A stretch of DNA of 64,000 bases from NCBI GenBank assembly GCA_902793375.1, contig CADBDE010000001.1:157807-221806 (forward strand), given 5' to 3'. The position numbers were made by a program, and so were the translations under genes. The notes beneath the pieces were generated by a model, which worked only from the letters and a program-made list of their open reading frames with translations, had not been told where the DNA came from and did no database searches. The stretch comes from an uncultured Erysipelotrichaceae bacterium. Lineage in GTDB: Bacteria > Bacillota_I > Bacilli_A > RF39 > UBA660. Shown one piece after another: positions 1-64,000 of this stretch. Each line of letters begins with the position of its first letter. Position 1 is the first letter of the stretch.

Positions 1-981
1 AAAGAAAAAAGAAATGATTATTTAAGTGCTAATGCTGATTATAATATTAATTTTAATTGTAGTAATAGTATGATTTTATTTGTGTTTGAACTTCTTAGAT
101 TAATGGCTGTATTATTTATTGGATTAAAAGCAATGAATGGTCATGCTGATGTTGGTGTTTTATTAGTAATATATAATTATTATCAAAAAATAATTGATAA
201 TTTCTTGATTGTTTTAACTTTAAATGTAGAATATAGAAATATGCATGTTTCTCTAGATAGATATAATCACATAAGAGAATATACAAATTCAACTGATAAA
301 AAAGTATCTATAAATAAAGAAAATGTTAAGGGAAATATTGAATTTAGAAATATTTTATATGGATTTAGAGACAATCCTACTTTAGATAATATTAGTTTTA
401 GTGTTCCTAAAAATTCAATAACTGTACTAACAGGAGGAAGCGAAACTGCCCAAACTGGAATTTTTGATTTATTATTAAGATTAAATAGACAACATGAAGG
501 TGATATATTACTAGATGGAGTGAAAGTTGGAGAAATAAATGATAAGAGTTATTATTCCATTATTTCATCCGTAAGACGTCAAACAATGTTTTTTGATATT
601 TCTATTAAAGATAATTTTACTATGATAAATGAAGACTTTAATAAAGTTGTTGAAGTATGTAAGTTAGTTGGTTTAGATGAAGAAATAATGAAACTTGATA
701 ATGGATATGATACAATAGTTGATGAAAACACACCTTTAACTATGTCATCAAAAAAACTATTAGTAATTGTAAGAATGCTTTTAAGTGAAAGCAAAGTATT
801 ATTGATTGATGATGTAATAAATGTTCTTGATGAAAAGCATGAAAAAAGACTTATGGATTTATTAATGGATATGAAAAAGAATCATACAATTTTAATTGTT
901 ACACATTCAAAAAGAATTATATCAAGAGCAGATAAAGTGTTAGAAATAACTAATAATAATGTAGTTGAATTAGGGAAGTGA
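1..981 (+). CDS. ABC transporter ATP-binding domain, C-terminal part (5' partial; frame open from nt 1). The NBD is degenerate: Walker A is 'VLTGGSETAQTG' with no Lys, the signature is 'MSSKKLLVIV', Walker B is 'LLIDDVINVLD', and the H-loop His is retained ('IVTHS').
   Basis: Translation shows an ABC NBD fold with ordered Walker A / signature / Walker B / H-loop positions; no stop codons between nt 1 and 69 in the same frame. Confidence 0.75.
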   Translation, partial: KEKRNDYLSANADYNINFNCSNSMILFVFELLRLMAVLFIGLKAMNGHADVGVLLVIYNYYQKIIDNFLIVLTLNVEYRNMHVSLDRYNHIREYTNSTDKKVSINKENVKGNIEFRNILYGFRDNPTLDNISFSVPKNSITVLTGGSETAQTGIFDLLLRLNRQHEGDILLDGVKVGEINDKSYYSIISSVRRQTMFFDISIKDNFTMINEDFNKVVEVCKLVGLDEEIMKLDNGYDTIVDENTPLTMSSKKLLVIVRMLLSESKVLLIDDVINVLDEKHEKRLMDLLMDMKKNHTILIVTHSKRIISRADKVLEITNNNVVELGK

Positions 982-985
982 TATT

Positions 986-1369
986 ATTAATAATAAAGAT
1001 GTAAATGTTTTAGTACTTGCATATTTAGGTGATAATGTTTATGAATATTATGTTAGAAGATTTTTAATTAATAAAAAAATATCAAATGTAAATGAATTAC
1101 AAAAAACTGCAGTGAATTATGTTAGTGCTAAAAATCAAGCTAGATTTTTAGAAGAATTAATGAATGAAGATTTTTTTGATGAGGAAGAAATATCAATAAT
1201 AAAAAGGGCAAGAAACCACAAAGGTGTGTCACATCCTAAAAATTGTGATATAGTAACATATAAACACGCAACTGCTCTTGAGGCATTAATTGGATATTTA
1301 AAACTTGAAAAAAGAAACGATAGAATAGAAATTATTATGAATAGAATACTAGGAGGTAGTATATGTTAG
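986..1369 (+). CDS. mrnC: Mini-ribonuclease 3 (Mini-III, YazC family). The 5' end is uncertain: the frame is open only from nt 974 (stop at 971-973) and has no ATG/GTG/TTG before the conserved 'LAYLGD' motif, so an ATT start at 983 or 986 is proposed.
   Basis: Translation DIINNKDVNVLVLAYLGDNVYEYYVRRF...VSAKNQARFLEE...ALEALIGYL matches Mini-III end to end; AGGGAAG Shine-Dalgarno at 972-978; stop TAG 1367-1369 overlaps the rlmB ATG. Confidence 0.7.
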   Translation: MNNKDVNVLVLAYLGDNVYEYYVRRFLINKKISNVNELQKTAVNYVSAKNQARFLEELMNEDFFDEEEISIIKRARNHKGVSHPKNCDIVTYKHATALEALIGYLKLEKRNDRIEIIMNRILGGSIC

Positions 1370-2061
1370 TATATGGAAGAAATGTAGCGAAAGAAGTATT
1401 ACAAAATCCAAAAAAAGTTAAGAAAATATTTTTAATGAAAGATTTTAAAGAAAAAGATATTATTTCTTTAATAGAAAAAAATAAAATCAAAGTAGAATAT
1501 TTGGATAAAAAAGAATTTTCTAAGTTTGATAAATTTTCTCATCAGGGTATAATTCTAGACATAGCGGATTTTATTTATACTGATTATGAAAATTTTTTAT
1601 CAGTAGATAATGCTAAAATAGTTATATTAGATCATTTAGAAGATCCACATAATTTAGGAGCTATTATAAGAACTTGTGAAGCGGCTGGTATTCTAGGAAT
1701 AATTATTCCTAAAGATAGAAGTGTTGATATTAATTCAACAGTAATGAAAACAAGTGCGGGAGCTCTTGAAAATGTTAAAATTGCTAAAGTAACTAATTTA
1801 GTTAGTGTAATAAATGATTTGAAAGAAAATGGTTATTGGATAGTAGGTACTTCTCTTGATGGAAATTTAGATTATAGAGATATTGACTATACTGGTAAAA
1901 TTGCACTAGTAATTGGTAATGAAGGAAATGGAATGAGTAAAGCTGTAGAAAATTCCTGTGATTATTTAACTAAAATCCCTATGTATGGAAAAATAAATAG
2001 TCTAAACGCATCAGTAGCAGCGGGAATAATGATTTACGAGATGATTAGTTTAGACAAATAG
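1363..2061 (+). CDS. rlmB: 23S rRNA (guanosine-2'-O)-methyltransferase RlmB (SpoU/TrmH family)
   Basis: 232 aa with SpoU methylase motifs (LDHLEDPHNLGAIIRTCEAAG, GNEGNGMS, SLNASVAAGI); conserved mrnC-rlmB-sigH order; AGGAGG RBS. Confidence 0.85.
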   Translation: MLVYGRNVAKEVLQNPKKVKKIFLMKDFKEKDIISLIEKNKIKVEYLDKKEFSKFDKFSHQGIILDIADFIYTDYENFLSVDNAKIVILDHLEDPHNLGAIIRTCEAAGILGIIIPKDRSVDINSTVMKTSAGALENVKIAKVTNLVSVINDLKENGYWIVGTSLDGNLDYRDIDYTGKIALVIGNEGNGMSKAVENSCDYLTKIPMYGKINSLNASVAAGIMIYEMISLDK

Positions 2062-2071
2062 GAGGATTTAT

Positions 2072-2671
2072 TTGGACTATAAAGGACTAAACGATTTTGA
2101 ATTAATCTATCAGGTAAGAGAAAATGATGAAGTAGCATATGGTGCATTGATAGATAAGTATTCTCATCTAGTTACTATGCTTGCTAAAAAGTATTTAAAA
2201 AAGAATAATAATATTGGCTTGGAATTTGATGATTTATATCAAGAAGGAATGATGGGAGTAATAAAAGCACTTGATGATTATAATGCTAATGATACAATTT
2301 TCTATACTTATGCATCACTATGTGCAAAAAGAGAAATGGATAAAATAATTAAAATTCACAAGAGAAAAAAGATGTCACCTTTGAATAATTCTATTTCACT
2401 AAATTACTGTATTGAAGGAAAAACAAATTGCTCAATAGAAGATTTAATACCATCAAAGTTTGATTTAGAACAAGAATTCGAATATGAGGAAACATTTAAT
2501 AAACTAATGAATGCTAAGTATAGTTTAGATTTAACTGATTCTTCAATATTTGAATTGAAAATGAATGGATTTTCTACTAGAGAAATAGCAAATCTATTAG
2601 AACTTACATATAAATCAGTTGACTATAGAATGCGTAAAATTAGAAAAAAATTAATTAATTGTACTACTTAG
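2072..2671 (+). CDS. sigH: RNA polymerase sigma-H-like factor; apparent TTG start 6 nt after a GGAGG RBS
   Basis: Sigma-70 region 2 (DDLYQEGMMGVIKAL) and region 4 HTH (FSTREIANLLELTYKSVDYRMRKIRKKL); sits where sigH does in the Bacillus yazC-yacO-(yacP)-sigH order. Confidence 0.8.
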   Translation: MDYKGLNDFELIYQVRENDEVAYGALIDKYSHLVTMLAKKYLKKNNNIGLEFDDLYQEGMMGVIKALDDYNANDTIFYTYASLCAKREMDKIIKIHKRKKMSPLNNSISLNYCIEGKTNCSIEDLIPSKFDLEQEFEYEETFNKLMNAKYSLDLTDSSIFELKMNGFSTREIANLLELTYKSVDYRMRKIRKKLINCTT

Positions 2672-2708
2672 TAATAAATATTATGATAAAATTATTATAG
2701 GTGGTAAT

Positions 2709-3344
2709 ATGGAAACTTTAAAAGATTCTTTGTTATATGAACAAGATTTAGATCTTGTACCAGAAATGTTTGAGAAGATGTTTAGAGAATTAAAAATTAT
2801 TCATTCAAATGGGATGATTGTCCCAAATATTAATAGTGAAGAAATTGTATTTGGTGGATCTATGCTGTTTAAAACGATAAAACAACCAACTAACTTTGAT
2901 GAACAAAAAAGAAAGAATATTCTTTCACTATCTAAAATAATGATAGGTACATATTTATCATTAGAAACAGGATTTAGAGATTTTTCAGCCGTTGATGATA
3001 AATGGTTTATAGATAATTTTGAAACTATTTTTAATACTATGAATTATAAAGACTTTGATAAAGAATATTTTGAATCAGTTTTTTTAGATGGAAAAAATTA
3101 TTATTATTCAGATTATTTAGATAGAAAGAGACAAGGTGAATCATTACAAGGAAACAGTAATATTCAAGGATATAAAAAAGTGTTAAGAACAGCTGGTAGT
3201 AGTTTGTATGAAGATTTAAGTGATGAAGAAATAACAGTTAAAGAAAAAAATGCTAATTTACAAACTGCTTTTAATCCACTATTAATTGGTATTTCAGTTG
3301 CATTAATAACTGTACTTACAATAATGCTTATTTTAGTTAATTAG
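2709..3344 (+). CDS. hypothetical protein, 211 aa, with a single C-terminal transmembrane anchor (LLIGISVALITVLTIMLILVN)
   Basis: ORF with RBS GGTGGTAATATG; hairpin terminator follows; no recognisable domain. Confidence 0.55.
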   Translation: METLKDSLLYEQDLDLVPEMFEKMFRELKIIHSNGMIVPNINSEEIVFGGSMLFKTIKQPTNFDEQKRKNILSLSKIMIGTYLSLETGFRDFSAVDDKWFIDNFETIFNTMNYKDFDKEYFESVFLDGKNYYYSDYLDRKRQGESLQGNSNIQGYKKVLRTAGSSLYEDLSDEEITVKEKNANLQTAFNPLLIGISVALITVLTIMLILVN

Positions 3345-3368
3345 ACCACTATTATTAGTGGTTTTGTT
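3345..3368 (+). terminator. Rho-independent terminator (accacta-loop-tagtggt followed by tttgtt)
   Basis: Inverted repeat gaccactattattagtggttttgtt immediately after the stop at 3344. Confidence 0.55.
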
Positions 3369-3394
3369 ATATAATAGAGAAAGAGGTGATTAAT

Positions 3395-4318
3395 ATGTCA
3401 TTTACAACTATAGTAAAAAATGAAATAACAAATATAGAATCATCAAATACAGAAAAAATAGCTGAATTATCTGCTTTTGTAAGAAGTAATATAAAATATA
3501 TTAATCACACTATTGAATTATCTTCAGAAAATGCTAAAGTAGCTAAAAGAATATATTTATTATTTAAAACTTTATATGGAATAGATGTATCTATTGAACA
3601 AAAAAAACTAGCAAATTTTAGTAAGAAAAAGATTTTTATAATTACAATTGATAATAAAGTTGATGATATATTATTTGATTTATCTGTTCTTTCTTCAGAT
3701 GGAGAGTTTATTGATAGTCCAAAGGATTATATTTTAGATTCTATTGAAGATAAAAGAGCCTACTTAAGGGGTACTTTTTTATCAAAAGGGAGTATTAATG
3801 ACCCTAAAACAAGTCAGTATCATTTAGAGTTTGGATTTGACAATAAACATGAATCTGTATTTGTTCAAAGAATATTAAATGAGTTTGATATGAATTCAAA
3901 AATAATAACTAGAGAATCAAAGTATATGGTTTATATAAAAGAAGCTGAAAGAATAAGTGATTTTTTGAAGATAATTGGGGCTTATCAAGCGGTTTTGTAT
4001 TATGAGAATATAAGAATTTATAAGGAACAAAAGAATAATACAAATAGACTAAACAATTGTGAACAAGCAAATATGGATAAAATTATAGAAACATGTAATA
4101 ATCAATTAAAAGATATTGAACTAATTGAAGAAAAAATGGGATTAGATTTATTAGATGAAAAAACTAAAGAGGCATGTTTATATAGAAAAAAATATCCTGA
4201 GACATCATTATCAGAATTAAGTAAAATAATATCTATGGAGACAAATACAAATATAACAAAGTCTGGATTAAATCATAGGTTTAGAAAAATAAAAGAGATT
4301 GCAAATAGAATAAAATAG
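3395..4318 (+). CDS. whiA: Sporulation/cell-division transcription regulator WhiA
   Basis: MSFTTIVKNEI N-terminus, LAGLIDADG-like repeats and C-terminal HTH (SLSELSKII...TKSGLNHRFRKI); AGAGGTGA RBS 5 nt upstream of the ATG at 3395. Confidence 0.9.
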   Translation: MSFTTIVKNEITNIESSNTEKIAELSAFVRSNIKYINHTIELSSENAKVAKRIYLLFKTLYGIDVSIEQKKLANFSKKKIFIITIDNKVDDILFDLSVLSSDGEFIDSPKDYILDSIEDKRAYLRGTFLSKGSINDPKTSQYHLEFGFDNKHESVFVQRILNEFDMNSKIITRESKYMVYIKEAERISDFLKIIGAYQAVLYYENIRIYKEQKNNTNRLNNCEQANMDKIIETCNNQLKDIELIEEKMGLDLLDEKTKEACLYRKKYPETSLSELSKIISMETNTNITKSGLNHRFRKIKEIANRIK

Positions 4319-4337
4319 TTAAAGTAAATTAAAAAAT

Positions 4338-4368
4338 AAAGAAACTTATTATTAAGTTTCTTTTTTCT
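4338..4368. terminator. Bidirectional Rho-independent terminator shared by the convergent whiA and clpP
   Basis: aaagaaactta-ttat-taagtttcttt with flanking A/T runs; overlaps the clpP stop codon. Confidence 0.7.
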
Positions 4369-4936
4369 TTATAGTTTTATCTACTATTCCATATTCTTTA
4401 GCTTGTTTAGCATCCATGTAAAAATCTCTATCTGTATCCTTTTCAATTGTACTTAATTTTTGATTTGTTTTACTTGCTATTATTTTATTAAGTTTATTTT
4501 TTATTTTTTGAATATGTTCAGATACAATCATTATTTCGCTAGCTTGCCCTTTTACCCCTCCAAGAGGTTGATGAATCATTATTTCACTATTTTCGAGGGC
4601 AATTCTTTTTCCTTTTGCACCAGATAATAAAATAAATGCCCCCATTGATGCTGCTAGACCAACACAAATTGTAGATACTTCACTTTTAATATAATTCATT
4701 GTGTCATATATAGCTAAACCTGATGATACTTCGCCACCAGGACTATTAATATATAAATAAATATCTTCATGATTTATAGAATCAAGATAAAGCATTTGTG
4801 CGATAGTGCTATTAGCTAAATTATCATCTATTTCACCACTAATAAAGATTATTCTGTCTTTTAGCAATCTTGAAAAAATATCATAGCTTCTTTCTCCATT
4901 TATCTCTTTATCTACAACTATTGGAATCAAATTCAT
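4352..4936 (-). CDS. clpP: ATP-dependent Clp protease proteolytic subunit ClpP
   Basis: [12 protein letters not shown]-terminus and the catalytic triad context ([19 protein letters not shown]); the ORF track's start at 4945 is trimmed to the conserved N-terminus. Confidence 0.95.
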
Positions 4937-5042
4937 CAGTATCACCTATAATTATATTAGTTTGATTTTTTTAATAATATACATAAATTTGTTTTATTAT
5001 TTAAAAATTTATGATAAAATCAAATAAGAATAGAGGGATTAT

Positions 5043-6695
5043 ATGATTGGCGAAATAGAAGTAAAAGTAATGGGAGAAACAAAAAAAATCCCAATTGGCA
5101 GTACTTATCAAGAACTTTCTGGAGAATATGTTGATTTATTTAAATTTCCAATTATATTTGCAAAAGTAGGGAATTCTTATAAAGAACTAAGTGAAAATGT
5201 TCAAAATAAAGAAGAAGTTGAATTTGTGGACTTAAAAGATTTTATCGCTAACAAAGCTTATGTAAATGGTTTAATACATTTAATTTCATATGCATCTGAA
5301 AGAACATTTGGACCTTATTCTAAAATATATGTTATGCATTCAATAGATAAGGGGTTGTATATAACAACAAATTATGAATTAACATCTAAGCGATTAGATC
5401 AATTAAAAGAAAAAATGATGGATTTAGTTGAACAAAATATTAGCATAACAAAATGTCGTGTTTTAAGAGAAGAAGCAATAGAATATTATAAAAATAAGAA
5501 AGATTTTTCAAAAGTAAATTTATTAAAATATAATACTCATAGACATGTTACATTGTATAAAATGGGTAATAATTATGACTATTTTTTTGGGCTTATGCCA
5601 TCTTCAACTAGTGTTTTTAAATCATTTGATTTACATTATTTAAATAATAAAGGTTTTGTATTATTATTTCCAACAGTATATAAAGATGAAATAAAACCTT
5701 ATGAACATCATCCAATGATATTTGATATGTTTAGTGAATATAATAAATGGGCAAAAATAATGAAAATAGGAAGAGTTCCAGATTTAAATAAATTTGTATC
5801 AAATGGAAGAGCAGATGACATAATAAGAATAGAGGAGGTCTTACAAAGTAACAGATTGTTAATGTTGGCTAGAGATATTGTTATGAATAGAAAAGAAACA
5901 AAAGTTATTTTAATGGCTGGGCCTTCTTCATCTGGAAAAACAACAACTTGTAAAAAGTTTTCAATGTATTTAAGAGCTTTTGGTTTAGAACCAAGAGAGT
6001 TATCTATGGATGATTATTTTTTTAATAGAGAAAATACTCCAAAAGATGCAAATGGTGAATATGACTTTGAATGTTTAGAAGCAGTAGATGTAAAATCTTT
6101 TGATAAAGATGTTAAAGATTTAATAAGTGGAAAAGGAGTTAAGTTACCAACATTTAATTTTATTACAGGTGAAAGAGTTTCTGGAACAGAGGAAACCTTC
6201 CTTGGAGAAAATGAAGTATTGATAATTGAGGGAATTCATGCTTTAAGTGATAAAATATTAACATCAATTGATAAAAAGAAAAAATTTAGAATATATTTAG
6301 CACCACTTGCTGTGCTTACTGTTGATTCTCATAATAGAATACCAACAACAGATATAAGATTATTAAGAAGAATAGTTAGAGACAATAGAACTAGAGGATA
6401 TAATGCAGAAAATACACTTAGTATGTGGAGAAAAGTTAGATTAGGAGAAGAAAAACACATTTTCCCTAATCAAGATTCTGCAGATGCTATAATTAATACT
6501 ACAATGATATATGAGCTTGGTGTATTAAAAGCATATGCGGAACCACTATTATTTTCTGTTCCAAGTGATAGTCCAAATTACAAGTATGCAACTAGATTAA
6601 TTAATATGTTAAAACCTTTTTTACCAATAACATCGGATGCAATACCTGATGACTCTATATTAAGAGAATTTATTGGTGGAAGTTGTTATAAATAA
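5043..6695 (+). CDS. Uridine-kinase-family nucleoside kinase with an N-terminal ThrRS/TGS-like domain (P-loop MAGPSSSGKTT)
   Basis: 550 aa; a Udk/PRK-like core (GPSSSGKTT, IIEGIHAL, RDNRTRGY) preceded by a ~280 aa N-terminal domain. Confidence 0.6.
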   Translation: MIGEIEVKVMGETKKIPIGSTYQELSGEYVDLFKFPIIFAKVGNSYKELSENVQNKEEVEFVDLKDFIANKAYVNGLIHLISYASERTFGPYSKIYVMHSIDKGLYITTNYELTSKRLDQLKEKMMDLVEQNISITKCRVLREEAIEYYKNKKDFSKVNLLKYNTHRHVTLYKMGNNYDYFFGLMPSSTSVFKSFDLHYLNNKGFVLLFPTVYKDEIKPYEHHPMIFDMFSEYNKWAKIMKIGRVPDLNKFVSNGRADDIIRIEEVLQSNRLLMLARDIVMNRKETKVILMAGPSSSGKTTTCKKFSMYLRAFGLEPRELSMDDYFFNRENTPKDANGEYDFECLEAVDVKSFDKDVKDLISGKGVKLPTFNFITGERVSGTEETFLGENEVLIIEGIHALSDKILTSIDKKKKFRIYLAPLAVLTVDSHNRIPTTDIRLLRRIVRDNRTRGYNAENTLSMWRKVRLGEEKHIFPNQDSADAIINTTMIYELGVLKAYAEPLLFSVPSDSPNYKYATRLINMLKPFLPITSDAIPDDSILREFIGGSCYK

Positions 6696-6714
6696 AAGAA
6701 AAGAGGATGATAAA

Positions 6715-7719
6715 ATGGTAAAAGTAGCAATTAATGGTTTTGGAAGAATAGGAAGACTAGTATTTAGAATGATGGAAGAAGATCCTGAATTTGAAATAGT
6801 AGCAATTAACGATTTAACAGATGCAGAGCAACTAGCATATTTATTAAAATATGATACAAATCATAGAAACTATAAATTAGATGAGATTAGTTTCAATGAA
6901 AATAAAATAGTTGTATCTGGGAAAGAAATTCCTGTATACGCAGAAAAAGATCCTTCTTTACTTCCATGGGGAAGTTTGGATGTAGATGTAGTATTTGAGT
7001 GTACTGGAGCATTTACAAGTTTAGAAAAAGCAAGCGCTCATATTACTGCAGGAGCTAAGAAAGTAATTATTTCAGCACCAGCTAAGGGAGAATTAAAAAC
7101 AATAGTTTATAATGTTAACCATGATACATTAGATGGAACAGAACAAGTTATTTCGGCTGCATCTTGTACTACAAACTGCTTAGCACCAGTATTAAATGCT
7201 ATTGAAAAAGAGTTTGGTGTAGAAAAAGGATACATGACAACAGTTCATGCTTATACTAATGACCAAGCAACTCTAGATATTGCACATAAAAAAGGAATAC
7301 TAGCAAGACGTGGAAGAGCATGCGCAGCAAATATCGTTCCAGCTTCAACAGGAGCAGCTAGTGCAATTGGAGAAGTATTACCTAGCTTAAAAGGAAGACT
7401 TGATGGAAATGCAATGAGAGTACCAGTACCAACTGGATCTGTAATTGATTTAACTTTAGAGTTAAAGAAAAATACAACTGCTGAAGAATTGAATGAAGTA
7501 TTTAAGAAATATCAAAACGAAACACTTAAATTCACTATGGATCCAATTGTTTCAAGTGATGTAATTGGTTCTCACTTTGGAGCAGTAGTTGATGGATTAT
7601 CAACAAAAGTTTTAGATGTTGATGGAAAACAACTTGTTAAAGTAGTAGCATGGTATGATAACGAAATGGGTTATTCAACTCAAATGGTTAGAACTGCTAA
7701 ATACTTAATGACAAAATAA
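6715..7719 (+). CDS. gap: Glyceraldehyde-3-phosphate dehydrogenase (type I)
   Basis: MVKVAINGFGRIGR and the ASCTTNCLAP active site; AAGAGGATGA RBS; the ORF-track start at 6673 is an in-frame upstream extension. Confidence 0.95.
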   Translation: MVKVAINGFGRIGRLVFRMMEEDPEFEIVAINDLTDAEQLAYLLKYDTNHRNYKLDEISFNENKIVVSGKEIPVYAEKDPSLLPWGSLDVDVVFECTGAFTSLEKASAHITAGAKKVIISAPAKGELKTIVYNVNHDTLDGTEQVISAASCTTNCLAPVLNAIEKEFGVEKGYMTTVHAYTNDQATLDIAHKKGILARRGRACAANIVPASTGAASAIGEVLPSLKGRLDGNAMRVPVPTGSVIDLTLELKKNTTAEELNEVFKKYQNETLKFTMDPIVSSDVIGSHFGAVVDGLSTKVLDVDGKQLVKVVAWYDNEMGYSTQMVRTAKYLMTK

Positions 7720-7723
7720 AATG

Positions 7724-7752
7724 AAAAGCCATAAATAAATATGGCTTTTTTA
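7724..7752 (+). terminator. Rho-independent terminator after gap
   Basis: gccata-aataa-tatggc stem-loop followed by tttttt; a partial second copy of the arm follows at ~7760-7778. Confidence 0.8.
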
Positions 7753-7826
7753 TTGTATAAATAAATATGGCTTTATTATATACAACGTATCATTTAAAAA
7801 CTAATAAAAAATGATTTTTATATTCA

Positions 7827-7856
7827 TTGCAAATTACACTAAATATGAGGTATAAT
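7827..7856 (+). promoter_or_regulatory. Sigma-A-type promoter for pgk (TTGCAA, 18 nt spacer, TATAAT)
   Basis: ttgcaaattacactaaatatgaggtataat located 20 nt upstream of the pgk RBS. Confidence 0.5.
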
Positions 7857-7876
7857 ATAAAATGTAGGTGATAGTA

Positions 7877-9058
7877 ATGAAGAAAACAATTAGAGATTAT
7901 GATTTAAATAATAAAAAAGTAATAATTAGATGTGATTTTAATGTACCAATAAAAGACGGTAAGATTACTGATGATAACAGAATAGTTCAAAGCTTAACTA
8001 CTATTAAATATGCTTTAGATAATGGAGCTAAGTTAATTCTTATGTCTCATTTAGGAAGAATAAAAGAAGAAGAAGATAAAGCAAAGAATAGTTTAATTCT
8101 TGTTGCTAATAGATTAAGTGAATTACTAGGACAACCTGTAAAATTTTCTCATTCAACAAGAGGAGAAGAATTAGAAAATCTTGTTAATTCATTAAATCCT
8201 GGAGAAGTATTATTAATGGAGAATACTCGTTTTGAAGATGTTCCAGGAAAGAAAGAAAGTGGAAATGATCCTGAACTTGGTGCTTATTGGGCATCTTTAG
8301 GAGATGTATTTATAAATGATGCTTTTGGAACATGCCATAGAGCACATGCTTCAAATGTTGGAATTGCAAGCAATTTACCAAGTGGACTTGGATTCTTAGT
8401 TGAAAAAGAAGTTAATGCTTTATCAGTACTTGTTGATCCATCTCATCCATTTGTAGTAATACTTGGTGGAAGTAAAGTATCTGATAAAATTGGAGTAATA
8501 GAAAACTTAGTTAAGAAAGCTGATAAGATTATTATTGGTGGAGGAATGGCTTATACATTCTTAAAAGCAAAAGGAATTAATATTGGTAAGTCAATATTAG
8601 ATGAAGAAAATATTGAATTTTGTAAGGGAATACTTGCAAATTATCCAGAAAAAATTGTATTACCTGTAGATAATCTTGTTACAAAAGAGTTTTCTAATGA
8701 TGTAGAATCGACTATTAAAGATGTTGATAACATGGGAGAAGATGAAATGGGTATGGATATAGGCCCTAAATCAATTGAATTATTCTCTAATGTTTTAGAT
8801 AGTGCTAAGATAGTATTTTGGAATGGACCTTTAGGAGTTTATGAAATGTCTAAATTTACTAATGGTACTGAAAAAGTTCTTGAAAAACTAGTTAGTACTC
8901 AAGCTACTACTATATTAGGTGGTGGAGATATAGTTGCTGCTGCAACAAATTTAGGTTATAAAGAAAAAGTAACACATGCCTCAACTGGAGGAGGAGTTAC
9001 ATTAGAGTTTATGGAAGGAAAAGAATTACCAGGTGTAGTTTCAGTTAATGATAAATAA
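7877..9058 (+). CDS. pgk: Phosphoglycerate kinase
   Basis: Motifs IIRCDFNVP, MSHLGR and GGGDIVAA; AGGTGA RBS. Confidence 0.95.
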   Translation: MKKTIRDYDLNNKKVIIRCDFNVPIKDGKITDDNRIVQSLTTIKYALDNGAKLILMSHLGRIKEEEDKAKNSLILVANRLSELLGQPVKFSHSTRGEELENLVNSLNPGEVLLMENTRFEDVPGKKESGNDPELGAYWASLGDVFINDAFGTCHRAHASNVGIASNLPSGLGFLVEKEVNALSVLVDPSHPFVVILGGSKVSDKIGVIENLVKKADKIIIGGGMAYTFLKAKGINIGKSILDEENIEFCKGILANYPEKIVLPVDNLVTKEFSNDVESTIKDVDNMGEDEMGMDIGPKSIELFSNVLDSAKIVFWNGPLGVYEMSKFTNGTEKVLEKLVSTQATTILGGGDIVAAATNLGYKEKVTHASTGGGVTLEFMEGKELPGVVSVNDK

Positions 9059-10077
9059 TGAAGAATACTAAGAGAAATACAATTATATTATTAATAATAT
9101 GCATGATTGTATTGTATTTTGTAGTTAAAGATGACTTTGCAAATATAATGGATAATTTAATATTGGCTAACAAATGGTTAATATTATTGAGCGTGTTGTT
9201 AATTGTTGGTTATTGGCTTTTGAGATCATTAGCTCTTTTTATTGTTGTAAAAAAATATAAAAAGAATATAAAATATTCAAAAATGTTGCATCAAATTCTT
9301 ATAACACAATTTTTTAATGGAATTACGCCATTTGCTACTGGTGGAGAACCAATGCAGGTGTATATGCTTAAAAAAAGTGGAGTAAAAGTTGCACAAGCTA
9401 CAAATATAATAGTTCAAGAGTTTATTATGTATCAAATGGCACTTGTTTTAATGGGAGTAGTATGTTTAATACTAAATTTTATATTTAATATATGCGAAGT
9501 TTCTCCTTTTTTAGCAAATCTTATTATACTTGGTTTCATAATAAATATTGCAATTGGATTAGTATGCATATTTGTAAGTTTTTCAAAAAGATTTAGTAAA
9601 TTTGTTGTAAAAATAAGTTTAAAAATTGGAACTAAGTTAAAACTAATAAAGAATGTGGAAAAAACAACAGAAGTATGGAATGAAAAAGTAGAAGAATATA
9701 ATGAAAGTGGAACAATGTTGAAAGAAAATAAGAATTTGTTTTTTACTTGTGTATTAATAAACTTTGCAGCTTTATTTACACTTTATTTAATACCATATTT
9801 TGTATTCTTAAGTTTAGGTTACCATGTTGGACTAATGGAGGTTATAGTGTCTTCTGCATTTATCTTATTAGTTGGAAACTTTGTACCAATACCTGGAGGT
9901 AGTGGGGGAATTGAATTTGCATTCTTGGAATTCTTTAAATATTCATTACCTGATATTGATGAAAGAAGTGCAATACTTAAATCAGCACTTATTGTTTGGA
10001 GAGGAATAACTTACTTTTTAGGAATAATAGTAGGTGGGGTTGCATTTGGATTATTTAAAGGAGATGAAAATAAATGA
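9058..10077 (+). CDS. Flippase-like / lysyl-phosphatidylglycerol-synthase-TM-region family (UPF0104) integral membrane protein
   Basis: 339 aa with ~8 predicted TM helices and the characteristic GGEPMQVYML and PIPGGSGGIEFAF motifs; ATG overlaps the pgk stop (taATGa). Confidence 0.7.
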   Translation: MKNTKRNTIILLIICMIVLYFVVKDDFANIMDNLILANKWLILLSVLLIVGYWLLRSLALFIVVKKYKKNIKYSKMLHQILITQFFNGITPFATGGEPMQVYMLKKSGVKVAQATNIIVQEFIMYQMALVLMGVVCLILNFIFNICEVSPFLANLIILGFIINIAIGLVCIFVSFSKRFSKFVVKISLKIGTKLKLIKNVEKTTEVWNEKVEEYNESGTMLKENKNLFFTCVLINFAALFTLYLIPYFVFLSLGYHVGLMEVIVSSAFILLVGNFVPIPGGSGGIEFAFLEFFKYSLPDIDERSAILKSALIVWRGITYFLGIIVGGVAFGLFKGDENK

Positions 10078-11348
10078 GAATAGGATTATTCACTGATACC
10101 TATCCTCCATTTATAAATGGAGTATCTACTAGTGTCTTTATGCTAAAAAAAGCCCTTGAAAGACAAGGACATCAAGTTTTTGTTGTTACAATGAATAATG
10201 AAACATTTCATTATGGATTTGATGAGGATGATACAGTTGTAAGAATACCTGGACTTCCTATTGGAATCTATGACTATCGTGTGTCTACAATTTATCCGCT
10301 AAAAGCTGTTAATATAATTAGAAAGTGGAAATTAGATGTAATACACTCTCATACTGAGTTTAGTGTAGGAACATTTGCAAGATTTATTTCAAGACAATTT
10401 AATATTCCACTTGTACACACATATCATACTTTGTATGAAGATTATGTATACTATATTACTAAAGGATATTTTGATAAACCTAGTAAAAAAATTGTTGAAT
10501 ATTTAACTCAGTTTTATTGTGATAAAACTGCTAATGAATTAATTGTTCCAACTAAAAAAATATATGATTTAATAAAAGAAAAATATAATGTAGATAAAAA
10601 TATTTATATTATACCAACTGGAATAGAAGTAGATAGATTCTATTCAGAAAATGTTAAGTCAAAAGATGTTGAAGTATTAAGAAAAAAATTGGATATTTCT
10701 AAAAAAGATTTTACTATTATATTTGTTGGTAGAATGGCAAAAGAAAAGAATGTTGATTTACTTTTATCTGCTCAAAAGAAAATTAATGATAAAGATAAAA
10801 ATGTTAAACTTCTTATGGTTGGAGATGGGCCTGATTTAGATGAATATAAAGAAACTGCAAGGAAACTTGGAATTGAAAAAAATGTAATTTTTGCTGGTAA
10901 AGTTCCTTGGGAGGATGTTCCAAAATATTATCATTTAGCTGATGTATTTGCAACTGCTTCTACTAGTGAAACACAAGGACTAACTGTTATTGAAGCAATG
11001 GCTGCATCTATTGCACCAATATGTATAAATGATGAAAGCTTTAGAAATACAGTAGTAGATGGATACAATGGTGAAATATTTAAAGATGAAGATGAATATG
11101 TATATGTAATAAATGATTTAAAGTCAAACAAGAAAAAACTTGAATTGCTTCAAAAACAAGCTAGATTAAATGCAGAAATTCATAGTTCTAAATATTATGG
11201 AGAACGTGTTGAATCAGTTTATAAACATGCAATAGAAAACAAGAAATATGATAATTATGGAGTAATAGGAAAACTTGTTGGAAGAATAAAGAATAGGGAG
11301 AAGAAAGATGAAACTAGTAGTAGGAAATCAAAAAACATATCTAAATAG
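10074..11348 (+). CDS. GT4-family glycosyltransferase, alpha-monoglucosyl-diacylglycerol-synthase-like (1,2-diacylglycerol 3-glucosyltransferase-like)
   Basis: N-terminus MRIGLFTDTYPPFINGVSTSV is typical of alMGS/GT4 lipid glycosyltransferases; C-terminal GT4 EX7E region (TSETQGLTVIEAMA); 4-nt overlap with the flippase-like gene. Confidence 0.75.
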   Translation: MRIGLFTDTYPPFINGVSTSVFMLKKALERQGHQVFVVTMNNETFHYGFDEDDTVVRIPGLPIGIYDYRVSTIYPLKAVNIIRKWKLDVIHSHTEFSVGTFARFISRQFNIPLVHTYHTLYEDYVYYITKGYFDKPSKKIVEYLTQFYCDKTANELIVPTKKIYDLIKEKYNVDKNIYIIPTGIEVDRFYSENVKSKDVEVLRKKLDISKKDFTIIFVGRMAKEKNVDLLLSAQKKINDKDKNVKLLMVGDGPDLDEYKETARKLGIEKNVIFAGKVPWEDVPKYYHLADVFATASTSETQGLTVIEAMAASIAPICINDESFRNTVVDGYNGEIFKDEDEYVYVINDLKSNKKKLELLQKQARLNAEIHSSKYYGERVESVYKHAIENKKYDNYGVIGKLVGRIKNREKKDETSSRKSKNISK

Positions 11349-12027
11349 ACAAGATGTTGTTAATTTTATTAATAAGACTAGAGAAGGTCATTGTGAAAAT
11401 GTAATTATATGTGCTAGTTTTCCATATATTGATTTATATATAGAAGATTCAAATTATATAATTGGTGCACAAAATGTTTCTGTCAAAGGGAATGGTGCAT
11501 CAACTGGGGAAATAAGTGCAGAACAGTTAAATTCTTTAGGAGTTTCTTATTCAATTGTCGCTCATTCTGAAAGAAGAAGTGATAATAAAGAAACTAGTGA
11601 AATGTTTGTAGACAAAATTAATAACTTAGTTAAATATGATATTAGACCAATATTTTGTATTGGAGAAAATCTAGATCAAAGAGAAGCAAATACTACAAAG
11701 GATATTGTTGGAAGACAAATTATAGAAGTATTTGATAAATTAAATAAAGAGGATTTGGAAAAGATAGTAGTAGCTTATGAACCAGTATGGGCAATTGGTA
11801 CAGGAAAAGTTCCAACAAATGATGAAATTGAAGATATGACAAATTATATTAAAGATTTAATTCAAGATAAATATGGAGCTCGTGTACTTGTTCTTTATGG
11901 TGGAAGTGTTAATGAGAAGAATATTGATGAATTAAATCAAATAGAAACAGTAGATGGTTATTTAATAGGAGGAGCTAGTACAAAACCAGACGAATTCCTA
12001 TATATAATGAGCAAATGTGAGAAATAG
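11308..12027 (+). CDS. tpiA: Triose-phosphate isomerase (N-terminal GNQKTY instead of the canonical GNWKM)
   Basis: AHSERR, AYEPVWAIGTGK and YGGSV motifs are present; the start overlaps the GT4 gene end by 41 nt. Confidence 0.9.
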   Translation: MKLVVGNQKTYLNRQDVVNFINKTREGHCENVIICASFPYIDLYIEDSNYIIGAQNVSVKGNGASTGEISAEQLNSLGVSYSIVAHSERRSDNKETSEMFVDKINNLVKYDIRPIFCIGENLDQREANTTKDIVGRQIIEVFDKLNKEDLEKIVVAYEPVWAIGTGKVPTNDEIEDMTNYIKDLIQDKYGARVLVLYGGSVNEKNIDELNQIETVDGYLIGGASTKPDEFLYIMSKCEK

Positions 12028-12045
12028 TTGTATAAATTTATAAAA

Positions 12046-12052
12046 TTCGACA
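12046..12052 (-). promoter_or_regulatory. Spo0A box (TGTCGAA on the minus strand) ~95 nt upstream of spo0A
   Basis: ttcgaca is the exact reverse complement of the 0A-box consensus TGTCGAA; position is consistent with spo0A autoregulation. Confidence 0.45.
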
Positions 12053-12145
12053 AAACTTTACATAACTAGCTAATATTTGCTATGTACTTTAATTTTATCC
12101 TTAACTATAATAATAATTGCGTGCAGGAAAAAGAAAGGATAAAAA

Positions 12146-12913
12146 ATGAATAACATTAAAGTGCTTGTAGTTGATGATAATCAAGATTTGGTTAATGAAA
12201 TTAAGAAGTATTTTAGTGATCACGCAAATATCAATGTATCTTTAGAAGCCAATGATGGCGTTGAGGCTCTAAAATTGATTAAGGAGTATCAAAGTGATTA
12301 CGACGTAGTAATTTTAGATTTAGTAATGCCAAAAAAAGATGGATTAGATGTTTTAGAAGAAACGAAAGGATTAAATCTTAATAAAAAGATTATAGTAATT
12401 TCTTCATATAATTCAGATGAAATGATTAGAAAAGTTTCTAATTATGGAATTGATTATTTTATAGTAAAACCTTTTGATATGTCTAATTTAGAAAAGAAGA
12501 TATTAAATTGTTTTGACTATAAAAAGAATAATAAAATAGTAGATATATTTCATAATAATTTACAAATATCTGTAACAAGAATATTACATGAATTAGGAGT
12601 TCCTTCACATATTAAGGGATATCAGTATATTAGAGAAGGTATAATGTTAATATATGATAATCCAGAGTTTATTGGAGGAATAACAAAAGCTTTATATCCT
12701 GATATTGCTAGGACTTTTGATACAACAGTATCAAGAGTGGAACGTGCGATAAGACATGCAATAGAAGTAAGTTGGAATAGAGGAAATTGGGATCTTATGG
12801 AAGAAATATTTGGACATAGTGTAGATATTGATAAAGCAAAACCGACTAATTCAGAATTTATTGTAACTGTTGCAGACAAGCTAAGATTAGATTATTGTAA
12901 AAATGTAATATAA
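12146..12913 (+). CDS. spo0A: Sporulation master regulator Spo0A (response-regulator receiver + Spo0A_C DNA-binding domain)
   Basis: Receiver residues ([22 protein letters not shown]) and the diagnostic C-terminal segment [12 protein letters not shown]...[34 protein letters not shown]...KPTNSEFI. Confidence 0.9.
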
Positions 12914-12926
12914 CTTGGAGGTATTT

Positions 12927-13523
12927 ATGCTAGTAAATGAATATGGTGAGCAACTTGATGGATATGGTAGAACAGAAAAAGAAATCTATGAATCACTAGA
13001 GGATGATTTTGAAATACCAAAAGATTTTGAAAATGCCAGTGATGAAGATGATTTAAAATTAGATTTCTATTTTATGGAAGATGATGCTAATGAATTATTA
13101 GCTAATATTGGATTAGAGCAAAATATGGATTTTTTAGAATATCCAAGAGCGCAATTATTAAGAATATTTAGATATTATCATGCAAAATCAGAAAAGGTTG
13201 TTAATGGGAAAAAAGAATATGTTGATCCTTTTCCAAATTATAAAGCTGAAAACGAATCTTTTGAAAAAGAAATGTTTAAGTTTGGATATCTTTTAGGAAA
13301 AGAAGGAAAAGTAGGCATTTATTATAGACTTCTTCCAAATTTTCAATTTAGAAGAGGATATTGGGTTGGAAAAATGGAAAGATATGTTGAATTAAATGAT
13401 GATAATGTTTTACGTGAATTAAGTAAAGAGATAAAAATTTATGATGCTTTAAAAGCTGATGAAGAAATGGGATTCATAGTTGATAATATTTTTAAGGAAG
13501 ATGAAAAAGAAAAAACAAGATAA
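12927..13523 (+). CDS. hypothetical acidic protein (~198 aa) co-transcribed with spo0A
   Basis: ORF begins 14 nt after the spo0A stop with a GGAGG RBS; no recognisable domain; the terminator follows. Confidence 0.6.
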   Translation: MLVNEYGEQLDGYGRTEKEIYESLEDDFEIPKDFENASDEDDLKLDFYFMEDDANELLANIGLEQNMDFLEYPRAQLLRIFRYYHAKSEKVVNGKKEYVDPFPNYKAENESFEKEMFKFGYLLGKEGKVGIYYRLLPNFQFRRGYWVGKMERYVELNDDNVLRELSKEIKIYDALKADEEMGFIVDNIFKEDEKEKTR

Positions 13524-13558
13524 ACTGAGAATAGACTCAGTTTTATTTTTTTTATAAA
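13523..13558 (+). terminator. Rho-independent terminator ending the spo0A-ORF198 unit
   Basis: aactgag-aataga-ctcagtt followed by ttttatttttttt. Confidence 0.8.
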
Positions 13559-13624
13559 TAAAATAAGTTAAACTTGTTTTTGATAGAGAAAAAAACTATA
13601 ATTATATTAGAGAGTTGGTGTCAT

Positions 13625-15265
13625 ATGAATAATAAGAATATAAACAATTCAAATAAAGATGTAATTAAGGCAATTATTATTTGTATTTTATTTTTTGTAG
13701 GATTTAATATACTAATAGTTATAGAACAAGAATCAAGAAATAAAGGTAGTGATTCTTCAAGATATACTTATAATGATAGTGTTTTTAGTATTATTACTAC
13801 TCCTGAGAATAAAGTATTAGAAGATACTATAAAAGATTATGCTGATAAAAATGATTTTGATGTAGAAATTGTTTATGCAGATAATCTAGAAATTGTTGAT
13901 AAACTAAATAGTGGAGAAAAATATGATGCAATATGGGCATCAAATTCTATATGGCTTGATTTAGTAGATTCAACAGTAAAAACAAGTAACTTAAAATCAA
14001 CTAATATTACTCCAATTGTATTTGGAATTAAGAAAAGTGTTGCAGAAAGACTTAATTTAATTAATAGAGATGTTACGATGCAAGATTTACTTTCTCTAAT
14101 TAAAAACGGAGAATTAAAATTTAGTATGGCTAACCCTATCATGACAAATAGTGGGGCTTCAGCATATTTTAATATTTTATCAACTTTAGCAGGGAACCCA
14201 GAAGTGTTAACTTTGGATCATTTAAAAGACGAAACTTTAAGAAGTAATTTAAAAGCTTTTTTTAAAGGACTAGAGAGAACATCAGGAGATGAAGACTTTT
14301 TAGAAGAATCATTTATAAATGGTGATTATAATGCCGCAGTTACTTATGAATCATCAATAATTAATATTAATAAGAAATTAGAAGCAGAGAATAAAGAAAT
14401 ACTATACGTAATATATCCTGTTGATGGAGTAACATTTTCTGATTCACCACTTGTATTTGTAAATAATGGATATGATGATAAGAAAAAAACATTCTTAGAA
14501 TTTCAATCTTTTATTCTTGATAAAGAAGGACAAAATGAACTTGCTTCTTTAGGAAGAAGAACTTGGTATGGTGGAGTAACTGATAAAGCAGATTCTAATT
14601 TGTTTAAAAAAGAATGGGGAATAGATACTACAAAGTATGTATCATCTGTTAAATATCCAAGTAAAGAAGTAATTAAAGAAGCTTTAAGATTATATCAAGA
14701 AGAATTAAGAAAACCAATTCATGTTGTATTTTGTTTAGATTATTCAGGTAGTATGTCAGGACAGGGAATTGAAGAGTTAAGAGCAGCTACAAATTTTATA
14801 TTTGGAGAATCTGCAAAAAGTAGTATGATTCAATTTTCTCGTTATGATAAGATTGATGTAATATTATTTAATGACAGCATATCATTTTTGAGTAAAGATG
14901 GTGAACAAATAACAGGAGAAAATGTTCAGCTATATACTGATTACTTAAATCGTACTTATCCAGGAGGATCTACAGCACTTTATCCGGCAGTTGCTGAAGC
15001 TTTAAAAAAATTAAAAGAAGAAATAAATGATGAATATAATTTATCTGTAATAGTTATGACTGATGGTGAAGGAAATGTTGGATCTTATTATGAAGTATCA
15101 AATGTATATAAAACACTAACTAAGGAAATTCCAATTTATTCAATAACATTTGCGGACGCTGATGATTCTCAATTAAGTTTACTAGCTTCACTAAGTAATG
15201 GGAAAGTATTTGATGGAAGAAAAGATTTATTAAAAGCATTTAAAACAGTAAGAGGATATAATTAG
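13625..15265 (+). CDS. Membrane-anchored fusion protein: N-terminal TM helix, periplasmic-binding-protein-like (SBP-like) domain, and C-terminal von Willebrand factor A (vWA) domain
   Basis: TM anchor AIIICILFFVGFNILIV; the SBP-like region is paralogous to ORF 15892-17091; vWA MIDAS motif VVFCLDYSGSMSG...VIVMTDGEGN. Confidence 0.7.
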   Translation: MNNKNINNSNKDVIKAIIICILFFVGFNILIVIEQESRNKGSDSSRYTYNDSVFSIITTPENKVLEDTIKDYADKNDFDVEIVYADNLEIVDKLNSGEKYDAIWASNSIWLDLVDSTVKTSNLKSTNITPIVFGIKKSVAERLNLINRDVTMQDLLSLIKNGELKFSMANPIMTNSGASAYFNILSTLAGNPEVLTLDHLKDETLRSNLKAFFKGLERTSGDEDFLEESFINGDYNAAVTYESSIININKKLEAENKEILYVIYPVDGVTFSDSPLVFVNNGYDDKKKTFLEFQSFILDKEGQNELASLGRRTWYGGVTDKADSNLFKKEWGIDTTKYVSSVKYPSKEVIKEALRLYQEELRKPIHVVFCLDYSGSMSGQGIEELRAATNFIFGESAKSSMIQFSRYDKIDVILFNDSISFLSKDGEQITGENVQLYTDYLNRTYPGGSTALYPAVAEALKKLKEEINDEYNLSVIVMTDGEGNVGSYYEVSNVYKTLTKEIPIYSITFADADDSQLSLLASLSNGKVFDGRKDLLKAFKTVRGYN

Positions 15266-15272
15266 GTGATTT

Positions 15273-15899
15273 ATGAAGAATAAAGAGATTGTATCTGGTT
15301 TAATTGGAGCGTCGTTCTTTGCGATTGGTTATTTAGGATTATCTATTGCAGCACTTCCTGCTCTTGCTGTTGGTACAGGAGCTTATGTTGCAAGTGAACT
15401 TCTTCTAAGTGGTAAAAAAGATATGGAAGAAGAATTTGGGACAATACCATTATCAAAAAGAATTGAAAAGGCAAGAAAAGACAATAAACATATAAGTGAT
15501 TTAATTAAGGAAATAGAAGATGAAGAATTACAAAAATATTTAAATGATATAAGTAATTCTTCTACTAAAATAATTAATACCATAGAAAAAAATAAGATTG
15601 ATAATAAAACATCTAATAAATTTATGGACTATTATCTTCCTGTTTGTGTTAATATATTAGATAGATATGATGACATAGAAAATCAAAAATTAACTTCAAA
15701 AGATAGTAAGAAGTTTATGGATAATAGTCACAAGATTATAAAAGAAACGTCTCTAGCATTCAAAAAAATATTAAATAGTTTGTATCAAAATGATATTGAG
15801 AATAATGAAGCAGAAATGAAAGTATATAATCAAATGTTAAAATCAGATGGTTATAATGCTAGTGAGATAGATGTGAAAGATGGTGATGAAGATGAATAA
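15273..15899 (+). CDS. XpaC-like (5-bromo-4-chloroindolyl-phosphate-hydrolysis-family) membrane protein
   Basis: ~208 aa with two N-terminal TM helices then a helical soluble region, the size and topology of B. subtilis XpaC; immediately upstream of a TelA-like gene as in the Bacillus xpaC-yaaN pair; AGGTGA RBS. Confidence 0.5.
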   Translation: MKNKEIVSGLIGASFFAIGYLGLSIAALPALAVGTGAYVASELLLSGKKDMEEEFGTIPLSKRIEKARKDNKHISDLIKEIEDEELQKYLNDISNSSTKIINTIEKNKIDNKTSNKFMDYYLPVCVNILDRYDDIENQKLTSKDSKKFMDNSHKIIKETSLAFKKILNSLYQNDIENNEAEMKVYNQMLKSDGYNASEIDVKDGDEDE

Positions 15900-17091
15900 A
15901 AAACAAATAATAGGTATATTAATATTTGTAGTATTAGTAGGAGTAATAATTGGAATAAAGGCTTGCTCTTCTGGAGAATCTGGTGGGATATTTAGTGGAC
16001 CATTAACAGATGTTTATGTTGCTACAGGTGGTGGAAAAGAAGATTTTTTAGCAGATGAGGAAGTTATTAAAATATTAAAGGACAAATATAAACTTAATGT
16101 TGTATATGATACTTGGAGTAATGGTAAAACAATTACTTGGCCATTAATAAGAGAAAAAGTTGGCGAAGGAAATAAAGATATAGTTAGTAGAATGTCTAAT
16201 GGAGAAGAATTTACTATTAAGTCAGTTGGAGTATCTACATATGATGCTTTATTCACTTCTGATCAAAGATTTTATGATTATTACAAATTATTTCCAAATA
16301 AAGATAATAACGAGTCTGATAGATATACTGTATTAGATGGAGGATTAACCCTTAATACACCAATAGTGATTTATAGTTGGGGACCTGTTGTAGATTCTTT
16401 AATAAAAGAAAATATAGTAACAGAAGAAAATGGAGTATACTTCATATCAGATATGGATAAATTAATGAATTACATTTTAATTAGTAAAAAGTGGAAAGAT
16501 GTTGGTTTAACAGATTTATATGGAAGTATTAATATTGCTTCAACCGATCCAGTGTCATCTTCTCCTGGTGCTACTTACTATGGTCTATTACTTGCAATTT
16601 TGTCAGGAGGAGAAGTAACAACAGACAATATTCAAAATAATCTACCTAAGTTGAAAGACTTTTATATTAAGTCAGGATATATGAATAACACACCAGCTGA
16701 CTTGTTTGAAAGATATTTAAAAACAGGTATGGGTGGAAATGCAATGATTGTTGATTATGAAAAAAGTATTATCGATTTTGCAAACTCTAATCCAAATGGT
16801 TTTGAACAGGTAAAAGATAGCATAAGGATTCTTTATCCAAAACCAACTATTTGGAATAGTCACTGCTTTGCAGCATTTACAGAAAATGGTAAAAAGTTAT
16901 TAGAGGCATATAATGATCCAGAAATACAAAAAATAGCATGGGAAAAATATGGATTTAGAACAGGTATTACTGGTGGAAGTTATGATGTTTCAAAACTTGG
17001 ACTTGGAATACCAAAAGAAATAACAAGTACAGTAACATCTTTAAAGATGGATACATATAATGAATTAATAAATTATTTGAAGGGAAATTAG
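15892..17091 (+). CDS. Membrane-anchored periplasmic-binding-protein-like (SBP-like) protein, paralogous to the N-terminal domain of the vWA fusion protein
   Basis: N-terminal TM/signal segment (IIGILIFVVLVGVIIGIKACSS); similar to 13625-15265 (VYDTWSNGKTITWPLI vs YDAIWASNSIWLDL); the start overlaps the XpaC-like stop. Confidence 0.6.
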   Translation: MNKKQIIGILIFVVLVGVIIGIKACSSGESGGIFSGPLTDVYVATGGGKEDFLADEEVIKILKDKYKLNVVYDTWSNGKTITWPLIREKVGEGNKDIVSRMSNGEEFTIKSVGVSTYDALFTSDQRFYDYYKLFPNKDNNESDRYTVLDGGLTLNTPIVIYSWGPVVDSLIKENIVTEENGVYFISDMDKLMNYILISKKWKDVGLTDLYGSINIASTDPVSSSPGATYYGLLLAILSGGEVTTDNIQNNLPKLKDFYIKSGYMNNTPADLFERYLKTGMGGNAMIVDYEKSIIDFANSNPNGFEQVKDSIRILYPKPTIWNSHCFAAFTENGKKLLEAYNDPEIQKIAWEKYGFRTGITGGSYDVSKLGLGIPKEITSTVTSLKMDTYNELINYLKGN

Positions 17092-17095
17092 AATT

Positions 17096-18250
17096 ATGGA
17101 ATTAAAAGTTGAAAAAATGGAACAAAAAGAATTAGAAAAGTTGGCAGATATTAAAGATGTTGGAAATGAAAAAGAAATTGAATCATCTTTAAATTATGAT
17201 ACTCTAACTGCAGATGAGAAAAAAGCAATTGACAAATTTAATAAAGAAATTGATATTAATGATCAAACTCAAGTAATTCAATTTGGTAATGCTGCCCAGG
17301 AAAATATTTCTAAATTTAGTGATTCAGTACTTGAAAAAGTAAGAACTAAAGATGCTGGAGAAACGGGTGAATTATTAAGTGAATTAGTATCAGAAATTAA
17401 ATCATTTGATAAAGCAGTAGATGATTCTACTAAACTTAGTTTTTTAGAAAAAATATTTTCTAGTGCTAAAAAGAAATTTGATAAATTGATTGCAAAATAT
17501 AATAAGATTGAAAACAATATTTCAACAATTGAAAAAGGTTTAGAAAAAGATAAACTTTTAATGTTAAAAGATATTAACATTTATGACAATATGTATCAAA
17601 AGAACTTAGAATATTTTAAAGAAGTATCTTTATATATAATTGCAGGAGAAAGAAAAATTGAAGAATTAAAAAATAATGATTTAGTTAAATTAAAAGAAAA
17701 AGCTGCTAAATCAAAAGATCAACTAGATGCACAAAAAGTAAATGACTTGGAAAATGCAATTAATAGATTAGAAAAGAAAATATATGATTTAAAAACAACT
17801 CGTGTTATATCTCTTCAAATGGCTCCTCAAATAAGATTATTACAAAATAATGATGCAGCACTTGTTGAAAAAATTCAAAGTTCAATGACAAATACAATTC
17901 CATTATGGAAGAATCAAATGGTTTTAGCCCTTGGTATAAATCATTCAAAAACTGCTTTAAAACATCAACAAGAAATATCTAAAGTTACTAATGATATGTT
18001 AAAGAAAAATAGTGAAACTTTGAAACAAGGATCTATTAAAGTTGCAGAAGAAAGTGAAAAAGCTATCGTTGATGTTGAAACTCTTAAGAAAACAAATCAA
18101 GATATTATTGAAACTCTAGATAAGATTATAGAAATTCATGAACAAGGAAAAGTTAAACGTGCTGAATCTACTAAAGAACTTGAAAATATTGAAAAAGAAT
18201 TAAGAGAGAAAATGTTAGAAATTAAACAAGATAAAAAGGATAGTGAATAA
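17096..18250 (+). CDS. TelA/YaaN-like toxic-anion-resistance family protein
   Basis: 384 aa coiled/helical protein with a TelA-family N-terminal region (LTADEKKAIDKFNKEIDINDQTQVIQFGNAAQENISKFSDSVL) and matching length and composition. Confidence 0.7.
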   Translation: MELKVEKMEQKELEKLADIKDVGNEKEIESSLNYDTLTADEKKAIDKFNKEIDINDQTQVIQFGNAAQENISKFSDSVLEKVRTKDAGETGELLSELVSEIKSFDKAVDDSTKLSFLEKIFSSAKKKFDKLIAKYNKIENNISTIEKGLEKDKLLMLKDINIYDNMYQKNLEYFKEVSLYIIAGERKIEELKNNDLVKLKEKAAKSKDQLDAQKVNDLENAINRLEKKIYDLKTTRVISLQMAPQIRLLQNNDAALVEKIQSSMTNTIPLWKNQMVLALGINHSKTALKHQQEISKVTNDMLKKNSETLKQGSIKVAEESEKAIVDVETLKKTNQDIIETLDKIIEIHEQGKVKRAESTKELENIEKELREKMLEIKQDKKDSE

Positions 18251-18277
18251 TCCTTTTTTTCTAATTAAGAGGTATTT

Positions 18278-19867
18278 ATGAATAATATTGATTTAAGTAA
18301 AATGTATGATGATTTTTTTGGAGACAGTTTAGTAAAAAATACTTCTTTTGAAGAATACCTTGATTCTGAAAAAGATAATAAAGAAGAAGTTGAAAATATT
18401 GATATAGATAGTATTCTTTTAGATAATGATTCAAAAGAACTACTTAAAAAAATTATTAAATATACTAAAGATTATGAAGAAGGAACTGTAAGTAATTATA
18501 TTAACTTTAATATATTATTTAATTCTAATAATAAAGAAACAAAAGATTTAGTAATAGGAGCATTAAAAACAGTTTCTAGTAAATATTTATTAAATTATAA
18601 TGTTAAAGAAATATCTTTATATGATTATAATAAAAATACAGATCTTGAAAAAATGTTTGAAAATGGAATAGTAATAATTAAAGATTTAAAAGCATTTGGA
18701 CTTTTAGATGAACAAGATAAAACTATATTTATGTTTAATTTTAAAAAATATTTAATTGATAAAAGAATAGTTATATTATTTGATGAAAACCAAAATATAG
18801 ATAATTTTTTAACTTATGATAGAGAATTAAAATCTAAATATTTTAATTTTAAAATAAATGGAATTAATCCTGATATTCAAGATGTATATAATCAAGTACT
18901 AGATAAAGTTAAAATAGAAGAAGATAAAAAAGTTTCTTTATTAGATTATATTACTAGTACTTATTTAAAAACTGATGATGACTTTTTAACATATAGAGAT
19001 AAACTAATTAATTATATTTCTTTCAATAATGATATTCCAGTATTAAGTAAATCTAAAACAAATGAAGAAATATTTAAAGAATTAGATGAATTAGTAGGTT
19101 TAAAAGATGTTAAAAAGGCATTAAATGATTTAGTAAATTTAATTGGATTAAAATCAAAAACTGAAAAAGATTTAAAAATTAAAGATATAAATTTACATAT
19201 GTTATTTTTAGGAAATCCTGGAACAGGAAAAACAACTGTTGCTAGATTATTATCTGGAATATTATATAATTTAGGTTATATAAAAGAAGATAAACTATTA
19301 GAAGTTTCTTCAAAAGATTTAGTAGCAGAGTTTGTAGGACAAACAGCTCCTAAAACTAATGCAGTTGTAGAACGAGCAAAAGGTGGAATACTATTTATTG
19401 ATGAAGCATATGCTCTTGCAAGTGATGGAAGTAATTCTTATAATGATGAAGCAATAGCTACTTTAATAAAGTGTATGGAAGATTTTAGAGATGATTTAGT
19501 AGTTATATTTGCTGGTTACACAAAAGAGATGCAAGCGTTTTTAAATTCAAATTCAGGTATTGTATCAAGAATTGGATATACCTTAAATTTTGCTGATTAT
19601 ACAGTTGATGAATTAATACAAATATTTAATCAAATGATTAGTAAGGCAGGATTTAAAATAACAGATGGAGCTCTTAATAAAGTTAAAAAAATAATAGAAG
19701 ATAATATTGGAACTAAAAACTTTGGTAATGCAAGATTTGTTAGAAATATGTATGAAAAAACAGTAGTAAGACATGCTACTAATACAAAAGATAAGAAACA
19801 AAAAGAAAAATTAATAACTATTACTGAAGATGATATTAATATTGATAATTTAATTAGTGAAAAATAG
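18278..19867 (+). CDS. AAA+ ATPase of the CbxX/CfxQ/SpoVK family with a ~260 aa N-terminal extension
   Basis: C-terminal AAA domain with Walker A FLGNPGTGKTTVARL, Walker B ILFIDEAYAL and sensor/Arg-finger region VVIFAGYTKEM...SRI, typical of SpoVK/CbxX. Confidence 0.8.
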   Translation: MNNIDLSKMYDDFFGDSLVKNTSFEEYLDSEKDNKEEVENIDIDSILLDNDSKELLKKIIKYTKDYEEGTVSNYINFNILFNSNNKETKDLVIGALKTVSSKYLLNYNVKEISLYDYNKNTDLEKMFENGIVIIKDLKAFGLLDEQDKTIFMFNFKKYLIDKRIVILFDENQNIDNFLTYDRELKSKYFNFKINGINPDIQDVYNQVLDKVKIEEDKKVSLLDYITSTYLKTDDDFLTYRDKLINYISFNNDIPVLSKSKTNEEIFKELDELVGLKDVKKALNDLVNLIGLKSKTEKDLKIKDINLHMLFLGNPGTGKTTVARLLSGILYNLGYIKEDKLLEVSSKDLVAEFVGQTAPKTNAVVERAKGGILFIDEAYALASDGSNSYNDEAIATLIKCMEDFRDDLVVIFAGYTKEMQAFLNSNSGIVSRIGYTLNFADYTVDELIQIFNQMISKAGFKITDGALNKVKKIIEDNIGTKNFGNARFVRNMYEKTVVRHATNTKDKKQKEKLITITEDDINIDNLISEK

Positions 19868-19913
19868 ATTCTTATACTCAAAAAGAGTTTTTCTTGTAAT
19901 GATATTATTGTTT

Positions 19914-19944
19914 AGTCATAACGAAAAAAGTTATGACTTTTTCT
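19914..19944 (+). terminator. Rho-independent terminator (perfect 9-bp stem agtcataac/gttatgact, loop gaaaaaa, T-run)
   Basis: agtcataacgaaaaaagttatgactttttct located 47 nt after the AAA gene stop. Confidence 0.8.
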
Positions 19945-19948
19945 ATGC

Positions 19949-19977
19949 TTGACTATTTCAAATAATGATATTATAAT
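19949..19977 (+). promoter_or_regulatory. Sigma-A-type promoter (TTGACT, 17 nt spacer, TATAAT) upstream of the DUF4143 ATPase and gpmI
   Basis: ttgactatttcaaataatgatattataat. Confidence 0.55.
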
Positions 19978-20011
19978 TTAAAGTAAGAAAAATGGTGTTG
20001 GAGGACAGTTT

Positions 20012-21286
20012 ATGGAGCGTAAAATTGTAAAATTCCTAGAACATTGGCAAATTGATGAAAATAGAAAGCCATTAGTGATATATGGTGGAAAACAAGTTGG
20101 TAAGACTTATACTGTACTAAAATTTGGAGAAGAAAACTTTTCAAATGTAGTTTATGTTGATGCAAATGACAATAAAGAATTAATTGAGACTTTGAAAAAA
20201 CAAAACACTATTGATGGGATAATTAATTCCTTGTCTGATATTACTAAAGAAACAATAGAAAAAAATATAACTTTAGTAGTTATTGATAATGTTAATGATG
20301 TTGAAATTGTTGATACTATTAAAACTATTGGTAAATTTAAAAATGAATATCATGTAATTTTAATTACATCTTTAAGAGAAAATTTATCTAAGTTTAAAGG
20401 TATAGAACTTCAATTTAAATCTATGCTTCCAATGGATTTTGAAGAATACTTAACAGCACTTGGAAAAGAAGAGCTAATTGAGTTTATTAAAAGTTCATTT
20501 AAAAATAATTCAAAAATGCCTTTTCATAAAGTTGCAATGGAGTATTATAACTCGTATATGAAAACTGGAGGAATGCCTGAAGCAGTTGATTTATCTATAA
20601 GAGATGAAAATCAATTATTATTAAACTCTGTATTTGATAAAATTATTGATTCATATAAAAAAGAAATATCATTACAAGAAAACTTAATTGATATTTATAG
20701 AAGTAATGAAGTTTATAATAGTATTTCACAACAATTAACTAAATCTAATAAAAAGTTCCAATATGGACTTATTAAAGATGGTGGAAGAAGTAAAGAATAT
20801 GAAAATGCTTTAAACTTTTTACATAATAATGGCTTTATTTATAAATGTTATAAATTAACTGAAGTTGTATCCCCAATTAGTAATTACAAAGATAAAGATT
20901 GTTTTAAAGTGTATTTAAATGATACTGGACTTTTGTATAAAAATTTAAAAATAAATCATAATATTTTTGAAACTGATGAAAATATAAGACAAGTATTATA
21001 TGAAAATAGTGTTGCTGTTTCATTATTTAGTAGTGGATATAATTTATTTTATTACCAATCAGATGGTAAAGCCTTTATTGATTTTGTTATTCAAACAAGA
21101 ACAGGAAGAATTATTCCAATTGAACTTGTTCCATATAGTAAGACAAAATCAAAAGCATTATCAGTTTATATAAACAAATATAAACCTAGTGAAGCAATTA
21201 GAATAACTCAAGATAATTTTTGTATTAAAAAAGGAGTTAGATATATTCCAATTTATGCAACATTTTGTTTAACTGATTTAGTATAG
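20012..21286 (+). CDS. AAA-superfamily ATPase (AAA_14 + DUF4143 architecture)
   Basis: Walker A IYGGKQVGKTYTV and Walker B LVVIDNV; C-terminal DUF4143-like region; GGAGG RBS. Confidence 0.7.
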   Translation: MERKIVKFLEHWQIDENRKPLVIYGGKQVGKTYTVLKFGEENFSNVVYVDANDNKELIETLKKQNTIDGIINSLSDITKETIEKNITLVVIDNVNDVEIVDTIKTIGKFKNEYHVILITSLRENLSKFKGIELQFKSMLPMDFEEYLTALGKEELIEFIKSSFKNNSKMPFHKVAMEYYNSYMKTGGMPEAVDLSIRDENQLLLNSVFDKIIDSYKKEISLQENLIDIYRSNEVYNSISQQLTKSNKKFQYGLIKDGGRSKEYENALNFLHNNGFIYKCYKLTEVVSPISNYKDKDCFKVYLNDTGLLYKNLKINHNIFETDENIRQVLYENSVAVSLFSSGYNLFYYQSDGKAFIDFVIQTRTGRIIPIELVPYSKTKSKALSVYINKYKPSEAIRITQDNFCIKKGVRYIPIYATFCLTDLV

Positions 21287-21295
21287 GAGGAATTT

Positions 21296-22813
21296 ATGAA
21301 CAAATTAGTATTACTTATTTTAGATGGATGTGGAATAAGAGAAGAAAGTGATGGAAATGCTTTTAAAAATGCTAATAAACCAACATTTGATATGCTATTA
21401 AATAAATATCCACATTCAATATTACAAGCAAGTGGAAAAGCTGTTGGGCTTCCTGATGGTCAAATGGGAACTAGTGAAGTAGGGCATATGAACCTTGGAA
21501 GCGGAAGAGTAGCTTTACAACCACTTGAAGCAATAACTGAATCAATAGAGAATGGATCTTTATTTGAAAATGAAAAAATACTTGAAGTATTAAATCATGT
21601 AAAAATTAATAATTCAAATCTTCACTTTATGGGATTATTATCTGATGGTGGAGTCCATTCTCATATAAATCATTTACTTGGACTTATTGACATGTGTAAG
21701 AAAAATAATGTTACAAATGTTTATTTTGATTTATTTATGGATGGAAGAGATACATATGAAAAAAGTGCTCTTAAGTATTTAGATGTTTTAAATAATAAAA
21801 TAAAAGAAGTTGGATTTGGTAAAATCTCTACAATTTCAGGAAGATACTATGGAATGGATAGAGATGATAATTATGATAGATTAAAATTATCTTATGATGC
21901 TATCTGCTATGGAGAAGGACCAAAATATAATAGTTATAAAGAATTAATTGATGAAAACTACAATAATGGTAAATATGATGAATTCTTAATACCAGGACTT
22001 GTTGACAATTGTCCTTTAAATGATAATGATGGAGTAATTACATTTAACTTTAGAAAAGATAGGTTAAGAGAAATGTTTACTTTATTTACTAATCCAGATT
22101 TTTATAAAGATAAATGTGAAGAAAAAGGATTAAAGATTAAAGAATTTAGTAATTTAAAAGTATTAACTATGTTTCCTGTTGTGGAATCGGTATTGGCTCC
22201 ACATGCATTTAACGATTTAGATATGAAAAATATTATGGTTGATTATCTTCATGAAAATCATATTAGTCAATTAAGAATTGCTGAAACTGAAAAATATGCC
22301 CATGTTACATTCTTCTTTGATGGAGGACGTGAAGTAGAATATGATGATATGAAGAAGATTTTAATACCTTCTCCAAAAGTAGCTACTTATGATTTACAAC
22401 CTGAAATGAGTGTATATCCTGTAACTGATAAATTTTTAGAAGAAGTAGGAAACTATGATGTTACTATTATGAACTTTGCAAATGGAGATATGGTTGGACA
22501 CACAGGAAATTATGATGCTGCAAAAGAAGCAGTAGAAGATATGGATAAATGCATTGAAAAAGTATATAACAAGGTGGTTGTAGAACTTGGTGGAACTTTA
22601 ATCATTATTGCAGATCATGGTAATTGCGATATGATGTGGGATGAAAATCATAATCCAGTAACTAGTCATACAACAAATCCAGTTCCTTGTATAATTACTA
22701 AGGAGGGAATTGAATTAAAAGATGGAAAACTAGCTGATATAGCACCAACTATGCTTAGCATACTTGGACTTCCAGTACCTGATGAAATGAATGGAGAATG
22801 TTTAATAAAATAA
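21296..22813 (+). CDS. gpmI: 2,3-bisphosphoglycerate-independent phosphoglycerate mutase
   Basis: 505 aa with the iPGM Ser-phosphotransfer motif (DGCGIRE...TSEVGHMNLGSGR) and metal-binding motifs (ADHGN, GDMVGHTG); AGGAGG RBS 10 nt after the upstream gene. Confidence 0.95.
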   Translation: MNKLVLLILDGCGIREESDGNAFKNANKPTFDMLLNKYPHSILQASGKAVGLPDGQMGTSEVGHMNLGSGRVALQPLEAITESIENGSLFENEKILEVLNHVKINNSNLHFMGLLSDGGVHSHINHLLGLIDMCKKNNVTNVYFDLFMDGRDTYEKSALKYLDVLNNKIKEVGFGKISTISGRYYGMDRDDNYDRLKLSYDAICYGEGPKYNSYKELIDENYNNGKYDEFLIPGLVDNCPLNDNDGVITFNFRKDRLREMFTLFTNPDFYKDKCEEKGLKIKEFSNLKVLTMFPVVESVLAPHAFNDLDMKNIMVDYLHENHISQLRIAETEKYAHVTFFFDGGREVEYDDMKKILIPSPKVATYDLQPEMSVYPVTDKFLEEVGNYDVTIMNFANGDMVGHTGNYDAAKEAVEDMDKCIEKVYNKVVVELGGTLIIIADHGNCDMMWDENHNPVTSHTTNPVPCIITKEGIELKDGKLADIAPTMLSILGLPVPDEMNGECLIK

Positions 22814-22832
22814 TTATCTTTGGGGTGATACT

Positions 22833-23759
22833 ATGAATCTAAATCAAGAGAATATAAATGATTTCTTGAATAAATATATATCTTTTGTAGATGAAATAAG
22901 TGAGAATAATAATTATGACAATAATATAAGGCACTTATTATATGTAATTGTTCCCTCATTTGTTATTAAATATGGAATTAATAATGAATTAACAATTAAG
23001 GAATGTTTCAAAAATATAAAAGTTTATGTAAGAGAGCATCCAGAATATATTCAAGCAGCATTTAATAGAACTTTAAAGAAAAAAGATAATAACTATTATA
23101 CTGAAAAATATATTACAGTTAATCCATTTACAAATTCTTCTTTATCAGTTATTCTTGATAACTTTATTCATGAATTTAATCACGCCATTAATTCATATAA
23201 TAATGAGATTATTCTTAAAGATGATATGATCAAAATTAGAACAGGTCTTTCTACTTTAAATTACAATAGAGAAGATATGTCATTTATTGAAAAATCAGAA
23301 GAGATAGTATTAGAAGAACTATTAAATACTTCTCAAACTGAAGAAATCTTTAATATAATAAAATCATTTAATAAATTTAATATTGATAATCAAGAATTAT
23401 CAAATACCTTATATAATGTTAAACAAGAAAATAATGTAAAAGATTATGAGTCAGAAGCATATTATTATCAAAAAAAGATTTGTGAAAGATTAATTAACAA
23501 CAAAACATTTACTCCAACAATTAATAATCTTAGATTTAAGGGTTTTATTGAAGACATTCCAAATTTATTTGATAATGTTACAGGAGATAAAAATGATTAC
23601 AAAAAATTGAATGATTTACTTAATGATATGCATACAATGATATTAAAGTACTCAGAAAGTAAATTGTTTAAAGGTAAATATTTGTCTAAAATAAAAGAAC
23701 TATCAAATGGTGTTACTAGAATAATTGATGATTATGAAAAAAAGTGTATTTTTAAGTAG
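22833..23759 (+). CDS. hypothetical protein with a single HExxH motif (IHEFNHAIN); possible zinc-metallopeptidase-like
   Basis: 308 aa N/K-rich ORF with a GGGGTGA RBS; HEFNH at residues ~113-117; no other recognisable domain. Confidence 0.5.
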   Translation: MNLNQENINDFLNKYISFVDEISENNNYDNNIRHLLYVIVPSFVIKYGINNELTIKECFKNIKVYVREHPEYIQAAFNRTLKKKDNNYYTEKYITVNPFTNSSLSVILDNFIHEFNHAINSYNNEIILKDDMIKIRTGLSTLNYNREDMSFIEKSEEIVLEELLNTSQTEEIFNIIKSFNKFNIDNQELSNTLYNVKQENNVKDYESEAYYYQKKICERLINNKTFTPTINNLRFKGFIEDIPNLFDNVTGDKNDYKKLNDLLNDMHTMILKYSESKLFKGKYLSKIKELSNGVTRIIDDYEKKCIFK

Positions 23760-23873
23760 GGGTTAAACTCTACTTTTTATTATAAAAAAATAGTTTTAAA
23801 TGTTTTTTTGGTACCCTTATATGTGATATAATACTATTAAGAAATCAACTAAGAACGGAGTAGGAGTATATTT

Positions 23874-26800
23874 ATGAATAAAATGTATAAAAGAGTAATT
23901 GATAATTGTAAATATATAGAGGAATATTATGAGAAATTAGTAGATCTTACCAAGAATCATAATTTTGTTGGATCAACTAATGAATGGATAATAGATAATT
24001 TTTATTTAGTAGTTGAGCAAAGAAATGTTATTAAAAAATTTGTTAAGAATAAACATAATAGAAATATTTTAAATTCTAATGAAGACATGTATACTATTCT
24101 TTTAGATATTTATTTAAAACATAATTATAGTATGGATAAAAACATATTAATTAAGGAACTAAATAGTTATCAAACAAAAAATGATATATGCTTTTCTTAC
24201 AATGCGGTTTCTGTTATGCCTATATTTATTTCAATTCTATTAATTGAAGAATTATATGGTTTATGTAAAAAAAGAGAAGAAAAACTAGATGATTTAAAGA
24301 AAGTAAATGAAGTTATTTCAAAAATAGATGCAGCAAGACTTGAAAATCCAGATGTTAATTTAAGTGATTATGTTAAGATTGATAAATACATTATAGAGCA
24401 CCCTTATTATTTATATAATTTAAATGCTAATCTTAAAGAATTTGGAGAATCATCAAACGATATATTTGAAAAATTAAATAAATATTTAGAAGAAAATAAT
24501 GTTGATTTAAAAGAAGTAATAAATAATGAACATTTATCAAGTATTAGTGATAATCTTCTTGTTTCAAATTTATTTAATAATTTAAGAACGGTGACTAAAT
24601 TAAAATATGATGAGTTAGTTTCAAGAGTAAGTAAAGCAGAAAAAACTTTATTAACAGATTCTGTTTATAAAAGTATGACTCAAGAATCAAAAAACTTATA
24701 TCGTAGACAAATAGTTAAGAATGCTAAAAAGACAAATGAATTCAAATATGTTTACAATATAATGGAAAAAGTTAGAAATAGTGATAAAGAAATAGCTGAT
24801 TTCATATTTAAAAAGAGAAGTTATAATAAAACGTTTATTTCATATATTTCGTTAATAATAGTATTTACTTTTTTAATATCATTTGGTTTGTCATTTCTAG
24901 TTCTTGATTATTGGTATATTGCATTTATTCTTTTATTAATACCAATAAGTGAAGTAGTTATTCAGTTATTAAATAAAATATATATGAGGTTTAATAGACC
25001 TAAAACACTTCCAAAACTTGATTTTTCAAGGGGGATACCAGAAGAATATGCGACAATGATTGTAATTCCAACAATTGTTAAAAATACTAAAAAAATAGAT
25101 GATATGTTTTTGCAACTTGAAAAATATTACTTATCTAATAAATCTCCAAATCTTTATTTTACTTTATTAGGAGATTGTTCTGAATCAAATACAAGAGATT
25201 GTGATTTTGATGGAGAAATTGCTAAATATGGTGTTGAAAAAGCAAAAGAATTAAATACTAAATATAATAAAGAATTATTTTATTTTATGTATAGAAGAAG
25301 AGTTTTTCAACAAGGAGAAGGAAAGTTCTTAGGATATGAGAGAAAAAGAGGAGCTTTGATGCATTTTAATAAGCTACTTCTTGGTAAACTATCTGATAAA
25401 GATAAAGAAAAATATATTTATATAGAAACAGTTAGTAATTTAAAAGCTAAAATTAAATATGTTATTACTTTAGATTCAGATACAGAGATAGTACTTAATA
25501 CAGTTCAAAGCTTAGTCGGATTAATGGCCCATCCATCTAATAGGCCTGTTTTAAGCAAAAATAAAGATAAAGTAATTAGTGGATATGGTATTGTTCAACC
25601 TAGAGTAAGTGTTGATATTGAATCAACAAATAAATCTACTTATTCTCAGTTAGTTGCTGGAATTGGGGGATTTGATATTTATTCATCAATTATTCCAAAT
25701 TTCTATCAAGATGTATTTGGAGAAGGAAGTTTTGTTGGAAAAGGAATATATGATCTTGAAGTATTTGAAACAGTAATTGGAGATAAATTTCCAGAAAACT
25801 TAATTCTTTCTCATGATTTACTTGAAGGAAATTACCTAAGATGTGGATTTGCCTCAGATATTGAATTAATTGATGATTTTCCACCATCATTTTTGGTAGA
25901 TATGTCTAGACAACATAGATGGACTAGAGGAGATTTCCAAATAATTGGATGGTTAAAAAAGAAAATTAAAAGTAAGAGTGGATTTAAAATAAAAAATCCA
26001 TTAAATGGAATAGAAAAATTTAAAATATTTGATAATATAAGAAGAACATTTATTAGACCGGCATTATTATTATTAACTTTTTTGTCTTTTATTTGTGGAT
26101 GCCCTTTATTTGCTTTGCTGATATCTGTTTTTGTAATATTCTTACCACTTTTCTTCTATTTAAAAGAAATAGTAAGCATTCAAAAGAAAACTGTTGCTTC
26201 GTTTAAACATTATGATTCACTAGTTTTTGGAGCATCAGCTTTAATTGCTAGAGTATTTATTGATTTAATTACAATGCCTTATGTTGCTTATATGCATTTA
26301 AATGCAATGTTTAAATCATTTTATAGAATGCTTGTAAGTCACAAAAAACTATTGAATTGGATAACTGCAGAAGATGCACAAAAGACAATTGGTGGAAAAT
26401 TAATAACCTATATTAGAGCTTTTGAAGCTAATTATGTTACTGCAATTATTTTAGTAATACTAACTATATTTAATTATCATTATTTCTATATAGGAGTTAT
26501 TCTAATAATATGTTTCTTAATAGCACCATTTATTCTGTATAGAGTAAGTAAAGTACATGAAACAAAAGTTTCTTTAGATGAAGACAAGAATAAAGAATTA
26601 AAAGAAATTGCTAAAAGAACATGGAATTTCTTTGCAAATTTATTAACTGCTGAAAATAATTATTTAATACCAGATAATTATCAATTAAATAGAGAAAACA
26701 AAGTAGATCAAAAAACATCACCTACAGATATTGGTATGTCTATAACATCTGTAATATCTGCTTACGAACTAGGATTTATAAGAATAGATGAAACATTTGA

Positions 26801-29800
26801 GTACCTAGATAATATAATATCTTCTATTGAAAAATTGGAAAAATGGAATGGCTTTATTTATAACTGGTATAATATCAAGAATATGGAGAAGATGTTACCA
26901 TACGATATTTCATCTGTAGACAATGGTAATTTAGCAGCATGTTACATGGTTGCAAGAGAATTTTGCCATGAAAATGAAAATGAAAAATTAGAAGAAAGAA
27001 TTAAAAAATTATATGATGATATGGACTTTAAGAAACTATATACAGATAAAGATGTATTTAGTATTGCTTATGATTGTTCTGAAGATAGATTATCAACATA
27101 TAACTATAACAAATTTGCAAGTGAAAGTAGAATTCTAAGTTTCGTTGCAATTGCTAAAGGTGATGTTCCTGCAAAACACTGGTTATGTCTTGATAAATCA
27201 CTTACTAAATATCACAAATATAAAGGTCTTACTTCATGGTCAGGTACTTCATTTGAATACTTTATGCCTGAAATATTTATGAAGAGCTATTCAAATACTT
27301 TACTTGATGAAAGTTATTTCTTTTCTATATATTGTCAAAGAGAATATATGAAAGAAGTAGATAAAAATATGCCTTGGGGTATTTCTGAATCAGCATATAG
27401 TGAATTAGATGATGGATTAAATTATAAATATAAAGCGTTTGCAACTCCATATTTAAAAGTTCAAGAGGACAAAGTTCAAAGAGTTGTAATATCACCATAT
27501 GCCTCAATTCTTGCAATTACTAATAATCCTCAAGCAGTATACAACAATATTAATAAACTAAAAAAATTAGATATGTATGGGGATTGGGGATTCTATGAAT
27601 CATATGATTATGATGAAAAAACTATTGTTGAATCATATTTTTCACATCACCAAGGAATGATTTTAGCAAGTTTATGTAACTATTTAAAGGAAAATGCAAT
27701 AAGAGAATTATTCCATAATGATGTAAGAGTAAAATCAATTGAAATATTATTAAAAGAAAAAGTTCAATTTAATCCAATTATTGATCTTAAGATATATGGA
27801 TATAAAAGATATCATTATGAGAAAGAAATTGTTGAAAATGATATTCGTGCTTTTAACTTTATATCTGATGTTCCAGAAGTATCAGTTCTTTCCAACAACA
27901 ATTATATGTTGTTAATGAATGATCGTGGTAATGGATTTAGTAGATACAAACAAATACAACTTAATAGATATAGAAAAATAACTGAACAAAACTACGGAAT
28001 GTTTATGTATATAAAAGATATGAGTAATTCAAAATATTGGTCAAATACATATTCTCCTACTTATGTTAAACCAAACAAATATAATGTTGTATTTGCAAGT
28101 GATAGAATTACATTTGTTAGACAAGATAATAGAATAACTACAAAAACAGAAATAATTGTTACAAAAGAACATAATGCAGAAATAAGAAAAGTAACATTTA
28201 AAAACCATTCTAGTGAGGATAAATATTTAGAACTTACTACATATAATGAACCAATAATATCTGAAAATATTGATGATATTACACATAGAACATTTAGAAA
28301 TTTGTTTATTAGTAGTGAATATGATAAAGCAAATGAATCAATTATTATGTGTAGAAAAAATAATAATAAGAATTTATCTCAATATTATTTTAATAGATTA
28401 TTAATTGAAGATGATAACCATAAAATTACTTATGAAACAGAAAGATCAAATTTTATTGGAAGAGGAAGAAATAATGATAAACCTCTTGCTATGGAAGAAA
28501 AACTAACTAATACAATTGGTACAAATATTGACCCAATTATTGCTATTAGATCTAATATAATTGTTCCAGCTGGAAAAGAAAAAACAGTATTCTTTATTGC
28601 AGGGTATAGTAAATCACGTGAACAAATAACTGATATTATTGAATCATATAATACGTATTCAAAAATAGATACAGCATTTGAATACGCTACTTTAGCTAAT
28701 AATATAAATACAAAAATATTGGGTATTAATGGACCTGATATGAGAAATTACAATATGATGCTTAATTATTTGTATCAGACTAGTAGACATTTTATAAATG
28801 CTGAAAGAAAAGATATATTAACTAAGAATAGTTTGAATCAGACTAATTTATGGAAATATGGAATTACTGGAGATTATCCAATAATGCTTGTTGAAATATA
28901 TGAAAGTGAATCAATAAACTTAGTAAAAGAAGTACTTAAAGCATATGAATTTTATAAAACTAGATCTATATTTGTAGATGTTGTTGTGATTAATCGTGAA
29001 AGTGATGAATATAAGCCAATAGTAAAAAGGGAAATAGAAAAAGAGATGTATAGAATGAATACTTTGTATGACTTCTATGCAACCCCAGGAAGGCTTTATG
29101 TTTTAGATGGAAATGATGTAAGTTATCAAGAAGATGTTTTATTAAACATGGTAGCTAGACTTCGTTTTGATAGTAAAAAGTCTACTTCATTAACTGATAG
29201 TATTCACATTTTACAAAAAGAAAATAAAATGATTGTATATGATTCAATTAAGTATGCTGAATCTATAAAAGCAAAGGAAGATGAAAGCCTTAAATTCTAT
29301 AATGAATTTGGTGGATTTAATAAAAATGGTGATGAATACATAATTACTAATCCTGAGACTCCAACTCCATGGACTAATGTAATAGCAAATCCAAATTTTG
29401 GAACAATTGTTACAAATAATGAATGTGGATTTACATATGCATATAACTCTCAAATGTTTAAGATTACTTCTTGGACTAATGATATAGTACTTGATGATAT
29501 ATCTGAAGGAATTAATGTTAATGGCGAAAGAGTAAGTGCAAATAAATGTGTTCATGGATTTGGTTATTCTACATTTTCTCACGAGACTAAAGATTATACC
29601 TTTGATACAACTCATTTCGTAGCTCTAAATGATACAATTAAGTTCTATAAAATTAAGTTTACAAATAAGAGTAAAGAAAATAAAACATATAAACTTCATT
29701 TTTGGATTAATCCAACATTTGGACCTAATGAAGAAAAATCTAGTAGATATTTATTATCTGATTATTATGAATCGATGAACTCAGTATTAATAAGAAATGT

Positions 29801-31547
29801 TTATAATACTAATTTTGCTGGTGTTACTGCATTTTTAAGTTCTACAAATAGACTTTCTAATTGGTCAATAGATTTAATTTTATTTAAAGCTGTTGGAATA
29901 GATCTTGAAATGGCACCTGGAGAAGAGCAAGAATTCTCATTCATGTTAGGAACTGAAATTGGAAACGATAATGTTGCATCTTTAATAGAAAAATATAATT
30001 CTATTGAAAAAATAAATAAAGAGTTTAAAGCAGTTAAAGATTATTGGAAGAATAGATTAAGTGTTATTAAGGTTAAAACTCCAGATGAATCATTTAATAA
30101 TGTTATTAATGGATGGTATTTATATCAAACTTTTGCATCAAGAATAAATGCAAAAGCAGGATTCTATCAAGTTGGAGGAGCCTTTGGATATCGTGATCAA
30201 TTACAAGATTCAATGAATGTTTGTATGGTAGAACCAGAAATAACAAGAAGACAAATTATTGAAAATGCTAAACATCAATTTATGGAAGGTGATGTACTTC
30301 ACTGGTGGCATGAATTTTTAAGACTTGGATTAAGAAGTAGATACAAAGATGATTTCTTATGGCTTGTGTTTGCAACAATTAGATATGTTACAGTAACTGG
30401 TGATTATAAAATTCTTGATGAAAATATTGAATTTGTAGATGGTGAAAAACTTGGAGAGAAAGATGCTGAAAGAGGAATTAATTATGCCTATACAAATACT
30501 AAAAAAACTTTGTATGAACATTGTTTATTATCAATTAATAAGTCATTTAGTGAATTAGGTGATAATGGTCTTCCTTTAATGGGTGGAGGAGACTGGAACG
30601 ATGGAATGAACAAGATTGGTATTGAAGGAAAAGGTACTAGTGTATGGCTTGGTTTCTTCTTATATACGATCGTTAAGTCATTCTTACCGCTAGCTAAAAA
30701 GTATAAGAATTTGGATACTAAAGAATATGATGAAAAATTAGCAAAACTAAAGAAATCTTTAAATTCAAATGCTTGGGATGAGGATTATTATTTAAGAGCA
30801 TTCTTTGATAATGGAGATGTTTTAGGTTCTCATATAAATGATGAATGTAAGATTGACTTAATAAGTCAAAGCTTTGCAATTATATCTGAAGTAGTTGAAA
30901 AAGATAGGATTGATAAAGTAATTAATTCAGTAGAAAAATACTTGGTAGATTCTGATTTAAAGATTATTAAGTTACTTGATCCACCATTTGCTAAAACTAA
31001 AAATAATCCAGGATATATTATGGATTATCCAAAAGGAATAAGAGAAAATGGAGGACAATATACTCATGCTGTGTCATGGTATATAATGGCTTTAATTAAG
31101 TTGGGTTACAAAGATAGAGCATATGAGTATTTCCAAATGATTAATCCAATTAATAGAACTTCTACTAAGAAAGATGTTAAAAAGTATAAAGTTGAGCCAT
31201 ATGTTATAGCAGCAGATATTTATAGTAATCCTGATTATCCTGCAAGAGGAGGATGGACTTGGTATACTGGTAGTGCAGGATGGTTCTATTATGTAGCATT
31301 AACAGAAATACTTGGTATGAAAAAAGAAGGAAATACTTTGAGATTTAAGCCGTCTGTTCCAAAAACATGGAAATCTTTTGAAATTGAATACAGATATATA
31401 GATACTTTATATAAAATAAAATATAATTATAATAGTAAGAGTGAAGGTATTATTGTTGATGGAGATAAGATAAGTAAAAATTATATTACTCTTAAGAATG
31501 ATAAGAGACTTCATGCTGTAATTATAAGTGGAGGTAACAATGATTAA
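23874..31547 (+). CDS. Cyclic beta-1,2-glucan synthase (Cgs/NdvB)-like giant protein: cytoplasmic N-terminus, TM helices flanking a GT84/GT2-like glycosyltransferase domain, then a ~1650 aa GH94-like glycoside-phosphorylase region
   Basis: 2557 aa continuous ORF; GT motifs ITLDSDTEI (DxD) and QHRWTRGD (Q-x-x-RW); multiple TM helices at residues ~320-360 and ~740-900; GH94 hallmark GGGDWNDGMN near the C-terminal (alpha/alpha)6 region. Confidence 0.75.
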   Translation: MNKMYKRVIDNCKYIEEYYEKLVDLTKNHNFVGSTNEWIIDNFYLVVEQRNVIKKFVKNKHNRNILNSNEDMYTILLDIYLKHNYSMDKNILIKELNSYQTKNDICFSYNAVSVMPIFISILLIEELYGLCKKREEKLDDLKKVNEVISKIDAARLENPDVNLSDYVKIDKYIIEHPYYLYNLNANLKEFGESSNDIFEKLNKYLEENNVDLKEVINNEHLSSISDNLLVSNLFNNLRTVTKLKYDELVSRVSKAEKTLLTDSVYKSMTQESKNLYRRQIVKNAKKTNEFKYVYNIMEKVRNSDKEIADFIFKKRSYNKTFISYISLIIVFTFLISFGLSFLVLDYWYIAFILLLIPISEVVIQLLNKIYMRFNRPKTLPKLDFSRGIPEEYATMIVIPTIVKNTKKIDDMFLQLEKYYLSNKSPNLYFTLLGDCSESNTRDCDFDGEIAKYGVEKAKELNTKYNKELFYFMYRRRVFQQGEGKFLGYERKRGALMHFNKLLLGKLSDKDKEKYIYIETVSNLKAKIKYVITLDSDTEIVLNTVQSLVGLMAHPSNRPVLSKNKDKVISGYGIVQPRVSVDIESTNKSTYSQLVAGIGGFDIYSSIIPNFYQDVFGEGSFVGKGIYDLEVFETVIGDKFPENLILSHDLLEGNYLRCGFASDIELIDDFPPSFLVDMSRQHRWTRGDFQIIGWLKKKIKSKSGFKIKNPLNGIEKFKIFDNIRRTFIRPALLLLTFLSFICGCPLFALLISVFVIFLPLFFYLKEIVSIQKKTVASFKHYDSLVFGASALIARVFIDLITMPYVAYMHLNAMFKSFYRMLVSHKKLLNWITAEDAQKTIGGKLITYIRAFEANYVTAIILVILTIFNYHYFYIGVILIICFLIAPFILYRVSKVHETKVSLDEDKNKELKEIAKRTWNFFANLLTAENNYLIPDNYQLNRENKVDQKTSPTDIGMSITSVISAYELGFIRIDETFEYLDNIISSIEKLEKWNGFIYNWYNIKNMEKMLPYDISSVDNGNLAACYMVAREFCHENENEKLEERIKKLYDDMDFKKLYTDKDVFSIAYDCSEDRLSTYNYNKFASESRILSFVAIAKGDVPAKHWLCLDKSLTKYHKYKGLTSWSGTSFEYFMPEIFMKSYSNTLLDESYFFSIYCQREYMKEVDKNMPWGISESAYSELDDGLNYKYKAFATPYLKVQEDKVQRVVISPYASILAITNNPQAVYNNINKLKKLDMYGDWGFYESYDYDEKTIVESYFSHHQGMILASLCNYLKENAIRELFHNDVRVKSIEILLKEKVQFNPIIDLKIYGYKRYHYEKEIVENDIRAFNFISDVPEVSVLSNNNYMLLMNDRGNGFSRYKQIQLNRYRKITEQNYGMFMYIKDMSNSKYWSNTYSPTYVKPNKYNVVFASDRITFVRQDNRITTKTEIIVTKEHNAEIRKVTFKNHSSEDKYLELTTYNEPIISENIDDITHRTFRNLFISSEYDKANESIIMCRKNNNKNLSQYYFNRLLIEDDNHKITYETERSNFIGRGRNNDKPLAMEEKLTNTIGTNIDPIIAIRSNIIVPAGKEKTVFFIAGYSKSREQITDIIESYNTYSKIDTAFEYATLANNINTKILGINGPDMRNYNMMLNYLYQTSRHFINAERKDILTKNSLNQTNLWKYGITGDYPIMLVEIYESESINLVKEVLKAYEFYKTRSIFVDVVVINRESDEYKPIVKREIEKEMYRMNTLYDFYATPGRLYVLDGNDVSYQEDVLLNMVARLRFDSKKSTSLTDSIHILQKENKMIVYDSIKYAESIKAKEDESLKFYNEFGGFNKNGDEYIITNPETPTPWTNVIANPNFGTIVTNNECGFTYAYNSQMFKITSWTNDIVLDDISEGINVNGERVSANKCVHGFGYSTFSHETKDYTFDTTHFVALNDTIKFYKIKFTNKSKENKTYKLHFWINPTFGPNEEKSSRYLLSDYYESMNSVLIRNVYNTNFAGVTAFLSSTNRLSNWSIDLILFKAVGIDLEMAPGEEQEFSFMLGTEIGNDNVASLIEKYNSIEKINKEFKAVKDYWKNRLSVIKVKTPDESFNNVINGWYLYQTFASRINAKAGFYQVGGAFGYRDQLQDSMNVCMVEPEITRRQIIENAKHQFMEGDVLHWWHEFLRLGLRSRYKDDFLWLVFATIRYVTVTGDYKILDENIEFVDGEKLGEKDAERGINYAYTNTKKTLYEHCLLSINKSFSELGDNGLPLMGGGDWNDGMNKIGIEGKGTSVWLGFFLYTIVKSFLPLAKKYKNLDTKEYDEKLAKLKKSLNSNAWDEDYYLRAFFDNGDVLGSHINDECKIDLISQSFAIISEVVEKDRIDKVINSVEKYLVDSDLKIIKLLDPPFAKTKNNPGYIMDYPKGIRENGGQYTHAVSWYIMALIKLGYKDRAYEYFQMINPINRTSTKKDVKKYKVEPYVIAADIYSNPDYPARGGWTWYTGSAGWFYYVALTEILGMKKEGNTLRFKPSVPKTWKSFEIEYRYIDTLYKIKYNYNSKSEGIIVDGDKISKNYITLKNDKRLHAVIISGGNND

Positions 31548-32745
31548 TTTTGATTTTCATAAATATGCTAGTAAGTATATAAAAAAAGAAGATAAAGTAG
31601 AATATCTAGAAAAAGCAAGAGAAATAAAGGCTAGATTTATTGATGGGGACTTAAAATATTGGAATAAATTAGATACTTTTATATCAAGTCAAGAACTTAA
31701 GAAAATAGTTAATATGACAGATTATATTAGATCTAATTGTGATGTATTTATAGTAATAGGAATTGGTGGATCTTACATGGGAAGTAAAGCTGTTATTGAG
31801 GCTTTATCTCCTATGTATGATAAAAAAGGTCCAGAAATAATATTCTTAGGAACAAATCTATGTAGCGAAGAATATTATGAAACACTTGAATATATTAAAG
31901 AAAAAGATGTAATTGTTGATGTAATATCCAAGTCAGGTACTACTCTTGAGCCATCAATTGCTTTTTCACTTATTTTAGATTTAATGAGTAAAAAATATAG
32001 TGAAGAAGAATTAAAGAATAGAGTAATAATTACTACTGATCCAGAAAAAGGTGATTTAAGAAATCTTGCTAATTTAAAAGGTTTTGTTACATTTACTGTA
32101 CCAGAGGCAGTTGGAGGAAGATTTTCTTGTTTAACTCCTGTTGGATTATTACCAATAGCAGTAGCTGGAATTGATATTTTAAAACTTATAAATGGTGCTA
32201 GAACTTCTTATGAAAGAGTAGATAGAGCAATAGAATATGCAGTAATTAGAGACATAATGTATAAAAAAGGAAAAATTATTGAATCATTTACTGTCTATAA
32301 TCCAAAATTAAATTATTTCTGTGAGTGGTTAAAGCAATTGTTTGCAGAAACACAAGGAAAAGATAAAAGAGGAATACTTCCTATATCTTGTATTAACACA
32401 AGAGATTTACATTCTCTAGGACAATTTTTACAAGAAGGCCATGATATTATATTTGAAACAGTAATAGGAATAGATAAAGATAAAATGGTAACACTAGATA
32501 AATATGATATGGAGTTAAATAGTATTAATAAAATAGCACTTGATAAGGTTGGATTAGCTCATTATAATGGAGAAACTCCAAGTAATTTAATAACTATAGA
32601 AGAAAAAAATGAAGAAACTATTGGAGAATTAATTCATTTCTTCATATTATCAGCAATTATTGGAGCGTTAATAATGGAAGTTAATCCATTTGATCAACCT
32701 GGAGTACAAGAATATAAAAAATTGATAAGTGAGGAGTTAGAATAA
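31540..32745 (+). CDS. pgi: Glucose-6-phosphate isomerase (short ~400 aa form)
   Basis: PGI signatures IVIGIGGSYMGSKAV and GGRFSCLTPVGLLP; GGAGGT RBS inside the end of the upstream gene; ATG overlaps the Cgs-like gene by 8 nt. Confidence 0.85.
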   Translation: MINFDFHKYASKYIKKEDKVEYLEKAREIKARFIDGDLKYWNKLDTFISSQELKKIVNMTDYIRSNCDVFIVIGIGGSYMGSKAVIEALSPMYDKKGPEIIFLGTNLCSEEYYETLEYIKEKDVIVDVISKSGTTLEPSIAFSLILDLMSKKYSEEELKNRVIITTDPEKGDLRNLANLKGFVTFTVPEAVGGRFSCLTPVGLLPIAVAGIDILKLINGARTSYERVDRAIEYAVIRDIMYKKGKIIESFTVYNPKLNYFCEWLKQLFAETQGKDKRGILPISCINTRDLHSLGQFLQEGHDIIFETVIGIDKDKMVTLDKYDMELNSINKIALDKVGLAHYNGETPSNLITIEEKNEETIGELIHFFILSAIIGALIMEVNPFDQPGVQEYKKLISEELE

Positions 32746-32746
32746 T

Positions 32747-33547
32747 ATGGAAGAAGCATATATATCTTTTATAGTAATAGCAATTATATTTTTGCTTTGT
32801 ATGTTACCTGGATGTATAATCCAAATTAACGAATATGAAAGAGGGGTACTTTTCTCTCGAGGAAAATTTAAAAAAGTATTAAAACCAGGGTGGCATTTAA
32901 GGCTTCCTATACTTCAAAGTTTTAAGAAAGTTGATATAAGAACTAAAGCCGATGATGTACCTGCTCAAGAAGCAATTACTAAAGATAATGTATCTGTTAA
33001 AATAAATGCAGTTTTATACTATAAAATATTTGATGCATCCAAAGCAATTCTTGAAGTTGAAAATTATTATTATGCAACAGGACAACTTGCACAAACAACA
33101 ATGAGAAATGCAGTTGGTAGTGTAACACTTGATGAATTATTGGGAGAAAGAGAAAAAATATCTGGTGAAATATGTAAAGTAATTGATGAATTAACTGATC
33201 CATGGGGAATTAAAGTTGAAAACGTTGAATTAAAAGATATTTCACTTCCAGAAGAGATGCAAAGAGTAATTGCAAAAGTTGCTGAAGCAGAGCGTGAAAA
33301 AGCAGCTGTTATAACTAAGGCAGCTGGTGAAGTTGAAGCTTCAAAAAATTTGGCAGAAGCTGCGCAAAACATGGCATCAGTTCCTGGTGCACTTCATTTA
33401 AGAACGTTATCAACAATTAATGATGTTTCAAGTGACCAATCAAATACTATTATATTTGCAATACCTTTAGAAATATTAAGAGCATTTGATGGAGCTAATG
33501 TAAAAGATATTGTTAGTAAAATAAGCAATAAAAAAGATGATAATTAA
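32747..33547 (+). CDS. SPFH/band-7 (stomatin-like) membrane protein
   Basis: N-terminal TM anchor followed by an SPFH domain (RTKADDVPAQEAITKDNVSVKINAVLYYKI...VELKDISLPEEMQRVIAKVAEAEREK); starts 1 nt after the pgi stop. Confidence 0.85.
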   Translation: MEEAYISFIVIAIIFLLCMLPGCIIQINEYERGVLFSRGKFKKVLKPGWHLRLPILQSFKKVDIRTKADDVPAQEAITKDNVSVKINAVLYYKIFDASKAILEVENYYYATGQLAQTTMRNAVGSVTLDELLGEREKISGEICKVIDELTDPWGIKVENVELKDISLPEEMQRVIAKVAEAEREKAAVITKAAGEVEASKNLAEAAQNMASVPGALHLRTLSTINDVSSDQSNTIIFAIPLEILRAFDGANVKDIVSKISNKKDDN

Positions 33548-33566
33548 AAAGAACAGTTCTTTGTCA

Positions 33567-34943
33567 AATAGTGTTGGTGAACAATAAATTTGATAAATGA
33601 ATTGTTTATAGAGAGTGATTTTTAATCACTCTTTTATAATGCCTTTAATTAAAAATATTCTGGCAATAAAATGATCATATTTTTTATAGCCAAAAGCGAT
33701 TCGTTTTAGACATTTAATTAAATTATTTGTTCCTTCAATAATTCCATTATTTATATCATATTTAAATGAATTTTCTATATATTTTAAATTATCATTATAT
33801 AACTTTAAAGCTTGTTTCATTTTTGTATTAGAATGTAGTACTATTGATTTAAATTTATTAAAATCTTTATTCTTTAAAGAATTAATTAATCCTTGATAAC
33901 ATTCATAAGTAGCTTTCAATTCTAAATTTGTATTAATTAAGTATTGTACAATTTCTTTTTGAGATATTTCCTTTTTAAAATGCTTAGAGTATCTTTTTTT
34001 ATTAGACAAGTCATTTTCATTTTTAACAATTAATTTCCAATAATCTTTTAACTTATTATAATTAGGATTAGACTTATAACAAAGTTTAACTCTAGTAGTA
34101 TTTAAAGCATTATATGCTTGAATAACTATGTGGAATCTATCTATTGATATTTCAGCATTTTTAATATATGTTTAACTTTGTTTCTTTCATCTTTAGAATA
34201 TCTTCTAAAATATTTATTTAAATCAATAGATTTTCTGGAGTCCTGAATATCGAAAATATTTCCATTATCATTATCAGTAATAATAAAAGCCATTTTTCCT
34301 TTAGTATCACGAGTTGCTTTAAATTCATCCCAGTTCATAGATTTTGGAAGAGTGGAATGCCTTAAAACAGTATGAGAAGAGATTTCAGTTAGTTTTCTAT
34401 CTATTTTAGAAACAGAGACATCTAATCTTTTAGCAATATCTTTTTCACTTTGTTTTGACATCAATTCAAGATTTATTTGAAGTTCAGTATTATTAGAAAT
34501 GTTTTTATTTTTATTAATTAAACTAGTTTCAGCAATAAAAGTTTTATTACAATTTCTACAAAAAAATCTCTGTTTGTGAAGAATTAATAAAGAAAAACAA
34601 TTTGAAATTTTAGGAATTTTTATTTTACAATTTTATCTGAATCCCCATTTAATAATGTCATTGTGAGATTCATTAATACAACCACAACAAGGACAAAAAT
34701 CAGGAATATAAGATAAAAATCCTTCAATAATCTTATATTTCTTATTTTTTATAACTTTTTCCTCAATATTAGGTGAGATAAAAATATTTTTATCTTCAAT
34801 ATTTAGCAAATTTAATATATAATTATTCATAGACATAGGTTTATTCCTTTCAATGTTTTCTTGTCAATTACATTGTATCAAACCTATGTCTTTTTAATAA
34901 ATAAAAATAGTGTAGTGAATTTACACTCACCAACACTATTTAT
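33567..34943 (-). mobile_element. ISL3-family insertion sequence (~1.38 kb) with imperfect terminal inverted repeats and an inactivated transposase
   Basis: Terminal IRs AAATAGTGTTGGTGA...TAAATT at 33567-33595, matched in reverse complement at 34915-34943; the internal ORFs encode the ISL3 zinc-finger N-terminus, middle segment and C-terminus (…IEGTNNLIKCLKRIAFGYKKYDHF…). Confidence 0.75.
33626..34836 (-). pseudogene. ISL3 transposase pseudogene: an in-frame TAA at 34630-34632 plus a frameshift near 34010-34140 split it into three ORF fragments
   Basis: Fragments 34633-34836 and 34141-34464 are in the same frame, separated by one stop, and read-through translation restores the ISL3 sequence; fragment 33626-34009 is in a different frame. 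Confidence 0.75.
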
Positions 34944-34999
34944 AATACAACCTTTATAAGTGTTTACTTTTTATTTTTTTGAAAAAAGTGAAAAAATGC

Positions 35000-35028
35000 T
35001 TGATTTTAAAGGTTTGGAGTGATATAAT
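35000..35028 (+). promoter_or_regulatory. Sigma-A-type promoter of the S10 operon (TTGATT, 17 nt spacer, TATAAT)
   Basis: ttgattttaaaggtttggagtgatataat ~125 nt upstream of rpsJ. Confidence 0.55.
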
Positions 35029-35151
35029 TTTAAACGTGTGGCTGCTTAGATGTGTGAGGTTGCTGATACGCCAGGCGAAGTTGCAAGGCAAAAATCGGGT
35101 TATTTACACGGAGCAAGTCTATACGACGATATAGGCGAAGGGAGGATTTAT
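35029..35151 (+). promoter_or_regulatory. Structured, locally GC-rich 5' leader of the S10 operon (candidate ribosomal-protein autoregulatory leader)
   Basis: ~120 nt at ~50% GC within 27% GC surroundings; potential long-range pairing CGTGT(35033)/ACACG(35106) and local hairpins (cgc-cag-gcg; ctata-cgacga-tatag) just 5' of the GGAGG RBS. Confidence 0.4.
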
Positions 35152-35457
35152 ATGTCAAATATAATTCGTATCAAATTAAAAGCATATGATCATAGAATTC
35201 TTGATAATGCTGCTACAAAAATAGTTGAAACTATTAAAAGAAATGGTGGAGTTGTAAGTGGTCCGGTACCTCTTCCAACAGAAATCGATAAAATAACTAT
35301 TTTGAGAGCTGTTCACAAGTACAAAGACTCTCGTGAACAATTTGAAATGCGTACACATAAGAGACTTATTGATGTTAAGAATCCAAACAAGGAAGTAATA
35401 GCTGCTTTAGCGCACTTAGATCTTCCAAGTGGTGTAGACATTCAAATCAAACAATAA
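35152..35457 (+). CDS. rpsJ: 30S ribosomal protein S10
   Basis: [18 protein letters not shown]...; GGAGG RBS; the ORF-track start at 35050 is a spurious upstream extension through the leader. Confidence 0.95.
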
Positions 35458-35490
35458 TAATTACTTAAAAGATTAGTAGGAGGAAAAAAT

Positions 35491-36246
35491 ATGAAAGGAA
35501 TCTTAGGTAAAAAAGTAGGAATGACTCAAGTTTTTACAAAAGCTGGTAAACTAATTCCTGTAACAGTTATCGAAGTTGAACCAAATGTTGTAACACAAAT
35601 CAAAACTGTTGAAAAAGATGGTTATGATGCAATACAACTTGCAACTGCTACTGTTAAAGAAAAAAGTTCTAACAAAGCTAAAATGGGTCATACAAACAAA
35701 GCAAACACTACTCCTAAGCGCTTCTTAAGAGAACTTAGAGGAGTAAACGTTAATGATTATACTTTAGGACAAACAATTAATATTGATGTGTTCAAAGAAG
35801 GAGAAATCGTTGATGTTCAAGGAATAAGTAAAGGAAAAGGATATCAAGGTGTAATTAAACGTTGGAATCAAAGCCGTGGACCTATGGGACATGGTTCACA
35901 ATACCATAGAGGTGTAGGATCTCTTGGTACACTTCTTCCAATGCACGTTTTAAAAGGAAAGAAAATGCCAGGTCATATGGGTAGTGAGACAGTTACTATT
36001 CAAAACTTGGAAATTGTATCAGTTGATTTAGAAAATAATGTTATCTTAGTTAAAGGTAATGTTCCAGGTCCAAAGAAATCTTTAGTTTTAATCAAAACTT
36101 CTGTTAAAAAAGGAGAAAAAGCAAATGCTGCTCCTGAATTAATAACTTACGTTGAAACAGTTGTTGAAGAAAAGCAAGAAGAACCTGCTAGTGAAACAAC
36201 TGAAGAAGTTCCAGTAGAAGAAACAAAAGAAGAAGCTGGAGAATAA
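35491..36246 (+). CDS. rplC: 50S ribosomal protein L3 with an unusual ~40 aa acidic C-terminal extension
   Basis: Conserved L3 core to ...[17 protein letters not shown], then [43 protein letters not shown]. Confidence 0.95.
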
Positions 36247-36297
36247 TCATTATAAAGAAATTGATAATTTGTTTATGATGAAAGGAGGAAATTAAAG

Positions 36298-36918
36298 ATG
36301 GCAAAAGTAACACTTGTAAACCTTAAAGGTGAAAAACAAGAGGAAATAAAACTAAATGATGAAATATTTGGAATTGAACCTAATAAAAATGTTTTATATG
36401 ATGCAGTTATCTTAGCAAGAGCATCATTAAGACAAGGAACACATGATACAAAAACTAGAAGTGAAGTAAGAGGTGGCGGAAGAAAGCCATGGAGACAAAA
36501 AGGAACTGGACATGCACGTCAAGGTTCTATAAGAGCTGTACAATGGAGAGGTGGAGGAATTGCATTTGGTCCAACTCCAAGAGATTACAGTAAAAAACAA
36601 AATAGAAAAGAAAGAAGATTAGCACTACAAAGTGCAGTTGTTAGTAAATTAGAAGATTTTGTTGTAGTAAAAGAATTAAAATTAAAAACTCCAAAAACTA
36701 AAGACATGCAAACAATTTTAACTGATTTAAAATTAGATAATGTAAATACTTTAGTTGTTGTTAATGAATTAGATGAAAATTTAATTCTTGCATCTAGAAA
36801 CATTCCTAACATCTTATTAATAGATGTTGCTGAATTAAACGTTTTAGATTTAGTTGCTGCTTCAAAAGTACTTGTTACTAAAGATGCACTTAAGAGTATT
36901 GAGGAGGTGCTAAAGTAA
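36298..36918 (+). CDS. rplD: 50S ribosomal protein L4
   Basis: Homology and S10-operon order. Confidence 0.95.
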   Translation: MAKVTLVNLKGEKQEEIKLNDEIFGIEPNKNVLYDAVILARASLRQGTHDTKTRSEVRGGGRKPWRQKGTGHARQGSIRAVQWRGGGIAFGPTPRDYSKKQNRKERRLALQSAVVSKLEDFVVVKELKLKTPKTKDMQTILTDLKLDNVNTLVVVNELDENLILASRNIPNILLIDVAELNVLDLVAASKVLVTKDALKSIEEVLK

Positions 36919-36919
36919 T

Positions 36920-37204
36920 ATGGATACAAAATATTTAGAAATTATTAAAGCACCAGTTGTTACAGAAAAAGGAACAAGACTTTGTCAAGAAGAAGGAAAA
37001 TACTTATTTAAAGTAGATCCAAAAGCAACTAAAGATGATGTTAAGTTAGCTGTAGAAAAAATATTTAAAGTAAAAGTTGATAGTGTTCAAACTATTAATG
37101 TTAAACCTAAAAAGAGAAGAGTAGGACGTTATGCTGGTATGACTAACAAATACAAAAAAGCAATTGTTAAACTAGCAGAAGGTCAAACTATTGATCTTGG
37201 TTAG
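36920..37204 (+). CDS. rplW: 50S ribosomal protein L23
   Basis: Homology and S10-operon order. Confidence 0.95.
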   Translation: MDTKYLEIIKAPVVTEKGTRLCQEEGKYLFKVDPKATKDDVKLAVEKIFKVKVDSVQTINVKPKKRRVGRYAGMTNKYKKAIVKLAEGQTIDLG

Positions 37205-37218
37205 AAGGAGGGTAAATT

Positions 37219-38049
37219 ATGGCAATTAGAAGTTTTAAACCAACTACTAACGCAAGACGTAAGATGAGTACTCTAGTAAATGAAGAAATTACTACTTCAA
37301 CACCAGAGAAAAGCTTATTAGTTAGTTTAGGAAAAAATGGTGGTCGTAATAACCAAGGAAAAATCACTGTAAGACATCACGGTGGTGGAGTTAAAAGAAA
37401 ATATAGAATAATTGATTTTAAAAGAAATAAAAGAGATATAGTTGGTAAAGTTGCTACTATTGAATATGATCCAAATAGAAGCGCAAATATAGCTTTAATA
37501 AACTATGTAGATGGTGAAAAAAGATATATTATTGCTCCAAAGGATTTAAAGGTTGGTAATGAAGTAGTTTCTGGTGAAAATGTAGATATCAAAGTTGGTA
37601 ATGCATTACCACTTGCAAACATTCCAGTAGGTACAGTAGTTCATAATATTGAACTTAAACCAGGAAAAGGTGCTGAACTTGCAAGAAGCGCAGGAAGCAG
37701 TGCTCAAATACTTGGTAGAGAAGGTGCTTACGTAATGCTTCGTTTATCAAGCGGTGAACAAAGATTAGTTCTTGGAACTTGCTATGCTACAGTTGGTATA
37801 GTAGGAAATGAAGACTATGAGCTTGTTAAATTAGGAAAAGCAGGAAGAACACGTCATATGGGAATTAAACCAACTGTTCGTGGATCTGTTATGAACCCTA
37901 ATGATCACCCACATGGTGGTGGTGAAGGTAGAGCTCCTGTAGGACGTAGCGGACCAGTTACTCCATGGGGTAAACCAGCATTAGGATACAAAACTAGAAA
38001 GAAAAAGGCGTCTGATAAATTAATCGTTCGTCGTAGAAATGGTAAATAG
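37219..38049 (+). CDS. rplB: 50S ribosomal protein L2
   Basis: Homology (…[12 protein letters not shown]…) and order. Confidence 0.97.
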
Positions 38050-38061
38050 GAGGTAGAAAAA

Positions 38062-38331
38062 ATGGCAAGAAGTCTTAAAAAAGGTCCTTATGTATTTGAT
38101 AGATTATTAAATAGAGTTAAGGAATTAAACAAAAATGGTAAAAAAGAAGTTTTAAAAACTTGGTCTCGTCGTTCAACAATCTACCCTGATTTTATAGGAC
38201 ACACTTTTGCAGTTCACAATGGTAAAGAATTTATTCCAGTATATGTTACAGAAGACATGGTTGGACATAAATTAGGAGAATTTGCTTTAACTCGTAAATT
38301 CGGTGGTCATGGTGAAAACAAGGATAAATAA
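38062..38331 (+). CDS. rpsS: 30S ribosomal protein S19
   Basis: Homology and order. Confidence 0.97.
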
Positions 38332-38351
38332 TGACTAGGGAGGAAGAAAAG

Positions 38352-38684
38352 ATGGAAGGAAAAGCAATCGCAAGATCAGTTAGAATTTCTCCAATTAAAG
38401 CAAGATTAGTAATTGATTTAATTCGTGGAAAAAATACTGATGAAGCAATAAATATACTTGAAAATAGAAATAGAAGATCTAGCAAAATAGTTTTAAAAGT
38501 TCTAAATTCTGCAATTGCAAATGCAGTGAATAACTTCGGTTTAGACGGAAAGAAACTATATGTTAAAGAAGCTAGAGTAGACGCTGGTCCTGTTATGAAG
38601 AGAGTTATGTTTGATTCTCGTAGTCATATTGGACACAAAGATAGAAGAACTAGTCACATTATCGTTGTAGTGGCTGAGAGATAA
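38352..38684 (+). CDS. rplV: 50S ribosomal protein L22
   Basis: MEGKAIARSVRISP...; GGGAGG RBS 8 nt upstream of the ATG at 38352 (the track start at 38331 is an extension). Confidence 0.93.
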   Translation: MEGKAIARSVRISPIKARLVIDLIRGKNTDEAINILENRNRRSSKIVLKVLNSAIANAVNNFGLDGKKLYVKEARVDAGPVMKRVMFDSRSHIGHKDRRTSHIIVVVAER

Positions 38685-38699
38685 TCTAAGGAGGTTAAT

Positions 38700-39434
38700 A
38701 TGGGACAAAAGGTTAGTCCAATTGGACTTAGAATAGGAATCAATAGAGGCTGGGAAGCTAACTGGTATGCAAATAACAGTGATTTCTCTAAATACTTAGA
38801 AAATGATTTAAAGATTCGTAAGTTTTTAGGAAAAAAATTAAAAGATGCTGGAATAAGCACTATTGAAATTGAAAGAAATAATAAAAGATGCGAAGTTATA
38901 ATTCATACATCTCGTCCAGGAATTATCATTGGAAAAGGTGGAGAAGAAATAGAAAACTTAAAGAAAGAAATTAAGAATTTAGTTAACGAAGAAGTTCAAA
39001 TTTCTATCGTTGATATTAAAAAGCCAGATTTAGATGCAAAAATAGTTGCTGATTCAATTGCACAACAAATCGAAAATAGAGCATCATTTAGAATGGCTCA
39101 AAAGAAAGCAATCAGAAACGTTATGAAAGCTGGAGCTAAGGGAGTTAAAACTTTAGTATCAGGAAGACTTAATGGTGCTGATATTGCAAGAAGTGAAGGA
39201 TATTCTGAAGGAACTATTCCTCTACACACTTTAAGAGCAGATGTTGACTATGCTTTATCTGAAGCTGATACAACATTCGGAAAAATTGGTGTAAAGGTAT
39301 GGATCTATAAAGGAGAAATCCTTGGGGATAATAGAGCTCAAAAGGAAGAAAAACCTGCTAGAGCTGAAAGACCAGAAAGAAAAGAAAGAAAAGAAAAAAC
39401 AGAAAAAAATGAAAAGGCTAAAGGAGGTAATTAA
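38700..39434 (+). CDS. rpsC: 30S ribosomal protein S3 (with a K/E/R-rich C-terminal tail)
   Basis: KH-domain S3 homology; C-terminal [28 protein letters not shown]. Confidence 0.95.
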
Positions 39435-39436
39435 TT

Positions 39437-39868
39437 ATGTTAATACCATCAAGAACTAAATACCGTCGTGTACATAGATTACCTTACGAAGGTCATGCAA
39501 AAGGTAATACTGAATTACACAATGGAGAATATGGTTTAATGGCTATGGAAGGTGCTTGGATCACTGCAAATCAAATTGAAGCAGCTCGTGTAGCTATGAC
39601 TCGTTATATGAAACGTGGTGGAAAAGTATATATTAATATTTTCCCACATATGCCTTTAACTAAGAAACCTCTTGGTACTCGTCAAGGAAAAGGTAAAGGA
39701 AACGTTGAAGAATGGGTAGCAGTTGTTAAAACTGGAAAAATTATGTTTGAAGTAAAAGAAGTTACTGAAGATATCGCAAGAGAAGCTTTAAGACTTGCTT
39801 CACATAAACTACCAATAAAAACAAAATTCGTAATGAAAGAAAATGGTGGTGAAAAAAATGAAGGTTAA
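39437..39868 (+). CDS. rplP: 50S ribosomal protein L16
   Basis: [11 protein letters not shown]...; homology and order. Confidence 0.95.
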
Positions 39869-40067
39869 TGAAATTAGAAATCTAACCACTGATGAAATTA
39901 TTGCTAAAATAAAAGAATCAAAAGAAGAATTATTTAACTTACGTTTTCAACAAGCAACTGGAAACTTAGACAAACCTTCAAAAATTAAAGATTTAAGACA
40001 TACAGTCGCAAGACTTAAAACTGTTCTTCGTGAAAGAGAATTAGAAGAGCAAGGAAAGGCTAAGTAG
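39858..40067 (+). CDS. rpmC: 50S ribosomal protein L29
   Basis: [14 protein letters not shown]...; the ATG at 39858 overlaps the rplP end; the track start at 39843 is an extension. Confidence 0.9.
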
Positions 40068-40078
40068 GAGGGTTGTAT

Positions 40079-40336
40079 ATGGAAAAAACAAATAGAGAAT
40101 TAGTTGGAAAAGTAGTTAGTTCAGTTAATAATAAAACAATAACTGTATTAGTTGAAACTTACAAAAAGCATCCATTATATGGAAAAAGAGTTAAGTCTTC
40201 AAAGAAATATGCAGTTCATGATGAAAGCAATAAAGCAAAAGTAGGAGATGTAGTTAGAATAGTTGAAACAAGACCACTTTCTAAAACAAAAAGATTCTAC
40301 TTAAAAGAAATAGTAAAGGAAGCAGTTATTTTATAA
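40079..40336 (+). CDS. rpsQ: 30S ribosomal protein S17
   Basis: [14 protein letters not shown]...; GGAGGG RBS 8 nt upstream. Confidence 0.93.
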
Positions 40337-40363
40337 TAACTATTAGGTGAAGGAGGATTTATT

Positions 40364-40732
40364 ATGATTCAACAAGAGAGTCGTTTAAAAGTTGCTGATA
40401 ACTCTGGCGCAAGAGAACTTTTAGTTATCCGTGTTATGGGTGGAAGCAAAGTTAAAACTGGTAATGTCGGTGACATAGTTGTTGGTACAGTTAAAAATGC
40501 AACACCTAATGGAACTGTTCAAAAAGGAAAAGTTGTTAAAGCCGTTATAGTAAGAACTACATTCGGATTAAGAAGAGAAGATGGATCTTACATTAAATTC
40601 GACGATAACGCTTGTGTAATAATCAGGGATGATAAGAGTCCTGTTGGAACTCGTATCTTTGGACCTGTTGCTAGAGAACTTCGTGATAAAGATTTCATGA
40701 AAATCGTTTCTTTAGCAAAAGAAGTACTATAG
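40364..40732 (+). CDS. rplN: 50S ribosomal protein L14
   Basis: [16 protein letters not shown].... Confidence 0.97.
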
Positions 40733-40741
40733 GAGGTTATT

Positions 40742-41047
40742 ATGAACTTAAAAGTTGGAGATAAAGTTGTAGTAATTGCCGGAGCTAATAAAGGTAAAGA
40801 AGGAAAAATTACTAAGACATTAGCTAAAGAAAACAGAGTAATAGTTGAAGGAGTTAACGTAGTTAAGAAACATAAGAAAGGTAATGGACAAGAATCTGGT
40901 GGAATTCTAGAAGTAGAAGCACCAATCCATGCTTCTAATGTTATGATTATCGATCCTAAGACTAAGAAAAGAACTAGAATCGGACATACTATAGAAAAAG
41001 ATAAAAAAGTAAGAGTCGCTAAAAAATCTGGCGAGAAGATTGATTAG
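40742..41047 (+). CDS. rplX: 50S ribosomal protein L24
   Basis: KOW motif [17 protein letters not shown]. Confidence 0.95.
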
Positions 41048-41066
41048 TGGAAGGAGGAATTGATTT

Positions 41067-41606
41067 ATGAACCGCCTAAAAGAAAAATATGTAAAAGAAA
41101 TCGTTCCAAGCTTAATTAAAAAACATAATTATACTACTATTATGGAAGTTCCAAAACTTGAGAAGATTGTTATTAATATGGGTGTAGGAGATGCAACAGG
41201 AAATTCTAAATTAATGGAAGCTGCTGTTAAAGATCTTGAATTAATTTCAGGACAAAAACCAGTTATCACTAAAGCTAGAAAATCAATTGCAGGATTCAAA
41301 TTAAGAGAAGGTCAATCAATTGGATGTAAAGTTACATTAAGAGGAAACAATATGTATAACTTCATGGATAAGTTAGTATCTATCGGACTTCCTCGTGTTC
41401 GTGACTTTAGAGGAGTTTCTCCTAAAGCATTTGATGGACGTGGAAACTACACATTAGGAATTAAAGAACAATTAATATTTTCTGAAATAGAATATGATAA
41501 CGTTGTTAAAGTACGTGGTATGGATATCGTATTTGTAACAACTGCAAAATCTAATGAAGAAGCATATGATTTATTAAGTGAACTTGGAATTCCATTTAGA
41601 AAGTAA
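41067..41606 (+). CDS. rplE: 50S ribosomal protein L5
   Basis: Homology and order. Confidence 0.97.
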
Positions 41607-41620
41607 TTGGAGGGTAAATA

Positions 41621-41806
41621 ATGGCAAAAAAAAGTATGATTGTTAAAGCTAACAGAAAGCAAAAATATAAAGTAAGAGAGTATACACGTTGCAAAAGATG
41701 TGGAAGACCTCATGCAGTATTAAGTAAATTTGGAATATGCCGTATTTGCTTTAGAGAATTAGCTTATAAAGGACAAATACCAGGTGTTAAAAAGTCAAGC
41801 TGGTAA
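41621..41806 (+). CDS. rpsZ: 30S ribosomal protein S14 type Z (zinc-binding, 61 aa)
   Basis: [25 protein letters not shown], a C4 zinc ribbon. Confidence 0.95.
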
Positions 41807-41828
41807 TTTGGGAAGGAGGATTTAATTT

Positions 41829-42230
41829 ATGGCTGTAGTAACTGATACAATTGCTGATATGTTAACACGTATCCGTAACGCAAATTCAATGAGTTATGAA
41901 GAAGTTAGTGTTCCTTCTTCTAAGTTAAAAGTAGAAATAGCTAGAATATTAAAAGAAGAAGGATTCATTAAAGATTATAAAGTAGTTAGCGAAGGTGTTG
42001 AAAAGAACATTTTACTAACACTTAAATATGGAAAAAAGAAAGAGAAAGTAATTACTGGACTTAAGCGTATATCTAAACCAGGATTAAGAGTTTATGTAAG
42101 AAGTGACGAAGTTCCAAAAGTTCTTAATGGACTTGGAATTGCAATCATTTCAACTTCAAAAGGTATTATGACTGATAAAGAAGCAAGAAAACTTAATATT
42201 GGTGGAGAAGTACTTGCTTACGTTTGGTAA
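41829..42230 (+). CDS. rpsH: 30S ribosomal protein S8
   Basis: Homology and order. Confidence 0.97.
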
Positions 42231-42256
42231 TCTAAAGTGTAAGGAGGCCTAGGGAA

Positions 42257-42787
42257 ATGAGTCGTATTGGAAATAGAAAACTTGAAATACCAGCAGGTGT
42301 TGAAGTAAAAGAAGAAAATGGAATCGTTACTGTAAAAGGACCTAAAGGAGAACTTACTACTAAATTAGCACAAGGAATTAGTGTTAAAATAGAAGGAAAC
42401 ACTTTAGAAGTATTAAGAGAAAACGATTTATATAAACCAATGCATGGAACTATTAATGCTAATATTCATAATATGCTTATTGGTGTTACAAAAGGTTTCA
42501 AAAAAGAACTAGAAATAGTTGGTGTTGGTTATCGTTTTGCATTAAAAGGTAATGCAATAGTAATTAGTGCTGGATATAGTCATCCAGTAGAAATGCAAAT
42601 TCCAGCAGGAATCAAAGTTGAATCACCAAGTAATACAGAATTAACTATTACTGGATTCGATAAAGAATTAGTTGGAGAATTTGCAGCAAATGTTAGAAAA
42701 GTTAGACAACCTGAACCTTATAAAGGAAAAGGTATTCGTTATAAAGACGAACACATTATTCGTAAGGAAGGTAAGAAAGCTGCTTAA
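42257..42787 (+). CDS. rplF: 50S ribosomal protein L6
   Basis: Homology and order. Confidence 0.97.
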   Translation: MSRIGNRKLEIPAGVEVKEENGIVTVKGPKGELTTKLAQGISVKIEGNTLEVLRENDLYKPMHGTINANIHNMLIGVTKGFKKELEIVGVGYRFALKGNAIVISAGYSHPVEMQIPAGIKVESPSNTELTITGFDKELVGEFAANVRKVRQPEPYKGKGIRYKDEHIIRKEGKKAA

Positions 42788-42812
42788 AATATAGGATAAG
42801 GAGAAGTTACTT

Positions 42813-43175
42813 ATGATTAAAAAAGAATCAAGAAATACTATGCGTGTTGAAAGACACACAAGAGTAAGAAAAGATGTACATGGTACAACTGCTGTTCCAA
42901 GACTTAATGTGTTTAGATCAAATTCAAACATTTTTGCACAAATTATTGATGATGAAGAAGGAAAAACATTAGTTGCTGCTTCATCACTTGATAAAGATCT
43001 AAAATTAAAAAATGGAAGTAATGTTGAAGCTGCTACAAAAGTTGGCGAAAAAATCGCTAAGTTAGCAGTTAAAGCAAAAATCAAAAAAGTAGTATTCGAC
43101 AGAGGCGGATACTTATACCATGGACGTGTAGAAGCTTTAGCTAACGCTGCACGTGAAAATGGATTAGAGTTCTAG
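42813..43175 (+). CDS. rplR: 50S ribosomal protein L18
   Basis: Homology and order. Confidence 0.95.
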
Positions 43176-43189
43176 AAGGAGGGTAATTT

Positions 43190-43708
43190 ATGCAAAATAA
43201 TAAAAAAGTAGAAGACCCAAAACAACAAAAGACTTTAGAAGAGCAAGTTGTAGAAATCAAAAGCGTAGTTAAAGTTAATAAAGGTGGTAGACAAAGAAGA
43301 TTTTCTGCTACAGTTGTTGTTGGAGATAGACATGGGAAAGTTGGTCTAGGTATGGGAAAAGCAAATGAAGTACCAGATGCAATTAAAAAAGCTATTCAAG
43401 ACGCTAACAAAAATTTAATAACAGTTCCTTTAACTGATGAAAGAACAATTGCTTATGAAGTAATTGGAAACAAAGGAGCTGCAAAAGTATTATTAAGACC
43501 TGCTGCTGCCGGTACTGGAGTTATAGCTGGAGGTGCAGTAAGAGCTGTACTTGAGCTTGCTGGTATCCGTGACATTTTATCTAAATCACTTGGAGCAAGA
43601 ACTAAAAATAATATGGCTAATGCAACACTTGATGCATTAAAGCAAATTAAAACACCTGAACATATCGCTGAACTAAGAGGTAAAAAAGTAGAGGAGATAT
43701 TAGGATAA
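43190..43708 (+). CDS. rpsE: 30S ribosomal protein S5
   Basis: Homology; its stop shares one base with the rplO ATG, and no rpmD lies between them. Confidence 0.97.
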
Positions 43709-44151
43709 TGAAATTACATGAATTAGAAAAAAATATTGGAGCTACTCAAAAACGTAAAATCGTTGGTCGTGGTAGAGGATCAGGTTTAGGAAAAACAAGT
43801 GGTAAAGGTCATAAAGGTCAAAATGCTAGAAGTGGTGGAGGAGTAAGAACTATATTTGAAGGAGGACAAACTCCATTATATAGACGTCTTCCAAAAAGAG
43901 GATTTAATAATGCTCAATTTAGAACAGAATATGCAGTAATTAATGTTAGCGATTTAAATAGATTTGAAAATGGTACAGTAGTATCCCCTGCTTTATTAAA
44001 GGAAGTAGGATTAGTTAAAAACCAATTAGATGGTATTAAAGTATTAGGAAATGGAGAATTAACTAAGAAGTTAACTATCCAAGCAAATAAATTTTCTAAG
44101 ACTGCAGTTGAAAAGATTGAAAAGTCAGGAAGTAAAATAGAGGTGATGTAA
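43708..44151 (+). CDS. rplO: 50S ribosomal protein L15
   Basis: Homology and order. Confidence 0.97.
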
Positions 44152-44152
44152 T

Positions 44153-45418
44153 ATGTTTCAAGCATTGAAACAATTATCTGCACCTACAAATAAAGATTTA
44201 AGGCAAAGAATATTCTTTACTTTAGGTGTATTAGCACTATTTATTGTTGGAACTTATGTGCAAATACCTGGTACTCCACATTTGGATTATTCTTCAACAG
44301 CGTTTGGCACATTAAATGCCTTCACTGGTGGAGCAATGCAAAAGTTTTCAATATTTTCATTAGGAGTTACACCATATATCACTGCTTCAATCATTATTCA
44401 ATTATTACAGATGGATATCATTCCATACTTTAGTGAATTAAAAGAAGAGGGACCTACAGGAAGGCAAAAAATAAATAAAATTACTAGATATATGGGAATT
44501 ATATTTGCATTCATTGAGGGATTTATATTTGCAATAGCATTTCTAGGTAGTGGAAAAACTACTATGGATTATATGTATGTTGCAACTGTAATCACTGCAG
44601 GAACATCTTTCCTATTATGGTTAGGTGATCAAATAACTCAGAAAGGAATTGGTAATGGTATATCACTATTAATCATGGCTGGTATCATTGCTACACTTCC
44701 TGGAACATTTGTTACTGTATTTCAAGATTTAGTAACAAGTGGTAATTATGAATTATGGTTAGGAATAATTTTATTTGTATTATTTATAATTATGTATTTT
44801 GCTGTAGTTATTGGTGTTATTTATATGGAAGAAGCTGAAAGAAGAATTCAAATTCAATATGCAAATAAATCTACATTTGGTAATAATCAAAGTTATATGC
44901 CAATAAAGATTAATACAGCTGGGGTTGTTCCAGTAATATTTGCATCAAGTTTACTTACAATACCTGCAGTAATAGCACAATTTACTAAGAACGAAGGGTT
45001 TATAGATTTTGTAAATAATTATTTATCTTATACAAAACCTGTTGGATTCTTAATATTTGTAGTATTAATATATTTCTTTGCATACTTCTATACATTTATT
45101 CAATTAAGACCAGAAGAGTTAGCAAAGAACTTAAAAGAAAATGGTGGATTTGTTCCTGGTGTTAGACCTGGAAAAGACACTGAAAATTATATCTCAAAAG
45201 TATTATCTAGATTAACAGTATTTGGAGCATTATTCTTAGTAGTAATAGCATCTCTACCAATTGTATTCTCAGCTGTTACTGGACTTCCTCAAAGTGTTTC
45301 AATTGGTGGAACTAGCTTACTAATCGTTGTAGGTGTTGCTCTTGAAACATATAGACAATTAGAGGGTAGTTTGGTATCAAGAAATTATAAGAGAGGATAT
45401 ACAGGTAGAAGAAGATAA
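44153..45418 (+). CDS. secY: Preprotein translocase subunit SecY
   Basis: 10-TM SecY homology. Confidence 0.97.
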   Translation: MFQALKQLSAPTNKDLRQRIFFTLGVLALFIVGTYVQIPGTPHLDYSSTAFGTLNAFTGGAMQKFSIFSLGVTPYITASIIIQLLQMDIIPYFSELKEEGPTGRQKINKITRYMGIIFAFIEGFIFAIAFLGSGKTTMDYMYVATVITAGTSFLLWLGDQITQKGIGNGISLLIMAGIIATLPGTFVTVFQDLVTSGNYELWLGIILFVLFIIMYFAVVIGVIYMEEAERRIQIQYANKSTFGNNQSYMPIKINTAGVVPVIFASSLLTIPAVIAQFTKNEGFIDFVNNYLSYTKPVGFLIFVVLIYFFAYFYTFIQLRPEELAKNLKENGGFVPGVRPGKDTENYISKVLSRLTVFGALFLVVIASLPIVFSAVTGLPQSVSIGGTSLLIVVGVALETYRQLEGSLVSRNYKRGYTGRRR

Positions 45419-46071
45419 TGAAGAATTTAATATTAATAGCAGCACCAGGTGCTGGAAAAGGAACACTATCAAAAGACTTATTAAGTAAATATGATTATGT
45501 TCATATATCTACTGGAGATTTACTAAGAGAACAAGTTGCTAAGGGAGATGAACTTGGTCGTGAAATACAAAAAGTTCAAGAAGCTGGTGGACTTGTATCA
45601 AATGAAATCGTTTATAAAGCATTAGAAAATAAACTAAGTGATCCTGCTTGTGACAATGGTTACATACTTGATGGATTTCCAAGAAACTTAGAACAAGCAA
45701 AAGAATACGATAACATATTAAAAAGAAGTAAAAGGGATTTAGGAATGGTATTATTATTAGATATTCCTAAAGAAGAATTAATTGAAAGAATAACAGGTAG
45801 ATTTACTTGTAAGGATTGTGGAGAAATCCATAATATTTACAATGATGAATTAAAACCTGTTAAAGAAGGAATTTGTAATAAGTGTGGAGGAGTTCTTACT
45901 CAAAGAAGTGATGATAATCTTGAATCATTTGAGAAAAGATATCAAACTTATTTAGAGAACACTGCACCACTTATAGATTTCTATAAAGAAAAAGGTGTAT
46001 TATATACAATTGATTCTAGTAAAGGTCATATTAATACACTAATGGAAGCAGAAGAATTATTAAATAAGTAA
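45418..46071 (+). CDS. adk: Adenylate kinase (zinc-binding LID, CxxC...CxxC)
   Basis: P-loop GAPGAGKGT; LID CKDCGEIHN...CNKCGG. Confidence 0.97.
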   Translation: MKNLILIAAPGAGKGTLSKDLLSKYDYVHISTGDLLREQVAKGDELGREIQKVQEAGGLVSNEIVYKALENKLSDPACDNGYILDGFPRNLEQAKEYDNILKRSKRDLGMVLLLDIPKEELIERITGRFTCKDCGEIHNIYNDELKPVKEGICNKCGGVLTQRSDDNLESFEKRYQTYLENTAPLIDFYKEKGVLYTIDSSKGHINTLMEAEELLNK

Positions 46072-46083
46072 CTAGGTGATAAA

Positions 46084-46833
46084 ATGATAAATATAAAAAG
46101 TGATCATGAAATTGAATTATTAAGGATTGCTGGAAGTATCGTTTATCAGACACACCAATATTTGAAGCCTTTCATAAAAGAAGGAATCACCACTAAAGAG
46201 TTAGATACTCTTGCTGAAAAGTTTATTAGAAGCAAAGGTGCAACTCCTTCTTGCAAAGGTTATCATGGTTTTCCTGCAACTTTATGTACAAGCATAAATG
46301 ATGAAGTTGTTCATGGAATACCAAGTGGGCGCAAGTTAAAGAATGGTGATATAATCACCCTTGATATTTGTGCTTGTTACAAAGGATATCATGGTGATTC
46401 TGCTTGGACATATGAAGTAGGGGAAGTATCAGAAGATGTTAAACATCTAATGAAAGGTACTCATGAAGCTCTATTTGCTGGTCTAGAACAAGTTAAACCA
46501 GGAAATAGAATTGGTGATATCTCAAATGCTGTAGAAACTGTCGCAAAAAAGTATCATCTTGGTGTTGTTCGCGAACTTTGTGGACATGGAGTGGGACATG
46601 ATTTACATGAAGATCCAGATATTCCAAATTTTGGAAAAGCAGGTAAAGGACCACTAATTAAAGAGGGTATGGTATTTGCAGTAGAACCAATGTTAAATTT
46701 AGGAGATAGAGATGTATGCATGTTAGATGATGGATGGACAATCGTTACTTATGATGAGAAACCATCAGCACACTTTGAGCATACTGTTCTAGTTACTAAA
46801 GATGGTTATGAAATATTAACGACTGGAGAGTGA
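46084..46833 (+). CDS. map: Methionine aminopeptidase, type I
   Basis: Metal ligands in the [12 protein letters not shown]...HGVGHDLHE...FAVEPM context. Confidence 0.95.
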
Positions 46834-46837
46834 TGAT

Positions 46838-47183
<346 letters not shown>

Positions 47184-47200
47184 TGGAAGGAGAGTAATTT

Positions 47201-47566
47201 ATGGCTCGTATTAAAGGTGTAGATATTCCTAATGATAAGCAAGTTGAAACATCAATTACTTATATTTATGGAATAGGAAGAAAATTAGCAAAAACAATTG
47301 TTACTAATGCAAAAGTTGATGGTAGCAAAAGAGTTAAAGATTTAGATAATGATGAATTAACTAGATTACGTGATGAAATTTCAAATTATGTTGTTGAAGG
47401 AGATTTAAGAAGAGATGTTAACATGAACATCAAAACTAAAATGGAAATCAACTCATATCAAGGAACTCGTCATAAAAAAGGATTACCTGTTAGAGGACAA
47501 AGCACTAGAAGTAATGCTAGAACTCGTAAAGGAAAAGGTAAGACTATAGCTAATAAGAAGAAATAA
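47201..47566 (+). CDS. rpsM: 30S ribosomal protein S13
   Basis: Homology and order. Confidence 0.97.
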
Positions 47567-47587
47567 TAGTTAAAGGAGGATATAAAA

Positions 47588-47971
47588 ATGGCTTACAAAA
47601 CTAGAAAGAAAAAAGTCAAGAAAAATGTTCCTGAAGGTGTAGCACATATTCATTCAACATTTAATAATACAATTACTACTATAACTGATAAAGATGGTCA
47701 AGTAGTTGCTTGGTCAAGTAGTGGGGCAATCGGTTACAAAGGTAGTAAAAAATCAACTCCATTTGCTGCTGGTATGGCTGCTGAAGCAGCTGGTAAAACA
47801 GCATTTGATTTGGGTATGAGAAAAATAGAAGTAAATGTAAAAGGATTAGGACCAGGAAGAGAAACTGCCATTAGATCTCTTCAAACAGCAGGATTAGAAA
47901 TAACTTCTATTACTGATGTAACACCAATACCACACAATGGATGTCGTCCACCAAAACGTCCACGTGGTTAA
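47588..47971 (+). CDS. rpsK: 30S ribosomal protein S11
   Basis: Homology and order. Confidence 0.97.
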
Positions 47972-47995
47972 TGAAAGGAAAAAGGAGGTAGTTTC

Positions 47996-48946
47996 ATGAT
48001 AGAATTTGAAAAACCAAATTATAAAATAACAGATTATGTAGAAAGCAATTTCTACGGAAAATTTGAAATCGAACCACTTGAAAGAGGATTCGGAACAACT
48101 TTAGGAAATGCTTTAAGACGTGTAATGTTATCAAGCCTTCCAGGAAGTGCTTTAAGTAGTGTTAAAATTGAAGGCGTATTACATGAATTTCAAACAATTG
48201 AAGGCGTTGTAGAAGATGTTACTACTATAATTCTTAATTTAAAACAAGTAGTTATTAAGAATCATTCTGACGAACAAAAAGTAGTAAGAATTAATAAAAC
48301 AACAGAAGGACCTGTAACAGCAGGAGATATCGAACATGATGCTGATATCGAAATAGTTAATCCAGATTTAGTACTTGCTAATGTAGCTGCAGGTGGAAAA
48401 CTAATAATGGAAATGACAGTTTCAAATGGAAGAGGATATGTAAGAAGTGAAGAAAACAAAAGAATTCTTGATATTAAGAAAGTTGGAGTTATTGCAATAG
48501 ATTCACTATTCTCACCAATTGAAAGAATATCTTACGATGTTGAACCAGCTCGTGTTGGACAAAATGAAACATATGACAAGTTAATATTAAATGTATGGAC
48601 AAATGGATCAATGAGACCTGAAGAAGCCGTAGCGCTTGCTTCAAGAATCTTAATTGAGCATTTCAATATCTTAACTAACTTAAGTAATATTGCTGATATG
48701 ACTGGAATGATGATTGAAAAAACTGAAGATCCAAAAGTTAAAGCATTAGAAACTACAATAGAAGAATTAGATTTCTCTGTAAGAGCATATAACTGCTTAA
48801 AAAGAGCAAACATTCATACATTACAAGATTTAGTTAATATGAGTGAAAACGACATGATGAAGATACGTAATTTAGGAAAGAAATCTCTTAAAGAAGTACT
48901 TGATAAAGTTCGTGATTTAGGACTTGTATTACGTAATGATGATTAG
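47996..48946 (+). CDS. rpoA: DNA-directed RNA polymerase subunit alpha
   Basis: N-terminal assembly domain plus the C-terminal alpha-CTD; directly follows rpsK with no rpsD, as in Bacillus. Confidence 0.97.
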
Positions 48947-48960
48947 TAAGGAGGATAATT

Positions 48961-49302
48961 ATGGCATATAGAAAATTAGGAGTAGATACTAAACATAGAA
49001 GAAGCATGCTTGCTAATTTAACAAAAGATCTTATAATGAACGGAAAAATTGTTACTACTGAAACAAGAGCAAAAGAAGTTCGTAAATTTGCTGATAAAAT
49101 GATCACTTATGCTAAAAAAGGTGATTTAATATCAAGACGTAAAGCTTTAGCTTTTCTTCAAAATGATACAGTAGCAGTTAAAAAATTATTTGATGAATTA
49201 GCACCAAAGTATGCTACTAGAAATGGTGGATATACAAGAATTCTTAAATTAGATGAAAGAGTTGGAGATAACGCTTTAATGGCTGTTATGGAGCTTGTAT
49301 AA
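48961..49302 (+). CDS. rplQ: 50S ribosomal protein L17
   Basis: Homology and order. Confidence 0.97.
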
Positions 49303-49317
49303 TTAGTAAAAAAAAAT

Positions 49318-49343
49318 AACTCGATTTATCGAGTTTTTTTTAT
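49318..49343 (+). terminator. Rho-independent terminator after rplQ
   Basis: aactcgat-tt-atcgagtt followed by ttttttttatt. Confidence 0.75.
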
Positions 49344-49393
49344 TGATAAAATATGCAAAATAAACTATACTTATAGTAAGGAAGGTGATAAAA

Positions 49394-50833
49394 ATGAAGA
49401 AAAAGGGTGGAATTATAGCTACAATACTTGGTGTTATATTACTAGTTGTAGGTGCAATATTAGTACTAACATCTGGATCAAAAAAGACAAATAAGGAGTT
49501 ATACACAGAAGCTGTTCAAAAAAGTTTAGGATTATTTAAAGCTTCAGATTCTGAAAAAACAGACTCAGATGCTGAAAAGGCTATTGAAGACATAATAGAA
49601 AAATTAGAAAAAGATATTTATAAAATTACTATTAATGGTAAATTTACTGAAGGTGAAGCAGGATTTACCAATGCAAATAGTGAAATATATATTGGTAAGA
49701 ATAAATTCTATTTAAAAGCAACTGCTAATATGAATGATAATATATACAATTTAGAAGGAATGTTAAAGGACAATAAATTCTATATTGGAATGAAAGGTAT
49801 TTTAGAAAAAGTTTATTATTTAGACAATATTGGTGATTTTTTTAGTAAAGTATCTTCAGTTGGAAACAATGATTTGTTCGATAAAGTAGTTAAATACTTA
49901 AAAGAATCATTAGAAGATGCTATTAAAGAAGATAATATTAAAGTTGATACAGATGAATTAACAATAGATGGTAAAACATATAAAACAAAAACATATGGAT
50001 ATACTTTTACTGGAAATACAATATATGATGTTGTAGTTAGTTTTGTTAACAAAATAAAAAATGATGATTCTATTTATAATGATATTAATAAACTTTTAGA
50101 AGAATTAGGTGGTCTTTTTGAAGTAAATGAAGAAATGAGTTTTTCAAAGGAAGACTTGAAAAATGCGCTTGATCAAGTACCAGAATTAGTAAAAGGATTA
50201 AAAGACTTAGGTAATTTAGCAACTTATACTGTTCATTTATCAGATGAAGATGTTATAAGTAGACAAATAACAATAAATATAAAACAAGAAGAAATGAATT
50301 TGTCAATAAAATTAGCTGATTATAAAGTAGATAATTATTATAAGATTGTAGCTAGTGCAATGGGTCAAGAAATGTTTAATGCAGTTGTAAAAGAACAAAG
50401 TAAAACAAATAGTACTATCTCAGTTTCTGTAATGGGTCAAGAAATTCTTACAGGATATATGAGTAATAATAATGGAAATTTTGAACTTAGTCTTGAAACT
50501 GTAGGAGACCTAACATCAGGAGCAAAAATATTAATAAAAATTAATAATAATGGTACAGGTACAATTGATATTACTTCTTCAGATGATTCAAAATTAAGTA
50601 TTGATTATAAGATTGAAAAAGTTGATGAAGTACCAGAAATGGATATTACTGACAGCTTACCATTTGAAGAAATGACAGAAGAAGATAAAGAAATATTAGA
50701 AAGATTTAACCCAATGAACATTTTACAAGGGAAATCTGAAGTAGCTGTTGATAAAAGCCCAATCGATGACATTAAACCAAATTGTCATATTGAAGATGGT
50801 GAAATAGTTTGTGAAGATAGTTTAGATATGTAA
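49394..50833 (+). CDS. hypothetical membrane-anchored protein (~480 aa; N-terminal TM helix, C-terminal CxxxxxxxC)
   Basis: AAGGAAGGTGA RBS; TM segment GGIIATILGVILLVVGAILVL; no recognisable domain. Confidence 0.55.
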   Translation: MKKKGGIIATILGVILLVVGAILVLTSGSKKTNKELYTEAVQKSLGLFKASDSEKTDSDAEKAIEDIIEKLEKDIYKITINGKFTEGEAGFTNANSEIYIGKNKFYLKATANMNDNIYNLEGMLKDNKFYIGMKGILEKVYYLDNIGDFFSKVSSVGNNDLFDKVVKYLKESLEDAIKEDNIKVDTDELTIDGKTYKTKTYGYTFTGNTIYDVVVSFVNKIKNDDSIYNDINKLLEELGGLFEVNEEMSFSKEDLKNALDQVPELVKGLKDLGNLATYTVHLSDEDVISRQITINIKQEEMNLSIKLADYKVDNYYKIVASAMGQEMFNAVVKEQSKTNSTISVSVMGQEILTGYMSNNNGNFELSLETVGDLTSGAKILIKINNNGTGTIDITSSDDSKLSIDYKIEKVDEVPEMDITDSLPFEEMTEEDKEILERFNPMNILQGKSEVAVDKSPIDDIKPNCHIEDGEIVCEDSLDM

Positions 50834-50891
50834 TCTAAACTTTTTTCTTTATTTAATAAAATGTGATATAATTAAATTAAGGAGGCATTAT

Positions 50892-51647
50892 ATGAAGGCA
50901 TTAATAACTGGTGCATCAAGTGGTATTGGTTATAGCATGGCTAAATATTTAAGCAACTTAGGATATGATTTAATACTTGTTGCACGTGATAAAGAAAAAC
51001 TACAAATAATACAAAAAGAATTAAAAACAGATGTAAAAATAGTAGTAGCTGATCTTTCTCAAGAATCAAAGATAAAAGAATTATATGTGTTATGTAAAAA
51101 TGATAATATAGATATTCTTATAAATAATGCAGGATTTGGGTTATTTGGAGAATTTGATTCAACAGATTTATCAAATGAATTAAATATGATTGATGTAAAT
51201 ATAAGAGCTGTACATGTACTAACAAAATTGTTTTTAAAAGATATGATTAAGAAAGATTCAGGATATATCTTAAATGTATCTTCAAGTGCAAGTTTTCAAG
51301 CAGGGCCTCTTATGGCAACTTATTACGCTTCGAAGTCTTATGTTACAAGACTTACTGTTGCAATATATGAAGAATTAAGAAGAAAAAAATCAAAAGTCCA
51401 TATTTCATGTTTATGTCCTGGGCCTGTAAAAACTAATTTTAATAATGTTGCAGATGTTCAATTTTCAATGAAAGGAATGGATGCTGATTACGTAGCTAAA
51501 TATGCAATTGATAAAATGTTAAAAAAGAATAAATTAATAATTGTTCCAGGATTCAAGATGAAAACATTAATATTTTTTAACAGATTTATTTCAACTAAAA
51601 GAGCTGCAAAAATAGTATATAAATTTCAAAAGAGAAAAAGAAAATAA
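50892..51647 (+). CDS. Short-chain dehydrogenase/reductase (SDR) family oxidoreductase
   Basis: TGASSGIG cofactor motif; active-site S...YYASKSY (YxxxK); NNAG. Confidence 0.85.
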   Translation: MKALITGASSGIGYSMAKYLSNLGYDLILVARDKEKLQIIQKELKTDVKIVVADLSQESKIKELYVLCKNDNIDILINNAGFGLFGEFDSTDLSNELNMIDVNIRAVHVLTKLFLKDMIKKDSGYILNVSSSASFQAGPLMATYYASKSYVTRLTVAIYEELRRKKSKVHISCLCPGPVKTNFNNVADVQFSMKGMDADYVAKYAIDKMLKKNKLIIVPGFKMKTLIFFNRFISTKRAAKIVYKFQKRKRK

Positions 51648-51675
51648 AACTTAATATAGTATATTAAGTTTTTTA
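51648..51675 (+). terminator. Rho-independent terminator after the SDR gene
   Basis: aacttaatat-agt-atattaagtt followed by tttt. Confidence 0.65.
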
Positions 51676-51706
51676 ATTATGATAGTATTTATTTAGGGGA
51701 TCTAAT

Positions 51707-52192
51707 ATGGAAAATAAAGTATATTATAAAATTGTTAATAAAAATAAATTTAATAATTTGAATGAAACAGAATTAGCTCGTTTAAAATTAAGAGAAATGA
51801 TGGAAGCTATTGGATTAGAATTTGATGAACTAGAATATTCAAAAAATGGAAAACCATATTTTAAAAATAAAAAATATTTCTTTAATTATTCTCATTCAAA
51901 AAATTATATTTTAATTGGTATTTCCAAAACTGAGATAGGTGTTGATATAGAAGAAGAAAGGAATATCTCAGATAATATTTCAAAAAAATATTTAAATGAT
52001 GTAGATAAAAAGAATAGATTAAAGTACTGGGTAATAAAAGAGTCTTATGTTAAACTAATAGATAAACCAGAATTGTTATATGAAGATATAAATATTGCTA
52101 ATTTAAAATATAATAATAAAATAATTATTAATAGTAATTATATTGCATCAATAATGTATGATGGTAATGAAAGAGAATTGGTTGAATTATAG
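51707..52192 (+). CDS. 4'-phosphopantetheinyl transferase superfamily protein (short, 161 aa)
   Basis: Motifs FNYSHSKNYILIGISKTEIGVDIEE and WVIKESYVK (the W-x-x-KE-A-x-x-K PPTase motif). Confidence 0.6.
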   Translation: MENKVYYKIVNKNKFNNLNETELARLKLREMMEAIGLEFDELEYSKNGKPYFKNKKYFFNYSHSKNYILIGISKTEIGVDIEEERNISDNISKKYLNDVDKKNRLKYWVIKESYVKLIDKPELLYEDINIANLKYNNKIIINSNYIASIMYDGNERELVEL

Positions 52193-52281
52193 TCTACTAA
52201 TTCTCTTTATTATTTAGAAAAATTCTCTTTTTCTTTTTATTAAAATCGTTTATAATAATAAGCATTATTGGTGGTGGGATT

Positions 52282-53091
52282 ATGGTTATTATGAATGTAG
52301 AAAATATTTCTTTCGAAATAGATAACAATCGAATTTTTGATAACTTAAGTTTTTCTATTGAAAGCGGAACTATTAATGCCTTTATATCTTCAAATAATAG
52401 TTGTAAGACAACATTAATTAAAGTATTAAGCGGTGTTATATACAATAATTGTGGAAAAATATGTGTCAATAATATTACTTTAAATAATCGTAATTTTAAA
52501 AAATATACAATTAATATTTCAACGATTTTATCTGACTTAGATAATCAATTTATGTGTGATAAAGTAGAAGATGAGATTAAGTATATTCTCAAAAACTTAA
52601 AATATACGAAAAAAGATTCTGAAAAGAATTATTGTTATGTAGTTAACTTATTAAAAATTGAAAATCTTGTTGATAAAAAAACATGTGAACTAAGCGTTAT
52701 AGAAAAAATTAAAGTTTTGCTTGCTTCATCAATAATTCATAAACCAAAAATACTATTAATTGATGATTTGTTAAGATTTTTAAATAGTAATGAAAGAAAA
52801 GAAGTTTTAGAACTATTTAATGTAATAGTTAATAATTTAAATACCTCTATTATATTTACTACAAGTAATTTACTAGATGTTATTAATCTTTCAAATATTT
52901 ATGTTTTAAAAGATGGAAAAATAATTATGAACAATTCTTATGAAAATATAATATTAAATGATAACGATTTATCTAAAGCTGGAATAGAAATTCCATTAAT
53001 GATTGATTTATCTAGAAAACTTGAATTTTATGGATTGGTAAATAAGATTTACTATGATAGAGATGAGGTGATAAATGTACTATGGAAATAA
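52282..53091 (+). CDS. ECF-transporter EcfA1-like ATPase homolog with degenerate catalytic motifs (putative pseudo-ATPase)
   Basis: EcfA-like fold and C-terminal helical region (AGIEIPLMIDLSRKLEFYGL), but Walker A is SSNNSCKTT, the signature is LSVIEKIKV, Walker B is ILLIDDLL (no catalytic Glu), and the H-loop His is absent; occupies the conserved position upstream of truA. Confidence 0.6.
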   Translation: MVIMNVENISFEIDNNRIFDNLSFSIESGTINAFISSNNSCKTTLIKVLSGVIYNNCGKICVNNITLNNRNFKKYTINISTILSDLDNQFMCDKVEDEIKYILKNLKYTKKDSEKNYCYVVNLLKIENLVDKKTCELSVIEKIKVLLASSIIHKPKILLIDDLLRFLNSNERKEVLELFNVIVNNLNTSIIFTTSNLLDVINLSNIYVLKDGKIIMNNSYENIILNDNDLSKAGIEIPLMIDLSRKLEFYGLVNKIYYDRDEVINVLWK

Positions 53092-53747
53092 GAATAAATA
53101 ACAAAAAGTTGGATATTAATAACTCTATTATATCTATTCAATATGATGATGAAAAAATAATAAATAAGTTAATTGATGATTATAATTTAGTTGTAATTAA
53201 CAATAATGATTTGTTTTTTCTTGGTGATACTGTATTAGATGAAATAAGTTTATATAATAGTTATCCAGAATTAGACATTGTAAATAATATAATGAATATA
53301 TTAGATTTAAATAGTACTTTTTTAGATAAAAAAATAGTTAATTTGTCTACTACAGAAAAGATTTACTTAAATCTATTAAGAAATATTTCTAAAATAAAAG
53401 ATATAGTATTATTTAATAATATATTTTTAGGACTTGATTTAAATAATCAAAAAAAATATATAAAAATAATTAATTATTTAAAAGAAAATTATAAAGTATT
53501 AGTAACTAGTAATGATGTAAATGTATTATACAAAATAGCAGATTATTCTATTATTACTTCAAAAAGGACTGTAAGATTTGATGATACTGATAAAATATAT
53601 TCAAATGTAAAAGAATTAATTAAAATGAACTTAGAGATTCCGGATCTTTCTTATATAACTTATAAAGCCAAAGAAGAAAAAAATATTAAATTATTCTATA
53701 GCAAAGATGTAAGAGACATAATAAAGGATATATATAAACATGTATAA
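53082..53747 (+). CDS. ECF-transporter EcfA2-like homolog, highly degenerate, with no Walker A
   Basis: 221 aa; only a remnant signature/Walker B region (LSTTEKIYLNLLRN...IVLFNNIFLGLD); overlaps the upstream gene by 10 nt in the ecfA' position. Confidence 0.45.
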   Translation: MEIRINNKKLDINNSIISIQYDDEKIINKLIDDYNLVVINNNDLFFLGDTVLDEISLYNSYPELDIVNNIMNILDLNSTFLDKKIVNLSTTEKIYLNLLRNISKIKDIVLFNNIFLGLDLNNQKKYIKIINYLKENYKVLVTSNDVNVLYKIADYSIITSKRTVRFDDTDKIYSNVKELIKMNLEIPDLSYITYKAKEEKNIKLFYSKDVRDIIKDIYKHV

Positions 53748-54303
53748 AATGAGTATATTATTAAAAATCATTATTACTATGCTAACTGTTATAGCAGTTA
53801 TAATAGTAGATAATAGAATTATTCTTTGGTTATTATTATTTGTATTATCTTTTTATCATTTAAGAAAGTTTAGAATAGCATTACTAGTAATAGATTTAGC
53901 GTTAGTGTTATTACTTGGATTATCTGTCAATGACTATAATTATTTATTAATTTTTAAAATAATTTATATAATTAATTGTTTAATTACTTTCTATTCTTGT
54001 TTGACAATTAAAGATAAAAAATTATTATTTAAGAAAAAAAGTACATCAAAAATGATGTATTATGAAAATAATTTTGATAGAATTAATAGTAGAATAAATA
54101 TAAGAAAAAAAGAAATATACAATAGTAATGTATCTATTAATAATAAAATAGAGCAAGATTTAGAAAGTAATTATTTATTTGCAAGAATGAAATATTATGA
54201 TTATTTTTCAAAAAAGAGTAGTTTTATTTCTTGGAATAAAATAGATACATTGATTTTACTTTTTACTATAACTATTTTTATATTATTTATTGTTTTGAGG
54301 TAA
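53740..54303 (+). CDS. Small polytopic membrane protein in the EcfT position (possible truncated or degenerate EcfT)
   Basis: 187 aa with ~4 TM helices; overlaps the upstream ORF by 8 nt; directly precedes truA as ecfT does in Firmicutes. Confidence 0.4.
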   Translation: MYKMSILLKIIITMLTVIAVIIVDNRIILWLLLFVLSFYHLRKFRIALLVIDLALVLLLGLSVNDYNYLLIFKIIYIINCLITFYSCLTIKDKKLLFKKKSTSKMMYYENNFDRINSRINIRKKEIYNSNVSINNKIEQDLESNYLFARMKYYDYFSKKSSFISWNKIDTLILLFTITIFILFIVLR

Positions 54304-54307
54304 TATT

Positions 54308-55045
54308 ATGAGATATTTAATTAGATTTTCATATGATGGGACAAATTTTAATGGATTTCAAAAACAACCTGGGTGTAGATGTGTAGAAAGTGAACTTGAG
54401 AAAGCATTATTTGATATAAATAATCATAAAAAAACAAAAGTTGTTGGATCAGGAAGGACAGATAGAGGAGTTCATGCGCTTGATCAGTGTGCTCACTTTG
54501 ATATAGACATAGATATTACTCTTTACAAACTAAAATGTGCATTAAATAGTTTGCTTCCAGAAGATATTCATGTTTTTAGTGTTGAACAAGTAAGTGATAG
54601 CTTTCATGCCAGGTTTAATGCAAAAAAGAAAACATATAAATATATTATTAATTGTGGAGAATATAATCCAATTGAAAGAAATTATGTGTATCAATATTGT
54701 AAAAAATTAGATGTTGATAAAATGAAAAAAGAAATTAAATCGTTTATTGGAGTTCATAACTTTAAATCTTTTGTATCTGAAGAAACAAAAAAAGAAAATT
54801 ATGAAAGAGAAATATTCGATGCACATATTGAAGAAGAAAATGATAAAGTAATTTTCTATTTTACTGGAAATGGTTTTATGAAATATCAAGTAAGAAATAT
54901 GGTTGGAACGTTATTTAAAATAGGTAAAGGAAAACTTGATCTTGGTATTGTTAATGAAATATTTAATGATGAAAAATTAGCTAAGAATATAACAACAATT
55001 AAAAGAGAAGGGTTATATCTAGAAAAAATAGAATATAATAATTAG
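54308..55045 (+). CDS. truA: tRNA pseudouridine(38-40) synthase TruA
   Basis: Catalytic motif GSGRTDRGVHA; 245 aa; conserved position after the ECF module. Confidence 0.9.
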   Translation: MRYLIRFSYDGTNFNGFQKQPGCRCVESELEKALFDINNHKKTKVVGSGRTDRGVHALDQCAHFDIDIDITLYKLKCALNSLLPEDIHVFSVEQVSDSFHARFNAKKKTYKYIINCGEYNPIERNYVYQYCKKLDVDKMKKEIKSFIGVHNFKSFVSEETKKENYEREIFDAHIEEENDKVIFYFTGNGFMKYQVRNMVGTLFKIGKGKLDLGIVNEIFNDEKLAKNITTIKREGLYLEKIEYNN

Positions 55046-55062
55046 GAATTTGGAGTGATACA

Positions 55063-55695
55063 ATGAGTGAATATATAAATCATAGTACATTTTATGGAAT
55101 AGGTCATGATGAATATAATTTCGCAATAGATATTATGAATGATTCAAGTGATTTATTGGATTTAATAAAACAATCGAAAGACTGTGAAGAAGGAATAGAA
55201 AATGGAGCAGTTCTACTAATTACTGAAAAACAATATATAATGGCATATAATAGAGGAATGGGACGAGGACCACATGATGCTACTTTAGCAAGAGTATTTG
55301 CTGACATAACTGATAATAAAGAACTTGGATTTGCTACAATTATGAAATACTGTCATAAAGCTGAAGCTGCTGTATTACACGCTAGAATATATTCAGAAAA
55401 AGAAACAAAAATGTCTAAAATAAGTAATATAATATCTTTTTCATTTAATAGAGAAAGAAGAATATCACAGGAAGAATTTAATTCATTTATGGAATTTTAT
55501 AATGAATATGCTTGGGTTATAAAAAGAGAAGGATTTAAAGTGTCTTTGATGGGAAAAACAATGACCATTGATGATGTAAAATTCTTTTTAGAAAGTATGA
55601 TAGATAAAGATTTTCATATGCTACCTTTATTTGATGGAGAAGAAACAATAATAGGCGTTGAAACAAATAAAACTGATAATAAAATAATAAGATAG
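55063..55695 (+). CDS. hypothetical protein, tandem paralog A
   Basis: 210 aa; shares GAVLLITEKQYIMAYNRG, EEFNSFMEFYNEY and LFDGEETIIGVE blocks with the next ORF. Confidence 0.55.
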   Translation: MSEYINHSTFYGIGHDEYNFAIDIMNDSSDLLDLIKQSKDCEEGIENGAVLLITEKQYIMAYNRGMGRGPHDATLARVFADITDNKELGFATIMKYCHKAEAAVLHARIYSEKETKMSKISNIISFSFNRERRISQEEFNSFMEFYNEYAWVIKREGFKVSLMGKTMTIDDVKFFLESMIDKDFHMLPLFDGEETIIGVETNKTDNKIIR

Positions 55696-55706
55696 ATGGT
55701 GATTAT

Positions 55707-56381
55707 ATGGGCTTTTTTAAAGTAAAAAATATTTCATTAGATAGTTATCAAACTAATAATTTAGTTAAATCATCATTTGGATCAAAAAGTGAAAATCATA
55801 TTGAAGATAATCTAATTAATAATCATCTTGAATTTGCTAGATGTTATCAAGAAGCTTTGAAAAAAGATGAATTTGGAGCATTTTTAATAATTACTGGGAA
55901 TCAATATATTTTTGCTAAATGTTATGATGATGGAGAACAAGGACATTTGATATCTATTACAAAAGCATTTTTAGAAATTGAAGGAAAAAATAGTGATATA
56001 TCAGTATTAGAAGCATCTAAAATTTATAATAATTATCAAAAAAAATTTTTAATATTTGACTTTGAAATTAAAAAGGATGAATTAACTAGAAAAAGAGATA
56101 AATATATAAGAACAAATTTAAATCAATTTATTTCACCTGAAGAGTATCAATTATTTAGAAGATTTTTTGATGAATATAACGAAGTAATAAGTAGATGTGA
56201 TTTTGATTATAGTATATGGGATAATTATTCGGGCAAAATGTTATCAATAAAAACCATATATCAACTTAATAATTTCTTAAATAATATAGTAAATGAGAAT
56301 ATTAAACCAAATATTCTAGAAAATGGTGAAAAAATAATAGGAATACCATTAAAAATTGAAGAAACTAACAAAAAGTTGTAA
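55707..56381 (+). CDS. hypothetical protein, tandem paralog B
   Basis: 224 aa with matching blocks GAFLIITGNQYIFAKCYDDG, EEYQLFRRFFDEYNEV and LENGEKIIGIPL. Confidence 0.55.
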   Translation: MGFFKVKNISLDSYQTNNLVKSSFGSKSENHIEDNLINNHLEFARCYQEALKKDEFGAFLIITGNQYIFAKCYDDGEQGHLISITKAFLEIEGKNSDISVLEASKIYNNYQKKFLIFDFEIKKDELTRKRDKYIRTNLNQFISPEEYQLFRRFFDEYNEVISRCDFDYSIWDNYSGKMLSIKTIYQLNNFLNNIVNENIKPNILENGEKIIGIPLKIEETNKKL

Positions 56382-56416
56382 ATCTTTCAAAAATAGGCTA
56401 ATTTACAACTTTTTTA
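56374..56416 (+). terminator. Rho-independent terminator (agttgtaaat ... atttacaact + T-run) overlapping the stop of paralog B
   Basis: 10-bp inverted repeat with a ~17 nt loop followed by ttttt. Confidence 0.55.
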
Positions 56417-56417
56417 A

Positions 56418-56522
56418 TTGACATTTTAGCACTTTTCTACTATAATTTATATCGGTACATTTAAATCCCCACATAAGTTTGGTCCTGGGAAAACTAAACT
56501 TAAGTAAAAGGAGAAAAAAATT
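56418..56522 (+). promoter_or_regulatory. Consensus sigma-A promoter (TTGACA, 17 nt spacer, TATAAT) plus a ~75 nt leader upstream of rplM (L13-leader-like)
   Basis: ttgacattttagcacttttctactataat; the leader contains a ccca...tggg hairpin (atccccacataagtttggtcctggg) before AAAGGAG. Confidence 0.55.
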
Positions 56523-56954
56523 ATGAATAGTTATATGCAAAAAAAAGAAACAGTTGAACGTAAATGGTATGTTATTGATGCTGAAGATGCTACTTTAGGA
56601 AGAATTGCTTCAAAAGCAGCTCATATGCTTCGTGGAAAACATAAACCAACTTACACACCACATATTGATTGTGGAGATTATATTATCATTGTTAATGCTG
56701 ATAAAGCTAAATTAACTGGTAATAAATTAGAAGATAAGAAATATTATAACCACTCAATGTATACTGGAGGATTAAGAGTAAGAACTGCTAAAGTTATGAA
56801 AGAACAATACCCAGTAGAAATGGTTGAAAGAGCAGTAGTAGGAATGCTTCCTCATACTAGACTTGGAAGACAAATGGCTAAGAAGTTATTTGTATACACT
56901 GGTAGTGAACATCCACATACAGCACAAAAACCTGAGAAAGTGGAAATGAAGTAG
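56523..56954 (+). CDS. rplM: 50S ribosomal protein L13
   Basis: Homology; conserved truA-rplM-rpsI neighbourhood. Confidence 0.95.
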
Positions 56955-56963
56955 GAGGGTATT

Positions 56964-57395
56964 ATGGCTAAAGCAAAAAAAACAGAAAACATTTATTATG
57001 GAACTGGAAAAAGAAAAGCAAGTATTGCTAAAGTTAGATTAACTTCTGGATCTGGAAAGATTACAGTAAATGGTAGAGATGTACACGAATATTTACCTTA
57101 TGAAACTTTAATAATGAATTTATCACAACCACTTGAATTAACTAATACAAAAGATATGTTTGATATCGATGTAGAAGTTAAAGGTGGAGGATTCTCTGGA
57201 CAAACTGGAGCAATTCGTTTAGGAATTACAAGAGCATTACTTGAGTATGATTCAACTACTCCTGCTGATAGTGAGAATAGTTATAGAAAATTACTTAAAG
57301 CAGCTGGATTCATTACAAGAGATTCAAGAATTAAAGAACGTAAGAAACCAGGTTTAAAGAAAGCAAGACGTGCACCACAATTCTCAAAGAGATAG
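56964..57395 (+). CDS. rpsI: 30S ribosomal protein S9
   Basis: Homology, ending ...[10 protein letters not shown]. Confidence 0.95.
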
Positions 57396-57404
57396 TATGG
57401 TATC

Positions 57405-57430
57405 AAAAAGCTCATTATTGGGCTTTTTTA
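57405..57430 (+). terminator. Rho-independent terminator after rpsI (weak A/T-rich stem aaaagc/gctttt)
   Basis: aaaaagctcattattgggctttttta. Confidence 0.45.
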
Positions 57431-57555
57431 TATGATTAAAAATAGAATAAAATTTATATGAAAGTATTTTTTATAATTAATATTTTTGTAAAAAAATGAA
57501 AATACATTATTTTTGATAATTTTATGCTATAATATATACCAAAGGGAGTTTTAGT

Positions 57556-58110
57556 ATGAATAATATTATAAACAATTATCCAATTAAATATGCTGTATTG
57601 GAAGTACAAGAAAAAGGTGGATGGGCAGTAGGATACGAAGATGTTACTAAAGGCTTTATAGCATCAAAATGTTTTGTTGTAGAAACAAAAGTTGTATATG
57701 GAAAAGATGGAAAAAGTAAAGTAATAAATAAAGTAGTATTTCCATATGAAGATTATTCTTTTTTTGAACATTCACTTTCTAGAGGAATTAAAAATTTAGG
57801 TATAATGAATAGTATAAACTATGATGCTAATAATAATCCATATCCATCCCATATAGTAAATGAGTTATATGAGACATTTGATGAAGCAAAAGAAAAAGCA
57901 AATAAATGTAATGAAGACTATAAAGTTAATTTAATAAATAGAGTATCATTTTCTGAACCAAGTTGGCAATATCAATATGAATTATTAAAGAATGACTTTG
58001 ATAAAACATCATCTTTATGTAATTTGTTTGAACAATTAATAGAATCTAAAACAAGATTATTAGAAATTAGTAAAGAAGAAAAAGGATTTATTAAAATATT
58101 AAAACCTTAG
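57556..58110 (+). CDS. hypothetical protein (184 aa)
   Basis: ORF with an AGGGAG RBS; no recognisable domain. Confidence 0.5.
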   Translation: MNNIINNYPIKYAVLEVQEKGGWAVGYEDVTKGFIASKCFVVETKVVYGKDGKSKVINKVVFPYEDYSFFEHSLSRGIKNLGIMNSINYDANNNPYPSHIVNELYETFDEAKEKANKCNEDYKVNLINRVSFSEPSWQYQYELLKNDFDKTSSLCNLFEQLIESKTRLLEISKEEKGFIKILKP

Positions 58111-58139
58111 AATTAAATAATATTTTAGGAGATATTACC

Positions 58140-58769
58140 ATGGAAATACAAAAAGTAAAAAATAGTGAAAAAACATATGATTTGTGGTTAAAAAACAACA
58201 ACAAAGAATTAAAGATAATGTTTGGTGGAAATCTTGATTTATATTTATCATTAAGTAATGGAGATTTTGTTTCAGAAAATAAAAATACGTGTATAGATTT
58301 TGATATTACAAAAGAAAACTATCAAATCTATAGTGCCTTTGATGAAATGTATAATAATATAATAAATGGAACACCTTTTGGAAAAAAAACTGACTATGAT
58401 AAAATGAATTCATTTATTGATAGATTTGAATATCATAAATTGGTAGATAAGAATAAAGATATTATTTGGGTTTCAGATGATGGACCAGAAGAAGTTGAAG
58501 ATAGATTTAAGTTTTCTAAAATAGATGAAGATACATATAGATTGTTTTTTTATAGAAATGATAAAGAACCAGAAATAGGATTCAAGAGTAATACAAGTAT
58601 TGTTGTTAGAGTAAGAAATTCTGGATCAAGATATGGATATTTTAATTGTCCATTTATGATAATGTTTAATAAACTTCAAGAATTGGATCCTGTATATCAT
58701 CAAATTCATTTTGAAGAAATTGCATATCAAAAAAAATTAGAGAAAAAAAGAAACTCAACATTTTGTTGA
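58140..58769 (+). CDS. hypothetical protein (209 aa)
   Basis: ORF with an AGGAGA RBS; no recognisable domain; hairpin terminator overlaps its stop. Confidence 0.5.
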   Translation: MEIQKVKNSEKTYDLWLKNNNKELKIMFGGNLDLYLSLSNGDFVSENKNTCIDFDITKENYQIYSAFDEMYNNIINGTPFGKKTDYDKMNSFIDRFEYHKLVDKNKDIIWVSDDGPEEVEDRFKFSKIDEDTYRLFFYRNDKEPEIGFKSNTSIVVRVRNSGSRYGYFNCPFMIMFNKLQELDPVYHQIHFEEIAYQKKLEKKRNSTFC

Positions 58770-58777
58770 GTTTTTTC
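58753..58777 (+). terminator. Rho-independent terminator (actcaaca-tttt-gttgagt + T-run)
   Basis: aaactcaacattttgttgagtttttt. Confidence 0.7.
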
Positions 58778-58841
58778 AACATTGAGTTTATAGATTTTAT
58801 ATATAAGTAATATTATAATTAATTATATGAAAGGAGTAATT

Positions 58842-59537
58842 ATGAAAAAATCAAATTTAATAGTATTAGTAATATCTCTTTTAATAGGTGGAGTAATAGG
58901 ATATAACCTTGTAAAAAGGGACTGTAATGAATTAGAACCTCTTCCAAAACAAGAGAAGTCTGAAGGATTAAGAGGAGTATACGATATTGATAAAAATATT
59001 AATGAAAAGACAATAGACAAGTATTTAGGAAGAAGCGACGTTGCTTATCGTGATGTTAGAATGCTTGAAGATACTGCAACATGGGAAAATAAAGGCGGAG
59101 AAAGGGATTTAACTGGCTTTGTTGAAGGATTTGAAGTAATTCCATATGCTTATTTAACAGAATTTCCACAAGCTTATGTTGATCAAAAAAAGGATGAAAA
59201 TGTAACTGGTTTATATGAAGGAAAAACATTATTTAGACTTGATGAAAAAGGAAACTATGTAGCAAATTATAAAGAATCAATGAGTATATTAGAATATATA
59301 TTTCCAAAAGATAAAACAATTTTTTTAATGTGTGGAGCAGGAGGGTATGCAAATTTTACAAAACAAATGTTAGGTGCTCTAGGTTGGGATACTAATAAAA
59401 TATATAATGTTGGTGGTTTTTGGAACTATGAAGGTAAAAAAGCTATAAGTACAAAAGTAGAAGGAAAAGAAAAATGCGACTTTTCTAAAGTTCCTTATCA
59501 TAATATTGATTTTGAACGATTAACGCCAGTTGAATAA
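58842..59537 (+). CDS. Membrane-anchored protein with a possible rhodanese-like domain
   Basis: N-terminal TM helix (LIVLVISLLIGGVIGYNL); rhodanese-like stretches (DVRMLED...GFVEGFEVIPYAYL; active-site-like FLMCGAGGYAN); AAAGGAG RBS. Confidence 0.45.
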   Translation: MKKSNLIVLVISLLIGGVIGYNLVKRDCNELEPLPKQEKSEGLRGVYDIDKNINEKTIDKYLGRSDVAYRDVRMLEDTATWENKGGERDLTGFVEGFEVIPYAYLTEFPQAYVDQKKDENVTGLYEGKTLFRLDEKGNYVANYKESMSILEYIFPKDKTIFLMCGAGGYANFTKQMLGALGWDTNKIYNVGGFWNYEGKKAISTKVEGKEKCDFSKVPYHNIDFERLTPVE

Positions 59538-59590
59538 AAGAGATTTTTCTCTTTTTTTTTATTATGTTATAATATTTTTTGGAGGGTTTT

Positions 59591-60343
59591 ATGGATAATA
59601 AAAAAAATGAAGTAATTGGACAAAGTAGACATCAATTTATTTATGGTTATGATGGAGAACAAAGAACTAATTTTTTAAAAGAGATTGAAGAAGAAAATCC
59701 AATAGTTATAAATGGCAATAATCCAATGGCAGTATATATTTCTGATTATGGACTTCCACCAATAGAATATGATAAAAAGAAAGTTGATACTGGATTAGTA
59801 ACTATAGTAAGCACAGAATACTTTGCTTTTTCAGCATTATCTCGTATTATAGAAACTTATTCTGAAAATGTTAAAAATAGTGAAAAAAATTCGACTATAC
59901 TAGAGTTAATGAATAATTGTTATTGCTTAAATTTAAGTGGAATAGATGATTTAAAAAAAGTATTTAATGATTCTAAAACATTTTATAAAAATTACTATAC
60001 TGATTATTTAAAAAATGGAGATACATCTTATTCTATAAATGATATTAAATTACCATTTGTTGATTTATTAATGTATTTATCTCAATTTAAGAAAGTAATT
60101 AATAATGAATCTTATTTTGCATTTTTAATAGATAATAATAAAGAAATATCAATTCCTTCTACAAAAGCAATTAATTTATATGTAGGTGGAAGAATAAATG
60201 ATACAATTTCTATGAAAATTGCAACTGATCCAAATAAATGGAAATCATATTTGGATTGTAATGGACAATATATTCAATCTTGTCATGATTATGGTGATGT
60301 ACAAATAGATGATTCGTTAAAAAAAGTGTTAAAAAGATGGTAG
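59591..60343 (+). CDS. hypothetical protein (~250 aa)
   Basis: ATG at 59591 follows a GGAGGG RBS (the track starts at a TTG at 59579); no recognisable domain. Confidence 0.5.
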   Translation: MDNKKNEVIGQSRHQFIYGYDGEQRTNFLKEIEEENPIVINGNNPMAVYISDYGLPPIEYDKKKVDTGLVTIVSTEYFAFSALSRIIETYSENVKNSEKNSTILELMNNCYCLNLSGIDDLKKVFNDSKTFYKNYYTDYLKNGDTSYSINDIKLPFVDLLMYLSQFKKVINNESYFAFLIDNNKEISIPSTKAINLYVGGRINDTISMKIATDPNKWKSYLDCNGQYIQSCHDYGDVQIDDSLKKVLKRW

Positions 60344-60383
60344 TATATAGTATAATTAAAATATAATTATAAGGAGGTGTAGA

Positions 60384-64000: not shown

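Follow-up and report, generated by a model that had tools for sequence, protein, structure and literature searches.

We analysed a window of 64,000 nt from an uncultured Erysipelotrichaceae bacterium and confirmed that positions 13625-19867 hold a real, conserved five-gene operon of uncultured gut and rumen Firmicutes, here called g1 to g5 (Table 1). Successive genes are spaced by +7, -8, +4 and +27 nt, so the tight coupling reported in a preliminary description of this DNA stands, as does its lower end of -8 nt, but the widest gap is +27 and not +28 nt. The upstream hairpin (-8.5 kcal/mol, z -2.7) and the downstream one (-10.6 kcal/mol, z -3.7) are both followed by T-runs and confirm the two terminators of that description, although 'strong' was a generous word for energies that are adequate in a genome of 27% GC; the region contains 5 terminator-like hairpin sites against 0.9 +/- 1.0 in shuffles. 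The predicted promoter is followed by a short leader carrying the SD sequence GAGAGTTGGTG at 13610-13620, and the pattern TTGnTT-17-TATAAT is kept upstream of g1 in L037, L042, L054, L002 and L003; a promoter scan instead gives the overlapping TTGATA-17-TATATT at 13580-13608. The gene after the operon has its own predicted promoter (11/12 match, 19949-19977). Checked against Pfam profiles, the earlier TelA, XpaC, vWA, SBP and AAA assignments all hold.

Table 1. Features of the five-gene operon and its boundaries (positions in the window)
Feature	Position	Strand	Basis
Upstream terminator of the spo0A-orf202 unit, 5' operon boundary	13522..13553	+	hairpin 13522-13543, 8-bp stem + T-run
Sigma-A-type promoter (predicted), TTGTTT-17 nt-TATAAT	13574..13602	+	sequence and conservation upstream of g1
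g1, 546 aa, signal-anchor TM + SBP + vWA	13625..15265	+	Pfam, hydropathy
g2, 208 aa, XpaC family	15273..15899	+	PF10112, hydropathy
g3, 399 aa (403 from start 15880), TM anchor + SBP-fold domain	15892 (or 15880)..17091	+	hhalign vs g1 SBP
g4, 384 aa, TelA (toxic anion resistance), cytoplasmic	17096..18250	+	PF05816
g5, 529 aa, N-domain + AAA+	18278..19867	+	Pfam AAA + AAA_lid_6
Terminator closing the operon	19914..19948	+	hairpin 19914-19938, 9-bp stem + T-run

In the g1 protein, an N-terminal signal-anchor TM segment (residues ~16-34 by hydropathy) precedes an extracytoplasmic type-II SBP domain (residues ~50-345; Pfam SBP_bac_11, E 1e-10) and a vWA domain (residues ~366-529; Pfam VWA, E 3e-13). 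The MIDAS is intact (D372-x-S-G-S, T450, D480) and invariant across 13 homologues of 4 phyla, and the earlier claim of an extracytoplasmic MIDAS vWA is confirmed; the nearest PDB matches of this domain are the extracellular vWAs of ITIH, CLCA1, alpha2delta and BatB. PDB matches of the SBP domain to ModA and iron SBPs are weak, and hint at best at an oxyanion or iron binder. The fusion occurs in >2,190 clusters at 90% identity, and RefSeq lists it under a product name of its own, 'substrate-binding and VWA domain-containing protein'. With proteins so named g1 shares the TM-SBP_bac_11-vWA architecture and the conserved MIDAS; the name is an annotation label only, for which a literature search found no function, partner set or publication.

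Searches of Pfam and NCBIfam found no family match to g3, and its AF2 model is poor (pLDDT 55), the best Foldseek matches being nearly all SBPs and not significant. Aligned with the g1 SBP domain, g3 gave a pairwise E of 4e-5 and, in an hhalign profile-profile comparison, a probability of 99% (E 7.8e-18 over 260 columns); judged by this similarity g3 is a true paralogue of that domain, as had been proposed for the two ectodomains. It has homologues in 3,597 clusters, none of them named, and is the operon's most conserved protein (mean identity 74% vs 48-69% for the other four genes). Its former label of lipoprotein has to be dropped, as the lipobox Cys25 is found in just 3 of 40 orthologues, so that an uncleaved signal-anchor helix is a likelier membrane anchor for g3 than a lipid.

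The XpaC family assignment of g2 is confirmed (Halogen_Hydrol/XpaC PF10112, E 3.7e-17; its 63.4 bits exceed the cut-off of 29.8). Hydropathy predicts an N-terminal hydrophobic hairpin (~10-45) of two TM segments with both ends inside, the remainder being a cytoplasmic helical domain. The match of g4 to its TelA profile (E 3.9e-115) covers 331 of 332 profile positions; the protein has no TM segment by hydropathy, and a sequence search for a solved homologue found none. TelA directly follows g3 in 60 of the 75 loci with room, and an XpaC-family gene also follows g1 in L017, L022, L025 and L028. Since the triad occurs without an adjoining TelA or SPFH gene in some lineages (L017, L022, L023, L028 and L029), TelA is not obligatory in cis.

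The last gene, g5, begins with a conserved N-terminal peptide (Y10, D12, F13, F14) and a disordered linker. The ~260-aa N-terminal region without family assignment noted earlier is indeed present and folded, as an alpha/beta and helical domain (residues ~44-255, nt 18407-19042) that is lineage-restricted and occurs in just ~50 representative clusters. Behind it, residues 262-529 (nt 19061-19864) form an AAA+ module that belongs to the CbbX/SpoVK/EccA clade; its motifs are GNPGTGKTT (Walker A), DE (Walker B), E-[FY]-V-G (pore loop) and GNAR (sensor-2). Its catalytic and pore-loop residues are all invariant in 48 orthologues, and the module looks active. The N-domain resembles it in the order of secondary structure elements, with a non-significant in-register alignment (E 0.19), and is probably a nucleotide-dead AAA-like module. 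NCBIfam models for SpoVK, CbbX and EccA all match g5 with similar scores below their equivalog cut-offs (best SpoVK TIGR02881, 258 bits vs 423), and g5 has no Rubisco, T7SS or spore context. The N-domain of EccA is a TPR, unlike that of g5, and CbbX and SpoVK are not known to have an N-domain like it, nor B. subtilis SpoVK a comparably long one.

An AAA+ ATPase and a MIDAS vWA in one operon are the hallmark of MoxR/vWA, CbbQ/CbbO, NorQ/NorD and ChlI/ChlD, and the g1 vWA weakly matches a cobaltochelatase, so it might be supposed that g5 and g1 work as a chaperone pair, as in MoxR-vWA or chelatase systems, with the ATPase loading a metal or maturing a protein complex through the MIDAS. We hold this to be extremely improbable: the PF00004 and AAA_lid_6 matches place g5 outside the MoxR group, most lineages with the vWA protein lack this AAA+, and the membrane is predicted to separate the outer vWA from the inner ATPase, which would make direct contact impossible.

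Five-gene order is kept in 45 of 50 related loci with room; g5 is joined to telA in 45 of 50 loci with room, including 3 with other genes inserted between. The possibility had been raised that this order would prove a common, already annotated core operon; common it is in related genomes, yet it carries no annotation there and matches no known sporulation locus. Nor does the locus look acquired or inserted, as first suggested: its GC content (25.3%) matches that of the window (26.7%), no mobile-element genes were found at the operon borders, and the closest relatives (L001-L003, L037, L041 and L054), although their g1 is only 62-73% identical, share the order tpiA-spo0A-orf-operon. With spo0A 0.7 kb upstream and SpoVK as the best NCBIfam match, g5 could be taken for the organism's SpoVK, its neighbours then serving spore envelope assembly under Spo0A. 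Such a sporulation-linked morphogenetic operon is very unlikely, given a score far under the SpoVK cut-off and not specific to that family, the length of the N-domain, the limitation of spo0A adjacency to those closest relatives, the presence of the core module in non-sporulating phyla and a promoter of sigma-A rather than sigma-E/K/G type.

Outside the Firmicutes the association of g1 with g3 persists. Of 81 loci with room, the 78 Firmicute ones have g1 ahead of g3, while the remaining 3, all non-Firmicute, show a different order. Among plasmid and chromosome records whose g1 match spans 86% of the query or more, 6 of 6 (three from Variovorax, one each from Sphaerotilus, Deinococcus and Nonomuraea) have a g3 homologue no further than ~3 kb from that of g1; the two appear to be an obligate outside pair. 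The SBP-vWA protein, the SBP paralogue, a two-TM protein of ~210 aa and TelA recur together in Variovorax and Sphaerotilus (Betaproteobacteria), and the first three without TelA in Deinococcus. In Proteobacteria and Deinococcus this ~210-aa protein has an XpaC-like topology, the hhalign match (E 0.011) being confined to the TM region so that homology is not demonstrable. TelA stands in a different gene order within the Variovorax and Sphaerotilus modules, which argues that its linkage is functional and not historical. The locus extends a four-gene module that several phyla share and is no newly acquired oddity; among the partners only the AAA+ is lineage-specific. To call the combination undescribed, as was done at first, is only partly right, since the SBP-vWA fusion is already recognised and the four-gene core already exists elsewhere.

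Two SBP-type proteins also invite another explanation, namely that g1 and g3 are orphan solute-binding proteins passing an oxyanion, phosphate or metal to a transporter encoded elsewhere, with TelA and XpaC merely co-transcribed. SBP_bac_11 and SBP_bac_8 matches exceed the Pfam cut-offs, the weak similarity to ModA and iron SBPs would fit, the Sphaerotilus module sits between two phosphate-scavenging genes (a PhoX phosphatase and an extracellular nuclease), and a MacB/FtsX-type ABC system lies ~0.6 kb downstream in L028. Yet a permease or ATPase gene is absent from the operon here and in nearly all of the >100 related loci, g1 and g3 are both TM-anchored and always paired, no transporter SBP needs a fused vWA, and the XpaC/TelA linkage outlasts gene-order rearrangement across phyla, so we consider an uptake role unlikely.

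A TelA-family protein and a vWA protein in one stress-associated, membrane-linked locus are also found in Ter clusters (terZABCDE; Bacillus yceC-H with TelA/YceH), the Bacillus arrangement having been described (PMC9240799). A Pfam search of the present operon found no TerB, TerC or TerD, and its SBP-fused vWA, in contrast to TerY, has a predicted extracellular position. TerY, which acts together with a kinase/PP2C pair, is not known to have an SBP fusion or a membrane anchor. A 2012 comparative-genomics study of Ter and TelA reportedly tied TelA to periplasmic-binding-protein-II (PBP-II) domains already, and is said to have proposed TelA- and TerB-centred membrane sensory complexes, perhaps including such domains. 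TelA and ter genes have historical ties to phage inhibition and colicin resistance, and a defence module was among the functions first suggested. In such a module TelA and the vWA would work as they do in Ter and phage-inhibition clusters, sensing infection at the envelope and triggering a protective or abortive response. In keeping with this, 119 phage records contain TelA homologues, the adjacent downstream gene encodes a DUF4143 ATPase matching the PADLOC candidate PDC-S01, a Wadjet system lies ~3 kb away in Variovorax, and small cargo genes are inserted within the operon of relatives. Direct support is lacking, however: PADLOC gives g1-g4 nothing and g5 generic AAA matches only, no g1 relative was found in the viral contigs searched, the surroundings are housekeeping (tpiA, spo0A and gpmI; ffh in L017 and L022), and the sigma-A-type promoter, the vertical conservation over deep divergence, the missing Ter genes and the outside vWA do not fit. 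An anti-phage or 'Ter-type' role is therefore improbable.

The closest known systems are Bacillus xpaC-yaaN, Listeria lmo1966-lmo1967 and E. faecium xpaC-telA, in which PF10112 and PF05816 genes share one operon, in the same order and likewise in Firmicutes. Here the g2-g4 pair is split by g3, preceded by g1 and followed by the AAA+; the studied pairs include neither the AAA+ nor the two SBP-fold proteins outside the cytoplasm, of which one has a vWA. The operon joins two membrane-anchored, presumed outside sensors with TelA and XpaC, a membrane-stress pair that is poorly understood, and with an ATPase of its own. On balance, we think it somewhat more probable than not that the locus is a transmembrane envelope-stress or ligand-sensing module around XpaC-TelA with an AAA+ remodeller; domains, topology and the XpaC-TelA pair point to this general idea, which was also put forward in the preliminary description, and the operon has a housekeeping-type promoter and a core-genome context. 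Our observations concern the order of the genes, their domains, the signals of topology, the SBP paralogy, conserved motifs and the joint presence of the parts in several phyla.

The predicted topology places g1 and g3 as single-pass proteins with paralogous type II SBP domains on the outer membrane face, g1 adding a MIDAS-competent vWA; XpaC would be a two-helix membrane hairpin with a cytoplasmic helical domain, and TelA and the AAA+ soluble cytoplasmic proteins. Beyond these observations we infer a ligand, physical contacts, a direction of signalling, an AAA+ substrate and a physiological output. The SBP pair may bind an extracellular cue, the most likely candidates being a small anion or a molecule derived from the envelope, while the MIDAS site would contact a partner protein or polymer through a bridging metal. 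The change might reach XpaC through helix-helix contacts within the membrane, and XpaC would then govern both the location and the activity of TelA at the inner membrane face. Finally, the AAA+, with its probably nucleotide-dead N-domain, could remodel or recycle TelA or XpaC-TelA assemblies; no TelA sequence feature was found that separates operons with the AAA+ from those without, so that TelA as its substrate is a guess.

Recruitment of a soluble helical effector to the membrane by small membrane proteins, as proposed here, is known from PspA-YdjG/H/I and other PspA/SPFH systems. The PspA/IM30 domain is absent here, TelA being a different family, and a large PSP comparative study mentions TelA nowhere (term count 0; PMC11237479). 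In two sister lineages (L018 and L021), nonetheless, the TelA slot is held by an SPFH/Band_7_1 protein, of the family of B. subtilis YdjI, the membrane tether of PspA (PMC8581546), and by analogy this substitution favours a membrane-scaffold role for the slot. The presumed output is that cells withstand agents acting on the membrane or cell wall, as reported for the Listeria and Enterococcus TelA/XpaC pairs. Nisin, poly-L-lysine, garvicin and daptomycin are among the envelope-active agents to which the known pairs respond or against which they protect (PMC3498285, PMC12791056, PMC6811118): xpaC-yaaN and lmo1966-67 respond to peptides active on the envelope, and a telA mutant shows nisin sensitivity (PMC3498285; PMC12791056, citing Collins 2010). 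In E. faecium, XpaC is genetically epistatic to TelA, and xpaC deletion cuts the daptomycin MIC 8-fold only with telA intact (PMC6811118), which by analogy speaks for XpaC acting on TelA.

The locus belongs, as judged from its predicted proteins, to the XpaC-TelA kind, since both defining families were found above their thresholds. The second of the five genes (g2) scored 63.4 bits with PF10112 (XpaC/Halogen_Hydrol), whose cut-off is 29.8 (E 3.7e-17, over positions 5-190 of the 191 in the profile), and begins with a hydrophobic hairpin of ~36 residues. The fourth (g4) scored 384.9 bits with full-length PF05816 (TelA), whose cut-off is 30 (E 4e-115), and has no transmembrane (TM) segment. The two genes share their strand and their terminator-bounded unit, with g4 downstream, but unlike the xpaC-yaaN-type pair they are split by g3. 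The XpaC, TelA and vWA assignments of the preliminary description all held, and its gene and domain anatomy was right, except for the lipoprotein label given to g3. XpaC carries a historical 'X-phosphate hydrolysis' phenotype; xpaC and yaaN both reportedly appear in a study of the Bacillus subtilis sigma-W regulon, and a 2012 study of Ter and TelA systems is said to have noted PBP-II partners for TelA.

The genes follow one another at distances of +7, -8, +4 and +27 nt from g1 to g5, in agreement with the tight coupling (-8 to +28 nt) first proposed. A hairpin with a T-run ends the preceding spo0A-orf202 unit and another ends the cluster (see table), and the scanned 8.5-kb region 12500-21000 holds five terminator-like sites where shuffled sequences gave 0.9 +/- 1.0. 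The promoter-like element ahead of g1 is conserved as TTGnTT-17-TATAAT in five relatives in which the rest of the intergenic sequence has diverged. With its bounding terminators and conserved promoter, the cluster therefore looks like a single transcription unit driven by sigma-A. An Rfam search of 11000-23000 gave no RNA family in or around the operon.

Features of the operon, its surroundings and related loci. Coordinates refer to the window unless a related locus (L number) is named
Feature	Coordinates	Strand	Remarks
orf202	12915-13523	+	202 aa, acidic
Hairpin with T-run	13522-13553	+	ends upstream spo0A-orf202 unit; -8.5 kcal/mol, z -2.7
Promoter-like element	13574-13602	+	TTGTTT-17 nt-TATAAT upstream of g1, then short leader with SD
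g1, SBP-vWA	13625-15265	+	
g2, XpaC	15273-15899	+	
g3, SBP paralogue	15892-17091	+	
g4, TelA	17096-18250	+	
g5, AAA+	18278-19867	+	
N-terminal helix of g5	18278-18320		residues 1-14
Hairpin with T-run	19914-19948	+	ends cluster; -10.6 kcal/mol, z -3.7
Sigma-70 promoter match	19949-19977		11/12, ahead of AAA_14 + DUF4143 gene
AAA_14 + DUF4143 ATPase gene	20012-21286	+	between operon and gpmI
Glycolytic and envelope-related genes	6673-32745		
GH94/cyclic-beta-1,2-glucan-synthase-like protein	23874-31547		2,557 aa
Inserted genes, L002	14545-18561		
Inserted genes, L006	14873-17980	-	
Inserted genes, L072/L073/L116	~9556-10233		
Inserted genes, L079	8698-9720	-	
SPFH/Band_7_1 gene, L018	13301-14263		directly after g3
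SPFH/Band_7_1 gene, L021	12269-13243		directly after g3
Module on Sphaerotilus plasmid, L118	4849-14598		
Module on Variovorax plasmid, L032	1-15452		
xpaC-like + telA pair, L117	4813-6335		MT835937.1

The front end of the operon consists of two related binding proteins. Behind one N-terminal hydrophobic helix (a signal-anchor TM), g1 carries a domain matching SBP_bac_11 (42.1 bits, cut-off 25; 1e-10) and SBP_bac_8 (33.2 bits, cut-off 27), scores that pass the Pfam cut-offs for a type-II SBP fold, and a VWA domain (3e-13). The residues of a functional MIDAS (D-x-S-x-S, T, D) are present in the latter: D372-Y-S-G-S376, T450 and D480 are invariant in 13/13 aligned homologues from Firmicutes, Betaproteobacteria (Variovorax), Deinococcus and Streptomyces. 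The best matches of the g1 family profile were extracellular vWA domains (ITIH, CLCA1, alpha2delta, BatB), and its SBP part weakly matched ModA and iron-type SBPs. Homologues of g1 fill more than 2,190 clusters, and those in plasmid and megaplasmid records bear the RefSeq label 'substrate-binding and VWA domain-containing protein'; the exact g1 protein also occurs on metagenome contigs, the longest of 290 kb, with no cultured source seen.

The g3 protein matched nothing in Pfam or NCBIfam, and hydropathy revealed one N-terminal helix. It is truly paralogous to the SBP domain of g1, as the preliminary description had held: pairwise comparison gave E 4e-5, profile-profile alignment over 260 columns gave E 7.8e-18 at a probability of 99%, and both share an [ST]-N-[ST]-G motif. 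The AF2 model of g3 reached a pLDDT of 55, too low for use, and its Foldseek matches were nearly all SBPs, below significance; a PDB profile search gave no match. Its supposed lipobox cysteine, Cys25 (IKAC) in the window, is kept in 3/40 close orthologues, so that anchoring by a signal-anchor helix is more likely than by a lipid. With homologues in 3,597 clusters, g3 represents a large family (>3,500 clusters) outside Pfam and NCBIfam coverage. Mean identity to the window proteins over 48 five-gene loci was 74% for g3, 69% for TelA, 54% for AAA+, 52% for g1 and 48% for XpaC, which makes the Pfam-less g3 the most constrained part of the operon.

Genome and metagenome scans yielded 111 (31 + 80) related loci, all from gut or rumen metagenomes or MAGs; their labels were Bacilli, Erysipelotrichaceae, Clostridia, Lachnospiraceae, Oscillospiraceae and Tissierellia and, in a few cases, others such as Muribaculaceae and Thermoflexaceae. 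Gene order was counted in these and three plasmid-record loci, wherever there was enough sequence: g1 precedes g3 in 78/81 (the three exceptions being non-Firmicute loci with another order), TelA directly follows g3 in 60/75, and AAA+ occurs together with TelA in 45 of 50, adjacent to it in 42. Loci from Lachnospiraceae, Oscillospiraceae and Tissierellia (L025, L026, L030) have g1-XpaC-g3-TelA without AAA+, and five others (L017, L022, L023, L028, L029) have g1-XpaC-g3 only. Extra genes, mostly Pfam-less, are inserted between telA and AAA+ or between g3 and telA in some relatives, with the flanking operon genes kept; these two junctions seem to tolerate cargo.

Outside Firmicutes, a tblastn search with g1 covered plasmid and megaplasmid records, and in all six with a g1 match of at least 86% query coverage a g3 homologue lies within ~3 kb of it, with pairwise E of 5e-21 and 3e-25. 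In Variovorax and Sphaerotilus the order is g3-like, TelA, SBP-vWA and a ~210-aa protein; Deinococcus has the same gene set without TelA. The ~210-aa partners are mutually homologous (E 1e-12 to 1e-35) and share the XpaC-like layout of an N-terminal hairpin and a helical domain, though homology of these Proteobacteria and Deinococcus proteins to XpaC was sought and could not be shown. The metagenome scan used a narrower g3 alignment and returned only close relatives, so the cross-phylum census consists of a handful of plasmid and chromosome records. By this comparison of sequences the four-part core is old and widespread, rearranged yet intact, and its being kept together through rearrangement is good evidence that its proteins work together. 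On the plasmids, the neighbours of the Sphaerotilus module are genes for a PhoX phosphatase and for an extracellular nuclease of the ExeM/NucH kind, and a gene for flotillin as well as a Wadjet system lie near that of Variovorax.

The AAA+ protein g5 best matched AAA (PF00004) and AAA_lid_6, with AAA_5 marginal. It shares a clade with SpoVK, CbbX and EccA but is none of the three, since it scored below each NCBIfam cut-off: 257.6 against 422.95 for SpoVK (TIGR02881), 225.3 against 459.25 for CbbX (TIGR02880) and 196.4 against 466.65 for EccA (TIGR03922). A sporulation reading with g5 as SpoVK was rejected as the main explanation, the first of these values being one of the reasons. The motifs of classical-clade AAA+ unfoldases and remodellers are intact in g5: both Walker motifs (A and B), the aromatic-hydrophobic-Gly pore loop, the arginine finger and sensor 2. 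An AF2 model built from 48 orthologues (pLDDT 80) starts with a short N-terminal helix, which is conserved, followed by a disordered linker (15-39), a folded alpha/beta plus helical domain (~44-255) and a canonical AAA+ module. Y10, D12, F13 and F14 of the helix are invariant in 48/48 orthologues; this helix could be a docking peptide. The N-domain matched neither Pfam nor PDB sequences, and among 1.84 billion cluster representatives it was found in only 50; six of these were checked with Pfam, and in every case it stood directly ahead of AAA, with AAA_lid_6 in five and the sixth cut off. Its modelled order of elements (alpha0-beta1-alpha1-beta2-beta3-alpha3-beta4-beta5 and a helical lid) parallels that of the C-terminal module one by one, and in a non-significant hhalign alignment (E 0.19) its strands coincide with those of Walker A, Walker B and sensor 1, the glycine-rich loop being lost. 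On this basis we infer that it is probably a degenerate D1-like AAA module. The 7,830 clusters of g5 homologues are mostly generic AAA-module matches.

The claim that the SBP-vWA fusion, the second SBP-like gene and the AAA+ form an undescribed combination was overstated: the architecture of the front end, SBP-vWA plus SBP paralogue, is already recognised, whereas the AAA+, whose N-domain is private to it, was added in this lineage specifically, and no description of it was found. Literature searches for the SBP-vWA protein name, or for TelA with vWA and SBP, returned nothing relevant.

Several known systems share parts with the locus. A tellurite-resistance (Ter) cluster would also contain a vWA protein, but TerY-type vWA proteins are not known to have a signal anchor and come with kinase and PP2C partners, whereas the g1 vWA lies behind a signal-anchor TM and an SBP domain and the operon has no kinase or phosphatase gene. 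TerB, TerC and TerD models matched neither the five genes nor their immediate flanks, and the Ter reading was rejected on both grounds. An ABC importer was rejected despite the type-II SBP fold: no cognate permease and ATPase was found in the operon, its flanks or nearly all related loci, L028 being the single exception. A MoxR-vWA chaperone pair would unite an AAA+ of AAA_3/AAA_5 core and its vWA partner in one compartment; the families of g5, together with a vWA predicted outside and an ATPase inside, rule against it. As for anti-phage defence, g5 gave weak generic AAA matches (IetA 2e-8, TRIP13) among PADLOC models but g1-g4 matched none, and defence was discarded as the main explanation.

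Nor, on the evidence, is the operon an acquired island, contrary to what had been supposed. Its GC content (25.3%) is close to that of the window (26.7%), no integrase or transposase genes flank it, no g1 relatives were found in viral contigs, and g1-g4 lack a PADLOC model. The local order is gap-pgk-(LPG-synthase-like + GT4)-tpiA-spo0A-orf202-operon-DUF4143-gpmI, of which the stretch from tpiA to the operon is retained in relatives with 62-73% g1 identity; in more distant ones the operon adjoins other housekeeping genes, e.g. ffh. TelA alone is present in phage records, in agreement with its place in the gene content of phage genomes, and this is uninformative on the five-gene module. One phage record, a virome scaffold from human faeces (L117, 'UNVERIFIED Bacteriophage sp.'), holds an xpaC-like gene paired with a telA of 47% identity to g4, without g1/g3, and the best TelA matches in the phage collection include several similar unannotated faecal 'phage' scaffolds.

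Published genetics fit a control of TelA by XpaC. In Enterococcus faecium, loss of xpaC lowered daptomycin resistance 8-fold and redistributed anionic lipid domains, in both cases only if telA was intact (PMC6811118). For Listeria, raised nisin sensitivity is reported in a telA mutant, and lmo1966-67 were induced by a membrane-active bacteriocin (PMC12791056). A natural exchange gives a hint of the role of TelA: in two sister lineages (L018, L021) a YdjI-like SPFH/Band_7_1 gene occupies the TelA position. YdjI belongs to the same Pfam family and is a membrane tether of PspA (PMC8581546), which makes the exchange informative: by analogy, TelA may act in the slot of a membrane scaffold or in protecting the membrane.

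The predicted topology places both SBP ectodomains and the MIDAS vWA outside the cell on single-helix anchors, the XpaC hairpin in the membrane, and the XpaC helical domain, TelA and AAA+ inside, so that an outside-to-inside route would run only via packing of the g1 and g3 anchors with XpaC. The proposal is thus that a ligand- or metal-dependent change in the outer pair regulates XpaC, which would in turn regulate TelA, and that the AAA+ would remodel TelA or XpaC-TelA assemblies. Weak hints of an anionic ligand come from the SBP_bac_11 kinship, the XpaC phenotype and the PhoX and nuclease neighbours in Sphaerotilus. A bolder version, which we consider improbable, is that TelA is a self-assembling membrane-protecting or remodelling scaffold (PspA/ESCRT-III/SPFH-like), commanded from the cell exterior via the SBP-SBP/vWA receptor and XpaC and, in the present lineage, disassembled by a dedicated two-tier AAA+ (dead D1-like plus active D2), in a Vps4-like recycling of a non-ESCRT protein. 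If true, it would supply the long-missing TelA/XpaC mechanism with a defined input signal. No TelA C-terminal tail peculiar to AAA+-bearing operons was found.

Gram-positive pathogens widely carry TelA and XpaC, which influence how well nisin, daptomycin and further envelope-active agents are tolerated. As the present locus and its relatives in other phyla show, the two are often linked with a MIDAS vWA and a pair of conserved extracytoplasmic binding-protein domains, to which one gut and rumen lineage adds a dedicated AAA+ ATPase. The value of the locus lies in offering this enigmatic pair an input and a recycling enzyme, both of them plausible, with testable handles in the ligand of the SBP pair (candidate input), XpaC (candidate adaptor), the AAA+ (candidate recycling enzyme) and the natural exchange of TelA for an SPFH protein.

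Around the operon, genes related to the envelope are interspersed among the glycolytic ones (gap, pgk, tpiA, gpmI and one PGI-like): an LPG_synthase_TM-like protein plus a GT4 glycosyltransferase, with a 41-nt overlap with tpiA, the TelA operon and the 2,557-aa protein. On the + strand lie 50 of the 52 window ORFs of at least 150 aa. The orf202 gene, without Pfam or NCBIfam match, begins 1 nt behind spo0A, and one terminator serves both; in four relatives (L001, L037, L041, L042) spo0A is likewise followed by a weakly conserved copy. The AAA_14 + DUF4143 ATPase gene beyond the operon is kept in L001 and L002, and the whole length of its product aligns with PDC-S01, a candidate defence family in PADLOC (E 1e-109).

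Follow-up and report, generated by a model that had tools for sequence, protein, structure and literature searches.

A compact predicted cyclic β-1,2-glucan synthase and its conserved pairing with pgi in uncultured gut Bacilli

Introduction

What would a gut bacterium with a small genome do with a 7.7 kb gene that resembles those for cyclic glucan synthases, and why would this gene run into the start of pgi? Cyclic β-1,2-glucans are known mainly from Proteobacteria such as Brucella, Agrobacterium, and Rhizobium, where they protect against osmotic stress in the periplasm and take part in interactions with hosts. PGI, glucose-6-phosphate isomerase, is the first committed isomerase of glycolysis, and pgi is expected to be a housekeeping glycolytic gene.

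Both genes lie in the 64,000-nt stretch of DNA analysed here, which we call the window. We consider it probable that the giant gene, cgs, encodes a genuine, compact Cgs, whose product we infer by analogy with Agrobacterium, and that cgs and pgi form one unit tied to hexose-phosphate supply.

Domain Architecture of the cgs Product

The gene and the parts of its product are the following.

23874..31547, + strand: cgs (cyclic glucan synthase), a single ORF of 2557 aa
23874..24833, + strand: N-terminal domain (NTD), presumed cytoplasmic, aa 1 to ~320; residues 8–287 match AtCgs chain positions 43–323 (37.8 bits)
24846..24971, + strand: predicted TM helices 1 and 2, aa 325–366 (hydropathy peaks at aa 325–343 and 348–366)
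25011..26048, + strand: GT84 domain, aa ~380–725, with D434, D534, D536, Y603, D648, and R682/W683
26088..26537, + strand: predicted TM helices 3 to 6, aa 739–888 (hydropathy peaks at aa 739–757, 783–801, 847–873, and 870–888)
26571..27773, + strand: GH189 cyclization domain, aa ~900–1300 (match to 8WY1, E 5.2e-103)
27870..31388, + strand: GH94 region (supersandwich, Rossmann-like insert, and catalytic barrel), aa ~1333–2505 (PF06165 and PF17167)

The ORF is not a chance reading frame, since a database search returns 935 homologues at E≤1e-10 and those listed are full-length. Its product aligns with the A. tumefaciens Cgs (AtCgs; 8RF9 and 8RF0) at 1378 bits in four collinear stretches that cover residues 8 to 2505. 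The alignment to 8RF9 and the Pfam matches, which follow each other along the chain as PF10091, PF06165, and PF17167, place NTD, TM, GT84, TM, cyclase, and GH94 in that order on a single polypeptide; no NCBIfam model matches the protein. Judged from these comparisons, the protein is of true Cgs/NdvB/ChvB architecture, as the preliminary description had proposed for this single 7.7 kb ORF. The three motifs cited in that description are all there, DSDTEI at aa 534, QHRWTRGD at aa 680, and GGGDWNDGMN at aa 2237. A simple phosphorylase fusion devoid of a GT domain is ruled out by the end-to-end alignment to AtCgs, GT84 residues included.

The closest known system is thus ChvB/Cgs of A. tumefaciens, with which Brucella Cgs and Sinorhizobium NdvB are grouped. 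AtCgs has the same order of NTD, two TM helices, GT84, four TM helices, cyclase, and GH94 with a supersandwich and a Rossmann-like insert. Its six TM helices may have their counterparts in the two plus four candidate helices that hydropathy places at the expected positions; the hydrophobic segments at aa 325–366 and 739–888 agree with the earlier suggestion that TM helices flank the GT region. AtCgs residues D527, D624, D626, D739, R773, Y694, D1104, E1300, D2393, and D2528 are all conserved in the window Cgs, and none of the residues probed experimentally, whether in AtCgs or in the cyclization domain of T. italicus, is missing. In an alignment of 79 family members (46–78% identity), the catalytic and primer residues are invariant, with the single exception of D536. 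The alignments show both the homology of the window Cgs and the conservation of its predicted catalytic residues. The NTD is the least conserved stretch of the family.

In the GT84 part, D434, D534, D536, Y603, D648, and R682 align with AtCgs D527, D624, D626, Y694, D739, and R773, whose roles we take from the study of AtCgs (PMC10901819). The set is complete: the UDP-binding Asp residues, the DxD (D534-S-D536, in which D536 is Gly in 3 of the 79 sequences), the catalytic base Asp, and QHRW at 680–683. Because no Pfam or NCBIfam model matches this part, its assignment to GT84 rests on the alignment to AtCgs. Y603, in the segment GGFDIYSS, aligns with the primer tyrosine Y694 on the IF1-homology loop of AtCgs and is invariant in the 79 sequences; it is a putative tyrosine primer site.

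The middle domain has its best match in TiCGSCy of T. italicus (GH189, 8WY1; E 5.2e-103), also from a Firmicute, and Pfam recognises PF10091 (“Glycoamylase”) at aa 1080–1282 (E 1.8e-21). In TiCGS, which is characterised as an isolated domain only, E1442 is the nucleophile, E1356 the acid/base, and E1400 and H1536/H1537 are supporting residues (PMC10834661). These residues, E1356, E1400, E1442, and H1536/H1537, correspond to E1084, E1128, E1172, and H1258/H1259 of the window Cgs, invariant in all 79 sequences. The GH144/GH162 endo-β-1,2-glucanases, such as the Chitinophaga pinensis SGL (5GZH), belong to the same (α/α)6 superfamily; the match of the window cyclase to them is weak but significant (E 2e-4), the sizes are similar, and the acid residue is common to both. 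However, the GH144/GH162 enzymes hydrolyse their glucan and have no equivalent of the GH189 nucleophile Glu, whereas the window cyclase carries the GH189 catalytic set.

The main departure from the characterised enzymes is one of size, 2557 aa against ~2820 aa for AtCgs. The NTD is shorter, and the cyclase domain lacks the ~130-aa four-helix dimerisation motif, in whose place stand five residues (aa 1033–1037). AtCgs chain positions 1102–1233 have no counterpart, nor does the corresponding ~150-aa segment of TiCGS (8WY1 chain positions 149–300). The four-helix insert is accessory and not catalytic; its absence sets the window Cgs apart from the characterised enzymes without implying a catalytic defect. 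This absence from the cyclase domain appears to be new.

The preliminary description had also called the C-terminal region GH94-like, and domain models agree: the GH94 catalytic domain PF17167 matches aa 2057–2481 at E 1.5e-108, and the supersandwich PF06165 matches at E 2.2e-82. D2243, in GDWND, corresponds to the catalytic acid D2528 of AtCgs, and D2108 to D2393; both are invariant in the 79 sequences. Stand-alone GH94 enzymes (cellobiose and chitobiose phosphorylases and 1,2-β-oligoglucan phosphorylases) align with the C-terminal ~520 aa of the window Cgs (E 1e-62 to 1e-76) and have the catalytic motif GDWND in common with it. Those enzymes, however, are soluble proteins of ~800 aa without GT, TM, or cyclase parts, whereas here the GH94 part makes up the final third of a predicted membrane protein of 2557 aa.

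The Junction of cgs with pgi

Two further features define the junction.

31530..31534, + strand: Shine–Dalgarno GGAGG of pgi, read from the sequence, within the last cgs codons
31540..32745, + strand: pgi, glucose-6-phosphate isomerase, 401 aa (PF00342, NF010697, and 1B0Z)

ORF calling starts pgi at GTG 31528, but homology supports ATG 31540. Since the cgs stop codon occupies 31545–31547, the genes overlap by 8 nt, 31540–31547 (ATGATTAA). Both the length of the overlap and the placing of the pgi ribosome-binding site inside the giant gene agree with what had been noted from the sequence, and all 11 of the close relatives that were aligned keep GGAGG. A scan of the window gave no terminator-like site between the two genes. 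A promoter-like site inside the 3′ end of cgs (31399–31433) was dropped as a candidate; we do not propose a promoter there because the site is absent from close relatives.

The pgi product matches the Bacillus stearothermophilus PGI (1B0Z) at E 1.2e-89 and NF010697 at 403.6 bits (E 8.8e-121), under the 443-bit equivalog cutoff. It had been called a short form. Its loops are indeed shorter, but the alignment to 1B0Z is that of an ordinary Bacillus-type PGI with intact catalytic motifs. GGRFS, AETQGK, DLHSLGQ, and GVQEYKK are all present, as expected of a SIS-fold PGI with its catalytic Glu, His, and Lys and its phosphate-binding motifs.

Conservation of the Pair

Species-representative genomes encode full-length relatives of Cgs at more than 587 places. 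We examined the loci of the best 80 of these, which are low-GC and mostly from gut MAGs. In 63 of the 69 informative loci cgs is followed on its own strand by pgi, which in 53 is the ORF immediately after it; among the same best 80, no other neighbour recurs in more than 16. Overlaps are found at 29 of the 63 junctions (−1, −4, −8, −11, −14, −17, and −20), gaps of 0–20 nt at another 16, and an SD-like motif precedes pgi in 55. The adjacency of cgs and pgi is therefore conserved, with overlapping junctions. The tightness of the junction across the clade fits an operon, possibly with translational coupling. Identity to the window Cgs and identity to the window PGI rise and fall together (Spearman 0.52, p 1e-5), as would suit two genes that are inherited jointly. 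To judge by these loci, the clade-wide pair appears to be new, and all other neighbours vary.

Six of the 69 loci have no pgi within 6 kb of cgs, and in nine unrelated genes stand between the two. The latter encode unknown proteins, an M14 peptidase, and a sigma factor; a consistent third partner was considered and rejected, the intervening genes being miscellaneous.

Outside the clade, a search with a TiCGS fragment taken from the PDB alignment returned mostly short gene fragments, and pgi was absent beside cgs at all five non-clade loci looked up. In one genome, that of Caloramator sp. mosi_1, genes for phosphoglucomutase and a sugar-1-phosphate nucleotidyltransferase lie directly upstream of cgs, and downstream of another non-clade homologue comes a gene for an NAD-dependent sugar epimerase. 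These loci suggest that linkage of cgs to a step of UDP-glucose supply recurs with different genes.

The preliminary description regarded a Firmicute copy of such a gene as unusual. The number of stretches with full-length relatives, more than 587, speaks against this, and the cyclization domain of a Firmicute Cgs, that of Thermoanaerobacter, has already been characterised and its structure solved (8WY1; PMC10834661). Clostridial homologues already carry the annotation “protein ndvB” or “glucoamylase family protein”. Among the papers searched, none links β-1,2-glucan to RF39, Tenericutes, or Mollicutes MAGs.

A Proposed Role and Its Alternatives

We propose that the window Cgs works as the Agrobacterium enzyme does. 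The GT84 domain would glucosylate its own Tyr603 and extend a β-1,2 chain from UDP-glucose, the GH94 domain would trim this chain by phosphorolysis, releasing glucose-1-phosphate, and the GH189 domain would close the ring by transglycosylation. The compact enzyme, without the four-helix insert that mediates the back-to-back dimers of AtCgs, probably acts as a monomer or through a different interface. cgs and pgi would be one transcription unit, with pgi translated from the SD that lies within the last codons of cgs. The pairing would most likely serve to regulate how much hexose phosphate is available at the glucose-6-phosphate branch point: flux would run F6P ↔ G6P → G1P → UDP-Glc → glucan, and the trimmed-off G1P would re-enter the same pool.

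Could a genuine Cgs stand beside pgi merely through inherited gene order in small genomes that rearrange slowly, pgi being the only glycolytic isomerase gene of the cell and having its own signals? Because pgi is expected to be a housekeeping gene and lies in a neighbourhood where gap, pgk, tpiA, and gpmI are scattered upstream with unrelated genes between, the adjacency could be without specific functional meaning. It is, moreover, lost in 6 of the 69 loci, nine loci tolerate insertions, and the AT-rich 3′ end of cgs offers many promoter-like sites, that at 31399–31433 being one. Yet inherited order accounts poorly for the constancy of pgi, which stays in 63 loci when any other neighbour among the best 80 of more than 587 stays in 16 at most. 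The 29 overlapping junctions leave no room for a terminator, and close relatives keep the SD but not the promoter-like site. We consider this explanation unlikely.

A different reading concerns what the enzyme is for. The pair might be mainly catabolic, or a carbon buffer, with the GH94 domain phosphorolysing self-made or imported glucan to G1P and PGI passing the carbon on to glycolysis; the glucan would be a storage polymer and not a component of the envelope or a signal. Neither the GH94 catalytic Asp nor the rest of its domain varies, phosphorolysis yields G1P, two steps from the substrate of PGI, and GH94 phosphorylase reactions are in general reversible (PMC11842490). However, the residues of GT84 and of the cyclase are just as invariant, from which it follows that selection acts on synthesis and on ring closure. 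The GP activity of AtCgs does no more than tune ring size, and at the loci examined neither a glucan uptake system nor a β-1,2-glucanase adjoins cgs. A closed ring, furthermore, offers a GH94 exo-phosphorylase no non-reducing end to act on. A mainly catabolic module is thus highly improbable. It is also conceivable that the product differs from a cyclic β-1,2-glucan of DP 17–25, being linear, of another ring size, or protein-linked, because the missing four-helix motif and the shorter NTD could alter the geometry. Relative to AtCgs, ~130 aa of the cyclase and ~75 aa of the NTD are absent, and in AtCgs it is the NTD and the CY domain that form the primer chamber (PMC10901819). Against this, the missing segment protrudes outward and dimerises AtCgs away from the active site, the cyclase retains its catalytic pair as well as the supporting E and HH, and the D1016–E1084 spacing equals that of the minimal GH144 fold. 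We regard such a product as very unlikely.

Returning to a compact synthase paired with pgi, neither the pairing nor the compactness changes the kind of enzyme. What is puzzling is its setting. Unlike the host of AtCgs, that of the window Cgs is a low-GC gut bacterium of Gram-positive type that has no periplasm; the window cgs has no adjoining ChvA/Cgt exporter gene, and it is pgi that follows it. The presence of spo0A and a sortase, together with the MAG labels, suggests an RF39-like bacterium. Strong purifying selection keeps a fully equipped predicted synthase in many species of uncultured gut Bacilli that have small genomes and no periplasm, with no linked exporter visible, and 7.7 kb is a substantial investment at such a genome size (a circular relative has 1.3 Mb). 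The compact Cgs, free of the dimerisation insert, may be a simpler starting point for structural studies or for the biotechnological production of cyclic glucans.

It is tempting to go further and propose that these gut Bacilli, abundant, uncultured, and with small genomes, constitutively make cyclic β-1,2-glucan with a compact, non-dimerising Cgs whose expression is tied to PGI, that cgs–pgi is a flux valve at the G6P node, and that β-1,2-glucan in animal guts has in them a source that was overlooked. We hold this larger picture to be distinctly unlikely as a whole. If it were true, the glucan could serve a thin-walled bacterium as an osmoprotectant or host-immune modulator, and it would be a natural substrate for the β-1,2-glucan-degrading systems of other gut bacteria.

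Neighbouring Genes and Signals

Around the pair lie the following features.

22833..23759, + strand: gene for an HExNH protein of 308 aa (HEFNH at aa 113–117), a neighbour outside the cgs–pgi unit
23754..23775, + strand: terminator-like hairpin and T-run from the terminator scan, directly after the HExxH gene and before cgs
23824..23832, + strand: candidate extended −10 (TGATATAAT) upstream of cgs, from sequence only
23862..23866, + strand: Shine–Dalgarno AGGAG of cgs, 7 nt ahead of its ATG
32747..33547, + strand: SPFH/band-7 gene, 1 nt after pgi (PF01145, E 1.5e-40)

The HExxH protein had been described as N/K-rich, and it is (24.7% N+K against 17.4% for Cgs). Its gene does not belong to the unit of the giant gene: the terminator-like hairpin at 23754–23775 separates the two genes, in relatives an opposite-strand gene for a DUF308 membrane protein stands between them, and the HExxH gene is confined to the closest sub-clade, 13 of the best 80 of more than 587 loci.

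The protein is a member of a real, uncharacterised family. There are 312 representatives at E≤1e-3; HExxH is found in 76 of the 83 full-length ones, and H113, E114, H117, and E125 are conserved or invariant. The AF2 model (pLDDT 93.5), examined for the traits of a zincin metallopeptidase, places the motif on a helix, residues 104–120, that follows a β-sheet. Pfam gave no match even at E≤10, NCBIfam gave none, and a Pfam search with ten distant members of the family gave none either. A profile search against the PDB found nothing, and Foldseek returned no significant match to the model in PDB or BFVD, only sub-threshold IrrE-N/SprT-like ones.

A sigma-70 promoter scan gave 100 sites against 115 expected and is uninformative because the DNA is AT-rich (25% GC). 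In Rfam, no riboswitch or leader was found near cgs, the sole match being an S10 leader at 35039–35138, and a tRNA search found none. No Cgt/ChvA-type exporter, pgm, or galU gene is visible in the 64-kb window. The glycolytic genes gap, pgk, tpiA, and gpmI are scattered upstream in the window, with unrelated genes between them. The SPFH/band-7 gene follows pgi in 11 loci and is conserved in close relatives only.

Identity and catalytic residues of the glucan synthase

The giant gene lies in very AT-rich DNA (the GC of the window is about 25%), and its product, Cgs (a cyclic-β-1,2-glucan synthase), matches several Pfam models, two of which are placed here:

23874–31547, plus strand: cgs, an ORF of 2557 aa
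residues 1080–1282 of Cgs: PF10091 'Glycoamylase' (Pfam)
residues 2057–2481 of Cgs: PF17167, GH94 catalytic domain (Pfam, E 1.5e-108)

The preliminary description had read from the sequence a single ORF of Cgs/NdvB-type architecture, with three motifs and hydrophobic segments bracketing the glycosyltransferase, and all of these are where it placed them: DSDTEI at residue 534, QHRWTRGD at 680, GGGDWNDGMN at 2237, and, by hydropathy, segments 325–366 and 739–888 on either side of the glycosyltransferase region. PF10091 is followed by the GH94 supersandwich PF06165 and then by PF17167. Four collinear alignment stretches to the structure of Agrobacterium tumefaciens Cgs (AtCgs) cover residues 8–2505, and 8WY1, the crystal structure of the cyclization domain (GH189) of Thermoanaerobacter italicus Cgs (TiCGS), matches with E 5e-103. 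The C-terminal region is GH94-like, since both PF06165 and PF17167 match it, and the GT84 residues align to those of AtCgs. Because neither a C-terminus unlike GH94 nor a protein devoid of a glycosyltransferase domain is found, the Cgs identity stands; the enzyme is of an already known kind, which was recognised correctly. With stand-alone GH94 phosphorylases, the match is confined to the C-terminal third of Cgs. A cellobiose/cellodextrin phosphorylase fusion lacking the glycosyltransferase is ruled out by the alignment of the GT84 region to AtCgs.

Residues with experimentally established roles in AtCgs (PMC10901819) and TiCGS (PMC10834661) were transferred from pairwise alignments with AtCgs and 8WY1.

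Table. Functional residues and their equivalents in the window Cgs
GT84: AtCgs D527, D624/D626, D739, R773; window D434, D534/D536, D648, R682-W683
Primer site: AtCgs Y694; window Y603
GH189: TiCGS E1356 (acid/base), E1442 (nucleophile), E1400, H1536/H1537; window E1084, E1172, E1128, H1258/H1259
Cyclase: AtCgs D1104, E1300; window D1016, E1084
GH94: AtCgs D2393, D2528 (catalytic acid); window D2108, D2243

When the window Cgs is aligned by MAFFT with 78 full-length homologues (46–78% identity), all mapped active-site and primer columns are invariant among the 79 sequences, with the sole exception of D536, which is Gly in three.

A compact cyclase

AtCgs is the longer protein by about 260 aa, and the N-terminal domain of the window Cgs is about 75 aa shorter. 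Chain positions 1102–1233 of AtCgs and positions 149–300 of 8WY1 have no counterpart in the window Cgs, the missing stretch being replaced by five residues, 1033–1037. Since D1104 and E1300 of AtCgs are 196 residues apart and the equivalent D1016 and E1084 only 68, close to the 69 of the minimal GH144 enzyme (E142–E211), the absent segment would, by its position, be the four-helix (dimerisation) insert. None of the 79 aligned sequences has a large insert. Loss of the four-helix insert in the Cgs of this clade, as we infer it, goes beyond what is known.

The cgs–pgi pair

Downstream, cgs runs into pgi (31540–32745, plus strand), the gene for glucose-6-phosphate isomerase (PGI). The 3′ end of cgs reads ...AGT GGA GGT AAC AAT GAT TAA, with the stop at 31545–31547, so that the genes share 8 nt, ATGATTAA. 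Both the overlap and a pgi ribosome-binding site within the giant gene had been claimed beforehand, and both are borne out: GGAGG at 31530–31534 precedes the ATG at 31540, the start also used by homologues. ORF calling offers a longer alternative from GTG 31528. PGI matches 1B0Z (E 1e-89) with GGRFS, AETQGK, DLHSLGQ and GVQEYKK all in place; its length falls some 45 aa short of the usual, and its 403.6 bits lie below the NCBIfam equivalog cutoff of 443. By this match and these motifs it is a normal Bacillus-type enzyme.

The best 80 of more than 587 species-representative stretches encoding Cgs relatives were compared, of which 69 are informative: their cgs is complete and followed by 1.2 kb or more of sequence. 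At 63 of the 69, a gene for a PGI homologue follows cgs on its own strand, and at 53 this is the next ORF. No other neighbour is nearly as frequent, the commonest being HAD phosphatase (16 loci), then D-Ala-D-Ala ligase and PAP2 (14 each).

Table. Junctions between cgs and pgi at 63 loci
Overlapping (−1, −4, −8, −11, −14, −17, −20): 29
Gap of 0–20 nt: 16
Gap of 21–120 nt: 9
Other ORFs, of miscellaneous kinds, between the two: 9

At 55 of the 63 loci the pgi start has an SD-like motif in front of it. An alignment with the 11 closest relatives shows strict conservation of GGAGG but not of the promoter-like TATAAT that the window has about 110 nt upstream. The identities of Cgs and PGI to the window proteins co-vary (Spearman 0.52, p 1e-5). 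Together, cgs and pgi make up a conserved unit, which is almost certainly an operon, as predicted from these sequences; ribosome coupling across the junction, and the reason for the pair's retention, we infer. No pgi is near cgs at any of five loci examined from other lineages, and a clade-specific, tightly joined pair goes beyond the known. Loci L018, L021, L035, L048, L049 and L063 have cgs without pgi within about 3–6 kb downstream.

Gene order and proposed mechanism

The genes on the upstream side are as follows:

furthest upstream, before gap: whiA, clpP
6673–7719: gap
7868–9058: pgk
9058–10077: PF03706 'LPG_synthase_TM' membrane protein, between pgk and tpiA
10074–11348: GT4 glycosyltransferase, between pgk and tpiA
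11308–12027: tpiA
12146–12913: spo0A
13574–18250: VWA/TelA group, between tpiA/spo0A and gpmI
18278–21286: two ATPases, directly upstream of gpmI
21296–22813: gpmI, followed by the HExxH gene and then cgs–pgi

This run is the classical Firmicute gap-pgk-tpi-gpmI glycolytic cluster, split by insertions, and the next glycolytic gene after cgs is pgi. These two facts are the best argument for regarding the adjacency of cgs and pgi as inherited gene order, with no specific link of pgi to glucan synthesis, an explanation that we consider rather improbable.

We favour instead, as a probable account when taken as a whole, a scheme in which glucan synthesis and co-expression with pgi are combined. The GT84 domain would autoglucosylate Y603 and extend a β-1,2 chain from UDP-glucose, the GH94 domain would trim it with phosphate, yielding glucose-1-phosphate, and the GH189 domain would close the ring, as established for AtCgs and TiCGS (PMC10901819, PMC10834661); the compact enzyme would work without the dimerisation motif. 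The pgi gene would be co-transcribed with cgs and translated from the SD embedded in it. Since PGI stands at the glucose-6-phosphate branch point between glycolysis and the route to glucose-1-phosphate and UDP-glucose, expressing the two together would link the making of glucan to the supply of hexose phosphate. The export channel is absent from AtCgs itself, and no Cgt-like exporter gene is found within the 64-kb window of this host, whose cells are without a periplasm.

In Caloramator sp. mosi_1 (L085, CP117677, 4038–14972), cgs is directly preceded by genes for an NTP_transferase (sugar-1-phosphate nucleotidyltransferase) and a PGM_PMM_I phosphoglucomutase, and elsewhere, in a second genome, cgs is followed by an NAD-dependent sugar epimerase; linkage of cgs to differing steps of UDP-glucose supply therefore recurs. 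The Caloramator cgs homologue is broken into many ORFs, probably by assembly frameshifts or pseudogenisation.

Distribution

The preliminary description considered a Firmicute copy unusual. This does not hold: a TiCGS fragment as query retrieves 3939 cyclase-domain proteins at E≤1e-20, some of them, from Clostridia and other groups, already named 'protein ndvB', 'cyclic beta-1,2-glucan synthetase' or 'glucoamylase family protein'. The protein database holds 935 Cgs relatives at E≤1e-10, the best 120 of which are all full-length (2489–2572 aa, 52–92% identical), and the scan of one genome per species gave the more than 587 Cgs-encoding stretches. The best 80 of these, at loci with a GC of 23–35%, bear MAG labels of uncultured Bacilli, Tenericutes, Mollicutes or Mycoplasmatota, a few with evidently submitter-assigned names, and come from rumen, goat, deer, rabbit, mouse, chicken and human gut. 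One of the relatives is located on a circular chromosome of 1.31 Mb. This wide, strictly conserved presence in a clade of uncultured gut Bacilli goes beyond the known, and in the literature searched we found no paper tying β-1,2-glucan to these lineages.

The window has spo0A (12146–12913) and a sortase adjoining a SpaA/thioester-domain pilin-like protein (60873–62883), and close to the cgs of relatives lie genes for D-Ala-D-Ala ligase and Mur ligase. Although related MAGs carry small-genome 'Tenericutes/Mollicutes' labels, these genes suggest a lineage that has a cell wall and sporulating ancestors. RFN20 and ML615J-28 are without sortases (PMC10868615), so the lineage may be RF39-like.

The HExxH gene

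Upstream of cgs, the HExxH protein of the preliminary description is real, a plus-strand ORF (22833–23759, 308 aa) with HEFNH at residues 113–117, but it belongs to a separate gene:

23754–23775: terminator-like hairpin after the HExxH gene stop

After the hairpin, the window has a candidate extended −10, TGATATAAT, and then AGGAG ahead of cgs. Relatives have a DUF308 membrane-protein gene, on the reverse strand, between the HExxH gene and cgs. The family is small (235 matches; 312 representatives among 1.84 billion proteins), with full-length members of about 300 aa, and a Pfam search with the window protein and family members found no assignment. H113, E114, H117, E125 and D109 are conserved in the family alignment, and 76 of 83 full-length representatives have the motif. 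The AlphaFold model, a very confident one (pLDDT 93.5, pTM 0.91), puts it on a helix, 104–120, after a β-sheet; Foldseek against PDB and BFVD gave no significant match, with sub-threshold IrrE-N/SprT-like hints only. Possibly the protein is a zincin-like hydrolase from a family, or with a fold, not yet described.

Other neighbouring genes

ORF boundaries overlap in the pgk-PF03706-GT4-tpiA run (9058/9058, 10074/10077, 11308/11348), and its envelope-sugar genes are the window's second case of glycosyl-transfer and glycolytic genes joined. The VWA/TelA group comprises a VWA and solute-binding-domain protein, a PF10112 protein, a 403-aa ORF without family and TelA (toxic anion resistance). The ATPases before gpmI are an AAA+ ATPase of 529 aa and a DUF4143/AAA_14 ATPase of 424 aa; since homologues of the latter occur upstream of cgs at varying positions in several relatives, its gene appears to be mobile or often relocated.

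Beyond pgi, the following features are found:

1 nt after pgi: SPFH gene, conserved in close relatives only
33626–34464, minus strand: ISL3-family transposase fragment with another short ORF, in the interval from the SPFH gene to the S10 operon
35039–35138: S10-Clostridia ribosomal-protein leader RF03136 (Rfam, 35.5 bits, narrowly over the gathering score), followed by the S10 operon

The transposase fragment is the C-terminal part only (127 aa), and the region is probably a decayed insertion sequence. Because the leader overlaps the start of the called S10 ORF (35050), the true rpsJ start must lie further downstream; S10 models match from residue 36. Further on, 55063–60773 holds seven successive plus-strand ORFs of 129–254 aa with no Pfam match, the scan there covering these seven; the sole interruption is 56523–57395.
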